Assembly: GCA_041739675.1 (NCBI GenBank)
Contig: JBGSNL010000003.1
Location: 5,846-69,845 of the forward strand
DNA from: a bacterium
Lineage (GTDB): Bacteria; UBA10199; 2-02-FULL-44-16; DYJF01
Length of the DNA: 64,000 nt
Direction: 5' to 3'
Shown here: piece by piece, positions 1 through 64,000 of the stretch
How the letters are laid out: every line of letters begins with the position of its first letter
Position numbering within the stretch: the stretch's first letter is position 1
Notes under the pieces: generated by a model
Database searches by the model: none
Told to the model about the DNA's origin: nothing
What the model saw: the letters and a program-made list of their open reading frames with translations, nothing else
Position numbers and translations under genes: made by a program

Positions 1-82
1 ATCAGCGAATTCAGGCAGTCGCCCCGAATCGTTGACGGTATCGAAAAATTGGCGGCGATGATACATTCAAAGTAGAGGGATT

Positions 83-1126
83 ATGAAAAAAATACTATTT
101 GTGGCGGTGCTCTTTTTGGCGGCGGGATGCGGAGGCAACAGTAACTTGAACAACGCGCCTGCAACGACATCTATATCAGACATGGAAATCAAGGTTGCGC
201 CCGAATCGATCCGCGTCGGAATGGAGGCCGGCCTATTTGTGAAGGTGACCCTGAGCACAGGTGAACAGATTGAGAATCTGACAAGAAGCTTTGAGGATCC
301 CGACGGCGGCGGGGAGCTCCCCATCGAATGGACAAGCTCTAACGAAGCGGTGGCCCATATAGATGAAGATTCGAAACTCGTTTCGGTGTCGCCGGGTTCC
401 GTTACTATAACGGCCTATTTAATGGGAAAATCGCAGTCGAAAACGGTTCGCATCTTCGATGCATATTCTTCCATCACCCCGTCTGCTGACGAAAGTGTTG
501 CGGAGGAGGAGACAGGCGGGGAGCCGACAGAGCCGCCGGCAATCGGTGAGGATACGCCGTGCACCGGTCACGCCGCCGCCGTAGTATCTTTTTCGCCGGG
601 TACCGGTTCCGGCTACGGGATGGATTCGTTGCCGGGTATCGTCATGGGCCCGCCTCACGGCGCGGGCAACGTCAGAGGTTCCACTCACGTGCTAAGCCTC
701 GGCAGGTTGGGTGAGATCGTTCTGGATTTGGGCGATTGCGCGCTTGTAGACGGGCCGGGCGCCGATCTGATCGTGTTTGAAAATGCATTTTTCATAAGCG
801 GCGATCCGGAAAATCCATATGCGGAGCTGGGCGTTGTGGGTGTAAGCGAAGACGGTGTGGATTTTGTTGAGTTTGCGTGCAGTGCGGACGATTTTCCGTA
901 CACCGGTTGCGCGGGGTGGAACCCCGTTTATTCATCAACATCGAACCGCATAAGCCCGTTCGATATCGCAAACGCAGGTGGGGATCATTTTGATCTGGCC
1001 GATTTGGATATAGGAGTTGCACATTATATAAAGATACGCGATGCCGGCACGGAAGGTTTTGGGACCTCGGTCGGTTTCGATCTGGATGCGATATCTGTCG
1101 TGCACGGCGTAAGGGAGACCCATTGA
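83..1126 (+). CDS. Lipoprotein with a bacterial Ig-like (Big_2) domain and a C-terminal domain of unknown function. First gene of the ABC importer operon.
   Basis: N-terminal MKKILFVAVLFLAAGCGG is a signal peptide with a lipobox. The middle region has a Big_2-like pattern (VSVSPGSVTITAY). Its stop overlaps the next start (ATGA at 1123-1126). Confidence 0.6.
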   Translation: MKKILFVAVLFLAAGCGGNSNLNNAPATTSISDMEIKVAPESIRVGMEAGLFVKVTLSTGEQIENLTRSFEDPDGGGELPIEWTSSNEAVAHIDEDSKLVSVSPGSVTITAYLMGKSQSKTVRIFDAYSSITPSADESVAEEETGGEPTEPPAIGEDTPCTGHAAAVVSFSPGTGSGYGMDSLPGIVMGPPHGAGNVRGSTHVLSLGRLGEIVLDLGDCALVDGPGADLIVFENAFFISGDPENPYAELGVVGVSEDGVDFVEFACSADDFPYTGCAGWNPVYSSTSNRISPFDIANAGGDHFDLADLDIGVAHYIKIRDAGTEGFGTSVGFDLDAISVVHGVRETH

Positions 1127-2121
1127 AACTTCTCACTTTCAAAAGATGGGCGGCGGTGAACGGTCTGCTACTTCTTTTGCTCGCGGGAGTGATCGTTGTC
1201 GGCGTTCTCATAGGCGCGGGCCATATAAATATTACGGATGCGATACGAAATACTGGCGGGCGCGACGGCGCGATACTTTTTTCATCAAGGTTGCCAAGGG
1301 TTCTTTTGGCGGCACTTGTCGGCATGGCCCTGGCCTCATCGGGCGGCGCGTTTCAGGCGTTGCTTAGAAATCCCCTGGCTGATCCCTTCATTCTGGGCGT
1401 TTCGGGCGGCGCGGCACTGGGAAGTGTCGCTGCGGTCGGTCTTCATCTTTCATTCGGTGCCATTTCCGCCGCCGCGTTTATATCGGCACTGCTCACGATT
1501 TTTTTCATCTTCGCCGTCGCAAGGACAAAGGGGAGACTTCCCACTCATACGCTGCTCCTCACTGGTGTCATCTTCAACGCATTTTGTTTTGCGCTCATCC
1601 TATTCATAAATGCGATCGTCACGATGGAACAGGCCTATCAGATAATATTTCTCCTGATCGGAAATCTTGAGGCCACAAATTACAAGACGATCGCGATAGT
1701 GGCTGCGTTTGTCTTGACGGGATTCGTTGCACTCACCGTATTTGCGTCAAAGATGAATGTGCTGACCTTGGGCGATGAACCGGCCTCCCATCTTGGCATC
1801 AATCCCGAAAGGCTCCGCGTGATAATATTCGTGGCGAGCTCGCTCATGGTGGGCGCCGCCGTTGCGGTGTCGGGGCTCGTGGGTTTCGTGGGACTTTTCA
1901 TCCCGCACATAATCCGCCTCATCTTCGGGCCCGACCACAGGCTTCTTATTCCGGCATCCGGTTTGTTGGGCGCCGCGTTTCTTGTTGCGTCGGACACGGC
2001 GGCGAGGACGATTCTCATGAACACAAGTTACGCAACGGAACTGCCGGTCGGCGTCATAACGGCTTTGATAGGCGCGCCGGCTTTTGTCTTCCTCTTAAAG
2101 AAACAGCAGAGAGCCATATAA
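1123..2121 (+). CDS. ABC transporter permease of the FecCD/BtuC family (iron-siderophore/cobalamin type)
   Basis: Polytopic membrane protein with the FecCD-family motif FILGVSGGAALG and a Gly/Ala-rich TM core. Translationally coupled to the flanking genes. Confidence 0.8.
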   Translation: MKLLTFKRWAAVNGLLLLLLAGVIVVGVLIGAGHINITDAIRNTGGRDGAILFSSRLPRVLLAALVGMALASSGGAFQALLRNPLADPFILGVSGGAALGSVAAVGLHLSFGAISAAAFISALLTIFFIFAVARTKGRLPTHTLLLTGVIFNAFCFALILFINAIVTMEQAYQIIFLLIGNLEATNYKTIAIVAAFVLTGFVALTVFASKMNVLTLGDEPASHLGINPERLRVIIFVASSLMVGAAVAVSGLVGFVGLFIPHIIRLIFGPDHRLLIPASGLLGAAFLVASDTAARTILMNTSYATELPVGVITALIGAPAFVFLLKKQQRAI

Positions 2122-2122
2122 A

Positions 2123-2902
2123 ATGATAGAGCTTCAAAACATATCCTTTTCGTACGATGACGGTCCGCATGCCTTGAGAGGTATCTCTCTAAAAGTAGGC
2201 AAGGGGGAGTTTGTGGGAATTCTGGGGCCGAACGGTTCGGGAAAAACCACACTTTTAAAAATCATCTCCGGTATACTTAAGGCCCAGCGGGGCGCGCTTT
2301 TTCTGGAGGGAAGACCGTTCGAAAAGGTGCAACACAAGAATCGCGCAAAATTTATTGCCGTTGTCCCGCAGGAGACCTCCATTCCGTTTTCCTTTTCGGC
2401 GGTTGAAGTCGTTCTGATGGGTCGGGCGCCGTATCTTAAGCCGTTCGGATTCGAGACGAAAGCAGACATTGTCATCGCGAAAAACGCAATGTCGGCTACC
2501 GATGTCTCGCATCTGTCCGAGAGAAATATTCAGGAGCTATCGGGCGGTGAAAAGCAGAGGGTGATAGTAGCCCGGGCGTTGGCGCAGGAGCCGCAACTTC
2601 TTCTTCTGGACGAGCCGACGACTTTTCTGGATATCAAACATCAGATGGAGCTTTACCGTTTGGTCAAAAAAAGAAACGAAGAGGACGGGCTGACGGTGAT
2701 AACGGTGCTGCATGACATCAATCTTGCGTCAACTTTCTGCGACAGGATAATATTTTTGAAGCAGGGGCAAATTGTCGCCGACGGCACGCCCCATGACGTG
2801 ATAAAGTACGCAAAGATAAAAGAAGTCTTTGATACCGAAGTTTATGTTGGTATAAACGATCTGACCGGAATGCCGTATTACGTGCCGTTTGCAAATAAAT
2901 GA
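2123..2902 (+). CDS. ABC transporter ATP-binding protein (FecE/BtuD-like)
   Basis: Walker A GPNGSGKTT, ABC signature LSGGEKQRV, Walker B LLLLDEPT. Confidence 0.85.
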   Translation: MIELQNISFSYDDGPHALRGISLKVGKGEFVGILGPNGSGKTTLLKIISGILKAQRGALFLEGRPFEKVQHKNRAKFIAVVPQETSIPFSFSAVEVVLMGRAPYLKPFGFETKADIVIAKNAMSATDVSHLSERNIQELSGGEKQRVIVARALAQEPQLLLLDEPTTFLDIKHQMELYRLVKKRNEEDGLTVITVLHDINLASTFCDRIIFLKQGQIVADGTPHDVIKYAKIKEVFDTEVYVGINDLTGMPYYVPFANK

Positions 2903-3477
2903 AGAAGACACTGAAAATCGCCATATTTGTTTCCGTTACCGTCCATGCCGCCGCCTTTCTGGGGATCGCAGGGTGGTCTCTCATTTCAGTCGCCGGTATC
3001 GGGGGCGGGGAGGGGATGGTGGAGGTGGGGATTGTAGGCAGCGAAGGCGTAAAAGCACAGGCGTTGCCAGTGCGCACGTCACTCCGCAATTCTATGACGA
3101 CGGATAAAGTGTCCGAAGCTTTGTCGGAGCCGAAAAGCGATTATATCGACGGTCATGGTGGCGGCGGAGGAACAGGCGGCGGCGACGGTGGAACGGGATT
3201 CGGCGTCGGCGATCCCAGGCTCACGCAAATCTGGAAAAAGATAAACCGCGCAAAATATTATCCCGAAATGGCAAGAAGGGACGGTGCAGAAGGAGCGCCC
3301 AAAATTGCTTTTTCAATTTCCGAAGACGGCAAAGTCGGCGGTGTGAAGATCGTTCAGTCATCAGGAAACGAAGTTTTGGACAATGCGGCTATAGAGGCAA
3401 TTCAAAACAGCGCCCCACTCCCGTTCTATCCCCAACCCATCACGATAGCCGTTCGCTATTCACTCAAGGATCACTAA
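2899..3477 (+). CDS. TonB C-terminal domain protein (energy transducer TonB-like)
   Basis: N-terminal TM anchor, a Gly-rich spacer (GGGGGTGGGDGG) and a C-terminal TonB-like segment (KYYPEMARRDGAEGAPKIAFSISEDGKV...AIEAIQNSAPLP). Start overlaps the stop of the ATPase gene. Confidence 0.7.
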   Translation: MKKTLKIAIFVSVTVHAAAFLGIAGWSLISVAGIGGGEGMVEVGIVGSEGVKAQALPVRTSLRNSMTTDKVSEALSEPKSDYIDGHGGGGGTGGGDGGTGFGVGDPRLTQIWKKINRAKYYPEMARRDGAEGAPKIAFSISEDGKVGGVKIVQSSGNEVLDNAAIEAIQNSAPLPFYPQPITIAVRYSLKDH

Positions 3478-3538
3478 GTTCTCAGTAGGCATACATTCAG
3501 CGCAGCTCCAAACCCCACTTCCCCGAAAGAAAATTTGA

Positions 3539-4486
3539 CTACTGGTACTTCTTCGCTTCTTCGGGCTGGCCCATTTTGGCATATCCAAAGAAAAGTAGCT
3601 TTTTGATCGTGTCTGTCTGGTTCTTCTGCCAGATTGGCAAAAGTTCACGCACCATGTCAGCGGTCATCTTGAATCTATAGTAGAGCTGCGCCGTCAAGAA
3701 TTTCTTTCCCTCTTCGGAGATGGAAAGTGCTTGAACCTTCGCCTTGTCCTCATTCAATTTCTTTTGTGCGGCCTCAGAAAGTACGCTGAAATTAAAGCGC
3801 CGGCTCTGCCCAGACATCTTTCCGTTTTGATTGGATGCGAAATACCAGCTGTAAGCCTTTCCGGGTGCCAGCTTGAGTTCAGATGCTTTGATTGCGATAC
3901 GGTTATTTGCAGGGGCGATTTTCTTATACGTGATCCGCTTCTTCGACGCATCGTCGACCACGATCACGGGATTTGCAAAATTTAACGGAATACGCTGGCT
4001 CCATAAGAATGTGATTTCGGGAGTCGACTCAATTGCCGTTTCGACAGGGTAGATAGCCTCGGGTCCCATTGTGCCTATTCCCGCAAGTGTCGGCTTCGGC
4101 TGGTTCACGCCCGGCTTGGTCATCTTTACCATACCGTGCACCGTGGGTCCTGCGCCGCCGGCTGCAACCTCGTTCATGGCAAGTGAGATGCCGTCGATCA
4201 TTGTTTTCTTGCCGGCAGGTTTTTCAGCCGCGCCTACCGTATATTTCTCGCCGGAGCCGATTTCCTGAATTGAGCCGTCCATGAGCATCACCGATGCGGA
4301 TGCGCCCGATGCAACGCTAACGCTTGTGCCATCCGGCAGCTCGGCGCCTATCTTCGCGGAGACATTTTGCCCGCCAGGCGCCGCTACGGAAACTTTTCCC
4401 TTTGCGTCCACAATGACGCCCGATGCAAAAACCGGTACTGAAAATGCCATTGCGCACATCACGACCGCAAATTTAAATATTTTCAT
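3539..4486 (-). CDS. Secreted FecR-domain protein
   Basis: Signal peptide MKIFKFAVVMCAMAFSVPVFA. FecR-domain-like pattern KGKVSV..G..V.AKIGAELPDGTSVSVASGASASVMLMDGSIQEIGSGEKYTV. Lies immediately 3' of the CHASE2 cyclase gene, which ends 12 nt upstream; this pairing is commonly seen. Confidence 0.6.
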   Translation of the reverse strand: MKIFKFAVVMCAMAFSVPVFASGVIVDAKGKVSVAAPGGQNVSAKIGAELPDGTSVSVASGASASVMLMDGSIQEIGSGEKYTVGAAEKPAGKKTMIDGISLAMNEVAAGGAGPTVHGMVKMTKPGVNQPKPTLAGIGTMGPEAIYPVETAIESTPEITFLWSQRIPLNFANPVIVVDDASKKRITYKKIAPANNRIAIKASELKLAPGKAYSWYFASNQNGKMSGQSRRFNFSVLSEAAQKKLNEDKAKVQALSISEEGKKFLTAQLYYRFKMTADMVRELLPIWQKNQTDTIKKLLFFGYAKMGQPEEAKKYQ

Positions 4487-4498
4487 AAATCCCCTCCA

Positions 4499-6577
4499 TT
4501 ATTTTGAAACAAGTTCAGTAACAAGATCCCACGCGGGATTCTCGCGCGCCTTTGCGCATCTTGCAAGGAGTTCTCTAGATGGGCCGTCCTCCATGTAGAT
4601 CCGCAAAAGTTCCCGTAAGATAGGCTCTGCCTCGTCAAAGGAGCGCTCTTCGAATTTCGCGAATGCGCTGGCGAATTCATCCGCGATGCGCCTTGAAGGT
4701 TCGAAATCGGGATCGTCTGCGGGCCCCATCACCTCATAGAGGAGCACCGCATCCGATTTCCCCTTCACACGCACACGATCGAGCGGACGGATGATGACCG
4801 ATTTGTCTATGGCCTTGGCCGTGCGCTCGGATACCATGACGCGCGTACCGTAAAACTTGTTGGCCCCTTCTAGGCGGCTGGCAAGATTGACCGTGTCGCC
4901 GATCGCAGTGTAATCGAAACGCGATTCGGAACCCATGTTGCCCACCACCGCTTCGCCGGTATTTATTCCAACGCGCGTCAGGATCGGCCGTCCGCAGATC
5001 GATTCCCATCTGCTCGTTATCTCATTGCTTGCGTTTTGAATTTCGATGGCCGAACGGACTGCGGCCATTTCATGATCCGAAACATCCAGGGGCGCGTTAA
5101 AGAATGCGATGACCGCGTCACCTTCGTACTTGTCTATCGTGCCGCCGTGGCGGAAGAGTATTTCGTTCATCCGGCTCAAATATTCATTCAGGAATTTCAC
5201 TAGGAGATCGGGATTGAGACGTTCCGATATCGAAGTGAACGATGCGATATCCGTGAATAGCGACGTGATCGTTCTTTTCTCTCCGCCAAGTTTCACGAGC
5301 TCGGGATTTTCGATTAACCGCGCAACGACGGTGGGCGGAACATATTGCGCAAATGTCTGCTTGATCCATTTTCGTTGTCTTCCTTCGGTTATGGCCTTCC
5401 ATCCGATGCCGAGGCCGAAGCCCGTGACCACTCCCAGTCCGGGAATGACAACGGGAACGACAATCGCCCACCTTCTGAAGAACAAGACCGCGCATCCGAT
5501 GAGCGCGCCCAACGTTAAAAGAAAAATGAAGCTCGATTTGAAAGGTGAATAAGAGGAAGCCGCGGCCGCCACTAATATAATGATAAGGGCGGCCAGGATC
5601 CAAAGCTGTCTCGGCTCAAAAGTATAATAAAATTGGGAAGTTAGAAGATTTGAGAGGATGTTTGAGTGGATCTCCACTCCGTTCATCCGGGCGTAGCCGG
5701 TAAATTTTGCGAAATATGGCGTCAGGTAAGCGTCTTGAAGGTCTTCATATGCGGCGCCGACGAGTATGATTTTTCCCTTGAGCCAGTCGGCTGGAACGAG
5801 TCCCTTGGCAAGGAGCTGGGCCGAAAAGATTTTGAACGTGTTTGATGTGCCTCCGATTTTTGAAGGGGGGCCGGCAAATCTTATGAACGTCTCGCCTGTC
5901 GGTTTTGCGAAAGGTGTGAGTTTCAAAGAACCGAGCTGCGGCCAGTTGGAGTCATCGGATATTGTGCCTGCAGCCGACTTACCCGTCGCCTTTTCGAAAA
6001 TGAGCGCTGCAAACGAAGGGGTTTTGCCGAGATCGGTAGAAAAATTGTATTTCGCATAACGCACTACGGAGTCGAACGGATTGAAAGGTAGATCGGCGAG
6101 CCCCAGCCCGTCTATCGTCTCGCGGAAGAGCGGCAACGGAAGATCGGCGCATCCGTCTGTGCCCGATTTTCCCGCGGCGCAACCGCCCATGCGCATCGGC
6201 ATCACTGCATAGACCTGCCCTTGGCTGAAACTTGCGGCAAGCGCGTTATCATAATCGGAATAGGACGGGTCCTTGAGAAAAATGTCATACGCGATGAGTT
6301 TGGGCTCCGCCTCAAGGAGTTTGTTATTGAGTTCGGTCAGGAAATCTCTGGGAACCGGCGAGCGGTAGGGAAGCTCCGCCATCGTTTTCTCGTCCAGCCA
6401 GATCATCACGATGTCGGGAGAGGCTTTTGTTTCAGGAGCGAATGCGATTTGCCGCAAATCAAAAGTCGTGGCCTCAAGACTTTCAATTATCTTCAAATGC
6501 GACAGCCCCCATACAATCCCAAACGCCACAAACGAGATCAGCGCCACGGAGACAAATTGTGCAAAACTTTTTTTCAT
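4499..6577 (-). CDS. Class III adenylate/guanylate cyclase with a periplasmic CHASE2 sensor domain
   Basis: N-terminal TM segment, a long extracytoplasmic region, a TM cluster, then a class III cyclase catalytic core (FTDIASFTSISERL...GDAVIAFFNAP...GINTGEAVVGNMGS). Confidence 0.8.
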   Translation of the reverse strand: MKKSFAQFVSVALISFVAFGIVWGLSHLKIIESLEATTFDLRQIAFAPETKASPDIVMIWLDEKTMAELPYRSPVPRDFLTELNNKLLEAEPKLIAYDIFLKDPSYSDYDNALAASFSQGQVYAVMPMRMGGCAAGKSGTDGCADLPLPLFRETIDGLGLADLPFNPFDSVVRYAKYNFSTDLGKTPSFAALIFEKATGKSAAGTISDDSNWPQLGSLKLTPFAKPTGETFIRFAGPPSKIGGTSNTFKIFSAQLLAKGLVPADWLKGKIILVGAAYEDLQDAYLTPYFAKFTGYARMNGVEIHSNILSNLLTSQFYYTFEPRQLWILAALIIILVAAAASSYSPFKSSFIFLLTLGALIGCAVLFFRRWAIVVPVVIPGLGVVTGFGLGIGWKAITEGRQRKWIKQTFAQYVPPTVVARLIENPELVKLGGEKRTITSLFTDIASFTSISERLNPDLLVKFLNEYLSRMNEILFRHGGTIDKYEGDAVIAFFNAPLDVSDHEMAAVRSAIEIQNASNEITSRWESICGRPILTRVGINTGEAVVGNMGSESRFDYTAIGDTVNLASRLEGANKFYGTRVMVSERTAKAIDKSVIIRPLDRVRVKGKSDAVLLYEVMGPADDPDFEPSRRIADEFASAFAKFEERSFDEAEPILRELLRIYMEDGPSRELLARCAKARENPAWDLVTELVSK

Positions 6578-6601
6578 GATTTCGTGGAATGGCGAGGCGT
6601 A

Positions 6602-6732
6602 GGAGCTGAGGTGTCATGGGGCGTCTCGGAGGCGATTGCATCTATGGATATAATGCTGCAATCGCCGAGAGACGAGGTGCGTTTTTGGGCCGTAACCCAA
6701 AAACGACGCCGTACCCATGACACCTCAGCTCC
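6602..6732. repeat. Nested inverted-repeat element. A perfect 19 bp outer stem encloses two inner hairpins. Candidate structured RNA, terminator or REP/MITE-like element.
   Basis: GGAGCTGAGGTGTCATGGG (6602-6620) is the exact reverse complement of CCCATGACACCTCAGCTCC (6714-6732). Inner hairpin 1: GGCGATTGCA / TGCAATCGCC (6631-6640 / 6657-6666), extended by CGTCTC / GAGACG. Inner hairpin 2: GTTTTTGGG / CCCAAAAAC (6681-6689 / 6696-6704). Confidence 0.6.
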
Positions 6733-6751
6733 GAAAGCCTCGCCCGTCGAT

Positions 6752-7909
6752 TTAAACATCATAACACCCTATCGCGCGCGAGATGACTATGCGCTGTATC
6801 TCGCTTGTGCCTTCGCCTATTTCTAAAAGTTTCTGGTCGCGGTAGAACCTCTCGATTTTGTATTCCTGCATGAGGCCGTAACCGCCGTGGAGCTGGACCG
6901 CGTGGTTCACGACGCGGTACATGACCTCCGAGCAGTAGAGCTTGGCCATCGCAGCCTCTTTTGAATAGGGTTTTTCATTGTCTTTCAGCCAGCAGGCCTT
7001 GTAGAGAAGGGAGCGCGCCGCTTCGATCTCGACTGCGCAGTCGGCCAGTTTGAACGCGTTGACCTGGAAAGTTGAAATGGGTTTTCCGAACTGCTTGCGT
7101 TCTTTCGCGTATTTCATGCCGAGCTCGAACGCACCCTGCGCGCCGCCCAACCCCATTGCCGCGATTGAGAGCCTTCCGGCGTCCAGTGTGTCCAACATCT
7201 GATGAAAACCCTCGTCGCGGTTGCCCAAAATGTGATCTTCCGGAACCTCAACGTTGTCGAAATAGAGTTCCGCGGTGTTTGAGGAGCGCCACACCATTTT
7301 ATTTTTCATAGCGCGTCTTGTGAATCCCTTGGAGTTGGACTCAACAATGATGCAGGAAAGTTCCTTTCTTCCGTCCGATCTCTTTCCGGTTGCCGCCTGA
7401 ACCGTGACGCCGGCAGTTATTTCCGTGGCGGCGTTCGTTATAAAGATTTTCGCGCCGTTGATTATCCATTTTCCGCCTTTGAGCTCAGCCGTGGTTTTTG
7501 TGGCGGCCGCATCGGAGCCGGCATCGGGTTCGGTTAGCCCGAAGCCCCAGAGTTTTTTGCCGGTGCAAAGTTCAGGCAGATATTTTTTCTTCTGTTTGTC
7601 GTTTCCAAATTTATAAAGAGGACCGATGCCAAGGGAATTTCCCGCGGCCACGGTTGCCGCCTGCGACCCGTCGATACGGGCCAGCTCCTCAACGAGGATG
7701 ATATACGAAAGATAGTCCATCCCCTGACCGCCGTATTTGGGATCGACCGTTATGCCGAAAAATCCCATCTCCCCCATTTTTTTAGTGATGTCGTAGGAGA
7801 ACTCCTCTTTGCGGTCTAACTCCTCCACTTTAGGAGCGATCTCCCCCTCAGCAAAATCGCGAACAGATTTTCTCAAAAGTTCCTGCTCCGGTAATAAATT
7901 GAAATCCAT
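6752..7909 (-). CDS. Acyl-CoA dehydrogenase (short/medium-chain type)
   Basis: Full-length ACAD architecture. N-terminus MDFNLLPEQELLRKSVRDFAEGEIAP and C-terminal YRDQKLLEIGEGTSEIQR motif. Confidence 0.85.
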   Translation of the reverse strand: MDFNLLPEQELLRKSVRDFAEGEIAPKVEELDRKEEFSYDITKKMGEMGFFGITVDPKYGGQGMDYLSYIILVEELARIDGSQAATVAAGNSLGIGPLYKFGNDKQKKKYLPELCTGKKLWGFGLTEPDAGSDAAATKTTAELKGGKWIINGAKIFITNAATEITAGVTVQAATGKRSDGRKELSCIIVESNSKGFTRRAMKNKMVWRSSNTAELYFDNVEVPEDHILGNRDEGFHQMLDTLDAGRLSIAAMGLGGAQGAFELGMKYAKERKQFGKPISTFQVNAFKLADCAVEIEAARSLLYKACWLKDNEKPYSKEAAMAKLYCSEVMYRVVNHAVQLHGGYGLMQEYKIERFYRDQKLLEIGEGTSEIQRIVISRAIGCYDV

Positions 7910-7917
7910 TTGCCCTC

Positions 7918-9354
7918 CTATGACGCTTCGAAAATATTTCCCCGCCCCAATATCCAGTTAGGATCGTACTGTTTTTTCCAGTCTTTCATCTTTTGTATGA
8001 CGCTCGCATTGTATTGTATAGGCATCAGGTTCGTGTGGATTTTTCCGATGCCGTGCTCGCCCGCGACCCCACCACCCAACTCCACCGCTTTTCTGCAACA
8101 ACGGATGAGCACATCTTCCGCAAGTTTCCACTCTTCGGGGGTTTTGGCAAATATATTTGTGTGCGGATGGCCCCTGCCAAGATGGGCATAGGCTATATAA
8201 GGAAGGTCGACGGCCGCAGCTTCCTTATAAAAGAAATTCATCATCTGGATGAGCCTTTCAACCGGCACCCACCAATCGCTCCCCACCTTGCCGCCATTAA
8301 CCTGCCAGTATTTTCGCCCCTCCTCGTTCGCCCACTCCGGTATCCGGTGGCGCCAGAGGCGGAAGTTCTCTTTTTGCCTTGGGGTATCGGCGACTATTAT
8401 CGAATCGGCAAATTTTTGAGGGATGGCGGAGGCTATTTTTTTGTACAATTTATCAAGCGCCGCGTCCTTTCCTTTTTCGTACTCTTCCTTGAAATATAGA
8501 AGGGCCTGTGTCCCTTCAGGAAATTGTGCGACACCCTCGGCAGTTTTCATGGCGCTCAAGGCGCCGCGGTCGATATATTCCAGCGTGCGTATCGAAGGCG
8601 TTCTATTTTTTACCATATCCACCAGGCATTCAAGTGCTGCCGTCTCCGAAGGGAAGGGTATGAGGGCAGAAAAAAATTCGGGAGACTTTGGAAGAAGTCG
8701 GAGTGTCACATCTGCGATAAATCCCAGAGTCCCCTCCGATCCTATGAAGAGATCGATCGGGTTTTTCCAGCCGGTGAAATAGCCGCCGCGGTTATGTGCG
8801 TCGGAAGGGATCTCGCCCGGTTCCCGTTTCAGTATCTTCTCGGATCCGTCCGCAAGAAAAACGCGTATGCTCTCGACATAACGCCTTATGGGGCCGTATT
8901 TGAAAGAATCCTCGCCGGTGGCGTTCGTCGAAATGTTGGCCCCGACGCGGCATTCGTCGCGCGAGGTGGGCGCAACCGGATAGAAAAAGCCGGCCTCGTC
9001 TATTTTTTTCTGCGCGTCGGCGACAATCGTTCCCGGGCGGATCGTCGCAGTGGGTTTGTCGTGCGCGGCGTCCACAGCCACTACGCCTTCAAGCTTTTCA
9101 GTGCTGATGAGAAGGCCCTCCATGGCGACGGAGGAACCTGTCATGGAGGTCTGCGACGCGCAAAAAGTTACCGGTATGCGGTTTTCGTTGCAGAAACGGA
9201 GCGCCTCTTTAACTTCCTTTTCGTCGCGCGCGCGCATCACTGCGTCGGGGTCGCCCGTCATCATCGTATCTTCAAGATAGGTCTCGATGCGCTCGTCCCC
9301 TTTGAAGATGAGATCGGGCGACCCTGGAATTCGGCTGAAGATTTTCTTGTCCAT
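7918..9354 (-). CDS. FAD-linked oxidase (GlcD/D-lactate dehydrogenase family, FAD_binding_4)
   Basis: Length and N-terminal FAD-binding-domain pattern (IPVTFCASQTSMTGSSV...) fit the FAD_binding_4 fold. The C-terminal HGIGKIH-type segment fits the FAD-linked oxidase C-terminal domain. Confidence 0.7.
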   Translation of the reverse strand: MDKKIFSRIPGSPDLIFKGDERIETYLEDTMMTGDPDAVMRARDEKEVKEALRFCNENRIPVTFCASQTSMTGSSVAMEGLLISTEKLEGVVAVDAAHDKPTATIRPGTIVADAQKKIDEAGFFYPVAPTSRDECRVGANISTNATGEDSFKYGPIRRYVESIRVFLADGSEKILKREPGEIPSDAHNRGGYFTGWKNPIDLFIGSEGTLGFIADVTLRLLPKSPEFFSALIPFPSETAALECLVDMVKNRTPSIRTLEYIDRGALSAMKTAEGVAQFPEGTQALLYFKEEYEKGKDAALDKLYKKIASAIPQKFADSIIVADTPRQKENFRLWRHRIPEWANEEGRKYWQVNGGKVGSDWWVPVERLIQMMNFFYKEAAAVDLPYIAYAHLGRGHPHTNIFAKTPEEWKLAEDVLIRCCRKAVELGGGVAGEHGIGKIHTNLMPIQYNASVIQKMKDWKKQYDPNWILGRGNIFEAS

Positions 9355-9431
9355 CGTTGAGGGTTTTCTATTTTATATCCCTCTTGTATTCAACTCAAAA
9401 ATGTTGGAAAATCAGCTCATTGGAGGTCTCT

Positions 9432-9839
9432 ATGATGACTCAATTTCTCGTCTTTGGAACCGTGGGGATGGTCGCGGAGGTTATCTTCACGTCCTTCAAG
9501 CGCCTCTTGAGCGACAGGACGTACGAGCTCAAGGGAGAGACCTCGCTTTGGATGTTTCCGGTCTACGGCCTGATCGCATTCATATTTCCGCTTGTAGTCT
9601 ACCGCATCGGCTCCTTCCCTTGGTATATCAGGGGCGCTGTCTATATGGTGATCTTCTTTATCGTGGAATATGTGAGCGGGTTAGTGCTCAGAAAGATGAA
9701 GGTGTGCCCGTGGAACTATCCGGCAAAATATTCGCTGAACGGGCTCATATATTTTCCCTACGCGCCGGTCTGGTTCGCGGCGGGGCTGGGTGTCGAGAGG
9801 ATCTATCCGGTGATCACGGCGCTTGGCAAAGCCATTTGA
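9432..9839 (+). CDS. Small polytopic membrane protein, function unknown
   Basis: Start chosen at MMTQFLVFGTVG with a GGAGG RBS. Four predicted TM helices. The 3' end overlaps the convergent hemY gene. Confidence 0.4.
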   Translation: MMTQFLVFGTVGMVAEVIFTSFKRLLSDRTYELKGETSLWMFPVYGLIAFIFPLVVYRIGSFPWYIRGAVYMVIFFIVEYVSGLVLRKMKVCPWNYPAKYSLNGLIYFPYAPVWFAAGLGVERIYPVITALGKAI

Positions 9840-11160
9840 CCGTCTTTTGGGAGACGCTTTTCGAGTGGGCGATTGTATCGGCAACTGAAATTCCCGTGAA
9901 ATAACTTCCCGTCAGAAAGATGCCCGGCAATTTTTTGATCCATCTTCCGATTTCATTCAACCTCTCCTGATGGCCGATCGTGTACTGCGGTATTGCCTGC
10001 GCGATTCTTGTGATGTTATGGAAGCGCGGCTCGGCGCGCACGTTCAGGGTCTGCTCCAGCCCCTGGCGGACATGGGCCAAAAGCTCGTGGTCGTAGAGGT
10101 CGATGGCGTGGGGATCGGTCGCTCCGCCGATAAAGCACGTCAAAAGGGTTTCGCCGTTGGGGGCCCGGTTCGGAAAGAGCGCAGACGACCAGATCGAACC
10201 CAAGAGCCTTATCTTTTCGCGGCGGGGGATCAGAAAGCCGAAACCTTCAAGATCGCGCGGAATTTCGCTGCGCTTGAACACCGCGTGAACGACAGCGAGA
10301 GAAACATAGGGGATTCCCATGAGCGGCGAGAATATCTCCGGCACATGCGGCATGAGAAGGCGCGACGCCTCATGCGCGGGTACTGCGATGACGACCGCAT
10401 CGCCTGTAATCTCTTCCCCCTGATGATCGGTTGAAACCACCCATTTGCCGTCCTCTGTCTTAACAATCGCTTCGGCCGTGGAGTGTATCCTGATCTCCTT
10501 TTTCATCAGATCGTGGAGCCTCGACGGAAGAGTTTGCATCCCCCAGAGGAAGGATAGAAGAGAGCTCTTTCCAAACGTGCCCTTGAGGTGGCGCATCCCT
10601 TTGAAGACGCTTCCGTAGAGATCCTCAATCTCGGCTATGCGCGGAAAAACACTTTTGATCTCAAGCTGAAAAGGATCGCCGGCGTAGACACCTGAAACGA
10701 AGGGATCGACCAGCGCCTCCAGAAGTTCTTTGCCGGCGCGTCTGGTCACGAACGCCGCGAGCGATTCGCCGTCATTGGTCTGTTTGCGGACGAACGGTTC
10801 GAAAAGTACGCGCAGCTTTCCCTTTCCTGAAAGAAGCGGAGAGAGCAGAAACTGCTTGGGGCCGATGGGAACTTCGTGAAGTTTTTCGCCGCGAAATACG
10901 AAGCGTTTCTTCGATTCGTTTTGCACGAGCTGACGTTCGATATCGAGCTCGCGTGTCAGTTCGAAAATAGAATCCGAAGAGCCCAGAAAAGTGTTGGGGC
11001 CCAGTTCCATGAGGTAGCGGTCGTTTTTCAAGACGGTCTTGATTGCGCCGCCGACCGCATCTTCCCTCTCGAGAAGTGTCACCGCCACTTTCTGTTTTTT
11101 GAGCTCGTGCGCGGCGGTCAAACCTGCGATGCCGCCTCCGATGACGATTACGTGTTTCAT
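9814..11160 (-). CDS. hemY: Protoporphyrinogen oxidase (FAD-dependent, amine-oxidase fold)
   Basis: N-terminal dinucleotide-binding motif VIVIGGGIAGLTAAHEL. Length about 450 aa. Sits in an operon with hemH, hemN and hemE. Confidence 0.75.
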   Translation of the reverse strand: MKHVIVIGGGIAGLTAAHELKKQKVAVTLLEREDAVGGAIKTVLKNDRYLMELGPNTFLGSSDSIFELTRELDIERQLVQNESKKRFVFRGEKLHEVPIGPKQFLLSPLLSGKGKLRVLFEPFVRKQTNDGESLAAFVTRRAGKELLEALVDPFVSGVYAGDPFQLEIKSVFPRIAEIEDLYGSVFKGMRHLKGTFGKSSLLSFLWGMQTLPSRLHDLMKKEIRIHSTAEAIVKTEDGKWVVSTDHQGEEITGDAVVIAVPAHEASRLLMPHVPEIFSPLMGIPYVSLAVVHAVFKRSEIPRDLEGFGFLIPRREKIRLLGSIWSSALFPNRAPNGETLLTCFIGGATDPHAIDLYDHELLAHVRQGLEQTLNVRAEPRFHNITRIAQAIPQYTIGHQERLNEIGRWIKKLPGIFLTGSYFTGISVADTIAHSKSVSQKTVKWLCQAP

Positions 11161-12029
11161 ATTTTGAGACCCGAAAACATTTTAACGATTGTTTCCGAAC
11201 TTCCCGGCGGTGCCGCCCTTCTAACATCGCGCATTCCGGCGCGTTTCGCAGCCGGGATGGCGACACGGTCGATATCAAACAAAGTCTCCACATTGTCAAA
11301 GAGAAAGCTTATGGGGACGACGAGGCAGTCTGAAATCCCTCTGTGGACGAATCTTGAAAGCTCCGTTTCCAACGGGGGGGAGCTCCAGCTTCTTCCCATC
11401 GCGCTCTGGTAGGCGACGCTCGTTGAATTTTTGGATCCCAAAGCCTTCGAGATGAGGCTTGCGGACTCTTCCACCTGTCTTTCGTAGGAATTGTCGCCCC
11501 GGTTGGGCGGCATGGCGTGGGCTGAGAAGATAATGTGCACTGAATCCCTGTTCTCGAATTCGCCCAACGATTTTTTGACCTGATCCGCCCATGCCTCGAT
11601 GAAAAGCGGGTGATCGTAAAACGGCCCCGCCCATCTGATGTGGATATTTCTGAAATATTGTTTTTTAAGTCGAGAAATTTTAGAGGCGATCTCGTCATAC
11701 ATTTCAAGGGTCGCGTGCGGATAGAGCGGCAAGATCCTCACGGTTTCGATTCCCTTTCCTTCAATTTCCGAAAGGGCATCTCCCATGGGAGGTTTTCCAT
11801 ATTGCGCCGCCACGAAAACATTTTCGCCCAATCTTTCCGTGAACCGGCGAATTTCGTCCGAAGCTGCGAATCCCACGGCATCATATTTTTTCAGCGCCCT
11901 GTGCCTTGCAAGGAACGCAACGGGTCTTGAAAAAAAACCCAGACGGGCCGCAAATATGTCGTTGATAAAGGGCCCGACTTCCTTGCGGTTTGCAGGCGAA
12001 CCGAAATGGACTAAAAGTGTCGCTGTCAT
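11157..12029 (-). CDS. hemH: Ferrochelatase
   Basis: Ferrochelatase-like sequence throughout (LLVHFGSP..., ILPLYPH...). Start overlaps the hemN stop (ATGA). Confidence 0.8.
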   Translation of the reverse strand: MTATLLVHFGSPANRKEVGPFINDIFAARLGFFSRPVAFLARHRALKKYDAVGFAASDEIRRFTERLGENVFVAAQYGKPPMGDALSEIEGKGIETVRILPLYPHATLEMYDEIASKISRLKKQYFRNIHIRWAGPFYDHPLFIEAWADQVKKSLGEFENRDSVHIIFSAHAMPPNRGDNSYERQVEESASLISKALGSKNSTSVAYQSAMGRSWSSPPLETELSRFVHRGISDCLVVPISFLFDNVETLFDIDRVAIPAAKRAGMRDVRRAAPPGSSETIVKMFSGLKI

Positions 12030-13426
12030 ACGGTCCTTGAATATCTATTTTCCTGTGCCTTGAGATGAGAATCAAAAAGTGCGGCGATGTTTCTGATAAA
12101 GAGGCGGCCCAGCGGCGTCACCTTGAACTCTTTTTCCGACTCGCTGATAAGGCCGTCGGCAAGGAAATCCTTGGAGGAAACGCCTTTGAAAAAATCGTCA
12201 AACGTGGTGCCGCACACGTGCGCAAACTCCTTCTTGTCTATGCCCTGGGAGCAAAATAGTTTTTGCATGACGAAGCGGCGGTTTACATCCTCCTCTGTGA
12301 GCCTGTATCCGCGGCAGACGGGAAGCCTTCCGCACGAGATTGCCCTGAAATAATCGGATAGGCGTTTCTCGTTTTGCACATAGAGGTTTCCAATTTCGCT
12401 GATCGACGAAACCCCTAGGCCGATGAGGCCGGAAGTCGGTTTTGCAGTGTACCCCTGGAACGTGCGCCTTAGTACGCCGTTTTTTTGAGCCTTTGCGAGC
12501 TCGTCCGTCTGTTTTGCAAAATGATCGAGGCCTATGAATTTGTATCCGGCCTTCAGGAACTTCTCTATGGCGGACATGAACATCGAAATCTTTATCTGCG
12601 GCGCGGGAAGCGTGGCCGGGTCTATTTTTCGCTGATGCGGAGCCGCCCATGGGACATAGGCGAAGTTGAAAAGGGAGATGCGGTCAGGGCCCAGACGCAC
12701 GACGTCCGAAATCGTCTTTTGAAAATTATCGCGGTTCTGAAGGGGGAGCCCGTAGCACAAATCTATGTTAACACTCTGGAAATTTGCCTTTCGCGCGTCC
12801 AAGATAAGAGCTTCGATGCAATGAACGTCTTGCACCCTGCCGCACGCTTCTTGAACGTCCTGATTCGTATCCTGCACGCCGAAGCTTATGCGGTTGAACC
12901 CGAGTTCAGAGGCCAGCCTGATCTTTTCGCCGGTTGTCTGACGCGGATCAGCCTCGATTCCTATCTCCGCGCCGGTCTCCAGAGAAAAGCACGAAAGGGT
13001 CGCCTTCATCAGGCGCTCCATCTGCTTTTCGGTCAGATACGTCGGAGAGCCGCCCCCCCAATGAAGGCTGGAGAGCGTCACAATCGGGGAATTCAAATTA
13101 TTGCGGATGATATCCATCTCGGAGATCAAGTTGTCGACGTATCGGTCTATGATATCGATTTTCGGTGTCGCTATGGCGTTGCACGCGCAAAACGTGCAGC
13201 GTGAGCGGCAGAACGGCAGATGCATATATAATGAAAGGGCGTTGGCGCACGTGTGCATAAGCGCATAAGTGAAATCGAAAAGGCCGACGTCGCCGTTCCA
13301 CGCCGGGGCGGGTGGATACGAGGTGTAGCGGGGGAGCGTCCGGTCGTACTTTTCGATGAGATAGGGCGTCAGCTCCACCCTGCACCCGTCGATGACCGCC
13401 GCCATGTCTTTATCTATATTTTGCAT
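12026..13426 (-). CDS. hemN: Oxygen-independent coproporphyrinogen III oxidase (radical SAM)
   Basis: Radical SAM CxxxCxxC (CRSRCTFCAC). HemN-like length and C-terminal HemN_C-like region. Confidence 0.8.
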   Translation of the reverse strand: MQNIDKDMAAVIDGCRVELTPYLIEKYDRTLPRYTSYPPAPAWNGDVGLFDFTYALMHTCANALSLYMHLPFCRSRCTFCACNAIATPKIDIIDRYVDNLISEMDIIRNNLNSPIVTLSSLHWGGGSPTYLTEKQMERLMKATLSCFSLETGAEIGIEADPRQTTGEKIRLASELGFNRISFGVQDTNQDVQEACGRVQDVHCIEALILDARKANFQSVNIDLCYGLPLQNRDNFQKTISDVVRLGPDRISLFNFAYVPWAAPHQRKIDPATLPAPQIKISMFMSAIEKFLKAGYKFIGLDHFAKQTDELAKAQKNGVLRRTFQGYTAKPTSGLIGLGVSSISEIGNLYVQNEKRLSDYFRAISCGRLPVCRGYRLTEEDVNRRFVMQKLFCSQGIDKKEFAHVCGTTFDDFFKGVSSKDFLADGLISESEKEFKVTPLGRLFIRNIAALFDSHLKAQENRYSRTV

Positions 13427-14441
13427 TTTTCACCGTGTCCACAAAAGCCGCAACGCTCGCAACGGGGGTTTTGGGAAGAACCCCGTGGCCGAGATTGGCG
13501 ATGTATCCGGATTCGTTGCCTGCGCCTTCAAGCATCCGGAGCGTCTCGCGTTCGACGGTTGAAGGGGACCTCAAAAGCGTTTCGGGATTCAAGTTTCCCT
13601 GGATCGCCGCGCTATTTTTTGCGCGCCCGATCGCCTCTTTGATATCGATGTCGGAGCCTACGCTCAAAACGTCCGCCCCCGATGATATCATCATGTCAAA
13701 GAGCTCAGAGCTGTTCCTGACATAAAGAATCGCAACGGCGCCCGTTTTTTTGATCTCCGAAACTATTTTTTTGACGTACGGCAGCGCGAATTTTTCATAT
13801 TCGAAAGGGGAAAGAAGCCCGCCCCACGTATCGAATATCTGTATGGCGTCGCTGCCTGCGCTGACCTGCTGGATGGCAAGCGAAGAAATAGTCGGTGTTA
13901 TTTTTTCAAGAAGAGCAGAAACAATTTCAGGCGATTCGCGCAGAAGTGAAATTGCGGAATCGAAACTGCCGCTCCCCCCTTCGATCATATAAGCTGCGAG
14001 GGTCCATGGCGCCCCTACAAATCCCAGAAGTGCCGTTTCCTCTTTGAGCTCGTGGCGGAGATTTTGGGTCGCTTCAAGAAGATGGGGCAGCGAAATGCGC
14101 ACGTTGGGGGAGGACAGGTTTTTTACATCGGCTGCCGTTGTAATTTTTGAATCGAATCTCGGGCCTACATTCTCTTCAAAACGGAGCTTCATCCCCATCG
14201 CATTGAGGGGAAGCAGGATGTCGGAAAAAACGATGACCGCATCCATCCCGAAGCGGCGCCACGGTTGCAGCGACACTTCGAAGATGAGGTCGGGCCTCCT
14301 GCACATCGTGAGGAAATCGTATTTTTCGCGGAGCTCCTGATATTCAGGAAGATATCTTCCTGCCTGGCGCATCAGCCAGACCGGCCTCCGGTCGACTGTT
14401 AACCGCCGGCACGCATTAACAAAGCGCTCGCGGGAGTTCAT
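13410..14441 (-). CDS. hemE: Uroporphyrinogen decarboxylase
   Basis: Classic HemE N-terminus PVWLMRQAGRYLPEY. Confidence 0.9.
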   Translation of the reverse strand: MNSRERFVNACRRLTVDRRPVWLMRQAGRYLPEYQELREKYDFLTMCRRPDLIFEVSLQPWRRFGMDAVIVFSDILLPLNAMGMKLRFEENVGPRFDSKITTAADVKNLSSPNVRISLPHLLEATQNLRHELKEETALLGFVGAPWTLAAYMIEGGSGSFDSAISLLRESPEIVSALLEKITPTISSLAIQQVSAGSDAIQIFDTWGGLLSPFEYEKFALPYVKKIVSEIKKTGAVAILYVRNSSELFDMMISSGADVLSVGSDIDIKEAIGRAKNSAAIQGNLNPETLLRSPSTVERETLRMLEGAGNESGYIANLGHGVLPKTPVASVAAFVDTVKNAKYR

Positions 14442-14477
14442 GAGCCGACAACATCAGAGTCGGAGGCAATTTTCAAG

Positions 14478-16676
14478 CTATTTGCGCCGACGCTTTGCGG
14501 CAAACAGCCCGATCGGCACTATAATCGCCAAAACCGACAGAATGCTCGTTGCAGGGGGCACGGGAACGACCATGCTTCCGCAACCCTTTCCTCCGTCACT
14601 TCCTCCCCCGCAGGTGCTTCCCGTGAAGCAGGATGTACCGGCGGTTATCTGCTGCATTGCGGAAAGGGCATCGACCTTTCCGTATCCGTATTGGAAGTCG
14701 GGAACAGTCGTCTGATCCGGCGCCGCCGCGGCGGTCGTCTGAAGCGTGCTTTTGATCTGGTTCGCGGTGAGGCAATTGTTTTTCTCAAGCATCAGGGCCG
14801 CGATGCCTGCAACGTGAGGAGATGCCATGGAACTCCCCTGCAGTTTGAAGTGAGTTTCGTTGCCCAAGATCGCATCGGGAACGCCGGTGACACCGCTTGC
14901 CAGTGTGGATATGATTGGCTCGCCAGGGGCCGATACGTCAGGTTTTACCCTTGGGCTCACAATTTCACCCGTGGGGCCGAGGCTTGAAAAGACCGAGGCG
15001 TTGCCGACCGTCCCGCCAAGGGCCCCTATGGAGGGATCGTAGACGTCCTGATTGTGCACGTTGCCGTTGATGTCGGTCCACGTGCCGCGGCCCATGTAAG
15101 AACCCACCGTGATAACGCTTGATGCCGTTCCGGGGATCGTCGTTGTCCTGTCGGAGTCGCCGTCCGCCAGATTGTAGCCGTCGGCGCCCGTCACGGACAA
15201 GGTGTCGATGTTCTTGTAAAAGTCGTTGAGCGACGTGTAATCCGGATAGAGCCACATCTCCGCCCTGCAGGAGAGCGACGGCACGCGGATTATGATATCG
15301 AAATCATATGCTGCGGCGATGAGTTGCGCCCAGCTCGATCCAGAGGCCGGCCCTATTCCAATCAGCGCTTCGGGACGGCTGTTTTGAGGATTGCTGTTAA
15401 TTGTTACAACATCGATATTTGCCTTACTGTCTGCGGCCGTTGTGCTGGTGTCGGCAGTATAATTGATGGGGCTTGTTTTAACCTTGTACTGAGACACATC
15501 GGATTCAAGGCCCTGCACATATGCCTTCACCTCGATGGTGGAGTTGCGGCATTCGGTTGTATTGTCGAGCCAGACGTCGACTATGGAGACTCCGTATGCA
15601 GAGAGATCGGTGTCTCTAAGCGTCATTCTCCAGCCGGTCGGAACGCCCGCGCTGACGTTGACGGAGGCGTGAATTCCGCCGAAGGTCGAAGACCCGGGAT
15701 CGCCGGGGACAAAGTTCTCGTTTCCGGCGGCGTCGACAACCACGCGTCCGGCCAACTCATTGCCGCTGCCGTCCAATATGGCCTCGTTCAAACCCTGTTC
15801 AAGAAGTGAAGTGTTATCGTGGGCGCCGAGCGATGTGCCTAGAGAAATATTTATGGCGCAGGGCAGATCGAAATCATCGGCTTGCGTGAAAATGGCGTCC
15901 ACCCCTTCCAGCACCGTCGTCGAAAATGTGCCGCTGGCGTCGGTGTCGGTGCCCGGCCTTAGAAAGGCGAACGCGATGAACGCCTGCGGTGCGACGCCCG
16001 TGTAGGGAGAATCCTGGCTGGCGGCGATTCCAGTGACATGAGTTCCGTGGCCGACGCTGCCGTCGCTACCGCCCTTGCTGACGGAACAAGTGCCGTCGTC
16101 GATTTCAGATTTCGAGCATTCAACCGATCCTCCCGCCGAAGTCATCTGGTCAAGGTAGCAGATGCGCGTTGTGCCGTCCGCGCCGTCGAAATCGGTGTTT
16201 TCCCAATCAAGGGCGCTGTCTACTATACCCACCATCACTCCCGTGCCGTTGTAGGCCCGGTCAAGGCCCGTGCCCGCCTGAACAAGATCGACTTTTGTGA
16301 ACTCGCGCGCCTTGTTCATTTTTACCGTCATGGGTTTTGCGGCTTCTATGTACGAAACCTCATTGAGGTCGGATATTTTTTCCATCGCGTCGAGCGGAAT
16401 CGAAACAGACATTATATGACCGATGACTGCGCGTGTCTGGCCGCCGGCCTCTTTTATGGCAGCGCTTGTCGCATCGGGGTCGGAGCTCTTGAGAAGGCAG
16501 CTTATGAACTCGCGGTCCGTTTCAACGGAGATCGCCTTGCCGAGCATCATCTTTCCCGTTTGAGGATGGGCAATGGTCATTTTCAGAAGGCCGTCCAGTT
16601 TCGCCTGGTCTGCACCGGCGGAAACCGAAACGGATGCCGCCACAAGAACGATCACGGCCGCGAAAATCTTTTTCAT
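14478..16676 (-). CDS. Secreted subtilisin-like serine protease (S8) with a MYXO-CTERM/PEP-CTERM-class C-terminal sorting tail
   Basis: Signal peptide MKKIFAAVIVLVAASVSVSA. Catalytic His (GHGTHVTGIAAS) and Ser (GSSMASPHVAGIAALM). C-terminus GGKGCGS-x10-ILSVLAIIVPIGLFAA-KRRRK is a Gly/Cys motif, a TM helix and a basic cluster. Confidence 0.8.
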   Translation of the reverse strand: MKKIFAAVIVLVAASVSVSAGADQAKLDGLLKMTIAHPQTGKMMLGKAISVETDREFISCLLKSSDPDATSAAIKEAGGQTRAVIGHIMSVSIPLDAMEKISDLNEVSYIEAAKPMTVKMNKAREFTKVDLVQAGTGLDRAYNGTGVMVGIVDSALDWENTDFDGADGTTRICYLDQMTSAGGSVECSKSEIDDGTCSVSKGGSDGSVGHGTHVTGIAASQDSPYTGVAPQAFIAFAFLRPGTDTDASGTFSTTVLEGVDAIFTQADDFDLPCAINISLGTSLGAHDNTSLLEQGLNEAILDGSGNELAGRVVVDAAGNENFVPGDPGSSTFGGIHASVNVSAGVPTGWRMTLRDTDLSAYGVSIVDVWLDNTTECRNSTIEVKAYVQGLESDVSQYKVKTSPINYTADTSTTAADSKANIDVVTINSNPQNSRPEALIGIGPASGSSWAQLIAAAYDFDIIIRVPSLSCRAEMWLYPDYTSLNDFYKNIDTLSVTGADGYNLADGDSDRTTTIPGTASSVITVGSYMGRGTWTDINGNVHNQDVYDPSIGALGGTVGNASVFSSLGPTGEIVSPRVKPDVSAPGEPIISTLASGVTGVPDAILGNETHFKLQGSSMASPHVAGIAALMLEKNNCLTANQIKSTLQTTAAAAPDQTTVPDFQYGYGKVDALSAMQQITAGTSCFTGSTCGGGSDGGKGCGSMVVPVPPATSILSVLAIIVPIGLFAAKRRRK

Positions 16677-16688
16677 AAAATCTCCTTT

Positions 16689-17096
16689 TTATTTTTTGAT
16701 CGACATCGGCACTGCCAGCTCCATGATCTTCACGAACGGAAGGGCCGCAACCTGGGGAACGTCTCCGGCGGCAATGCTTCCGGTTGATATTTTTCCGATG
16801 ACGCTTCGACGGTGAAAACCCGCCTCGTCCAGGGATTTCTTTTCAGCGTTGGTTGGTTTGCCCTGTGTTTTCAGAAGGCACTCGAACGATTTTTCAAAAT
16901 CCTTTTTTGTCATCGCGTTTTCCCACGCCGACCTGAATCTGCCGTCGAGCTTTTGCCATCCCTCTGAAGATTTGAAGATTTCGATCTGAGAGACGGGTTT
17001 CGGCGCACTCTCTTTTGAATTTTTTCCGGCGCATGAAGTGAACACGGGCACTGTGATAAAAAGTGCAGTCAAAATAACAAGTTTGGTTGTCTTCAT
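16689..17096 (-). CDS. Small lipoprotein, unknown function
   Basis: MKTTKLVILTALFITVPVFTSC is a signal peptide with a lipobox. Confidence 0.5.
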   Translation of the reverse strand: MKTTKLVILTALFITVPVFTSCAGKNSKESAPKPVSQIEIFKSSEGWQKLDGRFRSAWENAMTKKDFEKSFECLLKTQGKPTNAEKKSLDEAGFHRRSVIGKISTGSIAAGDVPQVAALPFVKIMELAVPMSIKK

Positions 17097-17275
17097 GGCG
17101 GCGGATTATATTGGATAGAAGGTAATGTGTCAAAAAATCGTTTTCAAAATGAGGATATATCAGATTGATAGACCCACACCTTTTATAACTCATTGATATT
17201 TCATGGCTTATCTATTATTATTGTGGCACATGACTTGCTGTTCAAAGCAGTGCTGAACTTGTTAAGGAGGATTTT

Positions 17276-18301
17276 ATGGAAAACGTTGCGCAAAAAATAT
17301 TCGCCGTGGTTTTGGGAGTCGCGCTTACATTGATGATGGCTCAATGCACGAAGAGCGGGAGTATTCCGTTCGGTGCGGAGCCGAACATTGAAGAGGGCAC
17401 GATCCCGTTTGACAAGACCGGGGTGGAGAATCTGGCGGGAGAGGCCGCGGTCGAAGGCGTCCCGGCGCAAAAGCCGCTTGTGGAGAGTATGCCGGAAGAG
17501 TTGACTTTGGTGTCTCATCCCGCGTCGCTTGTCTCAAATCTCCCTGATGGTTCGGAGGCGACCGTTCTCTTTTGCATGGACGGCGGAAAGGTTTTTTCAT
17601 CGGCAGTTTGGTCCGAACTTGTGAAGACCCCGACTCTCACAAAATTCGTCGAAAAAATGGAGTCGAAGGCCGGCCAGAATATCGAAGGGGCCTATTTGTG
17701 GACATTCGCCTGTTCGCCGCTTGCCGACAAGGATTGCGGCCAGAAGCTTCTTATCGTGGAACCCTTAAAAACAGTTTCCGCCGAAGAGGAAGCGGTTTCA
17801 TTAAAAATTCCTTTCGATACGGCGGGCCTGCCCATTTTATCTGCGGGTGGTTTCGATTCGTATAAGAAAGACGACGTGTTCTACGCCGTGAAGAACGGCA
17901 AGATGATGGTTTCGAACAATGAGCCCCTAATGAAAGCGGCGCTGCTGAACGATATGCTGTCACCGAAAATTCCCGCCGATTCCGTAGCTGTCCTGATTGC
18001 AAAAATGCCCGCAAAGGTTCTGGAGAAAATTGATTTCTTCAAGCCGAACGCTGCGAATGTGAAGCCGGTTCAAAAGATGGTGGCGTTCCTCAAGATAGCT
18101 CCGGATGAAAATCCGGAATTGGACATAAAATATTATGCGGGGGACTATGTGGCGGCTGCAACCGTCGTGAGACTCGACATCGAGCTCGTCGATTGGGATA
18201 AGTTGTTTAATTTCTTTAAGTCTGAAGATTCGAAAGATACAAAGACCGAAGTCGATTCGGCGAATAAACCGGTGACTAATTCCAATTCCAAAACCGAGTG
18301 A
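17276..18301 (+). CDS. Secreted lipoprotein, unknown function
   Basis: GGAGG RBS. Signal peptide plus lipobox (ALTLMMAQC). Followed by an intrinsic terminator. Confidence 0.5.
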   Translation: MENVAQKIFAVVLGVALTLMMAQCTKSGSIPFGAEPNIEEGTIPFDKTGVENLAGEAAVEGVPAQKPLVESMPEELTLVSHPASLVSNLPDGSEATVLFCMDGGKVFSSAVWSELVKTPTLTKFVEKMESKAGQNIEGAYLWTFACSPLADKDCGQKLLIVEPLKTVSAEEEAVSLKIPFDTAGLPILSAGGFDSYKKDDVFYAVKNGKMMVSNNEPLMKAALLNDMLSPKIPADSVAVLIAKMPAKVLEKIDFFKPNAANVKPVQKMVAFLKIAPDENPELDIKYYAGDYVAAATVVRLDIELVDWDKLFNFFKSEDSKDTKTEVDSANKPVTNSNSKTE

Positions 18302-18323
18302 GGTGCGAATCTTGTCTGGGCAA

Positions 18324-18352
18324 GCCCGAGGGAGAAACTCTCGGGCTTTTTT
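18324..18352 (+). terminator. Rho-independent terminator after the 17276-18301 gene
   Basis: GCCCGAG-loop-CTCGGGC stem followed by TTTTTT. Overlaps the hemA stop codon. Confidence 0.65.
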
Positions 18353-19619
18353 ATTCTTCGTTCAAGCGGAAGAGCCTGCAGAGGGTGTCGGCAAGGATGA
18401 TGCGTTCAAGGTCGTCTGATCCGCCGTCTTTGAGCTCTCTTGCGGCGTCGTGAAGAATCTTGGCGACTATGGATTGGGTTCCGGCCTCAATGATCTTTTT
18501 TTGCCTGTCATCAAGGCCCGAAAGTTTAGCGAGAGTTTTTTCAGCTTCCTGGGCGCCCAGGGCCTCCAGCTTTCGGCCCAGCATCGCAATTGTTGTAAGG
18601 AATTCGGGTTTTGAAAGTTCGAGAAAAAATTTGTCCGATTCTTCGCTTACCATGGCCTCGGCTTTTTGGGCTTCCATCGCGCGTCTTTCGCTGTTCTCTT
18701 TCGCGATGTGGCTCAAGTCATCTATGTTGAAAAGATGCACGTTCCTGATTTCGGAGACCTCCGGTTTCACATCCCTGGGTGTTCCTAGATCTATAATCAC
18801 CATGGGACGCGAGCGGGATTTGGCCGCACCCGCTATCATTTGTTCATCAATTATCGGCCGGTTCGCACCCGTTGAGGAAACTATTATGTCGGCGCGTCTC
18901 ATCGCCGATGAGAGATCGTCCCAGCCGATTGCCTCTCCTCCAGTGTGCTCTGCTATTAGCACGGCTTTTTCAAACGTCCGGTTCGCTACAAGGATGCGGC
19001 CGGTTCCGTATTTTTTGAGCTGTCTCACGACCAGCGCGCCCATCTCGCCGGCGCCCACCACGAGCACCGTCAAATTGGACAGATCTTCCAGATGTCTGGC
19101 CGCCAGATCCACGGCGACTGAAGCTATGGAGACCTGGCCCTTTCCAATCCCTGTCTCGGTGCGGATTTTTTTGGCCACGCCAATCGCTTTCAGCATTGCG
19201 CGGTCGATGAAGGGACCGGTTGTGCCCTGCTCCCTGGCTCTTGAATAGGCCTCTTTGATCTGTCCTAATATCTGCGCCTCGCCAACGACCATCGCGTCAA
19301 GACTCGATGCGACGCGGAACAGGTGCCTCATCGCATCCGGCCCCGTTTTTTCGTACCAGAAATCCGCCGACGAAGAAGGATCGACGCCCGCTTCCACGCA
19401 GAGCTCGTGTCGGAGTTTGCCGCCGACGGACCGTTCTCCGTCTGTTACCGCATAAATCTCAAAACGGTTGCACGTGGCCAGATACAAAGCTTCATTGATG
19501 ATCGAGCTGCCTTTAAGTCTGCCAAGAAATTCGTAGGCGTCATCGGGCTCGAAGGCGAACCGCTCCCGGAGCGAAATAGGCGCTTTCCGATGATTTATTC
19601 CGATGGTTAAAAATTCCAT
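18351..19619 (-). CDS. hemA: Glutamyl-tRNA reductase
   Basis: N-terminus LTIGINHRKAPISLRERFAF and the catalytic Cys context ATCNRFEIY. Confidence 0.9.
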   Translation of the reverse strand: MEFLTIGINHRKAPISLRERFAFEPDDAYEFLGRLKGSSIINEALYLATCNRFEIYAVTDGERSVGGKLRHELCVEAGVDPSSSADFWYEKTGPDAMRHLFRVASSLDAMVVGEAQILGQIKEAYSRAREQGTTGPFIDRAMLKAIGVAKKIRTETGIGKGQVSIASVAVDLAARHLEDLSNLTVLVVGAGEMGALVVRQLKKYGTGRILVANRTFEKAVLIAEHTGGEAIGWDDLSSAMRRADIIVSSTGANRPIIDEQMIAGAAKSRSRPMVIIDLGTPRDVKPEVSEIRNVHLFNIDDLSHIAKENSERRAMEAQKAEAMVSEESDKFFLELSKPEFLTTIAMLGRKLEALGAQEAEKTLAKLSGLDDRQKKIIEAGTQSIVAKILHDAARELKDGGSDDLERIILADTLCRLFRLNEE

Positions 19620-19620
19620 T

Positions 19621-20595
19621 TTATTTCCAGACGCCCGGGATCTTTTCGTTGCAGAACCTGCAATAACCGTCTTTCAGGTTGTTTTCAAGGACTATGTAAC
19701 CGCTTCTTTTTATGACGATTTTTTTGCATTTGGGGCATTTTGTGTTCTCAAACTCGTTTGGCGGTACATTTCCGACGTAAACGTATTTGAGTCCGGCATC
19801 TACCGCCGCCCGGGCGGTATCCATAAGTGTGGCTACAGGCGTCGGATATAAATTTGTGAGCCTGTAGAGCGGGAAGAAACGGGTGAAATGGATCGGCACA
19901 TCGGGGCCCATCTCGTTTAAAACCCACGAGATGATTTCTTTTAACTGTTCCGGCTTGTCGTTCATCGTCGGAACGACGAGATGGATGATCTCGAAGTGCA
20001 CGCCCAATTTTTTCGCGATCTTCAAATATCTTTCGACCGGACCCCGCGTGCCGCCGACAACGTTTCTGTAAAATTCGGGGTTCCCCTTGAACGTGATGGA
20101 CGCGCCGTCTGTCACGGAGAGAATTTCGTGCGCCGGAGCGTCGTTTAAAAACGCGGCCGTCACGAGAACGTTTTTTATCCCTTTCGCGTGCGCGGCCCGG
20201 CTCGTGTCCAGCGCGTATTCATAAAACGTGCTGGGGTCGGAATATGTGTACGCGATGGAAGGGCATTTGTTTTTCTCCGCCTCGCGCACGACGTCTTTCG
20301 GCATCATCTCCATGGATTCCACTTCGTCGGGATATTTCTGGCTGATGTCCCAGTTCTGGCAATAGAGACAGTGAAGGTTGCAGCCTGCGGTGGCGATGGA
20401 AAAGATGGAAGACGACGGCAGAAAATGGAAAAGAGGTTTTTTCTCGACGGGATCGATATGGGCGGCACACGGTTTTCCATAAACCAGCGTTAAGAGCTCG
20501 CCCTCGCGGTTGTAGCGCGAACGACAATAGCCGTGTTTGCCCGGTTTGATCGTGCAGCCGCGCGGACAAAGTTCGCACAAAATATCTTTGCTCAC
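19621..20595 (-). CDS. Radical SAM enzyme, PflA-like, probably the AmmeMemoRadiSam-system type (AmrS)
   Basis: Cys-rich N-terminus (CELCPRGC...GYC). Radical SAM motif CNLHCLYCQNW. C-terminal CPKC...CRFC zinc-ribbon-like pairs. Confidence 0.55.
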   Translation of the reverse strand: MSKDILCELCPRGCTIKPGKHGYCRSRYNREGELLTLVYGKPCAAHIDPVEKKPLFHFLPSSSIFSIATAGCNLHCLYCQNWDISQKYPDEVESMEMMPKDVVREAEKNKCPSIAYTYSDPSTFYEYALDTSRAAHAKGIKNVLVTAAFLNDAPAHEILSVTDGASITFKGNPEFYRNVVGGTRGPVERYLKIAKKLGVHFEIIHLVVPTMNDKPEQLKEIISWVLNEMGPDVPIHFTRFFPLYRLTNLYPTPVATLMDTARAAVDAGLKYVYVGNVPPNEFENTKCPKCKKIVIKRSGYIVLENNLKDGYCRFCNEKIPGVWK

Positions 20596-20870
20596 GGTTT
20601 CGCCTCCCCGGCTATCTTCAGGTGGCGCGCGGGCTCGCTTGAAAGTTTTCCGTCCTTGATCATCTTCTCGGTGACGGCCGTGCGGTTGCCTTCCTCCTTC
20701 AGCCGCTCCCTGTAGGTCGATTCAAAAAAATTCTCCGGTTGAGCCCGCTGCGGTTGCGCTGCGGCAGCCGGTTCGGGCGCTGCCTTCTCGGACGTTTTGT
20801 AAACCGCCCATGCGGTGGCGGCCAGGATCGCAAGTATTATCGGTATGAGGACGAGATTTTTGAGCTTCAT
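20592..20870 (-). CDS. Small membrane-anchored protein, unknown function
   Basis: Single N-terminal TM helix. Reading frame nested tightly between the polyferredoxin gene and the radical SAM gene, with overlapping stop/start codons. Confidence 0.4.
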   Translation of the reverse strand: MKLKNLVLIPIILAILAATAWAVYKTSEKAAPEPAAAAQPQRAQPENFFESTYRERLKEEGNRTAVTEKMIKDGKLSSEPARHLKIAGEAKP

Positions 20871-20871
20871 A

Positions 20872-22041
20872 TTATCTCCGGAATTTCAGGCGCACCTTTG
20901 TGCCCAGCCTTGAAAGCAACTCCACAACGAGCCCCGTGGGACAGAAGATGCGGCACCACGGGCGCCTTAGAAAAAGCGCCGCGACGAGAATTGTCCCGGA
21001 CTGGATCCAGACCGCGCTTCCGGCGTCGGGAGCAAAACAGCGCGAGAATGGCTCCACGTTTCTGAATGCCGGCACGTTGAAAGCGACGACCGCCACGATC
21101 ACCGCTGCCAGGACCAGCCACCTGATCCGGCCGGCGTGCTTCATCCATTTATCGTCTACTCCGCATTTGGGAATCTTTGCGGCGGAGGCCGCGTCCTGCA
21201 TCGCTCCGAACGGGCAGAGATATGAGCAGTAAAGCGGGCCCTTGAAGAGCGCGGAGACGACGGCGAATATAAGAAGCGAGAGAAGTGCCAGATTGTTGAT
21301 GCCGGGAATATCGCCATATCCGAGATCCAGAAAATTTCCGATCGACACCGGTGTGTTGAAGAGAAGGCCGATCACGATGAATGAAAGAAGGAGCGAGGAG
21401 GAGCGAAGTATGCGTTTCCCGGGCATGTAGACCGCGAGGATTGAAAATCCGATGAGAAAAAGCGCCGCGATGCCCGCGATCTTGGGCCTGTCGATAATGA
21501 CGTTACTTATTGCCGATTTTTTTTTTGACGCTTCGGAGAAAATTCCGCTCTTCAGAACCTTGTCAGCGGCCGCAAGAGACGCGGCGTGAATATCCTCTTT
21601 CATGGCCTGGGAAGATATCGTGGCGCCTGTCACGGTTTCGATTCTGCTCCAGTCGTCGGTGGGTTTCATTCCAAGAAAGCGTTTGAAAAATCCTGCGGAG
21701 ATTATTCGCTGCATGTGTTCGGGGCTGTCCTGATGGGCCAGAAGTTTTGTCCCGGTGATCGCACCCGATTTATCGACGCCCACAAGGACCGATAGCTCGT
21801 CCCTGTAACCGCCTATTTCAGGCGGAACCCTGGTTGTGATGACGGCGACCCCTGCCAGGCTGCCTTCGGAGTCAAAAAGGCTGTAACAGTCGATGGGCTC
21901 ACTGAGATGTTTGAAGCTTTTGGCCCCGGGGACCATGGAAAGGATATCCTTTTGAGAGGGCTCGGAAACGGGGCCGGCGGCGAATGCGCCAGCCGAGATG
22001 AGGATGATCAGAAAAATTGTAATTTGCCTGATCGCGGACAT
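20872..22041 (-). CDS. Membrane FMN-binding-domain protein with two 4Fe-4S CxxxCP motifs (NosR/NapH-like polyferredoxin)
   Basis: Start chosen at MSAIRQITIFLIILISAGAFA (signal peptide). Periplasmic FMN_bind-like segment (TGATISS). TM helices. CSYLCPFG and CRIFCPTG motifs. Confidence 0.6.
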   Translation of the reverse strand: MSAIRQITIFLIILISAGAFAAGPVSEPSQKDILSMVPGAKSFKHLSEPIDCYSLFDSEGSLAGVAVITTRVPPEIGGYRDELSVLVGVDKSGAITGTKLLAHQDSPEHMQRIISAGFFKRFLGMKPTDDWSRIETVTGATISSQAMKEDIHAASLAAADKVLKSGIFSEASKKKSAISNVIIDRPKIAGIAALFLIGFSILAVYMPGKRILRSSSLLLSFIVIGLLFNTPVSIGNFLDLGYGDIPGINNLALLSLLIFAVVSALFKGPLYCSYLCPFGAMQDAASAAKIPKCGVDDKWMKHAGRIRWLVLAAVIVAVVAFNVPAFRNVEPFSRCFAPDAGSAVWIQSGTILVAALFLRRPWCRIFCPTGLVVELLSRLGTKVRLKFRR

Positions 22042-22102
22042 GGCCGGAGTATGGGCCGACTCCCCTTGACGTGTCAATAGCAGGGGTTGTATAGGCCGGT
22101 TT

Positions 22103-22486
22103 ATGTATAAATGGACTCTATTGCTTTGTCTTTTGGTTGTCATTTCCTGCGGAGGCACCTCTTCCGATTCCGGATTTTTCGACGATGTGCCCACCGGTTC
22201 GTCTCCGGTCGTTTCGCGGCTGGATCCGGCCTCCGGCCCCGTCGGAACTTTGGTGACAATTTACGGTCTGGGATTTTCATATATCGCGCCGACGAATATT
22301 ATTGCGATGGGAACCGGGGCCGCTGTTGCGGAGAGTTATTCTATTTTAGCTGCCCCTACCACCGACGAGATCGAAACACTCACCTTCACGGTGCCGACGG
22401 GGCTTGCACCCGGAGCTTATCCGGTGGTAGTTGTCGTGCACGAAATTCCAAGCAACTCCGACGTGCAATTCACGGTGACGCCATGA
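22103..22486 (+). CDS. Small lipoprotein with an IPT/TIG-like Ig-fold domain
   Basis: Signal peptide plus lipobox (LLVVISCGG). PVVSRLDPASGPVGTLVTIYG is IPT-like. Stop overlaps the downstream kinase start (ATGA). Confidence 0.5.
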   Translation: MYKWTLLLCLLVVISCGGTSSDSGFFDDVPTGSSPVVSRLDPASGPVGTLVTIYGLGFSYIAPTNIIAMGTGAAVAESYSILAAPTTDEIETLTFTVPTGLAPGAYPVVVVVHEIPSNSDVQFTVTP

Positions 22487-23520
22487 CGGAACTTTCAAAA
22501 GATCGCCTGAACACGATGTTTCGCGAGACACTGAAAAGCGACTCGCCCGTGCGAACGATTACAAAGCTCCACGGCGACGCCTCATACCGCACATATTTCC
22601 GGGCCACATTGGAGGACGGGCGCACTTTCATACTGATGAAGATGCCTCTGGGAAAAGCCTCCGCCTCGGAGGAGATAACCAACTTCAACGGCACGCACAA
22701 GGAGCTCCCCTTCATAAATGTCGCACGCTTTCTGAAAAGCCACGGGATCAACGTCCCCGAGGTGCGCCGCTATTATGAAGACGACCACATAATGATCCTT
22801 GACGATCTTGGCGATAACATCATGGCGAAGATTGTGGAAGGAGGCGGCGACGATGTGAGGCAGGCGTGGTACAGGCGCGCGGTCGATCTTTTGATCGAGC
22901 TCCAGAAAAAAACGTCGGTCTCGCACAAGTTCGAGTGCGTGGCCCTGCAGCGTTCGTTCGACGCCACGCTTTTGAACTGGGAGTTCGATCATTTTCTGGA
23001 ATACGGAATCGAGGAGCGGAGGCTCAAGAAGATGGGCGATGCCGACAGGGACCTGTTCGTGAAGGAGACAAGAAAAATATCGGCTGCTATCTCGGAGCTC
23101 CCCTACGGTTTCACTCACCGCGATTTTCAGAGCCGCAACATTCTCATAGTGGGAGACGATCTCTACCTCATCGATTTTCAGGACGCGCTTATGGGCCCTG
23201 CTGCATACGATCTTGTCTCGCTCTTACGCGACTCGTATGTGAAGCTCTCTGAACCGCTTCTCGATCGCCTCATCGAATATTACTGCGACAAGAAAGGCAG
23301 GGACTGCAAAACTTTCAGGCACGAATTCGATCTTGTCACCTGCCAGAGAAAGTTGAAGGATGCCGGACGGTTCGTCTACATCGACCGCGTGAAGAAAAAT
23401 CCCGATTTCCTGAAATATATACCGACGTCTCTGGGCTATGTGCAAAGTGCCATGATAAAACTTCCCGAATGCCAGCCTTTATACGAGATGCTCAAAAAAT
23501 ACGTTCCGGAGTGGAATTGA
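22483..23520 (+). CDS. Aminoglycoside-phosphotransferase-fold kinase, AmgK-like (anomeric MurNAc/GlcNAc kinase candidate)
   Basis: APH-family catalytic motifs HRDFQSRNILI and IDFQDA. Translationally coupled (TGATG) to an NTP-transferase gene, as in the AmgK-MurU arrangement. Confidence 0.6.
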   Translation: MTELSKDRLNTMFRETLKSDSPVRTITKLHGDASYRTYFRATLEDGRTFILMKMPLGKASASEEITNFNGTHKELPFINVARFLKSHGINVPEVRRYYEDDHIMILDDLGDNIMAKIVEGGGDDVRQAWYRRAVDLLIELQKKTSVSHKFECVALQRSFDATLLNWEFDHFLEYGIEERRLKKMGDADRDLFVKETRKISAAISELPYGFTHRDFQSRNILIVGDDLYLIDFQDALMGPAAYDLVSLLRDSYVKLSEPLLDRLIEYYCDKKGRDCKTFRHEFDLVTCQRKLKDAGRFVYIDRVKKNPDFLKYIPTSLGYVQSAMIKLPECQPLYEMLKKYVPEWN

Positions 23521-24251
23521 TGGAAGGCGAAATCAAAAAAGCGATGGTGCTTGCGGCGGGGCTGGGAACGAGGCTTAGGCCCCTCACATACAAAGTTCCG
23601 AAGCCGCTTCTGAAGCTGGATTTGCACAGGCTGATCGACTATTCATTATATTATCTTTCGCGCTACGGAATTTCAGGGGTGATGATAAATCTCCACCATC
23701 TCGGCGATATGATACGCGAATATGTCGGGGACGGCAGCCGATATAATCTCAAGGTCTCATATTCGCATGAACCTGAAATTCTGGGGACCGGCGGCGGGAT
23801 AAAAAACTGCGAGTCCTTCTTTGAGGGAAAACCTTTTGTCTCGATCAACTCGGATTCTCTTTTGAATGTGGATCTCGCATCGGCGATCAAAAAACATTTT
23901 CAGAGCGGGGCCCAAGCTACGATGGTCTTGAAAAAACGTGATTCCTCCGATCCGTATGACGGCATTGAAATAGAAAACGGGTTCGTCAAAAAAATCGGAG
24001 GAGATGGCGGCTATTTTTATACAGGGCTGCAAATAATAGGCCCCGAACTTTTAAAGGAGCTGCCTCCGAAGGGGACGGCCTCCTGTCTCATCAAAGACGG
24101 ATACCGGAGGTTGATGGAAAAGGGCGGAAAAGTTGCTGCGTTCATCTACGACGGTTACTTCAACGATCTGGGCACACCGGAGCGTTACGAGCAGGCAAAA
24201 AAAGACGTGGCAAGCGGCGCCTACGGGCTGGAGGCCGTTTCCAGATTGTAG
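23520..24251 (+). CDS. Nucleotidyltransferase, MurU-like (sugar-1-phosphate uridylyl/guanylyltransferase family)
   Basis: N-terminal MVLAAGLGTRLRPLT...KPLL NTP-transferase motif. Confidence 0.65.
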   Translation: MEGEIKKAMVLAAGLGTRLRPLTYKVPKPLLKLDLHRLIDYSLYYLSRYGISGVMINLHHLGDMIREYVGDGSRYNLKVSYSHEPEILGTGGGIKNCESFFEGKPFVSINSDSLLNVDLASAIKKHFQSGAQATMVLKKRDSSDPYDGIEIENGFVKKIGGDGGYFYTGLQIIGPELLKELPPKGTASCLIKDGYRRLMEKGGKVAAFIYDGYFNDLGTPERYEQAKKDVASGAYGLEAVSRL

Positions 24252-26686
24252 ATCTCGATCCCGCATGTGTCAGACGAAGCCAAGAGCCGGTTTTCAAATT
24301 CATCAAACATCGCAAGCCCGTTGAAGCGGCAAGTGTCGCAGCTCGAATCCACCTTCGGGACCTTCGGGTCCGATATGTCAATCACCCAGAATGGTTTTGA
24401 CGCGCCTTCAGGCGTGGCGACGTAGAGTTTTTTGGATGTTGCAACGATGGAGGAATTTGAAAATCTTTCCGTCGCTGCAGCCGAGGCGGGCAGCGCGGTT
24501 GCCGAGATGTCGGTCGTTGGATCGGCAGCACTTCTTATCTTGATGGTCTTGCCTTGTATGAATGCAAACGTTTCTCCCGTCTCATCGAAATCGAGATCCA
24601 TCACGTTTTCGAGAGGCGTGGTGAGACTATTTATCGCCGACGGCGCCGCTCCCGATGACGGATTTATGTCGAACGAGAAAAGGCCGGCGGCGCAGGAAAA
24701 CGTGACGGTGTAAACGCCGGCATCGCTTTTCGTTATCTTTTGAATGCGCGCCCGCTTGTCTCTCTCATCGCCCTTGTAGGAGATGGTGCTCGTGGTGCCC
24801 TGAAGGTTGGGATTGAATTTTGAGTCCGCGAACCCGCCGCCGTAGACAGTTCCCTGATAATAATGTTTTCCGCCCGCGTAGCCGTAAAGCAGCGCGAATA
24901 GCTTGCCGCTATAGAGAGCGATATCGGCCACGCCGCGCCCCTGTTCAAGGGCGTCCTTGTCGCTTGCCGAAACTGGAGGGAAATCCTTGAAATGTTTTGA
25001 GTCACCGGTGCGCGGGAAGGAGAGCTGCCCTCTCGTGGTCGTATCTTCCCCCTTCTGCCATTCTATGCGCCACGCGTCGCCGGGGGCCGACCATGCGAAC
25101 GCCAGGTTTTCCCCCTTGTAGGCGGCGCGCGCGACGTAGGAACCGGGTGTAGGCGTTGCAATCGAAATTTTTTTGCGCTCCTTGTCGTTTTCAAGATAGA
25201 GAATTCCGCCCATTTCGGATTCGAGATCCATTGAGACGATGTAGAGGCCGTTTGCATCCTCCATCCGCGTCCTGATGGCGCCGGTGTCGACGATGAGAAA
25301 CGTGCCGTCCGGCTGAACCACCTCAAGAGACGAGGCGCCGCTTCCGTCTTCGCGTTTCACCGCCACGAACGTCGCAGCGGTGTAGTTAGCACCGCTGATA
25401 GTCGCCACACCAAGGTTAGCCGGTACGCCGCCCAGAAGGTCGTTTCGTCCGTCAAACGATGAGCTTGTATTCCAGAGCTCTTCGCCCGTCACCGGGTCCG
25501 TGGACCTTGTCATCACCGCAAGGAAGTTGGGCGCGCGCAAGGTGATGATGTCGTTTCCCGCGGCCATGTGGAAGATGAGCGGCGGGGCGTTCTCGTTTAT
25601 TTGATAGACGAACGGGGCGCGCGCAAAGTAGGCGGCCTTTTCGGTTACCTTGGTGAGATCGCGATAGATGAAAAATCCGGCCGTGAAAGCGTCGAATCCG
25701 CCGCTTGTTTTGGCCTTTGTGAGATCCCCGCTTTTCGCTTTTTCGCGCATGCAGGCGAGCTTTTCAGCGTCGGTAGACTTGTCGCATTTTGTAATTAGGA
25801 AATTCTGGGCCGCCGCATTTTCATAGGCCAGTCCCGCAACGTAGAAGTTGACCCCGTCGGTGGAGACGTCCGTCGGGATGAAAGAATCGAAGCCCGTGAA
25901 CTTCCCCGCCTCCGGTGTGAACGAAACATTCGTAACCGCTTTCGTTCCGATATCGACCATGCGGACAATTGTTTCGGCCTGGCCCGTCATAATATTTTGA
26001 AGAATCGGATCGAACACCTGTTCGAATGTTGGAGTGAGCCCTCCCTGCACGGTTTTTTGCGCGAGCAGGAATATCTTCGATTCGGTGACTGCAAGTCTCA
26101 CGGGCAGATACGCCGTTTCGCCGTCCTTGAGTTCAGCCGACGATACGATCTTTGACGGTGCGGTCTTGCTTGCCACTCCGTCTTCGGTCGTCGACATCAC
26201 GCTTCCGTCGCCCGTTATGAAATAGAAATTCTTTTTATCACCGGTCTTGGCAATTGCGACGGCAACCACCCCTTCAGGAACCGACAGGAAGGCTTTTTCG
26301 GCCAACGTTCCGTCATCGGCAAGAATGACAACACCCACGCCGCGTTCGGTACCGTAAAATATTTTTGGATCCGCGCCGGTGCCGAAAGAGGCCATATCGG
26401 TCACGGCGCCCTGATTCTTAAGAAGAAGCGGACCCAGTGTCACGCCGCTCGATGCGTACTGTATCGAGGAGCCCAGCCCCCAGATGATCAGCGGAATCGG
26501 TTCCGAATCCGGGATCGAGACAAGGGTACTGGCGACCGCGCGTATCTGGCCGCCGATGCCTCCCTGATAATAGTTGAGGATGTTATCGGCTTCGCTCAAG
26601 TCCTGAGTGCTTTTACCGCCGCCGCTGCAGGTCCATACAAAAGCGAGAAGGGGCAGGCAGATTAAAAGAAGTAACAGTCGTTTCAT
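24221..26686 (-). CDS. Large secreted lipoprotein, unknown function
   Basis: Start chosen at MKRLLLLLICLPLLAFVWTCSGGG. No recognisable catalytic motifs. Beta-rich composition. Confidence 0.45.
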   Translation of the reverse strand: MKRLLLLLICLPLLAFVWTCSGGGKSTQDLSEADNILNYYQGGIGGQIRAVASTLVSIPDSEPIPLIIWGLGSSIQYASSGVTLGPLLLKNQGAVTDMASFGTGADPKIFYGTERGVGVVILADDGTLAEKAFLSVPEGVVAVAIAKTGDKKNFYFITGDGSVMSTTEDGVASKTAPSKIVSSAELKDGETAYLPVRLAVTESKIFLLAQKTVQGGLTPTFEQVFDPILQNIMTGQAETIVRMVDIGTKAVTNVSFTPEAGKFTGFDSFIPTDVSTDGVNFYVAGLAYENAAAQNFLITKCDKSTDAEKLACMREKAKSGDLTKAKTSGGFDAFTAGFFIYRDLTKVTEKAAYFARAPFVYQINENAPPLIFHMAAGNDIITLRAPNFLAVMTRSTDPVTGEELWNTSSSFDGRNDLLGGVPANLGVATISGANYTAATFVAVKREDGSGASSLEVVQPDGTFLIVDTGAIRTRMEDANGLYIVSMDLESEMGGILYLENDKERKKISIATPTPGSYVARAAYKGENLAFAWSAPGDAWRIEWQKGEDTTTRGQLSFPRTGDSKHFKDFPPVSASDKDALEQGRGVADIALYSGKLFALLYGYAGGKHYYQGTVYGGGFADSKFNPNLQGTTSTISYKGDERDKRARIQKITKSDAGVYTVTFSCAAGLFSFDINPSSGAAPSAINSLTTPLENVMDLDFDETGETFAFIQGKTIKIRSAADPTTDISATALPASAAATERFSNSSIVATSKKLYVATPEGASKPFWVIDISDPKVPKVDSSCDTCRFNGLAMFDEFENRLLASSDTCGIEIYNLETASSP

Positions 26687-26748
26687 ATTTCCACCTCTCT
26701 TAACCCCCTCGGAAATCATAGCACACATGCGCATTGGAGGGAAGCGGG

Positions 26749-27336
26749 CTATTTCTCAAATACGAGAATGCACCTCTTCTCGCCTGCTGCAGCCTGGTAC
26801 TGGTGATTGGAGGAGAGCTTGAGGCCGTATTTTTTAATCGTCTTATCGGCGGTTTTAAGCTCCTGCTGCCATTTTGCGCCTTTCATGGCTATGATCCTTC
26901 CACCGGCCTCGAAGTAGGGCTCCCCAAGCTCAAGGTATAGCTCCAAAGGCCACGTCGCGCGGGAAACGACCGCGTCGAAGGGGCCGTGTGTCCTGAAAAA
27001 CTCAGGGTCCTCGGCGCGCCCCTGATACGCCTCGATCCCTTTGAGTCCCAGCTCGAAGACCACCTGCCTCAAAAAATTCACCTTCTTCCTGTTGGAGTCC
27101 AGAAGGGAGACATGGATATCGGGGCATTCTATTTTGATGGGGATGCCGGGAAATCCCGCGCCGCTCCCGATGTCGATGAGAGTTTTTGACCGGCCGAGAA
27201 AGGGGATCACCGCCTTCGAGTCGTCAAAATGTTTTGTGCGTATTTCGGCGGGATGGGTCGCGGCGGTTAAGTTCACAATCTTCGACCACTTTGCGATGAG
27301 GCCCAAGTAGTGATCGTATTGTTCTTCCTTGGTCAT
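26749..27336 (-). CDS. rsmG: 16S rRNA (guanine527-N7)-methyltransferase
   Basis: SAM motif IDIGSGAGFPGIPIKI. RsmG-like N-terminus and length. Confidence 0.8.
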   Translation of the reverse strand: MTKEEQYDHYLGLIAKWSKIVNLTAATHPAEIRTKHFDDSKAVIPFLGRSKTLIDIGSGAGFPGIPIKIECPDIHVSLLDSNRKKVNFLRQVVFELGLKGIEAYQGRAEDPEFFRTHGPFDAVVSRATWPLELYLELGEPYFEAGGRIIAMKGAKWQQELKTADKTIKKYGLKLSSNHQYQAAAGEKRCILVFEK

Positions 27337-28169
27337 ATCGATATCTTCGTAAGTTCCCGCGAGAGTTTTACTTTCACGTCAAGCCCCATGCGGCGGACAA
27401 ATTTCAGCGCCTCTTTGCCGATGCGGTCCAGATTCCTGTCGGCCGCCCACGGATCATAGTGGAAGAGGAAAAGCCGGCCCACGCCCGCCGCCGCGGCGAG
27501 CATTATGGGATAGTTGACGGGGCTGTGTCCCCAGCCGATCTTCCCTTTGTACTGTTCAGGCGTGTACTGCGCGTCGTGGATCAAAATGTCCGCGCCCTTG
27601 AGCCAGCGGATGAAGGCCATACCCTTTCTGACCGACGGCTCGTTATCGCTTGCATAGACGACCGTTTTTTTATCCGGCAAAATAAATTTTAGGGCATATG
27701 ATCCGTCAGGATGATTGCATTGGAAAGTTTCAACCTTCACCGGTCCTATTTTGATCCGGCCCTTCGAAAATTTTCCGAAGCGGACATTGGCCTGCGTCTT
27801 CAAAATATTTACAGGAAAATACGGCGGGCTCAAAAGTTTTTTGAGGCTCGATTTAAGGCCGGCGCTTGTTCTTCCCGGACTTGCAATCGTCAATCGGCTC
27901 CCTTTTTTGTAGAGCGGCTTGAAAAATGGAAGGCCCATCACGTGATCCAGATGAAGATGCGAAAGTAAAATCGTTGCCTCAGTTTTTTTTCTTCTGACCA
28001 GGTCTCTGCCCAGGGCCCTGATGCCCGTGCCCGCATCGCATATAATGATGCTTTTTCCGGATTTTATTTCGACGCAGGGGGTGTTGCCGCCGTATTTTGC
28101 AGTGTCAGGGCCCGGCGAGGCCGTTGAGCCTCTCACTCCCCAGAAGGTTATTTCGATTTTTTTCGGCAT
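27333..28169 (-). CDS. MBL-fold metallo-hydrolase
   Basis: HxHxDH motif (LSHLHLDHVMGLPFF). Confidence 0.65.
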   Translation of the reverse strand: MPKKIEITFWGVRGSTASPGPDTAKYGGNTPCVEIKSGKSIIICDAGTGIRALGRDLVRRKKTEATILLSHLHLDHVMGLPFFKPLYKKGSRLTIASPGRTSAGLKSSLKKLLSPPYFPVNILKTQANVRFGKFSKGRIKIGPVKVETFQCNHPDGSYALKFILPDKKTVVYASDNEPSVRKGMAFIRWLKGADILIHDAQYTPEQYKGKIGWGHSPVNYPIMLAAAAGVGRLFLFHYDPWAADRNLDRIGKEALKFVRRMGLDVKVKLSRELTKISI

Positions 28170-28234
28170 GAGAAAAACCCTAGCGCAATTTCAATAAATG
28201 AGTATAGTAGGATCGCTTTATATAGCAAGGACTT

Positions 28235-29719
28235 ATGAGCATATTTTCCGACATTCTCTCCCAGCCGGCCGTTGTGGCGGCGATAGCCGTCGTCTTCATT
28301 ATATACTGGAGGATCGCGGCGAGAAGCACAAAGTTTCCGCATATACCGCTGGGTCTTTTCATACTTTACCTTCTGATTGATTTTGCGCGGATATTGCTGC
28401 TGTCTTACAACCTGCCTCAATGGGCGGCCCGTCTGGATCTCATCTCGATCATAGTCCTTTACTGCGCGGCGGCGCGTCTTGTCTTTTATGTCTTTGTCGA
28501 TATCTGGCTCACGCGCAAGCTCAAGTTCCAGCTTCCTAAAATCACGAGGGATGTGGCGCTTGCCGTCATATTTGCCGTCATCGTCATAATTCTTCTCCAC
28601 AAAAAAGGTGGCGTGAACCTCGCCTCACTTATCACCACGTCCGCCGTCCTTACGATGGTCATAGGTCTTGCGCTGCAGGACACGCTTGGAAATCTCTTTT
28701 CGGGGCTGGCGCTTCAAACCGAAAAACTCCTTCAGATCGGGGAGTGGATATCGTTCCGCGAACACGTGGGGCAGGTTGTGGGGATGACGTGGAAATCCAC
28801 GCTCATAAAGACGCTGGAAAACGAGATCGTCTATATTCCCAACAACGTGATCTCCAAAGAGATCGTGAAAAATTATTCGCGGCCGGAACCCTCCCATGTG
28901 GCATACATAGAGATAGGTATTCAGTACGAGGCGCCGCCCAACAAGGTGCGGGAAGTCATTTTAGACACCCTTGCGGAGTATGACAAGGTTCTGAAAGTTC
29001 CGCCTCCGCAAGTTCGTCTCATCATGTTCGGCGACCACGCGATAACTTATCAGATAAGATTCTGGAACAACGATTTCGGCGGGGAGAAGCTTCTCAAAGC
29101 CGAGATCATGAACATGCTCTGGTACGCGTTTAAGCGCAATGGCATACAGATCCCGTTCCCGATAAGGGATGTGCGTTTCCATCACGTCGAGCGGGCGAAT
29201 GAGGAACATAAAAGAGAGGGGATTCGCTCAGCTATTACGGCGAAGCTCAAAAATATTCCTGTCCTTACGCCGCTTCCGCCCGAGGACATCGAGCTTCTGG
29301 CAAAGCGTGTTTCATTTGAACTTTTTGGAAACGGCGAATCGATCGTCCATCAGGACGAGCTAGGCGATTCGATGTATATCATACACAGCGGCGGCTGCGA
29401 CATCGTCTTGGAGGGCGGTGAGAGAAAAGTCGTTGCCACTTTGAAGGAAGGGGATTTCTTTGGAGAGATGAGTTTGCTCACCGGCGAGCGGCGCACGGCG
29501 ACCGTCGTTGCGAAAGGCGACACAGAGGTTTTCATGATCGACAAAAAATCTTTTGCCGATATCCTAAAGGCTCATCCGGCCATCTCGGAAACACTGGGGC
29601 AGGCGCTTGTCACGCGCCAGACCTATCTTGCCGCAATGCAGGGCAGAAAAGAAGCTCCCTCGCCATCAGCCACCTCGCAGCTCGTATCCAAGATCAAATC
29701 ATTTTTTGGAATTGGATAA
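28235..29719 (+). CDS. Mechanosensitive channel (MscS family) fused to a C-terminal cyclic-nucleotide-binding domain
   Basis: N-terminal TM helices and an MscS-like core. C-terminal CAP-type cNMP-binding signature GDFFGEMSLLTGERRTATVVA. Confidence 0.75.
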   Translation: MSIFSDILSQPAVVAAIAVVFIIYWRIAARSTKFPHIPLGLFILYLLIDFARILLLSYNLPQWAARLDLISIIVLYCAAARLVFYVFVDIWLTRKLKFQLPKITRDVALAVIFAVIVIILLHKKGGVNLASLITTSAVLTMVIGLALQDTLGNLFSGLALQTEKLLQIGEWISFREHVGQVVGMTWKSTLIKTLENEIVYIPNNVISKEIVKNYSRPEPSHVAYIEIGIQYEAPPNKVREVILDTLAEYDKVLKVPPPQVRLIMFGDHAITYQIRFWNNDFGGEKLLKAEIMNMLWYAFKRNGIQIPFPIRDVRFHHVERANEEHKREGIRSAITAKLKNIPVLTPLPPEDIELLAKRVSFELFGNGESIVHQDELGDSMYIIHSGGCDIVLEGGERKVVATLKEGDFFGEMSLLTGERRTATVVAKGDTEVFMIDKKSFADILKAHPAISETLGQALVTRQTYLAAMQGRKEAPSPSATSQLVSKIKSFFGIG

Positions 29720-31429
29720 CAGCTTTTCGCTTGCAGCCAGACGGGCGCGGATATCCCGCTCATATACATCGAAATCGATAGTCTTGTAGCCCAATATGTC
29801 CGCGACTTCGTCGGCCGTGAGCTTGTCGCCGGCAAAAAAGAGTTTGTCCTTCAGAAATTTCCCGACATCCTTGTTTTCGTGCCATTTCCCGCCAAATTTC
29901 TCGGAGAGGGTATCATCGATTTGCGTGGCCAAAACGAACGAGCGGACGTAATCGACCGCGTAAAGGAACTCGTCGATATCGGTTAAATATCTTTCAGAGT
30001 CGGTGGCTTCCATCGGGAAGCCGTATGCTTTTTCAAAAAGTGTGCGATACATCTCCCGCTTGTCGGTGCTCTGCCCGTTGTAGATTCCGGCCCACCACTT
30101 GGGATCGTCGCCGTGATATGCCGATTCATAAACGAGCTTCGCGCCGCCGTATCTGCGCATGAAATAAAGATCGTTGAAGAGGGCGAAGCGCACAAGCTTT
30201 GCAATGTCGACATCGGTCAGTACGGGAACCTTTTTGTCGGCGGGCTGCTTTTTGTTCCACTCCACGATGAAATCGCGGTAGTAGCGCAGGAAATCGGGGT
30301 CCGAAAAACGGCCTTCGAAAAGACCCGCATAGGCCTCCGTTGCGGCGTAATCGCCCAGATATTTGAAGGCCCACTCGGGAACCGTCGTGTTGGCAAAATG
30401 TTCGGCGTGGCCCGTTTCATGGAAGAGAGGTGTGAAATCGCCGATGCCGCCCTGGGGGGCTATCGTCATCCTTATGTCGGAAGGGACGACAATGTTGTAG
30501 CACGCGGCGCGCGGATTTTTCTTGGGCCGCTGTTCGTCGTCCAAGAGAATCTGGTGGCCGTCCGCAGTCGTGAAATCAAGCCCTATGTCCGCCAGAAAAT
30601 ATTTGAGGAACGGGACCATCGCGTCGGCCGGAAAATAAGAGACGTAAGTATCGAGGCGGAAGATTTTCTGGAGATCGCTTCTTCGCATGTCCTCAACCTT
30701 CATGTTCAAAAGATCTTTTGCGTGTTCGGCGAGAAGCGTTTTGTAAATCGAATCGGTCTTCTTTCCAAAGTTATCTGCGTCCCTGATGATTTTTTTGAAA
30801 TCCTTAACGTTTCGCGCCTCAAGAGAGAAATCGAGATACGATTTATAGCCCAGGCTCTTTATTATCTCGTGGGCCTTCGCATCGCGCTCGGCGACAATGG
30901 GGTTGAGTTTCTCGCGCTGGACTTCGGCAGTCAGAAGCTGGAGCTCCTTGCGTTTTTTGGCGTCGTTCTCCTTGGCCATGACTATGGGGATCTCGCGGTA
31001 CGCCACCTCTTTTTTCAGCCACGGCACTTTTACGGTGGTTTTGGATTCCGTGTTGGTGAGTTTGTCGTCGAGCGAGACGACCTCGCGCCCGACGTGCTGC
31101 TCAACCAGATAATCCTTGAAATATGTCCGCGCGCGCTTCTCGTCTGGGGAGATTCCGGGTTCATTCATTTTTTCGTCCACGAACTTGATGGCGTCGGGCG
31201 TGAAGAGCCACTCGTAGCCTTTGTAGGTCGATTCAAAATCCACCGGCGTGCCCTTGATGCGGTTATTCCAAGACATCGTGGCCTGCGTGCGCATGAGTTC
31301 GTCGGCGGCTGAAATCATTTTGTCGAGTGTAAGTGGCCCCTGCGGTTTGGATTTGCCGGCGACCGATAAGCCTGAGTTCATAATCATTGCTGCCCCCATT
31401 AGAATTGTTAAATAAATTTTTAGACGCAT
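29699..31429 (-). CDS. Secreted zinc metallopeptidase (HExxH; M3/M32-like oligopeptidase)
   Basis: Start chosen at MRLKIYLTILMGAAMIMNSGLSVA (signal peptide). HETGHAEHF zinc-binding motif. Confidence 0.5.
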   Translation of the reverse strand: MRLKIYLTILMGAAMIMNSGLSVAGKSKPQGPLTLDKMISAADELMRTQATMSWNNRIKGTPVDFESTYKGYEWLFTPDAIKFVDEKMNEPGISPDEKRARTYFKDYLVEQHVGREVVSLDDKLTNTESKTTVKVPWLKKEVAYREIPIVMAKENDAKKRKELQLLTAEVQREKLNPIVAERDAKAHEIIKSLGYKSYLDFSLEARNVKDFKKIIRDADNFGKKTDSIYKTLLAEHAKDLLNMKVEDMRRSDLQKIFRLDTYVSYFPADAMVPFLKYFLADIGLDFTTADGHQILLDDEQRPKKNPRAACYNIVVPSDIRMTIAPQGGIGDFTPLFHETGHAEHFANTTVPEWAFKYLGDYAATEAYAGLFEGRFSDPDFLRYYRDFIVEWNKKQPADKKVPVLTDVDIAKLVRFALFNDLYFMRRYGGAKLVYESAYHGDDPKWWAGIYNGQSTDKREMYRTLFEKAYGFPMEATDSERYLTDIDEFLYAVDYVRSFVLATQIDDTLSEKFGGKWHENKDVGKFLKDKLFFAGDKLTADEVADILGYKTIDFDVYERDIRARLAASEKLLSNSKK

Positions 31430-31541
31430 GGTTTTCCTCCCGTTTGTAAAGTTCTGATAGCCCAAGCTCTTTCCAGAGTCCACCCTTTTCCTTTGACAGG
31501 TCAAACGGGCGCAATTACGCTTGGAAACGCGGAGGTGATTT

Positions 31542-31712
31542 ATGCAAATTACACGCAGACAATTCGGGCTGGCGATGGTCCTTGGAGCTTTGGCATTGGC
31601 ACTTTCAAGGATGTTCGGATTTCTTTTCCATAAGAGACCGGCTGACAGGGAAGTTTCGGGCGGAGGATACCCCGCCAAATACTGGAAACGCGCGGATCAT
31701 TTGGGCGGATAG
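31542..31712 (+). CDS. 56-codon small ORF encoding a twin-arginine-type signal peptide (leader/uORF or 5' duplication remnant)
   Basis: GGAGGTG RBS 4 nt before the ATG. MQITRRQFGLAMVLGALALALS is Tat-like (TRRQF followed by an h-region). Ends 20 nt before the Memo-AMMECR1 start. Confidence 0.3.
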   Translation: MQITRRQFGLAMVLGALALALSRMFGFLFHKRPADREVSGGGYPAKYWKRADHLGG

Positions 31713-31731
31713 TGTAAGCAAAGGGGGCGCC

Positions 31732-33201
31732 ATGCAGAGACGCAACGTTTTTTATATCTTGCTTGCGGCGTGTCTTCTTTTTCCGGGCGAGGGCTGCTCC
31801 AAGGTTAAGGCCCCGGCCGAAAAGAAGGCGGAACAGACAGTCGTGAAACCCGCAGTTGCGGGGGCGTTTTATCCCGCCGACAAAGAGATATTAAGCACGA
31901 CAATCGAAAAATATTTGAACGAGGCCGCTCCTGCGCCTGTGAGCGAGCACATATTCGGTATCGCGGTCCCGCACGCGGGTTATCAATATTCGGGGCCGGT
32001 CGCGGCATACGCCTACAAATCGATAGAGGGGAAAAAATATTCGACTGTTGTCGTCATGGCCCCGTCACATCGGGTCGGTTTTGAAGGTATCGCCCTCACG
32101 ACAAAGGATTTTTACGAGACGCCGCTGGGCCGGATCCCCATCGCAAAAGAGCTCTCGCAAAAACTCATGAGCGATTTTTCCTGGGCCAAAGACGATCCGC
32201 GCCCATACGGTATTGAGCATTCACTTGAGGTGGAGCTCCCCTTTTTGCAGACGGTGCTCAAAGATTTCAAAGTCCTTCCCATAATAGTCGGCGTTACAAA
32301 TCCCAACATGCTTTCAAAGCTGGCGGCAAAATTGAACGAGATGCTCCCCGGCGGGGATGTCCTTTTTGTCGCGAGCACCGATCTTTCCCACTACCACCCT
32401 TATAATGATGCGGCGGCGAGGGATAAAAAGACCATAAAAATCATCGAGGATATGAACGTTGCGGCGTTCGCTGCGGCGGAACTGAAGGGGGAGGCCGAGC
32501 TTTGCGGCGGCGCACCTGTCGAAACGCTCATGGAGATCGCAAAGCTTAGAAAGGGCAAGGCGAAGCTTGTGAAATACGCCAACTCCGGCGACGTTACGGG
32601 CGACAAGTCGCGCGTCGTGGGCTACGGGGCTTTTGTGTTCACAGGCGGGGCGGCAGCGGAAGAGGGTGCTCTTTCGGAGACGCAGAAAAAAACGCTGCTC
32701 GCGATTGCGAGAAATTCGATCGAGGCCGAGGTGTCAGGAAAGCCGCAGCCAAAGTTTGACATAAAAGATCCCGTTCTTCTCAAAGACGGCGCGGCATTTG
32801 TGACCATCAGGGAACACGGGGATTTGAGGGGCTGCATCGGCCACATCATGGCGGTGGGGCCGCTTTACAAATCGGTGCGCGATAACGCCGCCTCCGCGGC
32901 ATCGCAGGACCCGCGTTTTCCTCCGGTGAGGCCGGATGAACTTAAAAATATCGATCTTGAAATATCGGTTCTCACGCCGCCAGAGCCTCTTTTAAAACCG
33001 ATGGATGTCAGGATCGGAACCGACGGTCTCATCATACAAAAAGGATATAACCGCGGAGTCCTTCTGCCGCAGGTTCCCGGCGAGCAGGGCTGGGGAAAAG
33101 AAGAGTTTCTGGAAGGTATCTGCCGCAAGGCCGGCATGTCCGCCGGCTGCTGGAAAGACGCCAACCTCATGCGCTTCCAGGCTATCGTTTTTCATGAATA
33201 A
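31732..33201 (+). CDS. Memo-like (AmrB) and AMMECR1 (AmrA) fusion protein with an N-terminal signal-like segment
   Basis: Memo motifs AGAFYP, APSHRVGFEG and DLSHYH. C-terminal AMMECR1 motif LRGCIGHI. N-terminus MQRRNVFYILLAACLLFPG is signal-peptide-like. Confidence 0.75.
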   Translation: MQRRNVFYILLAACLLFPGEGCSKVKAPAEKKAEQTVVKPAVAGAFYPADKEILSTTIEKYLNEAAPAPVSEHIFGIAVPHAGYQYSGPVAAYAYKSIEGKKYSTVVVMAPSHRVGFEGIALTTKDFYETPLGRIPIAKELSQKLMSDFSWAKDDPRPYGIEHSLEVELPFLQTVLKDFKVLPIIVGVTNPNMLSKLAAKLNEMLPGGDVLFVASTDLSHYHPYNDAAARDKKTIKIIEDMNVAAFAAAELKGEAELCGGAPVETLMEIAKLRKGKAKLVKYANSGDVTGDKSRVVGYGAFVFTGGAAAEEGALSETQKKTLLAIARNSIEAEVSGKPQPKFDIKDPVLLKDGAAFVTIREHGDLRGCIGHIMAVGPLYKSVRDNAASAASQDPRFPPVRPDELKNIDLEISVLTPPEPLLKPMDVRIGTDGLIIQKGYNRGVLLPQVPGEQGWGKEEFLEGICRKAGMSAGCWKDANLMRFQAIVFHE

Positions 33202-33210
33202 AATGTTTGG

Positions 33211-35031
33211 CTATTGCGCTGTGCCCAGTTTCTGCCGGATGGAAGTGATCATTCCCGATATCTCTGCGTCCTGTTGCATGTCGGCGGGCATCAGTTGAAA
33301 CATGCTTTCAAAGAATTGCTTTGTGAAGTCGGAGGGTCTTCCATTAAGCGTAAATCCGTCGGCGACTACATGTAACGCTTCAGTAGCAGTATTTCTTTTT
33401 CCCAGAATCCAATCTATGCTTGATGTTATGAATAAAAATTCAATTTTAGAGATATCAAAAAATGTTTCGTCGCCAAAAGTCTTTACCAATGGATTTCCCA
33501 TCCATTTTTTAACTATGTAAACCGTCAAATTGTGTTGCACGTCATTGCGGTTTTCAGACTTCAATTGGAGACAGTGAGCGAGATCATTTATTGCCATGCT
33601 CAAATTCCCCTTTTGTAACCAGATAGTGCCACGGACAAAAAAGTAGTTTGAAGATGAGTAGATGTCGATGGCTTGTGTGCAAAAGTCTATTGCATCATCT
33701 AATGAATTCATTTGCCGCGAAATATTGCTAAGGGCGAGAAGTGCGTTAGCATTCATGTCATCCAACAGAATTGCCGTGCGCGCAGCATCTTCGGCTGCTG
33801 CTAAATTGTTATCTTGCACCAATAGGCAAGCTGAATTTGAATAAAATATGCTTAATGCTTGGCGCAATGCTAGAGGGAAATTTTTGCGATATTGCGCATC
33901 GCTTTGATAAAATATTGGATCAAAGAGACGTCGTTGATTATCAAGTTGCAGGCTGATGCAGAAATGATTGAAATCCGGATTGGATTTTGTCGCTCTCTCA
34001 AGTAGGGTGTTAGATCGTGTTCTGAGGCTTTCAGGGCCATCTAACAACGCGACGTCTTCCACTCCAAGACTTACCTGAAGAAATATGGGGTTGAGCCCAG
34101 CAGTTTCAAATACCGAAAAAAGGATCTTGGAGACCTCTGAACAATCTCCCTCGGTCCTATTAATGGCTTCTAGTGCCGTGTATTCCACCTCATTATATTT
34201 CGGACGCAGGCCGCCTCGACGCACGAGAAAATTTGCGAATTCTCCGAATTCAAATTTATTCAGTTCTTCGTTGGCGTAAAGCAAAAAATCCGGATTCAGT
34301 GTGGACAAGCCGGCAGGAGGAGTCGTTGTAAGCCAAAAAAGACCAAAGGCAAGCCGCTTTTTATATTCCTCCGTTCCTTCTACAAAGCCCTTTCTTGTTA
34401 TGATATCCTTTAGCAGGTTGATTGCGTCTGTCACTTTCGTTTGAATATCTTCATCAAAAGTTGTTTCCGGATTCAAGTCGTCGAGCACCCACGGGAGGGG
34501 ATGGCCAAGTGTGGCCTCTATGAGATTTCGAAAACGCTCATAGTTGTTCATGGCATATTCAAAGACCTCTTGAGAATCTATTTTCAGGTCATTGGCCCCT
34601 TTGATGCAGGATTTTTCTTCCTGTGACGCACAATATTTGCCGTCGAAATTTATGACATTGTAACCTTTATCAATATCACTTTGCGCAACCCCTTCTCTCA
34701 AAAGACCCTGATATAATTTGTATGCCTGCGGATTGTCCGACTCCTCAAAATTTAACGTTATCCTCGGAGCGGACGGCTCGCTTCCTTTATTTGTACAACC
34801 CGCTCCGAAAAGCATGAAGGGCCAGCCGAAAACTATTGCGGGGAGCATTGCTGGTTTTTCAGCATAGAAATCATAAACAGTTTTTACTCCATCAACGATT
34901 GCGCCCGGCGCAGCATCAACGGTTTCTTTTGCCGTCTCCGCTATGGTTTCAAGATCCGTGCAGTAATCGCCTATGCACGCCTCGTAATTGAATGGATTTA
35001 GGTCGCTCCAGCTGATGCCGCCAGAATACAT
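33211..35031 (-). CDS. Family member A: conserved N-terminal module (MYSGGISWSDLNPFNYEACIGDYCTDLETIAE), an internal hydrophobic segment and TPR-like repeats
   Basis: RBS GGAGGAAAC then ATG. 32-residue N-terminal near-identity with the 42247-44529 protein. No Sec signal. TPR-like C-terminal half. Visibly more A/T-rich than its neighbours. Confidence 0.6.
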   Translation of the reverse strand: MYSGGISWSDLNPFNYEACIGDYCTDLETIAETAKETVDAAPGAIVDGVKTVYDFYAEKPAMLPAIVFGWPFMLFGAGCTNKGSEPSAPRITLNFEESDNPQAYKLYQGLLREGVAQSDIDKGYNVINFDGKYCASQEEKSCIKGANDLKIDSQEVFEYAMNNYERFRNLIEATLGHPLPWVLDDLNPETTFDEDIQTKVTDAINLLKDIITRKGFVEGTEEYKKRLAFGLFWLTTTPPAGLSTLNPDFLLYANEELNKFEFGEFANFLVRRGGLRPKYNEVEYTALEAINRTEGDCSEVSKILFSVFETAGLNPIFLQVSLGVEDVALLDGPESLRTRSNTLLERATKSNPDFNHFCISLQLDNQRRLFDPIFYQSDAQYRKNFPLALRQALSIFYSNSACLLVQDNNLAAAEDAARTAILLDDMNANALLALSNISRQMNSLDDAIDFCTQAIDIYSSSNYFFVRGTIWLQKGNLSMAINDLAHCLQLKSENRNDVQHNLTVYIVKKWMGNPLVKTFGDETFFDISKIEFLFITSSIDWILGKRNTATEALHVVADGFTLNGRPSDFTKQFFESMFQLMPADMQQDAEISGMITSIRQKLGTAQ

Positions 35032-35104
35032 GTTTCCTCCTGTCAATCCTGTCAGGGATAGGTCATATCTAATTGATCGGGCGATGTATAGAGGAAATTG
35101 GGCC

Positions 35105-35141
35105 AAAAAAAAGGCCACTTGGTTGCCCAAGCGGCCCTTTT
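35105..35141 (-). terminator. Bidirectional Rho-independent terminator between the BNR lipoprotein gene and gene A
   Basis: 10 bp stem GGCCACTTGG / CCAAGCGGCC with loop TTGC. A-run on one side and T-run on the other. Confidence 0.65.
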
Positions 35142-35155
35142 TGGTTTCATTTCAA

Positions 35156-37753
35156 TTAGTGCGTTATTATCATCGGACTCAATGGCCTTGTCATGACTCT
35201 GAATGAGCTCGAAGGTTCAGTCGGCGTTTCCTCCGATGTCGGCGGAGCGGCCCCAACATCCACGCCACCCATGGTAGAACCGTCTCCGACTGCAGAGACT
35301 TTGTAGGTCACCTTAGCACCGGAAACAGTTGCTGCGATGGCGACGCTTCTCACTTCGCCCAGGTCAACCGCTTCGGGTGAATTGAGTACCGACCAGAACT
35401 CTCCGCCGTTGCGTGTGACCGCCATGCCAGTCGCTGTTCCTGCGAGAACGACCGGTCCGGTCTCATCCTGATTGTAAGCGGGATCGATTGCCAGTGATAG
35501 AACTGGGCCGGCAAGAGTCCCGGTTGTTTTCGTCCAGTTTGCGCTATCTTTATTGCTCACGTATACGCCGTCATCGGTTCCTGCGAAGAGCATGTCCGAC
35601 TTGGCGTCATAGGCGATGCTGTACACCGGTTGCGTACCGTCAAGCGCTCCACCTACAAACTGTGCCCAGCCTATTCCATTGCCGCTTTCGTTGACGTAGA
35701 CTCCACTGTTGGTTGCGGCGAAGATTTTTGTTCCGACTTCTTCCAAGTCATGCGCAACCTTTGAACCGTCTCTCGAATAGACGCCGTTCGTATCTTGATT
35801 TCTTGCCCCGATCCACGGTGTTCGCACTCTGTCCGCCGCGTGCTTGGCGGCATCCTCGGTAACGAGTATTCCGCGGTCATAGGCAACGATCAGGCGGCCG
35901 TCTTCTTTTGCTATCATGTCGCAAATCTGCCCCATCGAAACGATGTCGGCTGAGCTTGGTGCGTTGGAGATGCCGGTCTGTGTCTTGCCCGCGCACGTCT
36001 TATGGCTGCCCGAATATCCATCTCTCCTTGCGTAGAAGAAGATGTCGAACGGTTTCCAATCGCTGTCTTTTTCTCCTCCATTAGTTGTATACATGATGAG
36101 ACCGGTTGTGCCTACGTAAACAACGTTCGGATCGCCCTTTTTCACCGCGATGGCGTTCACGGGATAGGTTTTCACATAATTTGAGAAGAAATTGTTGTTC
36201 TGCCAGAGACCTCCGAGTTCAAAGGCATTCTTTATCGGATCCTCTATGCCGATGCCGTCCGCAAGTTCCTTGCTATCGGCAAAATTGCTCAGGCGATATA
36301 CTGAAATTTCACCGAATGCTTCGCGTTTCACGCCGTAATAGAAACGGCTTGCATCATTGGGATCGGCTATGACGCGTGTCACGGGCAATGCGTCACCAAC
36401 ACCGCCATGGAAGAACTGATGGCTCATCATCGGGATGATGCTCTGGATAGGATGTTGTGTCTCGGGAGTAGAAATTCCGATACGATTAATGACAATCGGG
36501 ATTCCCGACAAATCCGGGACCCTTGCTTTCACCTTTGTTCCTGCGACGAGATCTGCCTTATTAACGGCCTTACCGCCAACCGTGAGAGAGTCGATTCCGC
36601 TCACCGTTGCGGCGTCAGCCTGCACTTCAATCTCAACTTCTTCGGAGACGAAAGCCCACGGGCCGGCCTTGATGTCGAGGGCTGTCGTGTTGCCGCTCTG
36701 AAGGGCTACGACGACTGCGGCGCGGGCGCTATTCTCGCCCACCTGAGCGATCATGTCGAAGCGTGTATCAGAGGTCAGCGTGCAGAGGCTGTCCTGCATT
36801 CCGCCGGTCAAAACCTGTGCGGTCGGGAGCGCGGGCTCGCACGTCACGGGCTTGTCTGCTGTTACAGTCACCTGTGCACTTGCGGGGATCGCTTCATAAT
36901 GGACCGTTACTTGATCGGTGAAATTTGGAACCGTCACCAACGCTTCTTGTCCGTTGGCAGTGATCGTCGCTCTGATGTTGGATGCGTTGACCTGAATCGT
37001 GACGTCGTCGGTCTTTTCCTGACCGTCGGCGCATATGGCCTCAACAGTGTATTTCGTCGTCGCGGAAGGCGTCACCGTAGCTTCGCCTGACGTCGGGAAC
37101 GTATCGGCAACCGGCGTTCCGTCAGCTGCCACAACAGTTACCTGCGTCACGTCCGGACTTGCCGTCCATGTGATCGTCGTCGGGTCGCCGGCATTTACAG
37201 GAGTATCGCCTGCGCCGGATACGATGTCTACCGAACATTCGGATGCCGCAACTACAGCTACTGTAATAGTAGCCTGCGAGGTCACCGGTCCTGTCGGTAC
37301 AGGGTTCTCGGAAGGTGTTGGAACCGGCGGTTCTCCCGGAAGCGGTATCTGACCGGACTTGGACAGTTTGGATATGACGACTATCGCAGCCGCGCTTTCA
37401 TCGGCCGCCGCAAAAGTCTTGGATGCGGTGAGGATAAAGTCCGTCGTGTTCGTTATGCCATCCACCTGTGTGGAGCCCGAAAGCTCTTCAAAGGGGCCGG
37501 CATGGAACTGGAACACACCCTCCGGTGCTGATGCGACCTCTATCGAGTCCGCGTCCTCCACTTCCCAGTAGATCGTCGTGGATCCGCCAAGCGGAACCTG
37601 AGGCGGATCGGCCCTGAAGACCTTGATCACCGGTGGAGGCGGCGTGATATTCGCGCTCTGGCCGAGCTGAAGCTCGCCGTCGGAGCACGCGGCTGCGAAG
37701 GCCGCAATCGCGACCACCGCTATCATCCGCCATATTTTCGTTGTGTTCATCAT
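35156..37753 (-). CDS. Large lipoprotein with Ig-like domains and BNR/Asp-box (Ycf48/sortilin-like) beta-propeller repeats
   Basis: MMNTTKIWRMIAVVAIAAFAAAC is a lipoprotein signal. Repeated S-x-D-x-G-x-x-W-type Asp-box motifs (TNGGEKDSDW, SNKDSANWTK, TRNGGEFWSV). Thr/Val-rich Ig-like repeats. Confidence 0.6.
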   Translation of the reverse strand: MMNTTKIWRMIAVVAIAAFAAACSDGELQLGQSANITPPPPVIKVFRADPPQVPLGGSTTIYWEVEDADSIEVASAPEGVFQFHAGPFEELSGSTQVDGITNTTDFILTASKTFAAADESAAAIVVISKLSKSGQIPLPGEPPVPTPSENPVPTGPVTSQATITVAVVAASECSVDIVSGAGDTPVNAGDPTTITWTASPDVTQVTVVAADGTPVADTFPTSGEATVTPSATTKYTVEAICADGQEKTDDVTIQVNASNIRATITANGQEALVTVPNFTDQVTVHYEAIPASAQVTVTADKPVTCEPALPTAQVLTGGMQDSLCTLTSDTRFDMIAQVGENSARAAVVVALQSGNTTALDIKAGPWAFVSEEVEIEVQADAATVSGIDSLTVGGKAVNKADLVAGTKVKARVPDLSGIPIVINRIGISTPETQHPIQSIIPMMSHQFFHGGVGDALPVTRVIADPNDASRFYYGVKREAFGEISVYRLSNFADSKELADGIGIEDPIKNAFELGGLWQNNNFFSNYVKTYPVNAIAVKKGDPNVVYVGTTGLIMYTTNGGEKDSDWKPFDIFFYARRDGYSGSHKTCAGKTQTGISNAPSSADIVSMGQICDMIAKEDGRLIVAYDRGILVTEDAAKHAADRVRTPWIGARNQDTNGVYSRDGSKVAHDLEEVGTKIFAATNSGVYVNESGNGIGWAQFVGGALDGTQPVYSIAYDAKSDMLFAGTDDGVYVSNKDSANWTKTTGTLAGPVLSLAIDPAYNQDETGPVVLAGTATGMAVTRNGGEFWSVLNSPEAVDLGEVRSVAIAATVSGAKVTYKVSAVGDGSTMGGVDVGAAPPTSEETPTEPSSSFRVMTRPLSPMIITH

Positions 37754-37782
37754 ATCCTAAGCCCCTTTCTTCCTTAGATTGC

Positions 37783-39708
37783 TTATTGACCTATCCCAGG
37801 AAACGTTACTCCAAGTGTTGTAGAAACCGCCCAGTCGAAACCGTATTCTTCACCGGTCATGCTTGCCCCATCTCTCCCCATGAGATCGAGAGCTAACTCG
37901 CCAGTCAGCTTGCTGCCGTCGTCTCCGAATGGCGTTTCAAAACCAAGCTGTAAGCGTCCGACTGGCGAATCGTATCCTCTGTCATCACAGAAGGTATTCC
38001 CAGTGTCGGATTCAGTGAAACACGCATCGCCGTGGTTTCCGTAGTACAACATTGATACACCGGGAATCAGTTTGAATCTATCGGAGATACTGATCGGGAA
38101 ATTGGCGTATGCTTCCATATCGATGCGATACGCTTCGTAAGGCTGAACCGCTCTCCATGCATACGCTGTCAGAAGGTTCAATCCTATGACGACGTTTTCA
38201 TGGACTGTTCCTTCGATTTCAAGTTTTACTCTGACGACACCGGTTGCATCTGCGAGACCATAGCCGCCTACGGAACCCCCGATCGTAAGATCACCGTCTA
38301 AAAGATCTGCGCTTGCACCGACAACTGCGCCGCCGCCGTTTTCGCCGGTAACTGCGTCGGTCGTGGTTGTCACTTCACCGGTCGCCGGATCGGTCGTAGG
38401 GATGAGTCCGATGGATACACTCTGACCGCCGACGGCTTCGGCTGTAAGGGTCACATTATCTGTCACGGGGTATCGCATGCTGACATCCGCTCCGGCGAAT
38501 GATCTGCCGAAGAGCGATACCAGACCGCCGTTAACTCCGACGAATCCGCGCTTCTTGAATACTTCGTTTTCCGTTAAGAAGTAGTTCGCGCCTAAGGCAA
38601 GGTCCGTGATGTTGGCGGAATCGGATATTCCGTTGACAAGCTGGAGCAGTGCAATATCTTCGCTAGTAACCCTGTAATCCTGAGATCCCGCGGCCTCGAT
38701 TTTCATGCGAAGCAAGTTGATTGCCCAGTCTTTGATTACATAGGCGACGCCGCCGTCGAAGGAGAGCTCGCCTGACCATCCCAGAGAGCCGAAACCGCCC
38801 GATCCGCTTGCTACAAGACGCCAGAGCCAGCTTTCATCGTCATCAAAATTGACGACGCCCGGCATTCCACCCCCTGTGGGCCCTGCCACTACCGGATAGC
38901 GCGCAAGTTCAACGGTAATAATGCTGATTTCGTCTGCGCTGATAACTGTGTCGCCGTCAGTGTCCGAACCGGCTACGGTCACGTTGCTGATATAAGTTGT
39001 AAACAGGCGATTTAAAAGACCTTGCGCATCAAGATTTTCATCCCGCTGAATCTGGTCAATCTGTCCCACTAAGGCATCACCTATGGCCTCTTGGACATCG
39101 GGGTTGTCCTGCAAATTATCAGGCACCTGCGACATTGCGCTTTCATGCAGGCCGATAATTACGTCTCCTGTGGGCCTTCTGTACTGGCGATTTTGAAATG
39201 CTTCGGTGAGAGGATCGACCAGTGCATCTATCCCATTCAGAGTCGATCGCTGGACATTGTAATCCAAGAGATCCTGATTAGCCAAATCTCTCAGTGTCGT
39301 ACCCTCTAATGCCAACTCGCGCGCTTTACCGAACCAAGCTGGATATGTGAATCCTTCAAAGAACGGGATTATCTTGAGCGACTCTGATTGTGCCTGACGA
39401 AGCAAAGCTATATCCAAGCCGTCGACGGCTTGAGCTGTGCACTGATCGGCAGCTGTATATGCCGGATTGGAGTCTTCGCCCGGGTTCAACTGAAATGCGT
39501 ACCGGAGGCATGCCGATGTCGCCGATTCTGTTCCGACCATAACATATGTGTCATAGATACGAAGTTGTGCCGGAGTTAGGTCTTGCACGTTAGTGTCGTA
39601 CAGTCCTTCCACTGTAGTCCGGCACTCGGCGTTTTCCAGACCGCACATAGCAGTCGTTATTTGCCCACGATATTGGCTCTGACTGGTTACTTGTCCACCT
39701 GGCAACAT
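37783..39708 (-). CDS. Family member D: MLPGG N-terminus, beta-rich Gly/Asp-rich protein, no Sec signal
   Basis: RBS AAGGAGGAAAC then ATG, identical to gene A. Begins M-L-P-G-G. 29 nt upstream of the BNR lipoprotein gene. Confidence 0.5.
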   Translation of the reverse strand: MLPGGQVTSQSQYRGQITTAMCGLENAECRTTVEGLYDTNVQDLTPAQLRIYDTYVMVGTESATSACLRYAFQLNPGEDSNPAYTAADQCTAQAVDGLDIALLRQAQSESLKIIPFFEGFTYPAWFGKARELALEGTTLRDLANQDLLDYNVQRSTLNGIDALVDPLTEAFQNRQYRRPTGDVIIGLHESAMSQVPDNLQDNPDVQEAIGDALVGQIDQIQRDENLDAQGLLNRLFTTYISNVTVAGSDTDGDTVISADEISIITVELARYPVVAGPTGGGMPGVVNFDDDESWLWRLVASGSGGFGSLGWSGELSFDGGVAYVIKDWAINLLRMKIEAAGSQDYRVTSEDIALLQLVNGISDSANITDLALGANYFLTENEVFKKRGFVGVNGGLVSLFGRSFAGADVSMRYPVTDNVTLTAEAVGGQSVSIGLIPTTDPATGEVTTTTDAVTGENGGGAVVGASADLLDGDLTIGGSVGGYGLADATGVVRVKLEIEGTVHENVVIGLNLLTAYAWRAVQPYEAYRIDMEAYANFPISISDRFKLIPGVSMLYYGNHGDACFTESDTGNTFCDDRGYDSPVGRLQLGFETPFGDDGSKLTGELALDLMGRDGASMTGEEYGFDWAVSTTLGVTFPGIGQ

Positions 39709-39769
39709 GTTTCCTCCTTAATTTCCCCCGATTCACCTTCAATTCATCTCAATTTGAAAAAACTCCTTC

Positions 39770-39882
39770 ATAATTATCTAGGTATGCATGCGATTCCGTC
39801 ATCCGGTGCTCCATAAGCCATGTCAGCGGGTCCGCCGATTTCAGTCGGGCGTACTCTGATCTCTCTGCACGCCGCTTGTGTC
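39770..39882. repeat. DNA-level repeat, copy 1 (3' end of gene C plus its 3' UTR). Near-identical to 42242-42350.
   Basis: Shares the exact runs GTCAGCGGGTCCGCCGATTTCAGT and GGGCGTACTCTGATCTCTCTGCACGCC and overall high identity with the second copy. Confidence 0.7.
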
Positions 39883-41204
39883 GGTTGCGTCGGTTCAGTC
39901 GGCTGAGTCTGCTGATTCGGCACGCAATGTCCGTGGTCTCTGTGTTCTCCAGGAGGACACGTGCGCGGCGTGGTCGGCCTTACAGGCGGTGTCACAGGCG
40001 GTGTCGGTTCGGTTGCGACCGGCTCTGCGGGAACAAATCCATAGATGCTGTTCATGATCCACTGCACGAGTTCCCTGCGCTCCGGATCGGAAATGAATCC
40101 AAGATATACGTTCATCACAGCATCAGAAGGTCTCTGTTCGGGAAGAGCGCAACTGCTAAAAAGTTTCGCAAGGGCATCGCGTGCTCTTGCAATGTAGGTA
40201 TTGGCGTACTCGGCCTGTCCCGTCGCCTGCGAACTGTTGGCCGCTCTCACATACCATGCGGCCATGACGATGTCGGCCATCTGGTTGTCCTGAAATTTCA
40301 CTGTCGAAGACAGGGCGGTCAGGGCCGCTTTTACCTGAGTTTCATTGAGGCCTTCAACCGGCGCAACTGCGGCCAGGAAGTAATCGATCGGGAAGGTTGC
40401 GGATGTTATCGTGCCGCAAGTCGTCGCACCGAATTTTTTGAATGCTTCCTGAACGGCCGCGATATAGGCGTCCACATTTGTGTTTGCCTCGGCCGCAAAT
40501 GACCATCTGGCCTGCGCGATGTTGCTGTACTCGCCAACGTAATCGAGGACGTCCGGATGCCACGTTGTGACGCCGGAGAGTGTGAGAATGTCGAAGATCT
40601 GTTTCTGTTCGCCGGCGTATCTGGATTCAATGTTGACATTCACGGGAACGCGTTCCGGCGTAAAGTACGTTCCGTCCGCCCACGTATACCACTTGTCGAC
40701 GTGGCACACGTTGTCCATGGTGAAAGGTCCCGTCCATGATTGCGTCATCGTCCAGTCTATTGCGTTGTCCGCCGTGAGACCTTTTTCACGTCCCCACAAA
40801 GAAAGAAGGGATCTGAACGAGGCATTGGTCATTCTTGCGTTGATCTGAATGTCGTTTTGTATGACCTTGCAGTAGCTGTCTTCCGGATTGAAATAAGTTC
40901 TTGGAGCTACGGGAGCTGCAGGAGCCGGTTGAGGCGCCGGAGCTGCTGTTTCCGGTTTTGCTGCGTCTTGTGCGACAAGTGCTACCGTTTCATCATCTTC
41001 ACCGCAGGCCGATGCTACAGCAACGAAACCTGTCACTGGCAAAACAATTTCAGGCGCCAAAATTGCAGCCGCTACCCATGCGGCGGCTCCCAGAGCCGCC
41101 AAGAGGTCTTCAGGATCTTCATGTGAAGCATTGGCATGCAATTGGCCGGTTGCAAAATCGTGTTCCCATTTTACGAGTCCGCCATCAAATCCACCTGAAA
41201 ACAT
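39774..41204 (-). CDS. Family member C: MFSGG N-terminus, internal hydrophobic segment ending VASAC, C-terminal Cys-bracketed motif
   Basis: RBS AAGGAGGAAAT then ATG. C-terminal ACREIRVRPTEIGGPADMAYGAPDDGIACIPR is shared with the 42247-44529 protein. A Pro-rich linker precedes it. Confidence 0.55.
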   Translation of the reverse strand: MFSGGFDGGLVKWEHDFATGQLHANASHEDPEDLLAALGAAAWVAAAILAPEIVLPVTGFVAVASACGEDDETVALVAQDAAKPETAAPAPQPAPAAPVAPRTYFNPEDSYCKVIQNDIQINARMTNASFRSLLSLWGREKGLTADNAIDWTMTQSWTGPFTMDNVCHVDKWYTWADGTYFTPERVPVNVNIESRYAGEQKQIFDILTLSGVTTWHPDVLDYVGEYSNIAQARWSFAAEANTNVDAYIAAVQEAFKKFGATTCGTITSATFPIDYFLAAVAPVEGLNETQVKAALTALSSTVKFQDNQMADIVMAAWYVRAANSSQATGQAEYANTYIARARDALAKLFSSCALPEQRPSDAVMNVYLGFISDPERRELVQWIMNSIYGFVPAEPVATEPTPPVTPPVRPTTPRTCPPGEHRDHGHCVPNQQTQPTEPTQPTQAACREIRVRPTEIGGPADMAYGAPDDGIACIPR

Positions 41205-41397
41205 ATTTCCTCCTTACAAACTAAATAAGCCCGAGGACGCGCTGAATTTCATCGTTACGCTACCCAGTTGCATTATCGGATGACCCCCAAAAATGTTGCG
41301 TCCTTTTTTCTACCATCCCCCTCAATTCGCCCACTTCTTGGTGGGAACCCGCCGAAGTTTCAGTGGCGGGGCCCTCATCCTTATTTTCGTGCGAAAT

Positions 41398-41440
41398 AGA
41401 AAAAAGTTGCGCGGTATTTTTAAGCAATACCGCGCAACTT
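41398..41440 (-). terminator. Rho-independent terminator after gene E (14 bp perfect stem)
   Basis: AAGTTGCGCGGTAT-loop-ATACCGCGCAACTT followed on the minus strand by a U-run. Confidence 0.7.
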
Positions 41441-41466
41441 GTAATACGCTGATATTATTAAGTATT

Positions 41467-42213
41467 TTAGTGCTGTCCTTGTGCCCCTTGGCCTGCTGTC
41501 CACGGCACTTGGAATCCGCGTCCGGTGCCCGCATCGGCTGCAGGAGGAGGAGAAGGAGGAGGTGGCGGCGGCGTGGTCGTCGGACCGCCTTCACTCGAAC
41601 ACCTTTCAGCAGCCCTTTGCCTTGCACACTCGATATCCCCTTGGCATTGTGTAATTTCCGTGGCTGTTGGCTGGCAATTACTAGTAGATGGCGGCTGCTC
41701 GTTCATTTCGCGATGTGAACATCTGTCTTGAATACAAGCCGCGTAATCTTGAACATCCGGTCTTGAACATAATACTGTGTCTGAAGGTGTCGGCACACAT
41801 TCATAATGTGCCTGGCATTCTGTTCCCGCCAGGCCGGCTCGTATGTCGTCAACGGAACAAGGCGGCAACTGTGTGGCAACGTTTTGGCCGCTTAGTCTGT
41901 TTGCAAGCTCGAGCAAGAAGGAGGCAAAAGTATATGTACCGCCCCACAAGTTGATGCCTCCGTTTGATGAGCACATTTCGTTTGATTCAGCGGTGGGGCA
42001 AGTTTTGAATATCGTGTTTGCGATCACATAAGCAAAGCCTTCAAAAATAGCTTTAAGATTTTCCGGCACACGCTGCAGGTTGAGCGTGTAGGTATTGGTC
42101 GTATCCTGTACGCACTGAGTTATCTTGTCTTCAGTCTGCTCATTAGCGCATGCGAGCGAGGTGATTCTATCAAGCGTACTTCCGACATTTTGCGTCTGTC
42201 CTGCTGAAATCAT
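41467..42213 (-). CDS. Family member E: MISAGQ N-terminus, Cys-rich and Pro-rich small protein
   Basis: RBS AAAGGAGG then ATG. M-I-S-A-G fits the family start. Many Cys residues. C-terminal poly-Pro stretch (PPPPPPSPPP). Confidence 0.45.
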   Translation of the reverse strand: MISAGQTQNVGSTLDRITSLACANEQTEDKITQCVQDTTNTYTLNLQRVPENLKAIFEGFAYVIANTIFKTCPTAESNEMCSSNGGINLWGGTYTFASFLLELANRLSGQNVATQLPPCSVDDIRAGLAGTECQAHYECVPTPSDTVLCSRPDVQDYAACIQDRCSHREMNEQPPSTSNCQPTATEITQCQGDIECARQRAAERCSSEGGPTTTPPPPPPSPPPAADAGTGRGFQVPWTAGQGAQGQH

Positions 42214-42241
42214 AAGGCCTCCTTTTGAAGCGTTGTTCAAT

Positions 42242-42350
42242 ATAAATTATCTGGGTACACAAGCAATGCCGTCATTTGGCTCTCCATAAGCTCTGTCAGC
42301 GGGTCCGCCGATTTCAGTTGGGCGTACTCTGATCTCTCTGCACGCCGGAG
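42242..42350. repeat. DNA-level repeat, copy 2 (3' end of gene B plus its 3' UTR). Near-identical to 39770-39882.
   Basis: Same exact runs as copy 1. Conservation extends past the stop codon into the AATTAT-rich 3' flank. Confidence 0.7.
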
Positions 42351-44529
42351 GCGGAGGAGGTGGTGGTGCTACGACTATCTTGCAATTATCGTCACAATTC
42401 GGAGTGCCGTCGCATTCCTCGCCGCGTTCCACTCTGCCGTTGCCGCATTCGATGGTAGGCGGTGGAACCGCATTCCTTGTGCAATCGTTTCTGCAGCCGT
42501 CGTTGTTATTTGTATTTCCGTCGTCGCACTGCTCGCGTCCTTCCACAACATGATCGCCGCACCTGATCGTGTGCACAGGCTCACCTTGAGGTGTCACGCA
42601 CGAACCGGCTAAACCCGTCGTCGTCGCCTGTCCGTCGGGGCACGGTTCGCAGCTGCAATCTTCCGGATTGAGCACTTGCGGCGGTGTGTTCTGGCTGAAG
42701 CACCACTCTGCGGCAGTCATCTGCATGTTGCACTGCTGCGTAGCCTCAACGAACATCCTGGCAGGGCTCTGCTCATGGCAGCACTCTCCCGGCGTGACAA
42801 CATGCGGCTGCCTTATGCGGTCTCGCAACGTTTCTTCTCCATGTATCGGCTGTCCACCCAGCGGCCAGAAGTCGAAGGCGATTCCGTCATTCATCTTCTG
42901 GATGTATTCAAGCAGAAGGCGTGACCAGTAGTGGTCATCGGCGCAGGTGGGGCAACGATCATACGAGCGTTGTACCGCACCGTTGATCTCCTTTAGTATC
43001 TCCGTCCTGATCGTCTCTTTGGTTTCACCCGCGCGGCGCCAGATATAATCGTTGGCGTATTGGCGGATGGACATCCTCATGTCGAGCCCCGTCGCTGGAT
43101 CGGCAAAGCCTCCCATGACGAGAATGATGTTGTCCTGCTCGTCCAACTCGACCCACCACTCGCCCGTGTCTATCTTGCCCGTGCTGTCCGCGTTTGACAG
43201 TTCGTCCCAGCGCATGTGGTAAATGGCGGCTGTCTGGAAATACAAAGATGCGGCATGGCCCGCCAAAGGTGTAGCCCAATCAATACGGTTGGACTGCGCG
43301 CGGCCCGGAGTTCCCCAATCGATGTCCCGCCAGGTGAAATCGAAGTCGAACTTATGCATATCGGGGTATTTGACCCCGGCGGCTGCGGTCATATTCATTA
43401 GCACAAGCTCGTATCTTTGGACCGCGTCGGGGTTGTTGTTAGAAAGGTCGGTCATAAGCACGGAGACTTCGTTCATCCTATTCCTGATATCATCTTGTAT
43501 TTGACCTATTAAAACATCATCCGCTTCAATGATAGTCTGGTCTTTCCCATCACTTACATCTTTCTCTCTTTTGGCGACGGCTTCTTCAAGTTTCTTGAAG
43601 AGGTCTTGGAGGTTGAAAGGCAAGCGCCGGAGGTTATCTTCCAGCGCATATTCCAGCGGCGTCCTGGGCAGAGTATAATCTGGTTCGAAGAATTTCTTGA
43701 AATCCTCAAGGAAGGCGGCGCGAACGTCGGGATAACGCGATGACACCAGCAGATTTGCAGTGTGGTTGAGATACTCCGTGGCCTCTACGAGATTCGGGGG
43801 CCAGAAAAACCAGCCGGGTATTGCGCTGGTGAGCCTTGTCGCCTCCATCAGTTTTATGATGGACCATACTCTCGAATCATCGTCATTGAGACCGTTTGAA
43901 AAACTCCAGAAAGAGGCGGGCGTGTCCGACCACGTCCAGAAGCCGTCGGTTTCAAGGATGTTGCGTCCGCATATGACGTCTTTGTGATCGGGGTTGTAGA
44001 TGCGCCACGCATTAAAGGAACAAGTATCTTGCGCCCCGAAAAAGCCCGTAAAGTTGCCGGGGTGGTCGGAGCAGATAATTCCACCGTGCACCATCGAGCC
44101 CCAGAATTCGAAAGACTCCTGGCTTCCGCGCGAGCGACATGCGCCGAGGTCCTCGTCGTAATAATCAGTGAGCGATTTGTCGGCAAGCTCATCATAGTTG
44201 ACATAGTCCTCTCTCAGATATTTCCTTTCAGCGAGAGGCGTTGTCTCTTTTCTGGGGTCGGGCGTGGGGATTTCGTTGCCGCCACAGCCCGCGCCTAAAA
44301 TACTGAGCGCCACTTTTCCGATCGCACGCTCCGGCGCTGTAAAATTATCGACGAAATTCCCAAGTGGATCGTCGCTCGTGACGTACGCCTCTTCCAACGC
44401 TTCACGAAAGAAATTGTTGGCTGCGGAGTACTGTTCGGCAACTGTGTCCAAACTGGTACAGTAGTCACCTATGCACGCTTCATAATTGAACGGATTAAAG
44501 TCGCTTAATGAAATGCCCCCTGAAAACAT
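42247..44529 (-). CDS. Family member B: conserved N-terminal module, Myxococcus-type cysteine-rich repeats and the C-terminal Cys-bracketed motif
   Basis: RBS AGGAGGCAAC then ATG. MFSGGISLSDFNPFNYEACIGDYCTSLDTVAE matches gene A. C-terminal region has CGDHVVEGREQCDDGN...DGC and CGNGRVERGEECDG repeats. The last 31 aa match gene C. Confidence 0.6.
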   Translation of the reverse strand: MFSGGISLSDFNPFNYEACIGDYCTSLDTVAEQYSAANNFFREALEEAYVTSDDPLGNFVDNFTAPERAIGKVALSILGAGCGGNEIPTPDPRKETTPLAERKYLREDYVNYDELADKSLTDYYDEDLGACRSRGSQESFEFWGSMVHGGIICSDHPGNFTGFFGAQDTCSFNAWRIYNPDHKDVICGRNILETDGFWTWSDTPASFWSFSNGLNDDDSRVWSIIKLMEATRLTSAIPGWFFWPPNLVEATEYLNHTANLLVSSRYPDVRAAFLEDFKKFFEPDYTLPRTPLEYALEDNLRRLPFNLQDLFKKLEEAVAKREKDVSDGKDQTIIEADDVLIGQIQDDIRNRMNEVSVLMTDLSNNNPDAVQRYELVLMNMTAAAGVKYPDMHKFDFDFTWRDIDWGTPGRAQSNRIDWATPLAGHAASLYFQTAAIYHMRWDELSNADSTGKIDTGEWWVELDEQDNIILVMGGFADPATGLDMRMSIRQYANDYIWRRAGETKETIRTEILKEINGAVQRSYDRCPTCADDHYWSRLLLEYIQKMNDGIAFDFWPLGGQPIHGEETLRDRIRQPHVVTPGECCHEQSPARMFVEATQQCNMQMTAAEWCFSQNTPPQVLNPEDCSCEPCPDGQATTTGLAGSCVTPQGEPVHTIRCGDHVVEGREQCDDGNTNNNDGCRNDCTRNAVPPPTIECGNGRVERGEECDGTPNCDDNCKIVVAPPPPPPPACREIRVRPTEIGGPADRAYGEPNDGIACVPR

Positions 44530-44726
44530 GTTGCCTCCTAATCAAGGTCGTTGTTTTAATTGACCTCAACCCCTTATCGCGGTTTTTCAAAAATAGTTGC
44601 TTGGTTTTTTAAGGTACCCTGAGAGGCCCGTTTATCAATAAGAATAGGGGTATGGCAAGCCGGAAAAGAGCTTTATTGCTTATTGGCGGAAAGTCTGCTA
44701 GGGAGCCCCCAACAATCGGAGGTAAA

Positions 44727-46127
44727 ATGAAGCCCGATATCAATGAGTTAGTAAGCGCGCATCAGGGAAGGCAGTGGGAGCTTTTTGGAAAATACGTCAA
44801 TCCGCAGCTCGCCTGCGTCGTCAAAACAATAGGTTTCAACCGCAACTATGTCCGTGCCGACGGGCCCTTTCTATATGATGAAGAAGGAACAGAGTATCTG
44901 GATTTTCTGGCGGGCTACGGCGTCTACAACATGGGGCGGAACAACAAGACGATAAAAGAAGAATTGCACAAGGCCCTCGACGCAAACTGGCCCAACATGG
45001 TGCAGATGGACACGCCGCTTCTCGCGGGACTTCTGGCGGAGAGACTTTTGTCGGTGGTGAATCAGTCGGGTGAAAGGCTGGACACCGTTTTTTTCACGAA
45101 CTCCGGAACTGAGGCGAACGAGGGCGCGATAAAATTCGCGCGCAAGGCGACGGGCCGCCCGCGCATCCTATTCTGGGAACACGCGTTTCACGGCCTGACC
45201 ACCGGCTCGCTGGCGCTCAACGGCAACAAGGAATTCAAAAAAGGATTCGGCGATCTGCTTCCGGGCTGCATGCCTATTCCCTTCAACGATCTTTCCGCGC
45301 TTGAGAATGAGTTGAAGAAAAAAGACTGCGCGGCATTTATCATTGAAGCAGTTCAGGGCAAGGGTGTCTACGTTGCCGATCCTCAATTTTACACAGAAGC
45401 GCAAAATCTCTGCCGCAAATACGGTACGCTTTTTGTGATCGACGAGGTGCAGACCGGGTTCGGCCGCACCGGCAAATGGTTCGCCCATCATCATTGGGGG
45501 CTGTCGCCCGATATCGTCACCGTGGCAAAGGCGCTCTCCGGCGGCTACATCCCCGTGGGCGCGATCTGCTTCAGACGCGAGATCTACGACAAGGTATTCA
45601 ACGGAATGGAGCAGTGCGTGGTCCACTCCAACACTTTCGGACGCAACGTGCTTGCGATGACCGCGGGGCTCGCATCGATAGATTACATGGAAAAAGAGGG
45701 AGTCATCGAGAACGCGGCACGCATGGGCGAAAAAATCGTGACGGGTCTCCGCGAAATGGCCGGAAGATATGAGATGATAAAAGAGGTGAGGGGGCTGGGG
45801 CTCATGGTTGGAATTGAGTTCGGCGAGCCGAAATCTTTTTCGCTCAAGGCCGGTTGGAAGCTTCTGCACGCGGTGAACAAAGGGCTCTTCGGCCAGATGG
45901 TCGTGGTGCCTTTGATGTGCGATCACCACATACTCACGCAGGTTGCGGGCCACGATGTGGATATCGTAAAACTGTTGCCGCCTCTCATCATCAACGAGTC
46001 TCATGTCGAGCGCTTCCTCACGGCGTTCGATTGCGTCATGAAGGAGTGCCACCGCTTCCCCGGCAACGCATGGACGGTCGGCAAGAGACTTGCGACAGAA
46101 GCACTCAAGGCAAAAAAAGCAATCTAA
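44727..46127 (+). CDS. Class III (PLP-dependent) aminotransferase, ornithine/acetylornithine aminotransferase-like (HpnO-like candidate)
   Basis: GGAGG RBS. Class III motifs FTNSGTEANEGAIKFAR and DEVQTGFGRTG. PLP-Lys context AKALSGG. Confidence 0.8.
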   Translation: MKPDINELVSAHQGRQWELFGKYVNPQLACVVKTIGFNRNYVRADGPFLYDEEGTEYLDFLAGYGVYNMGRNNKTIKEELHKALDANWPNMVQMDTPLLAGLLAERLLSVVNQSGERLDTVFFTNSGTEANEGAIKFARKATGRPRILFWEHAFHGLTTGSLALNGNKEFKKGFGDLLPGCMPIPFNDLSALENELKKKDCAAFIIEAVQGKGVYVADPQFYTEAQNLCRKYGTLFVIDEVQTGFGRTGKWFAHHHWGLSPDIVTVAKALSGGYIPVGAICFRREIYDKVFNGMEQCVVHSNTFGRNVLAMTAGLASIDYMEKEGVIENAARMGEKIVTGLREMAGRYEMIKEVRGLGLMVGIEFGEPKSFSLKAGWKLLHAVNKGLFGQMVVVPLMCDHHILTQVAGHDVDIVKLLPPLIINESHVERFLTAFDCVMKECHRFPGNAWTVGKRLATEALKAKKAI

Positions 46128-46130
46128 TCG

Positions 46131-48863
46131 TTGGCGGCTTGGGGGTTCTTCGCCGATTCTATGCGCACGAGATTTTTCACCTGGCTTGGAAATTTCATAC
46201 CGCGGCACCCGTGGAAGATAGTCGTCACGGCCCTCGTCCTCACGGCGGTCTCCGGGGTGCTCGCGATAACGAGTCTTTCGCTCGACGCCGATCAGGACAA
46301 CCTCATTTCAGAAAAACTTGAGTATCATAAGCGCTACAAGGATTTCCTGCGGGAGTTCGGCGATCAGGAATATCTCTATCTCGTCGTGGAATCGGGCGGC
46401 GACCTTGCCCGCGCAAAAAAATTCGTCAAGTCGGCTGCCGACAGGATTTCGCGTCTGCCCGACATCAGCGAGGTGACGTACAAGATAGACAACCCCGCGT
46501 TAGAGAAAAGTTTTCTGCTTTTGTTGAATCAGGACCAGTTGAGATCTCTGGCCGATATGGTGGGCGGAGGGACCTTTTCGATACAGAGGTTCGCCTCTCT
46601 TTCAAGTCTTGAGGAGCTTTTTTCCGTCATCAATGAAGAGATCCAAAAACCGGTCTCTCCCAAAGAAGAGGAGAAACTGACTTTAGGTTTCAAGTTTTTA
46701 GACGGACTTGTCGGTTCACTGGACAGCGCGGTCACAAACGGCACGCCCTACGAATCTCAGCTGGAGAATCTCTTTTTCGGCGAGGGGAGCTTCGATCCCG
46801 AAGGCTACCTCGTCACAAAAAACAAAAAATTTCTCATCTGCCTCATAATGCCCGCAAAAAATTATGGAACGCTCGCGGTCATCGAAGAGCCGCTTAAGAG
46901 AATCAGAAACGCGATTGAAGAGACAAGATGGGAGTTTCCGGGAATCAAAGCCGGCCTGACGGGCAGGCCCGTTCTGGCAGCGGACGAAATGGCCACGTCA
47001 AACCGTGACATGAACATGGCTACGATACTTTCTCTGATCGCGGTGGCCGTGGTCTTCATAATCGCCTTTCGGAGTGCGGCGCGCCCACTGCTTGCAATGG
47101 CGGCCCTTGTCATGGGGATCGCCTGGACATACGGGTTCGTGACCGTTGCATTCGGGACCTTGAATCTTCTCTCCATAGTATTTGCGATCATACTTGTGGG
47201 CGCATCGATTGAATACGGCATCCACGTCGTCGCAAGATATCAGGAGGAGCTCTCGCGCCACAGAAACATCGACGAGGCGGTGAAAAGAATGCTTCTGGCG
47301 ATAGGCAAAGCCGATCTCACCAGTGCCGCGACAACGGCGGGAGCGTTCGCCACGCTTCTCTTCACGAACTTTCGCGCGTTAAAGCAGCTGGGCGCCATTG
47401 CGGGCATGGGCATTGTATTCTGTGTTTCCGCCATGCTCTTTGTTCTGCCCGCGCTTCTCGTGATCAGGGACCACAAACTGTACGGTGACAGGAAAATGCC
47501 GGCGTGGGCAAAGCCCAAGCCAGCAATGCAGGTGACGGCCATCACGAAGCTTTACCGCCGCCCCGCGTTCCTGCTTGCAGGCGCTGCAATCGTCACGATT
47601 GCGTTATCCCCCTTCGTTCGAAAGATTTTTTTCGATTTCAATCTTTTAAATCTCCAGGCCAAGGGGATCGAGTCCGTCGAATACGAACGGAAGCTAATCA
47701 CGGAATCGGATGAATCGACATGGTTCGCGAACGCCGTTGCGAAAACACCGGAGGAGTCCGCAAAGCTTGCCGAAAAATTCAGAAAACTTCCGGTGGTGAA
47801 AAAGGTGGAGGATATAACATCCATCGTCCCGCTCGATCAGAAGGCGAGGATGTTTCTCATAAGAAGGATGGCGCCGGCGTTTGAAAATATAAAAGGCATA
47901 AAATTCGATGGCGGCAATGTGCCGGTCGACGCAGCGACGCTGGCAAGGCAGATATCGTCATTCGACAGCTCGCTCAGCCGTCTTGAGGAGGAGGCCTTTT
48001 CCGCCGGACGCATAGATGCTGTTGAGGAGCTTGAAGGATTCAGGGACAGGGTTTCAAAACTGGCGCGTGATATCGAAGCGGCGCCTGAGGCGTCATTTCG
48101 CATCGCTGAATTCGAAAAGGCCTTTTTCGGCGATCTCCACGACAAACTTGATCTTCTCGCCTCCGGTATGCACCCTGCGCCCTTGAAAATAGGGGATATG
48201 CCGCCCGCGATCCAGCGAAGGTTCATAAGCCCCAAAGGGAATTACGCGATATACATAACGCCCGCTGAGGACATCTGGAACGAGGAGAGTCTCAAGCGTT
48301 TTGTCACGGAGATAAGAAAAGTCGATCCGCTTGTTCTGGGAACGCCGATAGAAGTTTACGAATCGGGACGGATCATGGTCCGCGCGTTTCTGATCTCCGG
48401 CGTGCTTGCGTTCATAGTCATCTACATGCTGGCGCTCATAGACTTCAAGTCCATCAGGGCGGCGGCGATGGCGACAATGCCGCTTTTTTTAGGCGGCCTC
48501 TGGCTCGTTTCGATCATGGGGCTTTTTGGGATCCCTTTCAATCTGGCGAACTTTTTTGCTATTCCAATCATAATAGGAGTGGGCGTGGACAGCGGCGTCC
48601 ATATCATCCATCGTCTGAAGCAGGAGCGTGAGCTTCCCGCCCTGGGCCGTGCAACGGGAACGTCTGTTTTGCTCACCGCCGCCACAAACGCGATAGGGTT
48701 CGGAATGATGATGATTGCGGCTCACAGGGGGATAGCGAGTTTAGGAATGATCATGGCGATCGGGACCATCTGCTGTGCGGTTGCAGCACTTCTTGTCATG
48801 CCGCCGATCGCATGGAGATTTTTGGGTTTTCATGATGAAAAATCCCGAGGGGGGATAAAATGA
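46131..48863 (+). CDS. MMPL/RND-superfamily lipid exporter (HpnN-like candidate)
   Basis: Two-lobed architecture: each lobe has an N-terminal TM helix, a large periplasmic domain and a cluster of five or more TM helices. About 910 aa. Confidence 0.7.
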   Translation: MAAWGFFADSMRTRFFTWLGNFIPRHPWKIVVTALVLTAVSGVLAITSLSLDADQDNLISEKLEYHKRYKDFLREFGDQEYLYLVVESGGDLARAKKFVKSAADRISRLPDISEVTYKIDNPALEKSFLLLLNQDQLRSLADMVGGGTFSIQRFASLSSLEELFSVINEEIQKPVSPKEEEKLTLGFKFLDGLVGSLDSAVTNGTPYESQLENLFFGEGSFDPEGYLVTKNKKFLICLIMPAKNYGTLAVIEEPLKRIRNAIEETRWEFPGIKAGLTGRPVLAADEMATSNRDMNMATILSLIAVAVVFIIAFRSAARPLLAMAALVMGIAWTYGFVTVAFGTLNLLSIVFAIILVGASIEYGIHVVARYQEELSRHRNIDEAVKRMLLAIGKADLTSAATTAGAFATLLFTNFRALKQLGAIAGMGIVFCVSAMLFVLPALLVIRDHKLYGDRKMPAWAKPKPAMQVTAITKLYRRPAFLLAGAAIVTIALSPFVRKIFFDFNLLNLQAKGIESVEYERKLITESDESTWFANAVAKTPEESAKLAEKFRKLPVVKKVEDITSIVPLDQKARMFLIRRMAPAFENIKGIKFDGGNVPVDAATLARQISSFDSSLSRLEEEAFSAGRIDAVEELEGFRDRVSKLARDIEAAPEASFRIAEFEKAFFGDLHDKLDLLASGMHPAPLKIGDMPPAIQRRFISPKGNYAIYITPAEDIWNEESLKRFVTEIRKVDPLVLGTPIEVYESGRIMVRAFLISGVLAFIVIYMLALIDFKSIRAAAMATMPLFLGGLWLVSIMGLFGIPFNLANFFAIPIIIGVGVDSGVHIIHRLKQERELPALGRATGTSVLLTAATNAIGFGMMMIAAHRGIASLGMIMAIGTICCAVAALLVMPPIAWRFLGFHDEKSRGGIK

Positions 48864-49504
48864 AAAAATTCGCTTTCTTGCTGGCGCTGGCGCTCGGTTT
48901 CCTTTTTGTGGTTCCGGCGCAGGCCGAAGAGAAGGACATGTTGCGGAAGGGTGTTGACCGCAGATACCGTCTGTCAAAGAAACTCCAGAGCGAGATAAAC
49001 ATCAACGGCGGTGATTTTCTGGGCGATGAGACGCATAATTCCTGGAGCGTGGGCGCAAAATATTTTCTTCACATTAACAACACGATCGCGGTCGGCGCGT
49101 CATATATGTACACGCCGATCTACACCGATTTCGATTCTACGTTCGGCAAAACGGTGAAAAGCAGACAGCAGCACTTCATTGACGGCGAGGTGATGTTTTC
49201 AAACGACGCGGCGCTTCGCGCGGGGAACAGCGTTATCGAATTCGATCTGTTCGGAACATTGGGCATGGGAACAGAATGGATCAACAGGCATTGGGAGCCG
49301 GTCGGGGTGATCGGCGGCGGCATAATAGTTTACACTCCCTGGCCCTGGTTTGCGGCCCGCGTCGACGTCACCAACTATATCCATCCCACCCCCAATCCCA
49401 GCGGGGACACAATCAACGCGGATATAAATTTCGCCGCGGGAGTTTCGTTCTTTTTTCCTGTGAAGAGAATCAACGAAGAGGGCGGGCCCGTTTTGAGCCC
49501 GTAA
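48860..49504 (+). CDS. Outer-membrane beta-barrel protein, unknown function
   Basis: Signal peptide MKKFAFLLALALGFLFVVPAQA. Alternating amphipathic strands. C-terminal aromatic-rich segment. Translationally coupled (ATGA) to the MMPL gene. Confidence 0.5.
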   Translation: MKKFAFLLALALGFLFVVPAQAEEKDMLRKGVDRRYRLSKKLQSEININGGDFLGDETHNSWSVGAKYFLHINNTIAVGASYMYTPIYTDFDSTFGKTVKSRQQHFIDGEVMFSNDAALRAGNSVIEFDLFGTLGMGTEWINRHWEPVGVIGGGIIVYTPWPWFAARVDVTNYIHPTPNPSGDTINADINFAAGVSFFFPVKRINEEGGPVLSP

Positions 49505-49544
49505 TTCGTTGACAATCAATTGTTTTATCGGATAGGTAATAAAT

Positions 49545-49781
49545 GTGCAGCCGAATCGTATGGAAAGATGCTGGCGCAGTTTGAAGCCTGAAATACTTGC
49601 CAGATGGGACAAGCTCTCGGAGTACGATTTAACGGGCATCGGCGGCGATTTCGACGGTTTGGTCGAGATCATAAGACAGCGCTATTTTCCCGGCAGATCG
49701 AAGCTCTCAATTGAAGCGGAAATCAGAGATTGGTTGGTTTTGCAGATGGATGAGTTGGAAAAAAGTGAACTTTGCGAGTGA
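49545..49781 (+). CDS. CsbD-like small stress-response protein
   Basis: W..L...DL....G..D.LVEIIRQRY....EAEIRDWL matches the CsbD family consensus. Confidence 0.45.
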   Translation: MQPNRMERCWRSLKPEILARWDKLSEYDLTGIGGDFDGLVEIIRQRYFPGRSKLSIEAEIRDWLVLQMDELEKSELCE

Positions 49782-49791
49782 AGGAGGGGTC

Positions 49792-50913
49792 ATGAAAGAT
49801 AGAGAAAAATTCTCGGTATTGGACAAGCCCGCCGGTTATAATTTTCCGGAGCTCTCAAAAGAAGACTCGGCCAAAAAGCGCGAAATACTGTCCAGAACCG
49901 TGGAGTCGGTCGACCTTGAAAAAATAAAAGACATCGGCGATCTGGTTGCCGCATATGGGAACGCATCTGTGCAGGCCAGGAACATCGGCGCGTGCGCGCA
50001 GATCTACGACCGCATGCTGCGCGACCGCGACCGCCCGACCGTCATGCTGGGGCTCGCGGGCCCGCTCATTGCAGCGGGGCTGCGCAAAGTTATCAGGGAC
50101 ATGGTCGCCCACAACATGGTCGATGTCATAGTATCCACAGGCGCCATCCTCTATCAGGACCTCTATCAGTCGCAGAATTTTAAGCACTACACCGGCACGC
50201 CAAACGCGGACGACAAAGAGCTCCGCGATCTCTACATCGACCGCATCTATGACACATATGTGGATGAGTCGCAGTTCTGGCGTCTGGATTGCTCGGTCGG
50301 CAGTTTTGCGGACAAGCTTCCCCCGGGGCGATATTCTTCCAGACATTTTTTGGAGGAGCTGGGCCGCTCAGTGAACGATGAAAACTCAATTCTCGCCACG
50401 GCGGCCAAGCACGGAATTCCGGTCTTTTCGCCGGCGATCAACGATTCGTCGATAGGAATCGGTCTCACTGAACATTATCACCGCTGCGTGAAAGAGAACC
50501 GCCGCGGCGTCACGATAGACTCTATCCAGGACAACTACGAACTGACCCAGATCGTCGTCAAATCGAAGGCGACCGCCGCGGTCTACATCGCGGGCGGTGT
50601 TCCCAAAAATTTCATCAACGACTCCGTTGTCATGGCCTACATCTTCAACATGGACACTGGCGGCCACCGCTACGCGATCCAGCTGACCACCGACGTGCCG
50701 CATTGGGGCGGGCTCTCCGGTTCAACCCTCTCCGAGGCGACGAGCTGGGGCAAGGTCTCCAAGGAGGCCACGCACTGCATGGCCTTTGTCGAGCCGTCCG
50801 TCTCACTGCCGCTGGTCGTGGGCTCCGTGTTCAAGGGCTGGCAGGCAACGAAGAGGCCCAGGCTCTCGTTCGAATGGGATCCGCCGATCCTCAAAAACCT
50901 GAAGACAACCTAG
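49792..50913 (+). CDS. Deoxyhypusine synthase family protein (DHS-like / homospermidine-synthase-like)
   Basis: GAAGGAGG RBS. DHS-like core including VDVIVSTGAILYQDL and the GGVPKNF Rossmann-like segment. Confidence 0.6.
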   Translation: MKDREKFSVLDKPAGYNFPELSKEDSAKKREILSRTVESVDLEKIKDIGDLVAAYGNASVQARNIGACAQIYDRMLRDRDRPTVMLGLAGPLIAAGLRKVIRDMVAHNMVDVIVSTGAILYQDLYQSQNFKHYTGTPNADDKELRDLYIDRIYDTYVDESQFWRLDCSVGSFADKLPPGRYSSRHFLEELGRSVNDENSILATAAKHGIPVFSPAINDSSIGIGLTEHYHRCVKENRRGVTIDSIQDNYELTQIVVKSKATAAVYIAGGVPKNFINDSVVMAYIFNMDTGGHRYAIQLTTDVPHWGGLSGSTLSEATSWGKVSKEATHCMAFVEPSVSLPLVVGSVFKGWQATKRPRLSFEWDPPILKNLKTT

Positions 50914-50917
50914 CGTC

Positions 50918-51631
50918 ATGGACGCATCGGAACTCGAAAAACTTACGCTCGGCCAGGATATGGATGCCCGCTCCGCCACGGAGATCGTGGGTTGGGCGTG
51001 GGAAACCTTCAAAGACGATCTTGTTTTTTCCTGCAGCTTCTCCGCTGGCGACATGGTCCTTCTGGATATGCTGGCAAGGATCGACGCAAAACCGAAAATA
51101 ATTTTTGTAGATTCCTGCCGCCTGATTCCGGAGACGTATGAGTTCATCGACGTCGTGATGGATCGCTACCGCATAAAACCCGTTTTTTATTTTCCCGATA
51201 CGAAAAAACTTGCGGCCTATCTTTCAGAGAACGCTCCTAATGCGTTCCGGCACGATCGCGAGCTGAGACTCGCCTGCTGCGAGATAAGAAGGCACGAGCC
51301 TTTGAGACGCGCGAACGCGGGCCACAAAGCGTGGATGGCGGGCTTGAGGCGTTCTCAATGTGAGACGCGGAGGGCCGTAACGAAAGTGTCCATGGATCCG
51401 GTGCATGAAGGGATCGCCAAGATATGTCCAATTGCAGACTGGAGCTGGGAACAGGTTTTCACATATGCAAAAGAGCACAGCGTTCCGGTGCAGCCGCTCT
51501 ACGAACGGGGCTACATGAGCATCGGCTGTGCGCCGTGCACGAGGGCCTCGTCCTCAGGGGACGAGCGGGCCGGCCGCTGGTGGTGGGAGTCCTCCTCAGA
51601 GAGGGAAGACGGGGTTCACTTCATTTTCTAA
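50918..51631 (+). CDS. PAPS/APS reductase family protein (CysH-like, with an Fe-S Cys pair and CxxC)
   Basis: N-terminal [12 protein letters not shown] (PP-loop-like). CC (LACCEIRR) plus SIGCAPCT cysteines as in APS reductases. Starts 5 nt after the DHS-like gene. Confidence 0.6.
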
Positions 51632-53309
51632 GATGCACCATCAAAATTGAAATGGCGGCGGGCGTAATGCCGGGGATGCGCGATGCCTGGGCGAGGCTCA
51701 CGGGTCTTATTTTTTGGAGTTTTTCTCTCACCTCGTTTGACAAACCGTTGACCGGCCCGTAGGCGAATTGACGCGGGATCAGAAAATCTTCCAGTTCGCC
51801 CAGTCTTGCGGCCATGCGTTTCTGCGATTTGAGATAACCATCGTATTTGAGTTGGATTGTCGCGGCCTCAACCACTTCATCGTCAAACGTTCCTGACTTC
51901 CCCGCATTTTTCTGAAGAATTTCGACCGCCTCTTCAATTCGCTGTCTCTTCTTCTCAAAATGGTTCCATTCCGGGTCGCCCACGAGGCCGGCTTTTCTCC
52001 CGACCGTTCGTAATCTTATGTCCGCATTGTCCTCACGAAGCAAAAGCCTGTGCTCCGCGCGCGACGTGAACATCCTGTAGGGTTCGCTCGTCCCCTTTGT
52101 CACGAGATCGTCTATCAGGACGCCGATGTAGGCTTCGCTTCGTTTGAGGATGAGAGGTTCTTTTCCCCTCAATGCGAGCGCCGCATTGATTCCTGCCATG
52201 AGCCCCTGTGCCGCCGCTTCTTCATAACCCGAAGTTCCGTTTATCTGGCCGGCAAGATAAAGACCGGCTATCCGTTTTGTTTCAAGCGTGGGATCAAGCT
52301 GCGTGGGGAAGACAAAATCGTATTCGACGGCATATCCCGGCTGGAGGATTTTTGCGTTCTCAAGCCCCGGAATGGTTCTGAGCATTTCATATTGCACATC
52401 AAGCGGAAGCGAGGTGGAAAGCCCGTTCACATATATCCAGTCGGTTGCGAGCCCTTCTGGCTCAAGGAAGAGCTGATGGCGCTCTTTGTCGGCGAAGCGC
52501 ACTACCTTGTCTTCGATGGAGGGGCAATATCTCGGGCCTACGCCCGCAATCTTTCCCGAATAGAGAGGCGAGCGGCTAAGACTTTTCATGATAACGTCGT
52601 GCGTTTGTTTGTTCGTGTATGTGATGTAGCAGACCATCTGCGGCAGAAGCGGGGCCTTTTCAAAAAATGAAAAGCGCGGCGGAGGATCGTCGCTCTCCTG
52701 TTTCTGGCAGGCAGAAAAATCGATTGTGTTCTTGTCAAGGCGGGGGCAGGTGCCGGTCTTGAGCCGCCCCATTTCAAAGCCAAGATTTCTTAACGACGCA
52801 GAAAGGCCTTTGGATGCAAAATCGTCTATGCGTCCACCGTCTTTGTGCTCCATCCCGAAGTGGAGAAGGCCGTTCAAAAACGTTCCGGTCGTGATGATAA
52901 CTTTTTTTCCTCTTTCTAAAAGCGCTGGAATATCTTCGGCTATTTCCTCACGCAGAGTGATGTTGGGTTCGTGCTCAAGGACTTCACGCATTCTTTTGTG
53001 ATAAAGCGCGCGGTCGGATTGGCAGCGTGTCGAGCGGACGGCAGGTCCTTTGCTCATGTTGAGGCGGCGGAACTGTATGCCAGTGGCGTCGGCGGTGCGC
53101 CCCATCTCGCCGCCAAGTGCGTCGATCTCGCGGACGATATGTCCTTTGGCCAGGCCGCCTATCGCCGGGTTACAGCTCATCTGGGCTATTGTATCCAGGC
53201 GCCCCGTGAGAAGGAGGACCTTCGCGCCCATGCGCGCGGCCGCCAAGGCCGCCTCGCATCCGGCATGACCTGCTCCGACAACGATTATATCGTATTTTGC
53301 TGGGGTCAT
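51621..53309 (-). CDS. mnmG: tRNA uridine 5-carboxymethylaminomethyl modification enzyme MnmG (GidA)
   Basis: N-terminus [23 protein letters not shown] and GidA-like sequence throughout. Confidence 0.85.
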
Positions 53310-53355
53310 AATCTTATGAGCGGCTTAAAGCATAATCATGACGGAAACGGCAAAT

Positions 53356-53386
53356 AAAAAAGGCGGCCTTTTCGGCCGCCTTTTCT
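53356..53386. terminator. Bidirectional Rho-independent terminator between mnmG and the TSP3 gene
   Basis: AAAAA-GGCGGCC-TTTTC-GGCCGCC-TTTTCT. Confidence 0.6.
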
Positions 53387-53401
53387 GCATCGTATCTTTA
53401 A

Positions 53402-54292
53402 TTACTTGAGCTTCCTGCGTATCGCCAGAGGGGCAATAGAGATGGCGAGAATCAGAATAGAGACCACATTTGACGCGTGACCCGTGTTGACGATAGTCGA
53501 GCTGCATCCGCCGCCGGTGGAGGCGCTGCCGGTATCGCATGCATCGCCTATTCCGTCGCCGTCCGTATCGATCTGGTCCGCATTCTCTTCAGCAACGCAG
53601 TTATCGACGTCATCAAAAAGTCCGTCTGCGTCTGTGTCGGGGCAGCCCCACTCATTGACCGCGGTGCTGGCAGGTGTATCCACGCAAAGATCGTCAACGT
53701 CGGCTACTGTGTCGCCGTCCGTGTCTATCGGGAGAGAACCGGTGAGATCGGGGTCGTCAGCAATTATGGTGCATCCGACTTCGTCCACTTCGGTATCTGC
53801 GGGGGTATCGCCGCATTCGTCGTCGCCATTACGGATTCCGTCGCCATCGTTATCAAGAGTCGGCCATGCAGAAACCTCTGGTCTCAATGGATAGGCGGAA
53901 AGTATCTCAATTGGGCAACCGTGACTATCGACCGTGGTTCCCGGTACCGTGTATAGACAATCATCTTCACTGTCCAAAACGTCATCGCCGTCGTCGTCGT
54001 TATCGAAGAGATCCCTTATTCCGTCATCATCGTAATCACCGAACATAGATGGAGGGCAACCGTTTCTGGCGGGGTTGGTATTGGCTATACCCTGCTTATC
54101 AGGGCAAGCGTCTACGCTGTTTGCGATGCCATCGCTATCAGTGTCGGAAGAAGGCAGCGTTCTGCTCACCCCGACATCTATTTCATAGCCACTGAGTGCT
54201 ATGTCGTCACTCGCCGGTTCCGCCATCACTTTGGCGCCGACCAGCAAGCCGGCAACGACTATCAGGGCAAACACAAAAAACTTTGACTTCAT
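53402..54292 (-). CDS. Secreted thrombospondin-type-3-like Ca-binding repeat protein with a MYXO-CTERM/PEP-CTERM-class C-terminal tail
   Basis: Start chosen at MKSKFFVFALIVVAGLLVGAKVMA with a GGGAGGAAC RBS. Repeated DxDxDGxxDxxD motifs. C-terminus GGGCSS-x10-VVSILILAISIAPLAI-RRKLK. Confidence 0.65.
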   Translation of the reverse strand: MKSKFFVFALIVVAGLLVGAKVMAEPASDDIALSGYEIDVGVSRTLPSSDTDSDGIANSVDACPDKQGIANTNPARNGCPPSMFGDYDDDGIRDLFDNDDDGDDVLDSEDDCLYTVPGTTVDSHGCPIEILSAYPLRPEVSAWPTLDNDGDGIRNGDDECGDTPADTEVDEVGCTIIADDPDLTGSLPIDTDGDTVADVDDLCVDTPASTAVNEWGCPDTDADGLFDDVDNCVAEENADQIDTDGDGIGDACDTGSASTGGGCSSTIVNTGHASNVVSILILAISIAPLAIRRKLK

Positions 54293-54495
54293 AGTTCCTC
54301 CCACTGTTTGTTCAGCCTGATATAAAGCAAGAAGAATGCCAAATTCGCATGGAGAAAAAGTCAATGATTGTGAAGTGTTAAAGTTTGGTGATATGAAACC
54401 CACATTATATATATGGAGAATCGGTCCAAATATGGGGTCTTGAGTCACCATAAGAAATCTTGCCTTTTATTGATTCTTTCCATAGGCTGCGCCTC

Positions 54496-55218
54496 ATGAA
54501 AAACGGAAAAGCTTTGATCACGGGTTCCACGGGTGCCATCGGCGGGGCAATTGCCGTTGAGCTGGCAAAGAGGGGCTACGATCTGGCCCTTCATTATAAT
54601 ACGAATAAAAAGAAGGCCATGCAATTGGCCGAACAGACAAGATCGGTCGGTAAGAAGGTTTTTGCAGTGGGCGCCGATATCGGGCAGGTGGGGGAGATAA
54701 AAAAGCTCGTTGAAAGCGCCGTGTCCGGTTTGGGGGGGTTGAGCCTTCTGGTCCACTGCGCCGCGGTTTTTATGAAGACCTCATTTGAAGATGTGAAAGA
54801 AGAAGTCTTTGACGACATCATAAATATCAATCTCAAGGCCGCTTTTTTTGTCGCGCAGGAGGCCTCGCGCGTGATGGAAGAGGAAGGCCGGATGATCTTC
54901 ATGAGCGATATTGCCGCCGTAAAGCCGTATGCGGGATATCTGCCGTACTGCATCGCGAAGGCGGCGGTTGATAGCCTGGTTCGCGGGCTCGCGAAAAAAT
55001 ATGCGCCCAGAATTGCGGTCAATGCGATCGCGCCCTATATCGTTACGCGCCCTAAAGGGATGAGCGATGCAGGCTGGAACGATCTCATCAGCAAGACGCC
55101 GGCCAGGCGCGAGAGCCCGCCGCAAGAAATTGCGCAGATTGTGACGTTTCTGGCAAAGGCTTCGCCGTCGCTGACGGGACAGATCATCGCGGTGGACGGG
55201 GGTCGATTATTGCGGTGA
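54496..55218 (+). CDS. SDR-family oxidoreductase (possibly pteridine-reductase-like)
   Basis: TGSTGAIGGAIA Rossmann motif. YxxxK in YCIAKAAVD. Followed by a queD/PTPS-family gene. Confidence 0.65.
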   Translation: MKNGKALITGSTGAIGGAIAVELAKRGYDLALHYNTNKKKAMQLAEQTRSVGKKVFAVGADIGQVGEIKKLVESAVSGLGGLSLLVHCAAVFMKTSFEDVKEEVFDDIININLKAAFFVAQEASRVMEEEGRMIFMSDIAAVKPYAGYLPYCIAKAAVDSLVRGLAKKYAPRIAVNAIAPYIVTRPKGMSDAGWNDLISKTPARRESPPQEIAQIVTFLAKASPSLTGQIIAVDGGRLLR

Positions 55219-55337
55219 AGGCGGAGGCGTAGGGCAACTCTTCGCAGTCTCTCGGCTTGGCTGGTGCACACCAGATTATGGGCGTGGGAGAGAGACGAGA
55301 AGAGTTGGCCGAGAGCGTCCGCCGTCGAGGAGAAAAA

Positions 55338-55739
55338 ATGTATTCCATCAGCAAATCGTTTTCATTCTGTTACGGTCACAGGCTGCTTGGCGACAAGGGC
55401 AAGTGCAGGAACCTTCACGGGCACACCGCAAAAGTGGTCATACATCTGGAATCGGGTATTTTGGACGAGAACGGGATGGTCTGCCACTTCGACAATCTGA
55501 AAAATACGATCGGAAAATGGATCGAGGAGAATCTCGATCACGCGATGCTGCTCTCAAAAGACGATCCTGCGGCGAAGGTGTTAAAAGAGATCGGCGAGCG
55601 TCTGTATGTCATGGAGACAAATCCCACGGCCGAAAGCATCGCGAAGCTGATTCACACGCAGGCGAAATCCCAAAAGTTGCCCGTTGCGCGAGTAGAAATG
55701 TGGGAATCCGACACGGCCAAAGCTTCATACAGCGTGTAA
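55338..55739 (+). CDS. queD: 6-carboxy-5,6,7,8-tetrahydropterin synthase / 6-pyruvoyl-tetrahydropterin synthase family
   Basis: FSFCYGHRLLGDKGKCRNLHGHT matches the PTPS/QueD Cys/His-motif family. About 133 aa. Confidence 0.7.
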   Translation: MYSISKSFSFCYGHRLLGDKGKCRNLHGHTAKVVIHLESGILDENGMVCHFDNLKNTIGKWIEENLDHAMLLSKDDPAAKVLKEIGERLYVMETNPTAESIAKLIHTQAKSQKLPVARVEMWESDTAKASYSV

Positions 55740-55766
55740 AGCGAGTTGGTCGAAAGCCCTCGAGCT

Positions 55767-55994
55767 TTACACCGAAATCACTTCTTTTAATTCCGGAAAC
55801 GAATCGCGAAGAATCTGCTCCACGCCCGCCTTCAATGTCATCAAAGAAAAGGGGCAGCAGCCGCAGGCGCCGGTGAGCTTCACGACGATCGTGTTGTCGT
55901 CTTTGATTTCCACCAGATCCACTCCGCCGCCGTCGGCCTGAAGCCTGGGCCTGATTTTTTCGTTCAATACCTTTTCAACTTCCTCGCGCTTCAT
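55767..55994 (-). CDS. NifU-like (Nfu-type) Fe-S cluster scaffold domain protein
   Basis: LQADGGGVDLVEI...GACGCCPFS is the CxxC Nfu motif. Confidence 0.65.
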   Translation of the reverse strand: MKREEVEKVLNEKIRPRLQADGGGVDLVEIKDDNTIVVKLTGACGCCPFSLMTLKAGVEQILRDSFPELKEVISV

Positions 55995-56095
55995 TGGGCC
56001 TCCCTTTGGTCTTGTTCGAACGCGGCGGACCCTAGCAATTATTGGATTCCCGCGCAAGTGATTTGACGGCTTGACTTAACAGTGCCGGATCGGGC

Positions 56096-56779
56096 ATGAA
56101 ATATGCCCTTATGCTTTCACCCGCAGAGAAAAAGGAGAAGAGGAACTGGTTTTTCTTTATCCTGGGATATTTTGCCGGCGGATATTTGCTCATCAACTGG
56201 ATCAATCAGTTCCGCACCCACTATTATGACGTTTCATTTTCATTTGAGAAATCAATTCCATTCATCCCGGCTATGATCTTCGGTTACATACTCGTTTATT
56301 TCAGCGTCCTTCTTTTGTATTTCCTGATCGACGACATCGCTGATTTCCGCCGCGCCGTGGTCGCCTATCTTCTGCTGACGACGGTCCACTACATTTTTTT
56401 CCTTGTCCTGCCCGTGAGATACGAGCTGCGGCCTGATTTGGCCGCGGTGACCGGATTCGGCGTGGGCGTCACGAGGCTCTATTATTTCATCGACATGCCC
56501 TACAACTGCTTTCCCTCGCTGCATGTGGCTTATCCGGCGCTGGCGGCGCTTATTTCGTGGCGCCATCACCGGTATTCAAGCGGAATTTTCATAGTGATGA
56601 CGGTGATCATTGCCGCGTCGGTCATATTCGTGAAGCAACATTACATTCTGGACGTGGTGGCGGGGGCTCTGACTTCGATCATTTTGTTCAAGACGGTGAC
56701 GATGACCGAAGGATGGTGGCTGAGGCTCTTCAGACTTTCGAATGCTTCACCTGGGTTATCTCAACCCCGTTCTCTGTAG
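56096..56779 (+). CDS. PAP2-superfamily-like polytopic membrane protein
   Basis: Six TM helices. Degenerate PAP2 motifs (RP, PSLH, HYILD). Overlaps the convergent thyX 3' end by 50 nt. Confidence 0.4.
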   Translation: MKYALMLSPAEKKEKRNWFFFILGYFAGGYLLINWINQFRTHYYDVSFSFEKSIPFIPAMIFGYILVYFSVLLLYFLIDDIADFRRAVVAYLLLTTVHYIFFLVLPVRYELRPDLAAVTGFGVGVTRLYYFIDMPYNCFPSLHVAYPALAALISWRHHRYSSGIFIVMTVIIAASVIFVKQHYILDVVAGALTSIILFKTVTMTEGWWLRLFRLSNASPGLSQPRSL

Positions 56780-57515
56780 CTATTTCAATATCCCCGAAAA
56801 TGTTGGGTGATTCTTCTTTTAGTATCTTTGCGATCATGACCGCCAGATTTCTGATCTCGCTGTCTGCATGAGCCGACCCCCGCATCTCGCAGAAATGGCG
56901 CCATGAGCGCGCGTTGGCGGTAACGAAGAGTTTTGTTTCGCAGGCGTTTGGAAGCACGGACCTGGCCGACTGGCGCACGAGTTTTCTACGTTCGGTTCCG
57001 GCAAGTTCCGGATATTTCGCCGCGACAAACTTATCGGTTTCCTCCACGAGCTCGCAATAACTCTTATGAGCCTGGGCGACTGAGGCCTCCCACTTTGCCC
57101 TCAGATCCGAATTTTCGTGATAGAGCGGCGGAACGACGTATCTCGTGTCGGATTCGTCGACGTAGCGCTGGCTCTCCTGGCTGTATGCAAAGCCGGCGCG
57201 ATGGCGGATTAACTCATGCGTGAGCGAGCGGCTGATGCCCGTGATTATAAAGCTCCATGTCACGTGCTCCAGAACCGAGCCATGATGGGAGGCTATGATA
57301 TTTTCAAGATATTCCGCGTTCGATTTGCGTCCCTTGCCGAACGAGAGATAACATATCCTCCCCGCCGATTCGGCGAGTATTTCCGAATCTATTTTCGTAT
57401 CGGTCTCGAAGGACATCCCTTCGTCGTCAAGGAATGCCTTGAGCATGTCGGCATCCATGTGGGATTTCCCGACAAGATAAACGCGCGGTTCCGTGACAAT
57501 TTGTTTTCTATCCAT
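56730..57515 (-). CDS. thyX: FAD-dependent thymidylate synthase
   Basis: ThyX motif RHRAGFAYSQESQRY (RHRxxxxxS). Confidence 0.8.
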   Translation of the reverse strand: MDRKQIVTEPRVYLVGKSHMDADMLKAFLDDEGMSFETDTKIDSEILAESAGRICYLSFGKGRKSNAEYLENIIASHHGSVLEHVTWSFIITGISRSLTHELIRHRAGFAYSQESQRYVDESDTRYVVPPLYHENSDLRAKWEASVAQAHKSYCELVEETDKFVAAKYPELAGTERRKLVRQSARSVLPNACETKLFVTANARSWRHFCEMRGSAHADSEIRNLAVMIAKILKEESPNIFGDIEIATENGVEITQVKHSKV

Positions 57516-60500
57516 CTATGAACATCCCATTGAGTTGCCGCAGTTTAAGCACTTGTAACACGCGCCGTTTCTGACCGTCACATGGCCGCACTGGTCGCAG
57601 AAGGGGGCGTCCCCCATCATCGTGGAAAGGTGCGCATCGGTTATAGAGGTCGAAGCACTCCCGCGTTTTGCATCGGAGATTGAGACCACAACGCCTGAAG
57701 AAGTTGCGACGGTCTGGAGCTGGCCCATTGCGGACGCGGCACCTTCCGCCCTTGCGGCGACGGGCACGGCCATCGGAAGCTCGTCTTCTTCGGGGAGTTC
57801 CGATGCGCGGGATATCATTTTTTCCGCAGTGGCAGGCTGAGGCTGCGGGACGACCATCGTTCTTTTGGGCTCCTCATTCTTTTGTTCGTCTTCGATCTTC
57901 TGAATTTCAAGTTTCACGTCTTCATCTTTCGTGGGCTTCACCTGAACGAAATCGGTGCGGCCCATATATTCCATGCCGAGGACGCGGAAGATGAAATCGA
58001 CGACGGATGTCGCCATCTTGATATTGGGATGGTCAACGACCCCCTGCGGTTCGAAGCGTGTAAAGGTGAAGCAATCTACAAACTCCTCAAGCGGGACGCC
58101 GTACTGAAGGCCCAGAGAAACGGCGATGGCAAAGCAGTTCATGACGCTTCTGAACGCCGCGCCTTCCTTGTGCATATCGATGAAGATCTCGCCCAGGGCG
58201 CCGTCTTCATATTCGCCGGTGCGGACGTAAACCTTGTGGCCGCCGACGCGCGCCTCCTGCGTGAAGCCGCGGCGCTTCTTCGGTAGCCTTTTTCTTCTAA
58301 GGACCGCAACTTGGGGTTCCTGTGAAGTCGAATGGGCAGCGATTCCCTGTTCCCTTTGCGTCGAATCCAGTTTTTTTTTGATATCGTCCGCTACCGCGTT
58401 CAAAGGTTGAGCAAGTTTAGAGCCGTCGCGATAGAGGGCGACCGCTTTGACGCCCATGCGCCACGCCTCGATATAGAGGCGCTCTATCTCTTCCGCAGTG
58501 ATCTTGTTGGGAAGATTGATCGTCTTGGAAATTCCGCCGGAGAGAAACTTCTGCGCGGCCGCCATCATTTTCAGATGGGCCATCGGGGCGAGATAACGCT
58601 CACCGTATTTTCCGCACCGGTTGGCGCAATCAAAAACCGGCAGGTGCTCGTCTCTCAAATGGGGAGCGCCTTCGATCGTCATCTTTCCGCAGATGTGGAT
58701 ATTCGCCTCTTCGATCTGCTCGTTTGAAAATCCCAGCTCTTTCAACAGATTGAAATAGGGTTTTGCGTACTGCTCTTCGGTGAAGCCGAAGCGCGCCATT
58801 GCCTCCGGCCCCAGCGTTCCGGGATTGAACGCAAACGAGAGCTCAAAGATGCGGGCAAGCGCATTTGCGATTTTTTCAAGATCCGCGTCGTTGAAGCCCT
58901 TGTCGCGCAAGCTGTGCTCATTGATGTGCGGGCTGCCTTCAAGCGAAGAGGTTCCCGACACATAACGGACGATATCGTCTATCTCGTTCGGCGTGTATCC
59001 CAGACGTTTGAGCGCCAGCGGAACCGACTGGTTGACGATCTTGAAATAGCCTCCGCCGGCGAGCTTTTTGAATTTGACGAGCGTGAAGTCTGGCTCGATT
59101 CCGGTTGTGTCGCAGTCCATCAAAAGCCCGATCGTTCCCGTGGGGGCCAGAACCGTAACCTGCGCGTTTCTGTATCCCCAGCGCGAACCGTCGGCGAGAC
59201 AGCGATCCCACACCTGTTTTGCGGCATGAGCCAGATACTCCGGGCAGTGGTGTTCGGGAATTTCGTAGGCCGCGTCGCGGTGCATGCGGATCACTTCAAG
59301 CATCGGTTCGCGGTTCTTTGCATATTCCGCAAATGCGCCTTTCTGGGATGCAATCTCCGATGATGCGCGATTTGCCGCCCCGTGCATGATAGCCGTGATT
59401 GCAGCTGCAACAGCGCGCCCCTCGTCGCTGTCATAAGGAAGGCCCATGACCATGAGGAGCGTTCCCATGTTGGCGTATCCCAGACCCAACGGTCTGAACA
59501 GATGACTGTTCCTCGTTATTGCGGAGGTTGGATATGAAGAGAAATCCACCAGTATCTCCTGCGCCATGATGAATATGCGGCAGGCGTGCACGAACGATTC
59601 AATGTCGAACTGGCCCGTCACTTCATCATAGAATTTCATGAGATTGACCGAGGCCAGGTTGCACGCGCTGTTGTCCAAAAAGAGGTATTCACTGCACGGG
59701 TTGGAGGCGTTGATTCTTCCTGATGCCTTACACGTGTTCCACTTGTTGATAGTCGTGTCGAACTGGATGCCGGGATCGGCGCAGCTCCACGTCGCTTCGG
59801 AGACAAGATGCATGAGGTCGCGCGCGCGGCGTGTTTCATACGGCTCGCCGGTTGTGCGAAGGGTCGTCTTCCACGGTTCGTCGTTCAAATACGCGTACAT
59901 GAATGTGTCAGGTATGCGGATCGAGTTGTTCGAATTCTGTCCGGAGACCGTGCGATACGCTTCTCCGTTGAAGTCGGATGTGTAGCCGGCGGCTATCATC
60001 GCGGCGACCTTCTTTTCCTCATTCACTTTCCAGTTGATGAAATCGACTATCTCCGGGTGATCGATGTCGAGACAAACCATCTTCGCCGCGCGGCGGGTCG
60101 TGCCGCCCGACTTTGTGGCGCCCGCGCCCCTATCTAGCACTTCCAAAAACGACATGAGACCAGATGATGTGCCGCCGCCGGAAAGTTTTTCGTATTTGCT
60201 TCTAAGCCTGCTGAAATTTGTTCCCGTACCCGAACCGTACTTGAAAAGTTTCGCCTCGCTTTTGGCCAGTTCGAATATCGACATCAGGTCGTCGTCCACC
60301 GATTGAATGAAACACGCCGACGCCTGAGGGGATTCGTAGGAATTTTTCGTGAGTTGCGGCTCTCCTGATTCTTCATCCCAGTGCCAGTTTCCGCCGCTGC
60401 CTTCGATGTGATATGAATGGTAGAGTCCACAGTTGAACCACACCGGGGAATTGAACGCCCCCGTCTGATTCAAAAGCATGTGAGTGAGCTCGGCCTCGAA

Positions 60501-60878
60501 TGTGTCGGCGTCTTCGGCAGATGCGAAATATCCGTTTTCTTCTCCCGCCCATCTGATCGTGTGCGCTACACGCGTTACAACCTGGCGGATGGAAGTTTCA
60601 TGGCCGGCACCCGGAACGCCGCGCTTTCTGAAATATTTTGAAACAAGAATATCCGTAGCAAGCTGCGACCACCCATCGGGGACTTCGACATCATCCATCC
60701 TGAAGACGATGGAGCCGTCGGGGTTCGTGATCAGCGAAGATCTTTTTTCGTAGCGGACTTCATCGAGAGGGTTCACTCCGCGGCGTGTGAAACAGCGGGG
60801 GACAGAAAGGCCTTTTTCGATGGCGCTGATGTGAGACTTTTTCTTAGCTTTTACCCCCCTGACAGCCTTTATGACCAT
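57516..60878 (-). CDS. nrdJ: Class II (adenosylcobalamin-dependent) ribonucleotide reductase, long form with C-terminal zinc ribbon
   Basis: RNR catalytic-core similarity and 1120 aa length. C-terminal CDQCGH...CYKCLNCG zinc ribbon. Adjacent to thyX. Confidence 0.75.
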   Translation of the reverse strand: MVIKAVRGVKAKKKSHISAIEKGLSVPRCFTRRGVNPLDEVRYEKRSSLITNPDGSIVFRMDDVEVPDGWSQLATDILVSKYFRKRGVPGAGHETSIRQVVTRVAHTIRWAGEENGYFASAEDADTFEAELTHMLLNQTGAFNSPVWFNCGLYHSYHIEGSGGNWHWDEESGEPQLTKNSYESPQASACFIQSVDDDLMSIFELAKSEAKLFKYGSGTGTNFSRLRSKYEKLSGGGTSSGLMSFLEVLDRGAGATKSGGTTRRAAKMVCLDIDHPEIVDFINWKVNEEKKVAAMIAAGYTSDFNGEAYRTVSGQNSNNSIRIPDTFMYAYLNDEPWKTTLRTTGEPYETRRARDLMHLVSEATWSCADPGIQFDTTINKWNTCKASGRINASNPCSEYLFLDNSACNLASVNLMKFYDEVTGQFDIESFVHACRIFIMAQEILVDFSSYPTSAITRNSHLFRPLGLGYANMGTLLMVMGLPYDSDEGRAVAAAITAIMHGAANRASSEIASQKGAFAEYAKNREPMLEVIRMHRDAAYEIPEHHCPEYLAHAAKQVWDRCLADGSRWGYRNAQVTVLAPTGTIGLLMDCDTTGIEPDFTLVKFKKLAGGGYFKIVNQSVPLALKRLGYTPNEIDDIVRYVSGTSSLEGSPHINEHSLRDKGFNDADLEKIANALARIFELSFAFNPGTLGPEAMARFGFTEEQYAKPYFNLLKELGFSNEQIEEANIHICGKMTIEGAPHLRDEHLPVFDCANRCGKYGERYLAPMAHLKMMAAAQKFLSGGISKTINLPNKITAEEIERLYIEAWRMGVKAVALYRDGSKLAQPLNAVADDIKKKLDSTQREQGIAAHSTSQEPQVAVLRRKRLPKKRRGFTQEARVGGHKVYVRTGEYEDGALGEIFIDMHKEGAAFRSVMNCFAIAVSLGLQYGVPLEEFVDCFTFTRFEPQGVVDHPNIKMATSVVDFIFRVLGMEYMGRTDFVQVKPTKDEDVKLEIQKIEDEQKNEEPKRTMVVPQPQPATAEKMISRASELPEEDELPMAVPVAARAEGAASAMGQLQTVATSSGVVVSISDAKRGSASTSITDAHLSTMMGDAPFCDQCGHVTVRNGACYKCLNCGNSMGCS

Positions 60879-60972
60879 TTCACCCTCCGTTTACAAGCCT
60901 GTGAATAACTAAAAATGTCTATTAATATCATTAAGATAGGTATTTATTGAGGCTTTAATATCGACCCTTTAT

Positions 60973-61021
60973 CCACAATATGTTGTATAGTGAACTGATG
61001 TTTAGACACTATATATTGTGG
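60973..61021. promoter_or_regulatory. Tandem NrdR boxes upstream of the nrdJ-thyX operon
   Basis: CCACAATATGTTGTAT (60973-60988) and ACACTATATATTGTGG (61006-61021) match the NrdR-box consensus acaCwAtATaTwGtgt. Their centres are about 33 bp apart. Confidence 0.6.
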
Positions 61022-61164
61022 TGTCAAAGGAAAAGAGACTGCGTCTCTTTTTTTTGTTCATGATGCAGCCACTGATTTGAAATTGTGGATATTTTCCTCA
61101 AATCCTTCCGTAACATGCGTTTTACCTTGCTAATGCGAAAAAAATGGCTGTATAGGGTCACAAA

Positions 61165-62367
61165 ATGGAAACGTCAGGATTCAATAAACCCGCTCTTCCA
61201 CAGGATCTCCACCGCTTTTCCTCATTTGTAATTCACTACGGGGAGATTGCTCTGAAAAAAGGCAACCGAGATTACTTCGAGGATTGCCTCATGAGGAATA
61301 TCCGTCTAGCCATTGATAGGAAGGATGTTTGCGAGGTTCGACGCCTGCAAGGCCGCATACATGTTGAGTTTGCCAATCCAGCCATCGGCCAACCCATGAT
61401 GGACAGATTGAAGAGGGTCTTTGGTGTTGCAAGTATTTCTGCGGCCGTAAGATCTGAGCCTGCTATTTCACCGATCAGAGAGGCGGTGCAAAATATTGTT
61501 GCGGGACGCACGTTTGAAAGCTTTGCCGTTCGCACGCGACGCGCGGAAAAATCTTTTCCGATGTCATCGCAGAAAGTGAATGAAGAGATCGGCGCGCTCG
61601 TTCAAAAAATGACGGGTGCAAAGGTCGATCTTGAAAATCCGAAACTCACAGTGGCGGTTGAGATCACAAAAAAACACGCCTTCATTTTTCTGGATCACGT
61701 TAAAGGGCCGGGCGGGCTCCCTGTGGGTATCAGCGGAAGGGTGGCGTGTCTTATCTCCGGGGGAATTGACTCGCCTGTGGCGGCTTGGCGCGTAATGAAG
61801 CGCGGCTGTCTTCCTGTTTTTATCCATTTTCACTCGGCGCCTTTCACCTCTGCCGCTTCGCAGGAAAAGGTGGAAGAGATGATCTCTCTTCTGATGGAAG
61901 GACAGCCCAGGACCCGCCTTGTCACGGTTCCCTTCGGCCCGATTCAGCAAAAAATCGTGGTAGGCGTGCCCATGGCATATCGCATCATCATATATAGACG
62001 CTTCATGGTGAGGATCGCCGAAAAAATTGCGAGAGAACAAAGGGCGCAGGCGCTGGTGACTGGCGAGGCCCTCTCGCAGGTGGCGTCACAGACCCTCTCT
62101 AACCTGACTACAATCGAATCCGTATCGACGATGCCGATACTGCGCCCATTAATTGGAATGGATAAGCAGGAGATAGTGGATGAGGCTAAAAAAATAGGGA
62201 CCTATGACATCGCTATAATCCCGCACGATGACTGTTGCAGCTTTTTGATGCCCAGAAACCCGGTTACGCGCACAACCAACTCAGAGGTTGAAAAAGTGGA
62301 GCAGAACCTGGATATAGAGGCCCTTGTGCAAATGGGGCTTGATGGAAAAGAAATTCGTGATATGTGA
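61165..62367 (+). CDS. thiI: tRNA 4-thiouridine synthase ThiI
   Basis: N-terminal THUMP-like region (IHYGEIALKKGNR). PP-loop SGGIDSPVAAW. Confidence 0.8.
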   Translation: METSGFNKPALPQDLHRFSSFVIHYGEIALKKGNRDYFEDCLMRNIRLAIDRKDVCEVRRLQGRIHVEFANPAIGQPMMDRLKRVFGVASISAAVRSEPAISPIREAVQNIVAGRTFESFAVRTRRAEKSFPMSSQKVNEEIGALVQKMTGAKVDLENPKLTVAVEITKKHAFIFLDHVKGPGGLPVGISGRVACLISGGIDSPVAAWRVMKRGCLPVFIHFHSAPFTSAASQEKVEEMISLLMEGQPRTRLVTVPFGPIQQKIVVGVPMAYRIIIYRRFMVRIAEKIAREQRAQALVTGEALSQVASQTLSNLTTIESVSTMPILRPLIGMDKQEIVDEAKKIGTYDIAIIPHDDCCSFLMPRNPVTRTTNSEVEKVEQNLDIEALVQMGLDGKEIRDM

Positions 62368-62373
62368 GGCAAG

Positions 62374-63213
62374 ATGAGCCATCTCAAAGAATACAAGAGC
62401 AACGCCAAATCGCCCGAAGACAGGAACTTGGGAGACGAGTGGATCGATTGGGACGGCCACGATGAAGGACATACAATTGATGAAGGGAAGGGTCTCTTTC
62501 TCTGGTTCACTTTCGGTGTCGTGCTGCTTGCAGATGCGCTTCTTGTCATCCTCGTTTATCTTATCACGCCGCGCCTTGCCTCATTTATAGAGGAGTTGCC
62601 GGTGGCGGCGTGGACGCTGGCCGGCCTTTTCATTGCGGCGACCGCATTCTGGTATGTGGAGCTTGTTTTCACGGCCTATCACGAAAAAAATTTCTTTTTG
62701 TTTCGCTCGCGGCCCCATTTCTTGTTTGAGCTCATCTACACGCGCGTAATCAAGCTCAGCAGAGTTTTCGGGGTCTCCCGCGACCGCCTCGGACACTCGT
62801 TTGTAAAGGTCTCAAATGCCGTTTCAAGGGCCATGAGGAAGAAGGTTGAAACCGAACGGCTTTTGGTCCTGCTGCCGCGCTGCCTGTCCAAAGAGGAGCT
62901 GAAAAAAGCCATGGCACTCAAGGAGCGCTACACTTTTGAGATTTTCACCGTTTCAGGCGGCGAGCTTGCGAGAAAAAAGGTGAAAGAGATTAGGCCCACG
63001 GCGGTCATAGGCGTGGCCTGCGAGCGCGACCTCGTTTCCGGAATCCGCGATGTTGGCGGCCGCCTCTCGATCATAGGCATACCAAACAAGCGTCCGCACG
63101 GCCCGTGTAAAGATACGCATATCGATTTGAACGCCCTTGAAGACGCCATAAAATTCTACGTCGGCCCGCCCCGCCATATAGAGGAAAAAGACGAATCTCG
63201 CACTGCGTCATGA
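62374..63213 (+). CDS. Membrane protein, DUF116-like, unknown function
   Basis: Two or three TM helices followed by a soluble domain. Immediately downstream of thiI. Confidence 0.35.
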   Translation: MSHLKEYKSNAKSPEDRNLGDEWIDWDGHDEGHTIDEGKGLFLWFTFGVVLLADALLVILVYLITPRLASFIEELPVAAWTLAGLFIAATAFWYVELVFTAYHEKNFFLFRSRPHFLFELIYTRVIKLSRVFGVSRDRLGHSFVKVSNAVSRAMRKKVETERLLVLLPRCLSKEELKKAMALKERYTFEIFTVSGGELARKKVKEIRPTAVIGVACERDLVSGIRDVGGRLSIIGIPNKRPHGPCKDTHIDLNALEDAIKFYVGPPRHIEEKDESRTAS

Positions 63214-63275
63214 CAATCTTCCTTTTCGTTGCTTTTCTTCAGCTCCGTTGCTAAAAAAATAGCCGGCAACAATTT

Positions 63276-64000
63276 ATGCATAAATTCCAAATGAAGATCG
63301 TCTGCGCGGCAATCATTGTGTCGATGTTTTCCGCCTGCGGAATGAAGAAGGTGGCCACCGCGACCATAGGCAAGCTCGCGGTTGACGGCACGTCGGTCCT
63401 TGAATCCGAACAGGATATCGAACTCGCAAAAAATTCCACCCCATCGCTCATCTTGACCCTTGAAGTTCTGGCCAAGGGAAATCCGAATGACAAAAGGATG
63501 CTCACATTACTCGCCAGATCGTACGGCCAGTACGCCTTCGGGTTTTTGGAAGAGGATATCCTGAAATATAAGGATACGGACCCATCATTATATAAGAAGG
63601 CATCAGACAGGGCGGATCTCTTCTACAAGCGCGGGAGAGATTATGGTCTTTCGGCCCTTTGGTCGAAAAAAGAGCAGGAGAGGGTATTGTCCCTTCCGCA
63701 GGACGCGTTTGAAAAAGAACTCCTGAAATTCGGAAAGGGGAGGGCGGGATCGCTTTTCTGGACAGCCTTCTGTTGGGGTAACTTCATAAATCTTCATCGC
63801 GACGATGTTTTGATATTTGCCGATATCTCCCGCGTAGAGGCAATTGTTAAAAGAGTGTTGAAGCTCGATCCTTCATTCTATTACGGCTCGGCCCACAGCT
63901 TTTTGGGTTCGATCGCCTCTTCCAAACCCGCGATGCTGGGCGGTCAGCAAAAAACCGCCGAAGACGAATTCAAAGCGGCAATGGAAGTCAGCAGCGGCTA
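63276..64000 (+). CDS. Lipoprotein with TPR-like repeats (TatT-like), partial; runs off the window end
   Basis: MHKFQMKIVCAAIIVSMFSAC is a lipoprotein signal. The open frame continues to position 64000. Confidence 0.4.
   Translation, partial: MHKFQMKIVCAAIIVSMFSACGMKKVATATIGKLAVDGTSVLESEQDIELAKNSTPSLILTLEVLAKGNPNDKRMLTLLARSYGQYAFGFLEEDILKYKDTDPSLYKKASDRADLFYKRGRDYGLSALWSKKEQERVLSLPQDAFEKELLKFGKGRAGSLFWTAFCWGNFINLHRDDVLIFADISRVEAIVKRVLKLDPSFYYGSAHSFLGSIASSKPAMLGGQQKTAEDEFKAAMEVSSG

Follow-up and report, generated by a model that had tools for sequence, protein, structure and literature searches.

The window analysed here, a 64-kb stretch of bacterial DNA, carries a gene of the deoxyhypusine synthase (DHS)/SpeY family followed almost immediately by a gene for a [4Fe-4S] APS-reductase-like (CysH-like) protein, in which Asp replaces the catalytic Cys and Arg replaces the catalytic Lys. 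Judged by these residues, the CysH-like product does not qualify as a bona fide APS reductase. On balance, we favour the view that the two genes form a lineage-specific operon combining a SpeY-type polyamine enzyme with a repurposed, Cys-less APS-reductase derivative of non-canonical function; the genes would share a single transcript but most likely do not make up a dedicated two-enzyme pathway.

Anatomy of the two genes and their junction

The DHS-like gene (49792–50913, plus strand) runs from an ATG at 49792 to a stop codon ending at 50913 and encodes a protein of 373 aa with a DS domain; a GGAGG ribosome-binding site, read from the sequence, lies 4 nt before the ATG (49783–49787, plus strand). 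The protein matched Pfam DS (PF01916), whose fold binds NAD, over nearly the full length of the domain with 300 bits (E = 1.9e-89). It scored 331 bits against the NCBIfam SpeY model NF002699 (cutoff 500) and 336 bits against the DHS model NF002006 (cutoff 434), and was likewise under the cutoff of each remaining NCBIfam DHS model. The alignment showed that the catalytic Lys is kept, K321 in an SWGK motif corresponding to human K329, and this residue was invariant across 19 homologs. The positions of human D243 and D316 are taken by I223 and L308, giving a hydrophobic, SpeY-type pocket, although Leu is found at the D316 position in the archaeal DHS 7CMC as well. CdmS has F204 and L286 at these same two positions (PMC10981699). 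At the position of human His288, the protein has Asn273. These features suggest that the first gene probably encodes an NAD-dependent aminobutyl transferase of the agmatine-coupling (SpeY/CdmS) type. No genes for arginine decarboxylase, agmatinase, agmatine iminohydrolase or the G44G ureohydrolase/iminohydrolase were found in the window, and none for arginine decarboxylase or a ureohydrolase/iminohydrolase among the commonest neighbour clusters of 80 related DHS loci. Such genes may lie outside the window in the same genome.

The CysH-like gene (50918–51631, plus strand) encodes 237 aa with a PAPS_reduct domain (PF01507, 138 bits). Its product scored over the cutoff of NCBIfam NF002537 (222 bits, cutoff 154), at the borderline of TIGR00434 cysH (165.2 bits, cutoff 165.1) and under that of TIGR02055 APS_reductase (205 bits, cutoff 235). 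Comparison with the P. aeruginosa APS reductase (PaAPR, 2GOY) by phmmer gave an E value of 6.7e-40 and 36% identity, and the AlphaFold model (pLDDT 88) superimposed on 2GOY with a TM score of 0.83–0.88. An earlier sequence-only reading had placed a DHS-like gene followed by a CysH-family gene at these positions, and both the open reading frames and the family assignments proved correct.

The stop codon of the first gene and the ATG of the second are separated by a spacer of 4 nt, CGTC (50914–50917, plus strand), rather than the 5 nt counted in that reading. Such a short spacer implies that the two genes are co-transcribed and translationally coupled, and tight translational coupling usually means stoichiometric co-production. 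In relatives the two genes overlap by 4 nt, or are separated by a few nt or by about 44 nt at most. A scan for promoters and terminators returned counts no higher than in shuffled sequence and nothing between the two genes. A search of the whole window with Rfam at gathering thresholds gave no match to a riboswitch or other regulatory RNA (guanidine, SAM, others) upstream of the operon, and at E < 1 positions 44300–52000 yielded one chance-level match only.

Directly upstream of the DHS-like gene is a gene for a small CsbD/YjbJ-like protein of 78 aa (49545–49781, plus strand; NCBIfam NF007748, weak at 30 bits and under cutoff). A CsbD-like homolog occupies this place in the paired clade and also in several unpaired sister lineages (L003, L011–L014), which indicates that the CsbD–DHS association is older than that of DHS with CysH. 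On the other side, mnmG (gidA; 51621–53309, minus strand; Pfam GIDA, 544 bits) is convergent and shares 11 nt with the 3' end of the CysH-like gene. On this side it is the ancestral neighbour of the DHS-like gene: in the sister lineages L006, L015 and L017 it directly abuts DHS with no cysH between them, and in L003 and L009 unrelated minus-strand genes lie at the DHS/mnmG junction.

Active-site residues of the CysH-like protein

The iron-sulfur cysteines of the CC...CxxC pattern, correctly recognised from the sequence alone, are complete. C120 and C121 (51275–51280, plus strand) align with PaAPR C139 and C140, the first two [4Fe-4S] ligands, and C204 (51527–51529) and C207 (51536–51538) of the C-x-x-C motif (51527–51538, plus strand) align with C228 and C231, ligands three and four; all were invariant in 27/27 aligned sequences. 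The phosphosulfate motif R(S/E/A)GR(W/F) is also kept, with R217 and R220 at the positions of PaAPR R242 and R245, as is the ribose-binding His of the tail (H234, PaAPR H259). These residues, and the equivalents of PaAPR E255 and G257, are invariant. The retention of the fold, the cluster ligands, R217 and R220 and the tail His suggests that the binding of APS or a similar adenine nucleotide has very probably been preserved.

The two catalytic residues, on the other hand, are replaced. The tail motif E230-D231-G232-V233-H234 (51605–51619, plus strand) has Asp (GAC, 51608–51610) in place of the catalytic Cys256 expected in ECG(L/I)H, and the C-terminal motif thus reads REDGVH and not [KR]ECG[LI]H, a substitution that the sequence-only reading had overlooked. 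Asp was present in 13/13 members of the clade to which the protein belongs, compared with Cys in 106/107 generic homologs. Similarly, R125 and H126 (51290–51295, plus strand) replace Lys144 and the Val or Ile that follows it (IRRHEP for IRK[VI]EP): the Lys144 position was Arg in all 13 clade members and Lys in all 107 generic homologs, and the next position was His in 13/13 and 0/107, respectively. A sequencing error or recoding at the Asp codon was rejected, as GAC or GAT was found in 8/8 independent loci and would need two base changes to encode Cys.

In sulfonucleotide reductases, the Cys of ECG(L/I)H forms the S-sulfocysteine intermediate, and K144 of PaAPR bridges the cluster and the sulfate. 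With Cys changed to Asp and Lys to Arg, the canonical S-sulfocysteine intermediate and the thioredoxin ping-pong release of sulfite would not be expected. The sequence-only reading had doubted that this is an ordinary sulfate-assimilation enzyme, and the loss of both residues bears this out, as does the genomic context: sat, cysDN, cysC, sir and cysK were all absent from the window, and no sulfate-assimilation genes were found in the related loci either.

Conservation and relatives of the Cys-less clade

The clade comprises 13 clusters at 65–100% identity, with a sharp drop to the generic homologs, none of which exceeds 50%. The reading frame was intact in 13/13 clusters, and 85 of the 237 columns were invariant, including all ligand-binding and Fe-S residues. 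The gene is under purifying selection, with dN/dS of about 0.09–0.18 and synonymous sites near saturation. In a clade-profile search, the clade collapsed to one 50%-identity representative and the score fell from 477 to 272 bits at the next match; this search of 1.84 billion representatives found no more distant Asp-variants, and among 5.8 billion proteins none occurred outside the DHS-linked clade.

A second Cys-less clade with Arg at the Lys144 position was found in Myxococcota (P0265, P0398–P0402, L112). Its members resemble the DHS-linked proteins in length (237 aa), in keeping the Fe-S ligands and the E-x-G-x-H skeleton while lacking the catalytic Cys, and in an "ACGF" P-loop variant common to both. 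They differ in having Arg, Leu or Ala and not Asp at the Cys position, in reading GRWAFE where the DHS-linked clade has GRWWWE, and in their operon, which encodes a PEGA protein, an unknown 180-aa protein and the CysH-like protein, without DHS. No homologs of the PEGA or 180-aa protein were present in the window. The two Cys-less clades grouped together in 61–63% of neighbour-joining bootstraps, a moderate support for sisterhood that could reflect long-branch attraction. The Myxococcota clade shows that loss of the catalytic Cys is not tied to DHS.

Distribution of the gene pair

To describe how widespread the pair is, we used 80 species-level genomes with a close DHS homolog (61–89% identity) and flanks of up to 8 kb per side. 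A CysH-like gene was present in the flanks of 1/80 of these other DHS-bearing species, namely the nearest relative (L002). In other phyla, the neighbours of the DHS-like family are unrelated housekeeping genes. A search for conserved functional neighbours of the family over the 80 loci was negative, the apparent candidates being lineage-specific housekeeping synteny (radA, ispD, bcp, czcD and mutY in Nitrospinota). Paired and 78 unpaired DHS homologs differed at 8 positions only, all of them non-catalytic, and we found no co-evolution of the DHS active site with the presence of CysH.

Within the clade, the DHS-like gene precedes the CysH-like gene in 10/10 clusters (of 13) with readable context and in 5 further metagenome loci, and the CsbD–DHS–CysH unit stays together in L083 and L090 despite rearrangement upstream. 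Only one narrow lineage has the pair; its closest named MAG is "Bdellovibrio sp. FI88_57_8", and synteny extends over the whole region. The linkage thus looks like a lineage-specific insertion. The sequence-only reading had proposed a search for neighbourhood conservation, and the outcome does not support a general DHS–CysH module. It had also named the scenario that would count against it, a bona fide APS reductase linked to DHS by accident; the insertion-like linkage agrees with the second half of this scenario, but the residue replacements contradict the first.

Discussion

In the reading that we prefer, the first gene product would form an NAD-dependent enzyme-imine on Lys321 and couple aminobutyl/agmatine units toward homospermidine. 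It would act autonomously, as presumably in the numerous genomes of Nitrospinota, Omnitrophota and "Deltaproteobacteria" in which the same protein is encoded without a CysH neighbour. The second gene would descend from a bacterial [4Fe-4S] APS reductase and would have been inserted at the variable DHS/mnmG junction in the ancestor of one narrow uncultured lineage. We infer that its product is a repurposed nucleotide-binding Fe-S protein, which might be a catalytically silent pseudoenzyme that senses APS/AMP or redox state, or might hand an activated group to a small external nucleophile. Several observations stand against this reading. Every member of the Asp-variant clade with context follows DHS, even where the upstream region is rearranged, no Asp-variant turned up elsewhere among 5.8 billion proteins, and the two genes are tightly coupled in translation. 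A real functional partnership, too, would be expected to produce such a strict co-occurrence.

Such a partnership could take the form of a coupled module. The Cys-less protein would then modify an amine or guanidine that is the substrate or product of the SpeY-like enzyme, at the expense of APS or another adenylylated anion; alternatively, it would sense APS and regulate the DHS-like enzyme in a complex. One conceivable modification is N-sulfonation, and another is adenylyl transfer in which sulfate departs and Asp231 acts as general base. The tight junction in every paired locus and the persistence of the three-gene unit through rearrangement speak for this possibility, and the invariance of Asp231, Arg125 and His126 suggests a defined new active-site chemistry. 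However, adjacency within a narrow clade and a syntenic region carries little independent information, the partner is missing in 78/80 other DHS-bearing species, and the DHS active site is unaltered in the paired clade. The Myxococcota relatives, moreover, carry R, L or A in place of the Asp and lack a neighbouring DHS gene, and we know of no N-sulfonation or adenylyl-transfer chemistry of this kind for the PAPS_reduct fold. Overall, we consider a coupled module unlikely. The sequence-only reading knew of no established pathway linking the two families, and we found none either; its idea that both genes act jointly on a polyamine or nucleotide substrate is pure speculation.

A bolder proposal, which we consider quite improbable, is that the Cys-less proteins with Arg144 arose from Fe-S APS reductases and constitute a new functional class, which uses or senses APS without a covalent intermediate. 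The Asp-variant would then work with the SpeY-like enzyme, for example in sulfuryl or adenylyl transfer from APS to a polyamine or guanidine nitrogen, and the product would be a previously unknown modified polyamine.

It is very improbable that the protein is a functional assimilatory APS reductase that lies beside DHS by chance and draws its nucleophile from Cys39, Cys170 or a thiol in trans. Its NF002537 score and its complete set of substrate-binding and cluster residues would fit such an enzyme, and in the Asp-variant clade Cys170 (KICPLADW) is invariant and Cys39 almost invariant. Yet Cys170 also occurs in 3/107 canonical enzymes with ECGLH (e.g. P0142), and Cys39 in at least 10% of canonical enzymes, so that neither is the signature of a relocated nucleophile, and we rejected both as candidates. 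The C-terminal Cys, missing from all 13 clusters, is essential: the M. tuberculosis C249S variant binds APS without making a thiosulfonate intermediate (PMC1175818), and PaAPR reportedly loses its activity with C256S (bioRxiv 10.64898/2026.09.04.749436). Lys144, which is replaced as well, stabilises the transition state in PaAPR, and activity reportedly drops markedly in the K144A variant (bioRxiv 10.64898/2026.09.04.749436). The lack of sulfate-assimilation genes in the window and in related loci points in the same direction. Finally, a functionless relic or pseudogene in the making after loss of sulfate assimilation would account for the two lost catalytic residues and the missing pathway partners, but this reading is already disfavoured and scarcely credible in view of the intact reading frames, the low dN/dS, the invariant columns, which include the replacement residues themselves, and the preserved translational coupling.

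A uniform mechanism is assumed for sulfonucleotide reductases: their C-terminal Cys is described as universal and essential, and Lys144 as central to catalysis. The subfamily described here, which is conserved and under selection, keeps the Fe-S ligands and all substrate contacts while both catalytic residues are replaced. It may use the APS scaffold for a new enzyme chemistry, or it may be a natural Fe-S pseudoenzyme or sensor. Because these Cys-less proteins pass an NCBIfam cutoff, metabolic reconstructions of uncultured groundwater and sediment bacteria would wrongly credit their hosts with assimilatory sulfate reduction; one relative has already been named "phosphoadenosine phosphosulfate reductase". 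The DHS-like partner belongs to a large, widely transferred SpeY-like subfamily without a visible arginine decarboxylase or agmatinase partner, which is relevant to homospermidine biosynthesis in bacteria. For now, the impact is limited, since the pair is restricted to a small uncultured lineage and its function is predicted from sequence.

Comparison with known systems

The first gene product shares the fold, the DS domain and the Lys329 equivalent with archaeal and eukaryotic deoxyhypusine synthases, but it has Ile at the position of the spermidine-binding Asp243 and Asn at that of His288, and it is under every NCBIfam DHS cutoff. The substrate of those enzymes, eIF5A/aIF5A, is to our knowledge absent from bacteria. 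The closer likeness is to SpeY/CdmS, the synthase of N1,N9-bis(guanidino)homospermidine ("diagmatine"). The two have in common the DS domain, the catalytic Lys with a Glu six residues before it, the hydrophobic residues in place of human D243 and D316, and a bacterial distribution that is patchy and HGT-like (PMC10981699, PMC13625781). The first gene product differs in its score under the NCBIfam SpeY cutoff and in having no gene for arginine decarboxylase, agmatinase or agmatine iminohydrolase clustered with its own, in the window or among the commonest neighbours in the 80 related loci.

For the second gene product, the adenine-nucleotide alpha-hydrolase fold is shared with BrxP of BREX, the "CysH-like" protein of type IV-B CRISPR, DndC and FAD synthase, which exemplify its reuse outside sulfate assimilation. 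The likeness to these proteins is no more than distant (BrxP, 49 bits; FAD synthase, TM about 0.6). Membership in a defence system was rejected, the single weak BrxP match being at the level of the domain. The second gene product derives closely from true Fe-S APS reductases and has no defence or CRISPR context. It departs from the bacterial assimilatory [4Fe-4S] APS reductases (CysH; 2GOY and M. tuberculosis 7LHR) in having Asp for Cys256, Arg for Lys144 followed by a new His, and Ser for the Thr of LDTG, in being one residue shorter before [10 protein letters not shown], and in a gene position that is always 3' of the DHS-like gene and away from sulfate-assimilation neighbours. In common with them, it has the PAPS_reduct fold, a length of about 237 aa, the CC...CxxC ligands, the R-x-G-R-W motif and the E-x-G-x-H skeleton of the tail.

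Arrangement and surroundings of the gene pair

Between 49.5 and 51.7 kb, three closely packed plus-strand genes are followed by one convergent gene. A CsbD-like ORF of 78 aa (49545-49781, +) precedes the DHS-like ORF of 373 aa (ATG at 49792, end at 50913, +), which has GGAGG at 49783-49787 (+) before its start codon and matches the Pfam deoxyhypusine synthase family (PF01916, 300 bits). The CysH-like ORF of 237 aa (50918-51631, +; PF01507 PAPS_reduct, 138 bits) comes next, and its last 11 nt are overlapped by the convergent mnmG (51621-53309, -). The ORF positions and Pfam families confirm the gene order proposed in the sequence-only reading; the spacer, given there as 5 nt, is the 4-nt CGTC. 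The pair is real, and its two genes form an operon.

The 64 kb window encodes haem biosynthesis, gidB, mnmG, thyX, class II RNR, thiI, NifU and transporters, and within it we found no sat/cysDN, cysC, sulfite reductase or cysK. No Rfam family reached the gathering threshold, promoter and terminator scans were uninformative, and PADLOC returned only a weak, domain-level BrxP match. Thus, the surroundings suggest neither a part in sulfate assimilation or defence nor control by a riboswitch. Elsewhere in the window, Pfam recognises very little in a run of large ORFs (29699-44529, -; 659, 639, 865, 641, 476, 257 and 760 aa): only TPR repeats and, towards the C-terminus of a Cys-rich protein, a weak DUF4215 repeat match under the threshold. 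These ORFs may encode a secreted or cell-surface system that is not yet characterised.

The CysH-like protein lacks the catalytic pair of sulfonucleotide reductases

The CysH-like protein passes NF002537 (222 > 154) and fails TIGR02055 APS_reductase (205 < 235). We aligned it with the P. aeruginosa APS reductase (PaAPR, structure 2GOY) and 107 generic homologs. The CC...CxxC cysteines noticed earlier are indeed the [4Fe-4S] ligands, C120, C121, C204 and C207 corresponding to PaAPR C139, C140, C228 and C231. The phosphosulfate-binding arginines R217 and R220 (PaAPR R242 and R245) and the closing-tail residues E230, G232 and H234 are also kept, and the AlphaFold model (pLDDT 88, C-terminal tail disordered) has a TM score of 0.83-0.88 to 2GOY. 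The catalytic residues are replaced. Where ECG(L/I)H has its nucleophilic Cys (PaAPR C256, M. tuberculosis C249), 13/13 clusters of the clade have Asp, against Cys in 106/107 generic homologs; at the Lys144 position the clade has Arg (13/13) and the generic homologs have Lys (107/107), and the clade's next residue is a new invariant His seen in none of the 107. In addition, LDTG has Ser in place of its Thr. The C-terminal Cys is common to all sulfonucleotide reductases and essential, and the M. tuberculosis C249S mutant retained APS binding, whereas its thiosulfonate intermediate did not form (PMC1175818). The role of K144 is to hold the sulfate in position and to stabilise the transition state; K144A is reported to lose much of the activity (bioRxiv 10.64898/2026.09.04.749436). 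The earlier family placement and Fe-S cysteines stand; the replaced catalytic residues are new here. Judged by these residues, the CysH-like protein appears to be non-canonical rather than an ordinary reductase. It may be a ligand- or redox-sensing pseudoenzyme, or an enzyme that would pass APS-derived groups to an external acceptor.

In 8 loci the Asp is encoded by GAC or GAT, and dN/dS of the CysH-like gene, taken where dS is short of saturation, is 0.09-0.18; therefore, selection maintains the gene, which is neither a sequencing artefact nor a decaying relic. A nucleophile relocated to the clade-invariant Cys170 is unlikely, since this Cys is also present in canonical enzymes with an intact ECGLH. 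Separately, Cys67 of the window's protein (51116-51118) gives DSCRL, compared with DSGRL in all other clade members and DTGRL in canonical enzymes; this replacement of Gly by Cys, at the site of PaAPR G88, is unique to the window's genome.

A second Cys-less clade occurs without a DHS gene

Screening of representatives and a follow-up search recovered Cys-less proteins of 237 aa from Myxococcota (proteins P0265 and P0398-P0402, and locus L112). They carry Arg at the Lys144 position and Arg, Leu or Ala at the former Cys, with the Fe-S ligands and the E-x-G-x-H tail retained. Their tail reads ER[GL]xH, they have a GRWAFE motif, and one member is annotated as 'phosphoadenosine phosphosulfate reductase'. 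The genes lie at 2308-3033 in L112 and, in three further loci, at 2525-3238 (L145), 8001-8714 (L147) and 1982-2695 (L149). Their context is a conserved operon of a PEGA-domain protein, an uncharacterised protein of ~180 aa and the CysH-like gene, without a DHS gene; Ser/Thr kinases are often nearby. Homologs of the PEGA and ~180-aa partners were absent from the window. The two clades group together in 61-63% of neighbour-joining bootstraps, also with the diagnostic columns masked. Because these Arg144 proteins occur without DHS, losing both catalytic residues does not depend on a DHS gene. What stands in place of the Cys varies over the wider Cys-less group, which argues against one new nucleophile or base common to both clades at that site.

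Overall, the second gene, the more interesting result, is a selected derivative of an Fe-S APS reductase without the catalytic Cys and without Lys144, which automated annotation will wrongly label as CysH.

Distribution of the pair

A search of 5.8 billion proteins with the CysH-like protein gave 13 clusters (65-100% identity, at least 355 bits), below which matches fell steeply to generic APS/PAPS reductases (at most 50% identity and 241 bits). A single entry stands for the clade among 1.84 billion representatives at 50% identity, the next match falling from 477 to 272 bits. The CysH-like gene directly follows the DHS-like gene and precedes convergent mnmG in all ten of the 13 clusters with readable context, and in 5/5 further metagenome loci. 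The two genes overlap by 4 nt or are separated by a few nt, at most by ~44 nt. The same scan also recovered 45 CysH loci outside the clade, and in none of these is a DHS gene the neighbour.

A DHS profile scan over one genome per GTDB species yielded 80 loci with DHS 61-89% identical to the window's, against which the window's neighbour genes were run by tblastn. The sequence-only reading, which raised a polyamine-derived or nucleotide substrate for the pair, proposed neighbourhood conservation as a check, and across these species the pair is not conserved: within flanks of up to 8 kb per side, the CysH-like gene is present only in L002, a MAG labelled Bdellovibrio sp. FI88_57_8 (DHS 89%, CysH 68% identity). 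The next-closest lineages (DHS 69-74%) still show the class-III aminotransferase, OMP, CsbD, DHS and convergent mnmG. In three loci (L006, L015, L017) mnmG directly adjoins the DHS gene, and in two others (L003, L009) unrelated minus-strand genes fill the junction; thus, the junction varies and tolerates insertions, and the CysH-like gene came to it in the paired lineage only. In distant carriers (Nitrospinota, Omnitrophota, Margulisiibacteriota and some archaea) the DHS-like gene lies amid unrelated housekeeping genes (radA, ispD, peroxiredoxin, a cation-efflux gene, mutY). Only 8 positions, none catalytic, set the DHS of the paired lineage apart from 78 unpaired homologs.

Taken together, we lean slightly towards two functions joined in a single lineage, over a two-enzyme pathway that is conserved. 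A true partnership between the CysH-like protein and the SpeY-like enzyme is rather unlikely. Synteny within the clade extends over a long stretch (aminotransferase, HpnN-like RND, OMP, CsbD, DHS, CysH and convergent mnmG, then SDR, PTPS, NifU, PAP2, ThyX and RNR), and adjacency therefore carries little independent weight; it does, however, outlast upstream rearrangement in two loci (L083, L090).

The order class-III aminotransferase (44652-46127; best NCBIfam match, the PigE aminotransferase domain), myxobacterial-type OMP beta-barrel (48860-49504), CsbD-like (49545-49781) and DHS-like (49792-50913) is kept in sister lineages without the CysH-like gene, and may be the older functional neighbourhood of the DHS-like gene. 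An HpnN/BstA-like RND (MMPL) transporter (46131-48863, +; TIGR03480, 568 bits, under cutoff) lies between the aminotransferase and OMP genes only in the CysH-paired lineage, sister lineages lacking it (compare L005, L008, L009, L015, L017 and L018); therefore, the RND and CysH-like genes were both gained in the same block of the same lineage. All relatives of the paired lineage keep, in synteny, the SDR/6-pyruvoyl-tetrahydropterin synthase pair (54460-55218 and 55329-55739, +) followed by NifU, PAP2, ThyX and class II RNR; this has no relation to the DHS-CysH finding.

The DHS-like protein compared with characterised enzymes

The DHS-like protein scores 336 bits with the NCBIfam DHS model and 331 bits with the SpeY model, in both cases under the curated equivalog cutoff. 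The bacterial DHS homologs characterised so far, SpeY/CdmS, convert two agmatine to N1,N9-bis(guanidino)homospermidine, which a ureohydrolase or iminohydrolase then takes towards homospermidine (PMC10981699, PMC13625781). Neither arginine decarboxylase nor agmatinase clusters with the DHS-like gene in the window or among the commonest neighbours in the 80 related loci. Because of this and the missed cutoff we name the protein only SpeY-like; its putative activity is probably of this kind. Proteins 63-67% identical to it lie on contigs assigned to Hadarchaeota, Brockarchaeota and Thaumarchaeota (L029, L031, L032, L034, L038), which implies recent inter-domain transfer of the subfamily or mis-binning. 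The motif GVPKN[FY]IN, which holds Asn273 (50608-50610), is invariant throughout the subfamily, archaeal members included.

The window's protein shares with SpeY the catalytic Lys (K321) and a Glu six residues earlier. It has Ile and Leu in place of the spermidine-binding Asp243 and Asp316 of human DHS, where CdmS has Phe204 and Leu286, and Asn273 stands in place of human His288, a position that is also His in P. horikoshii DHS.
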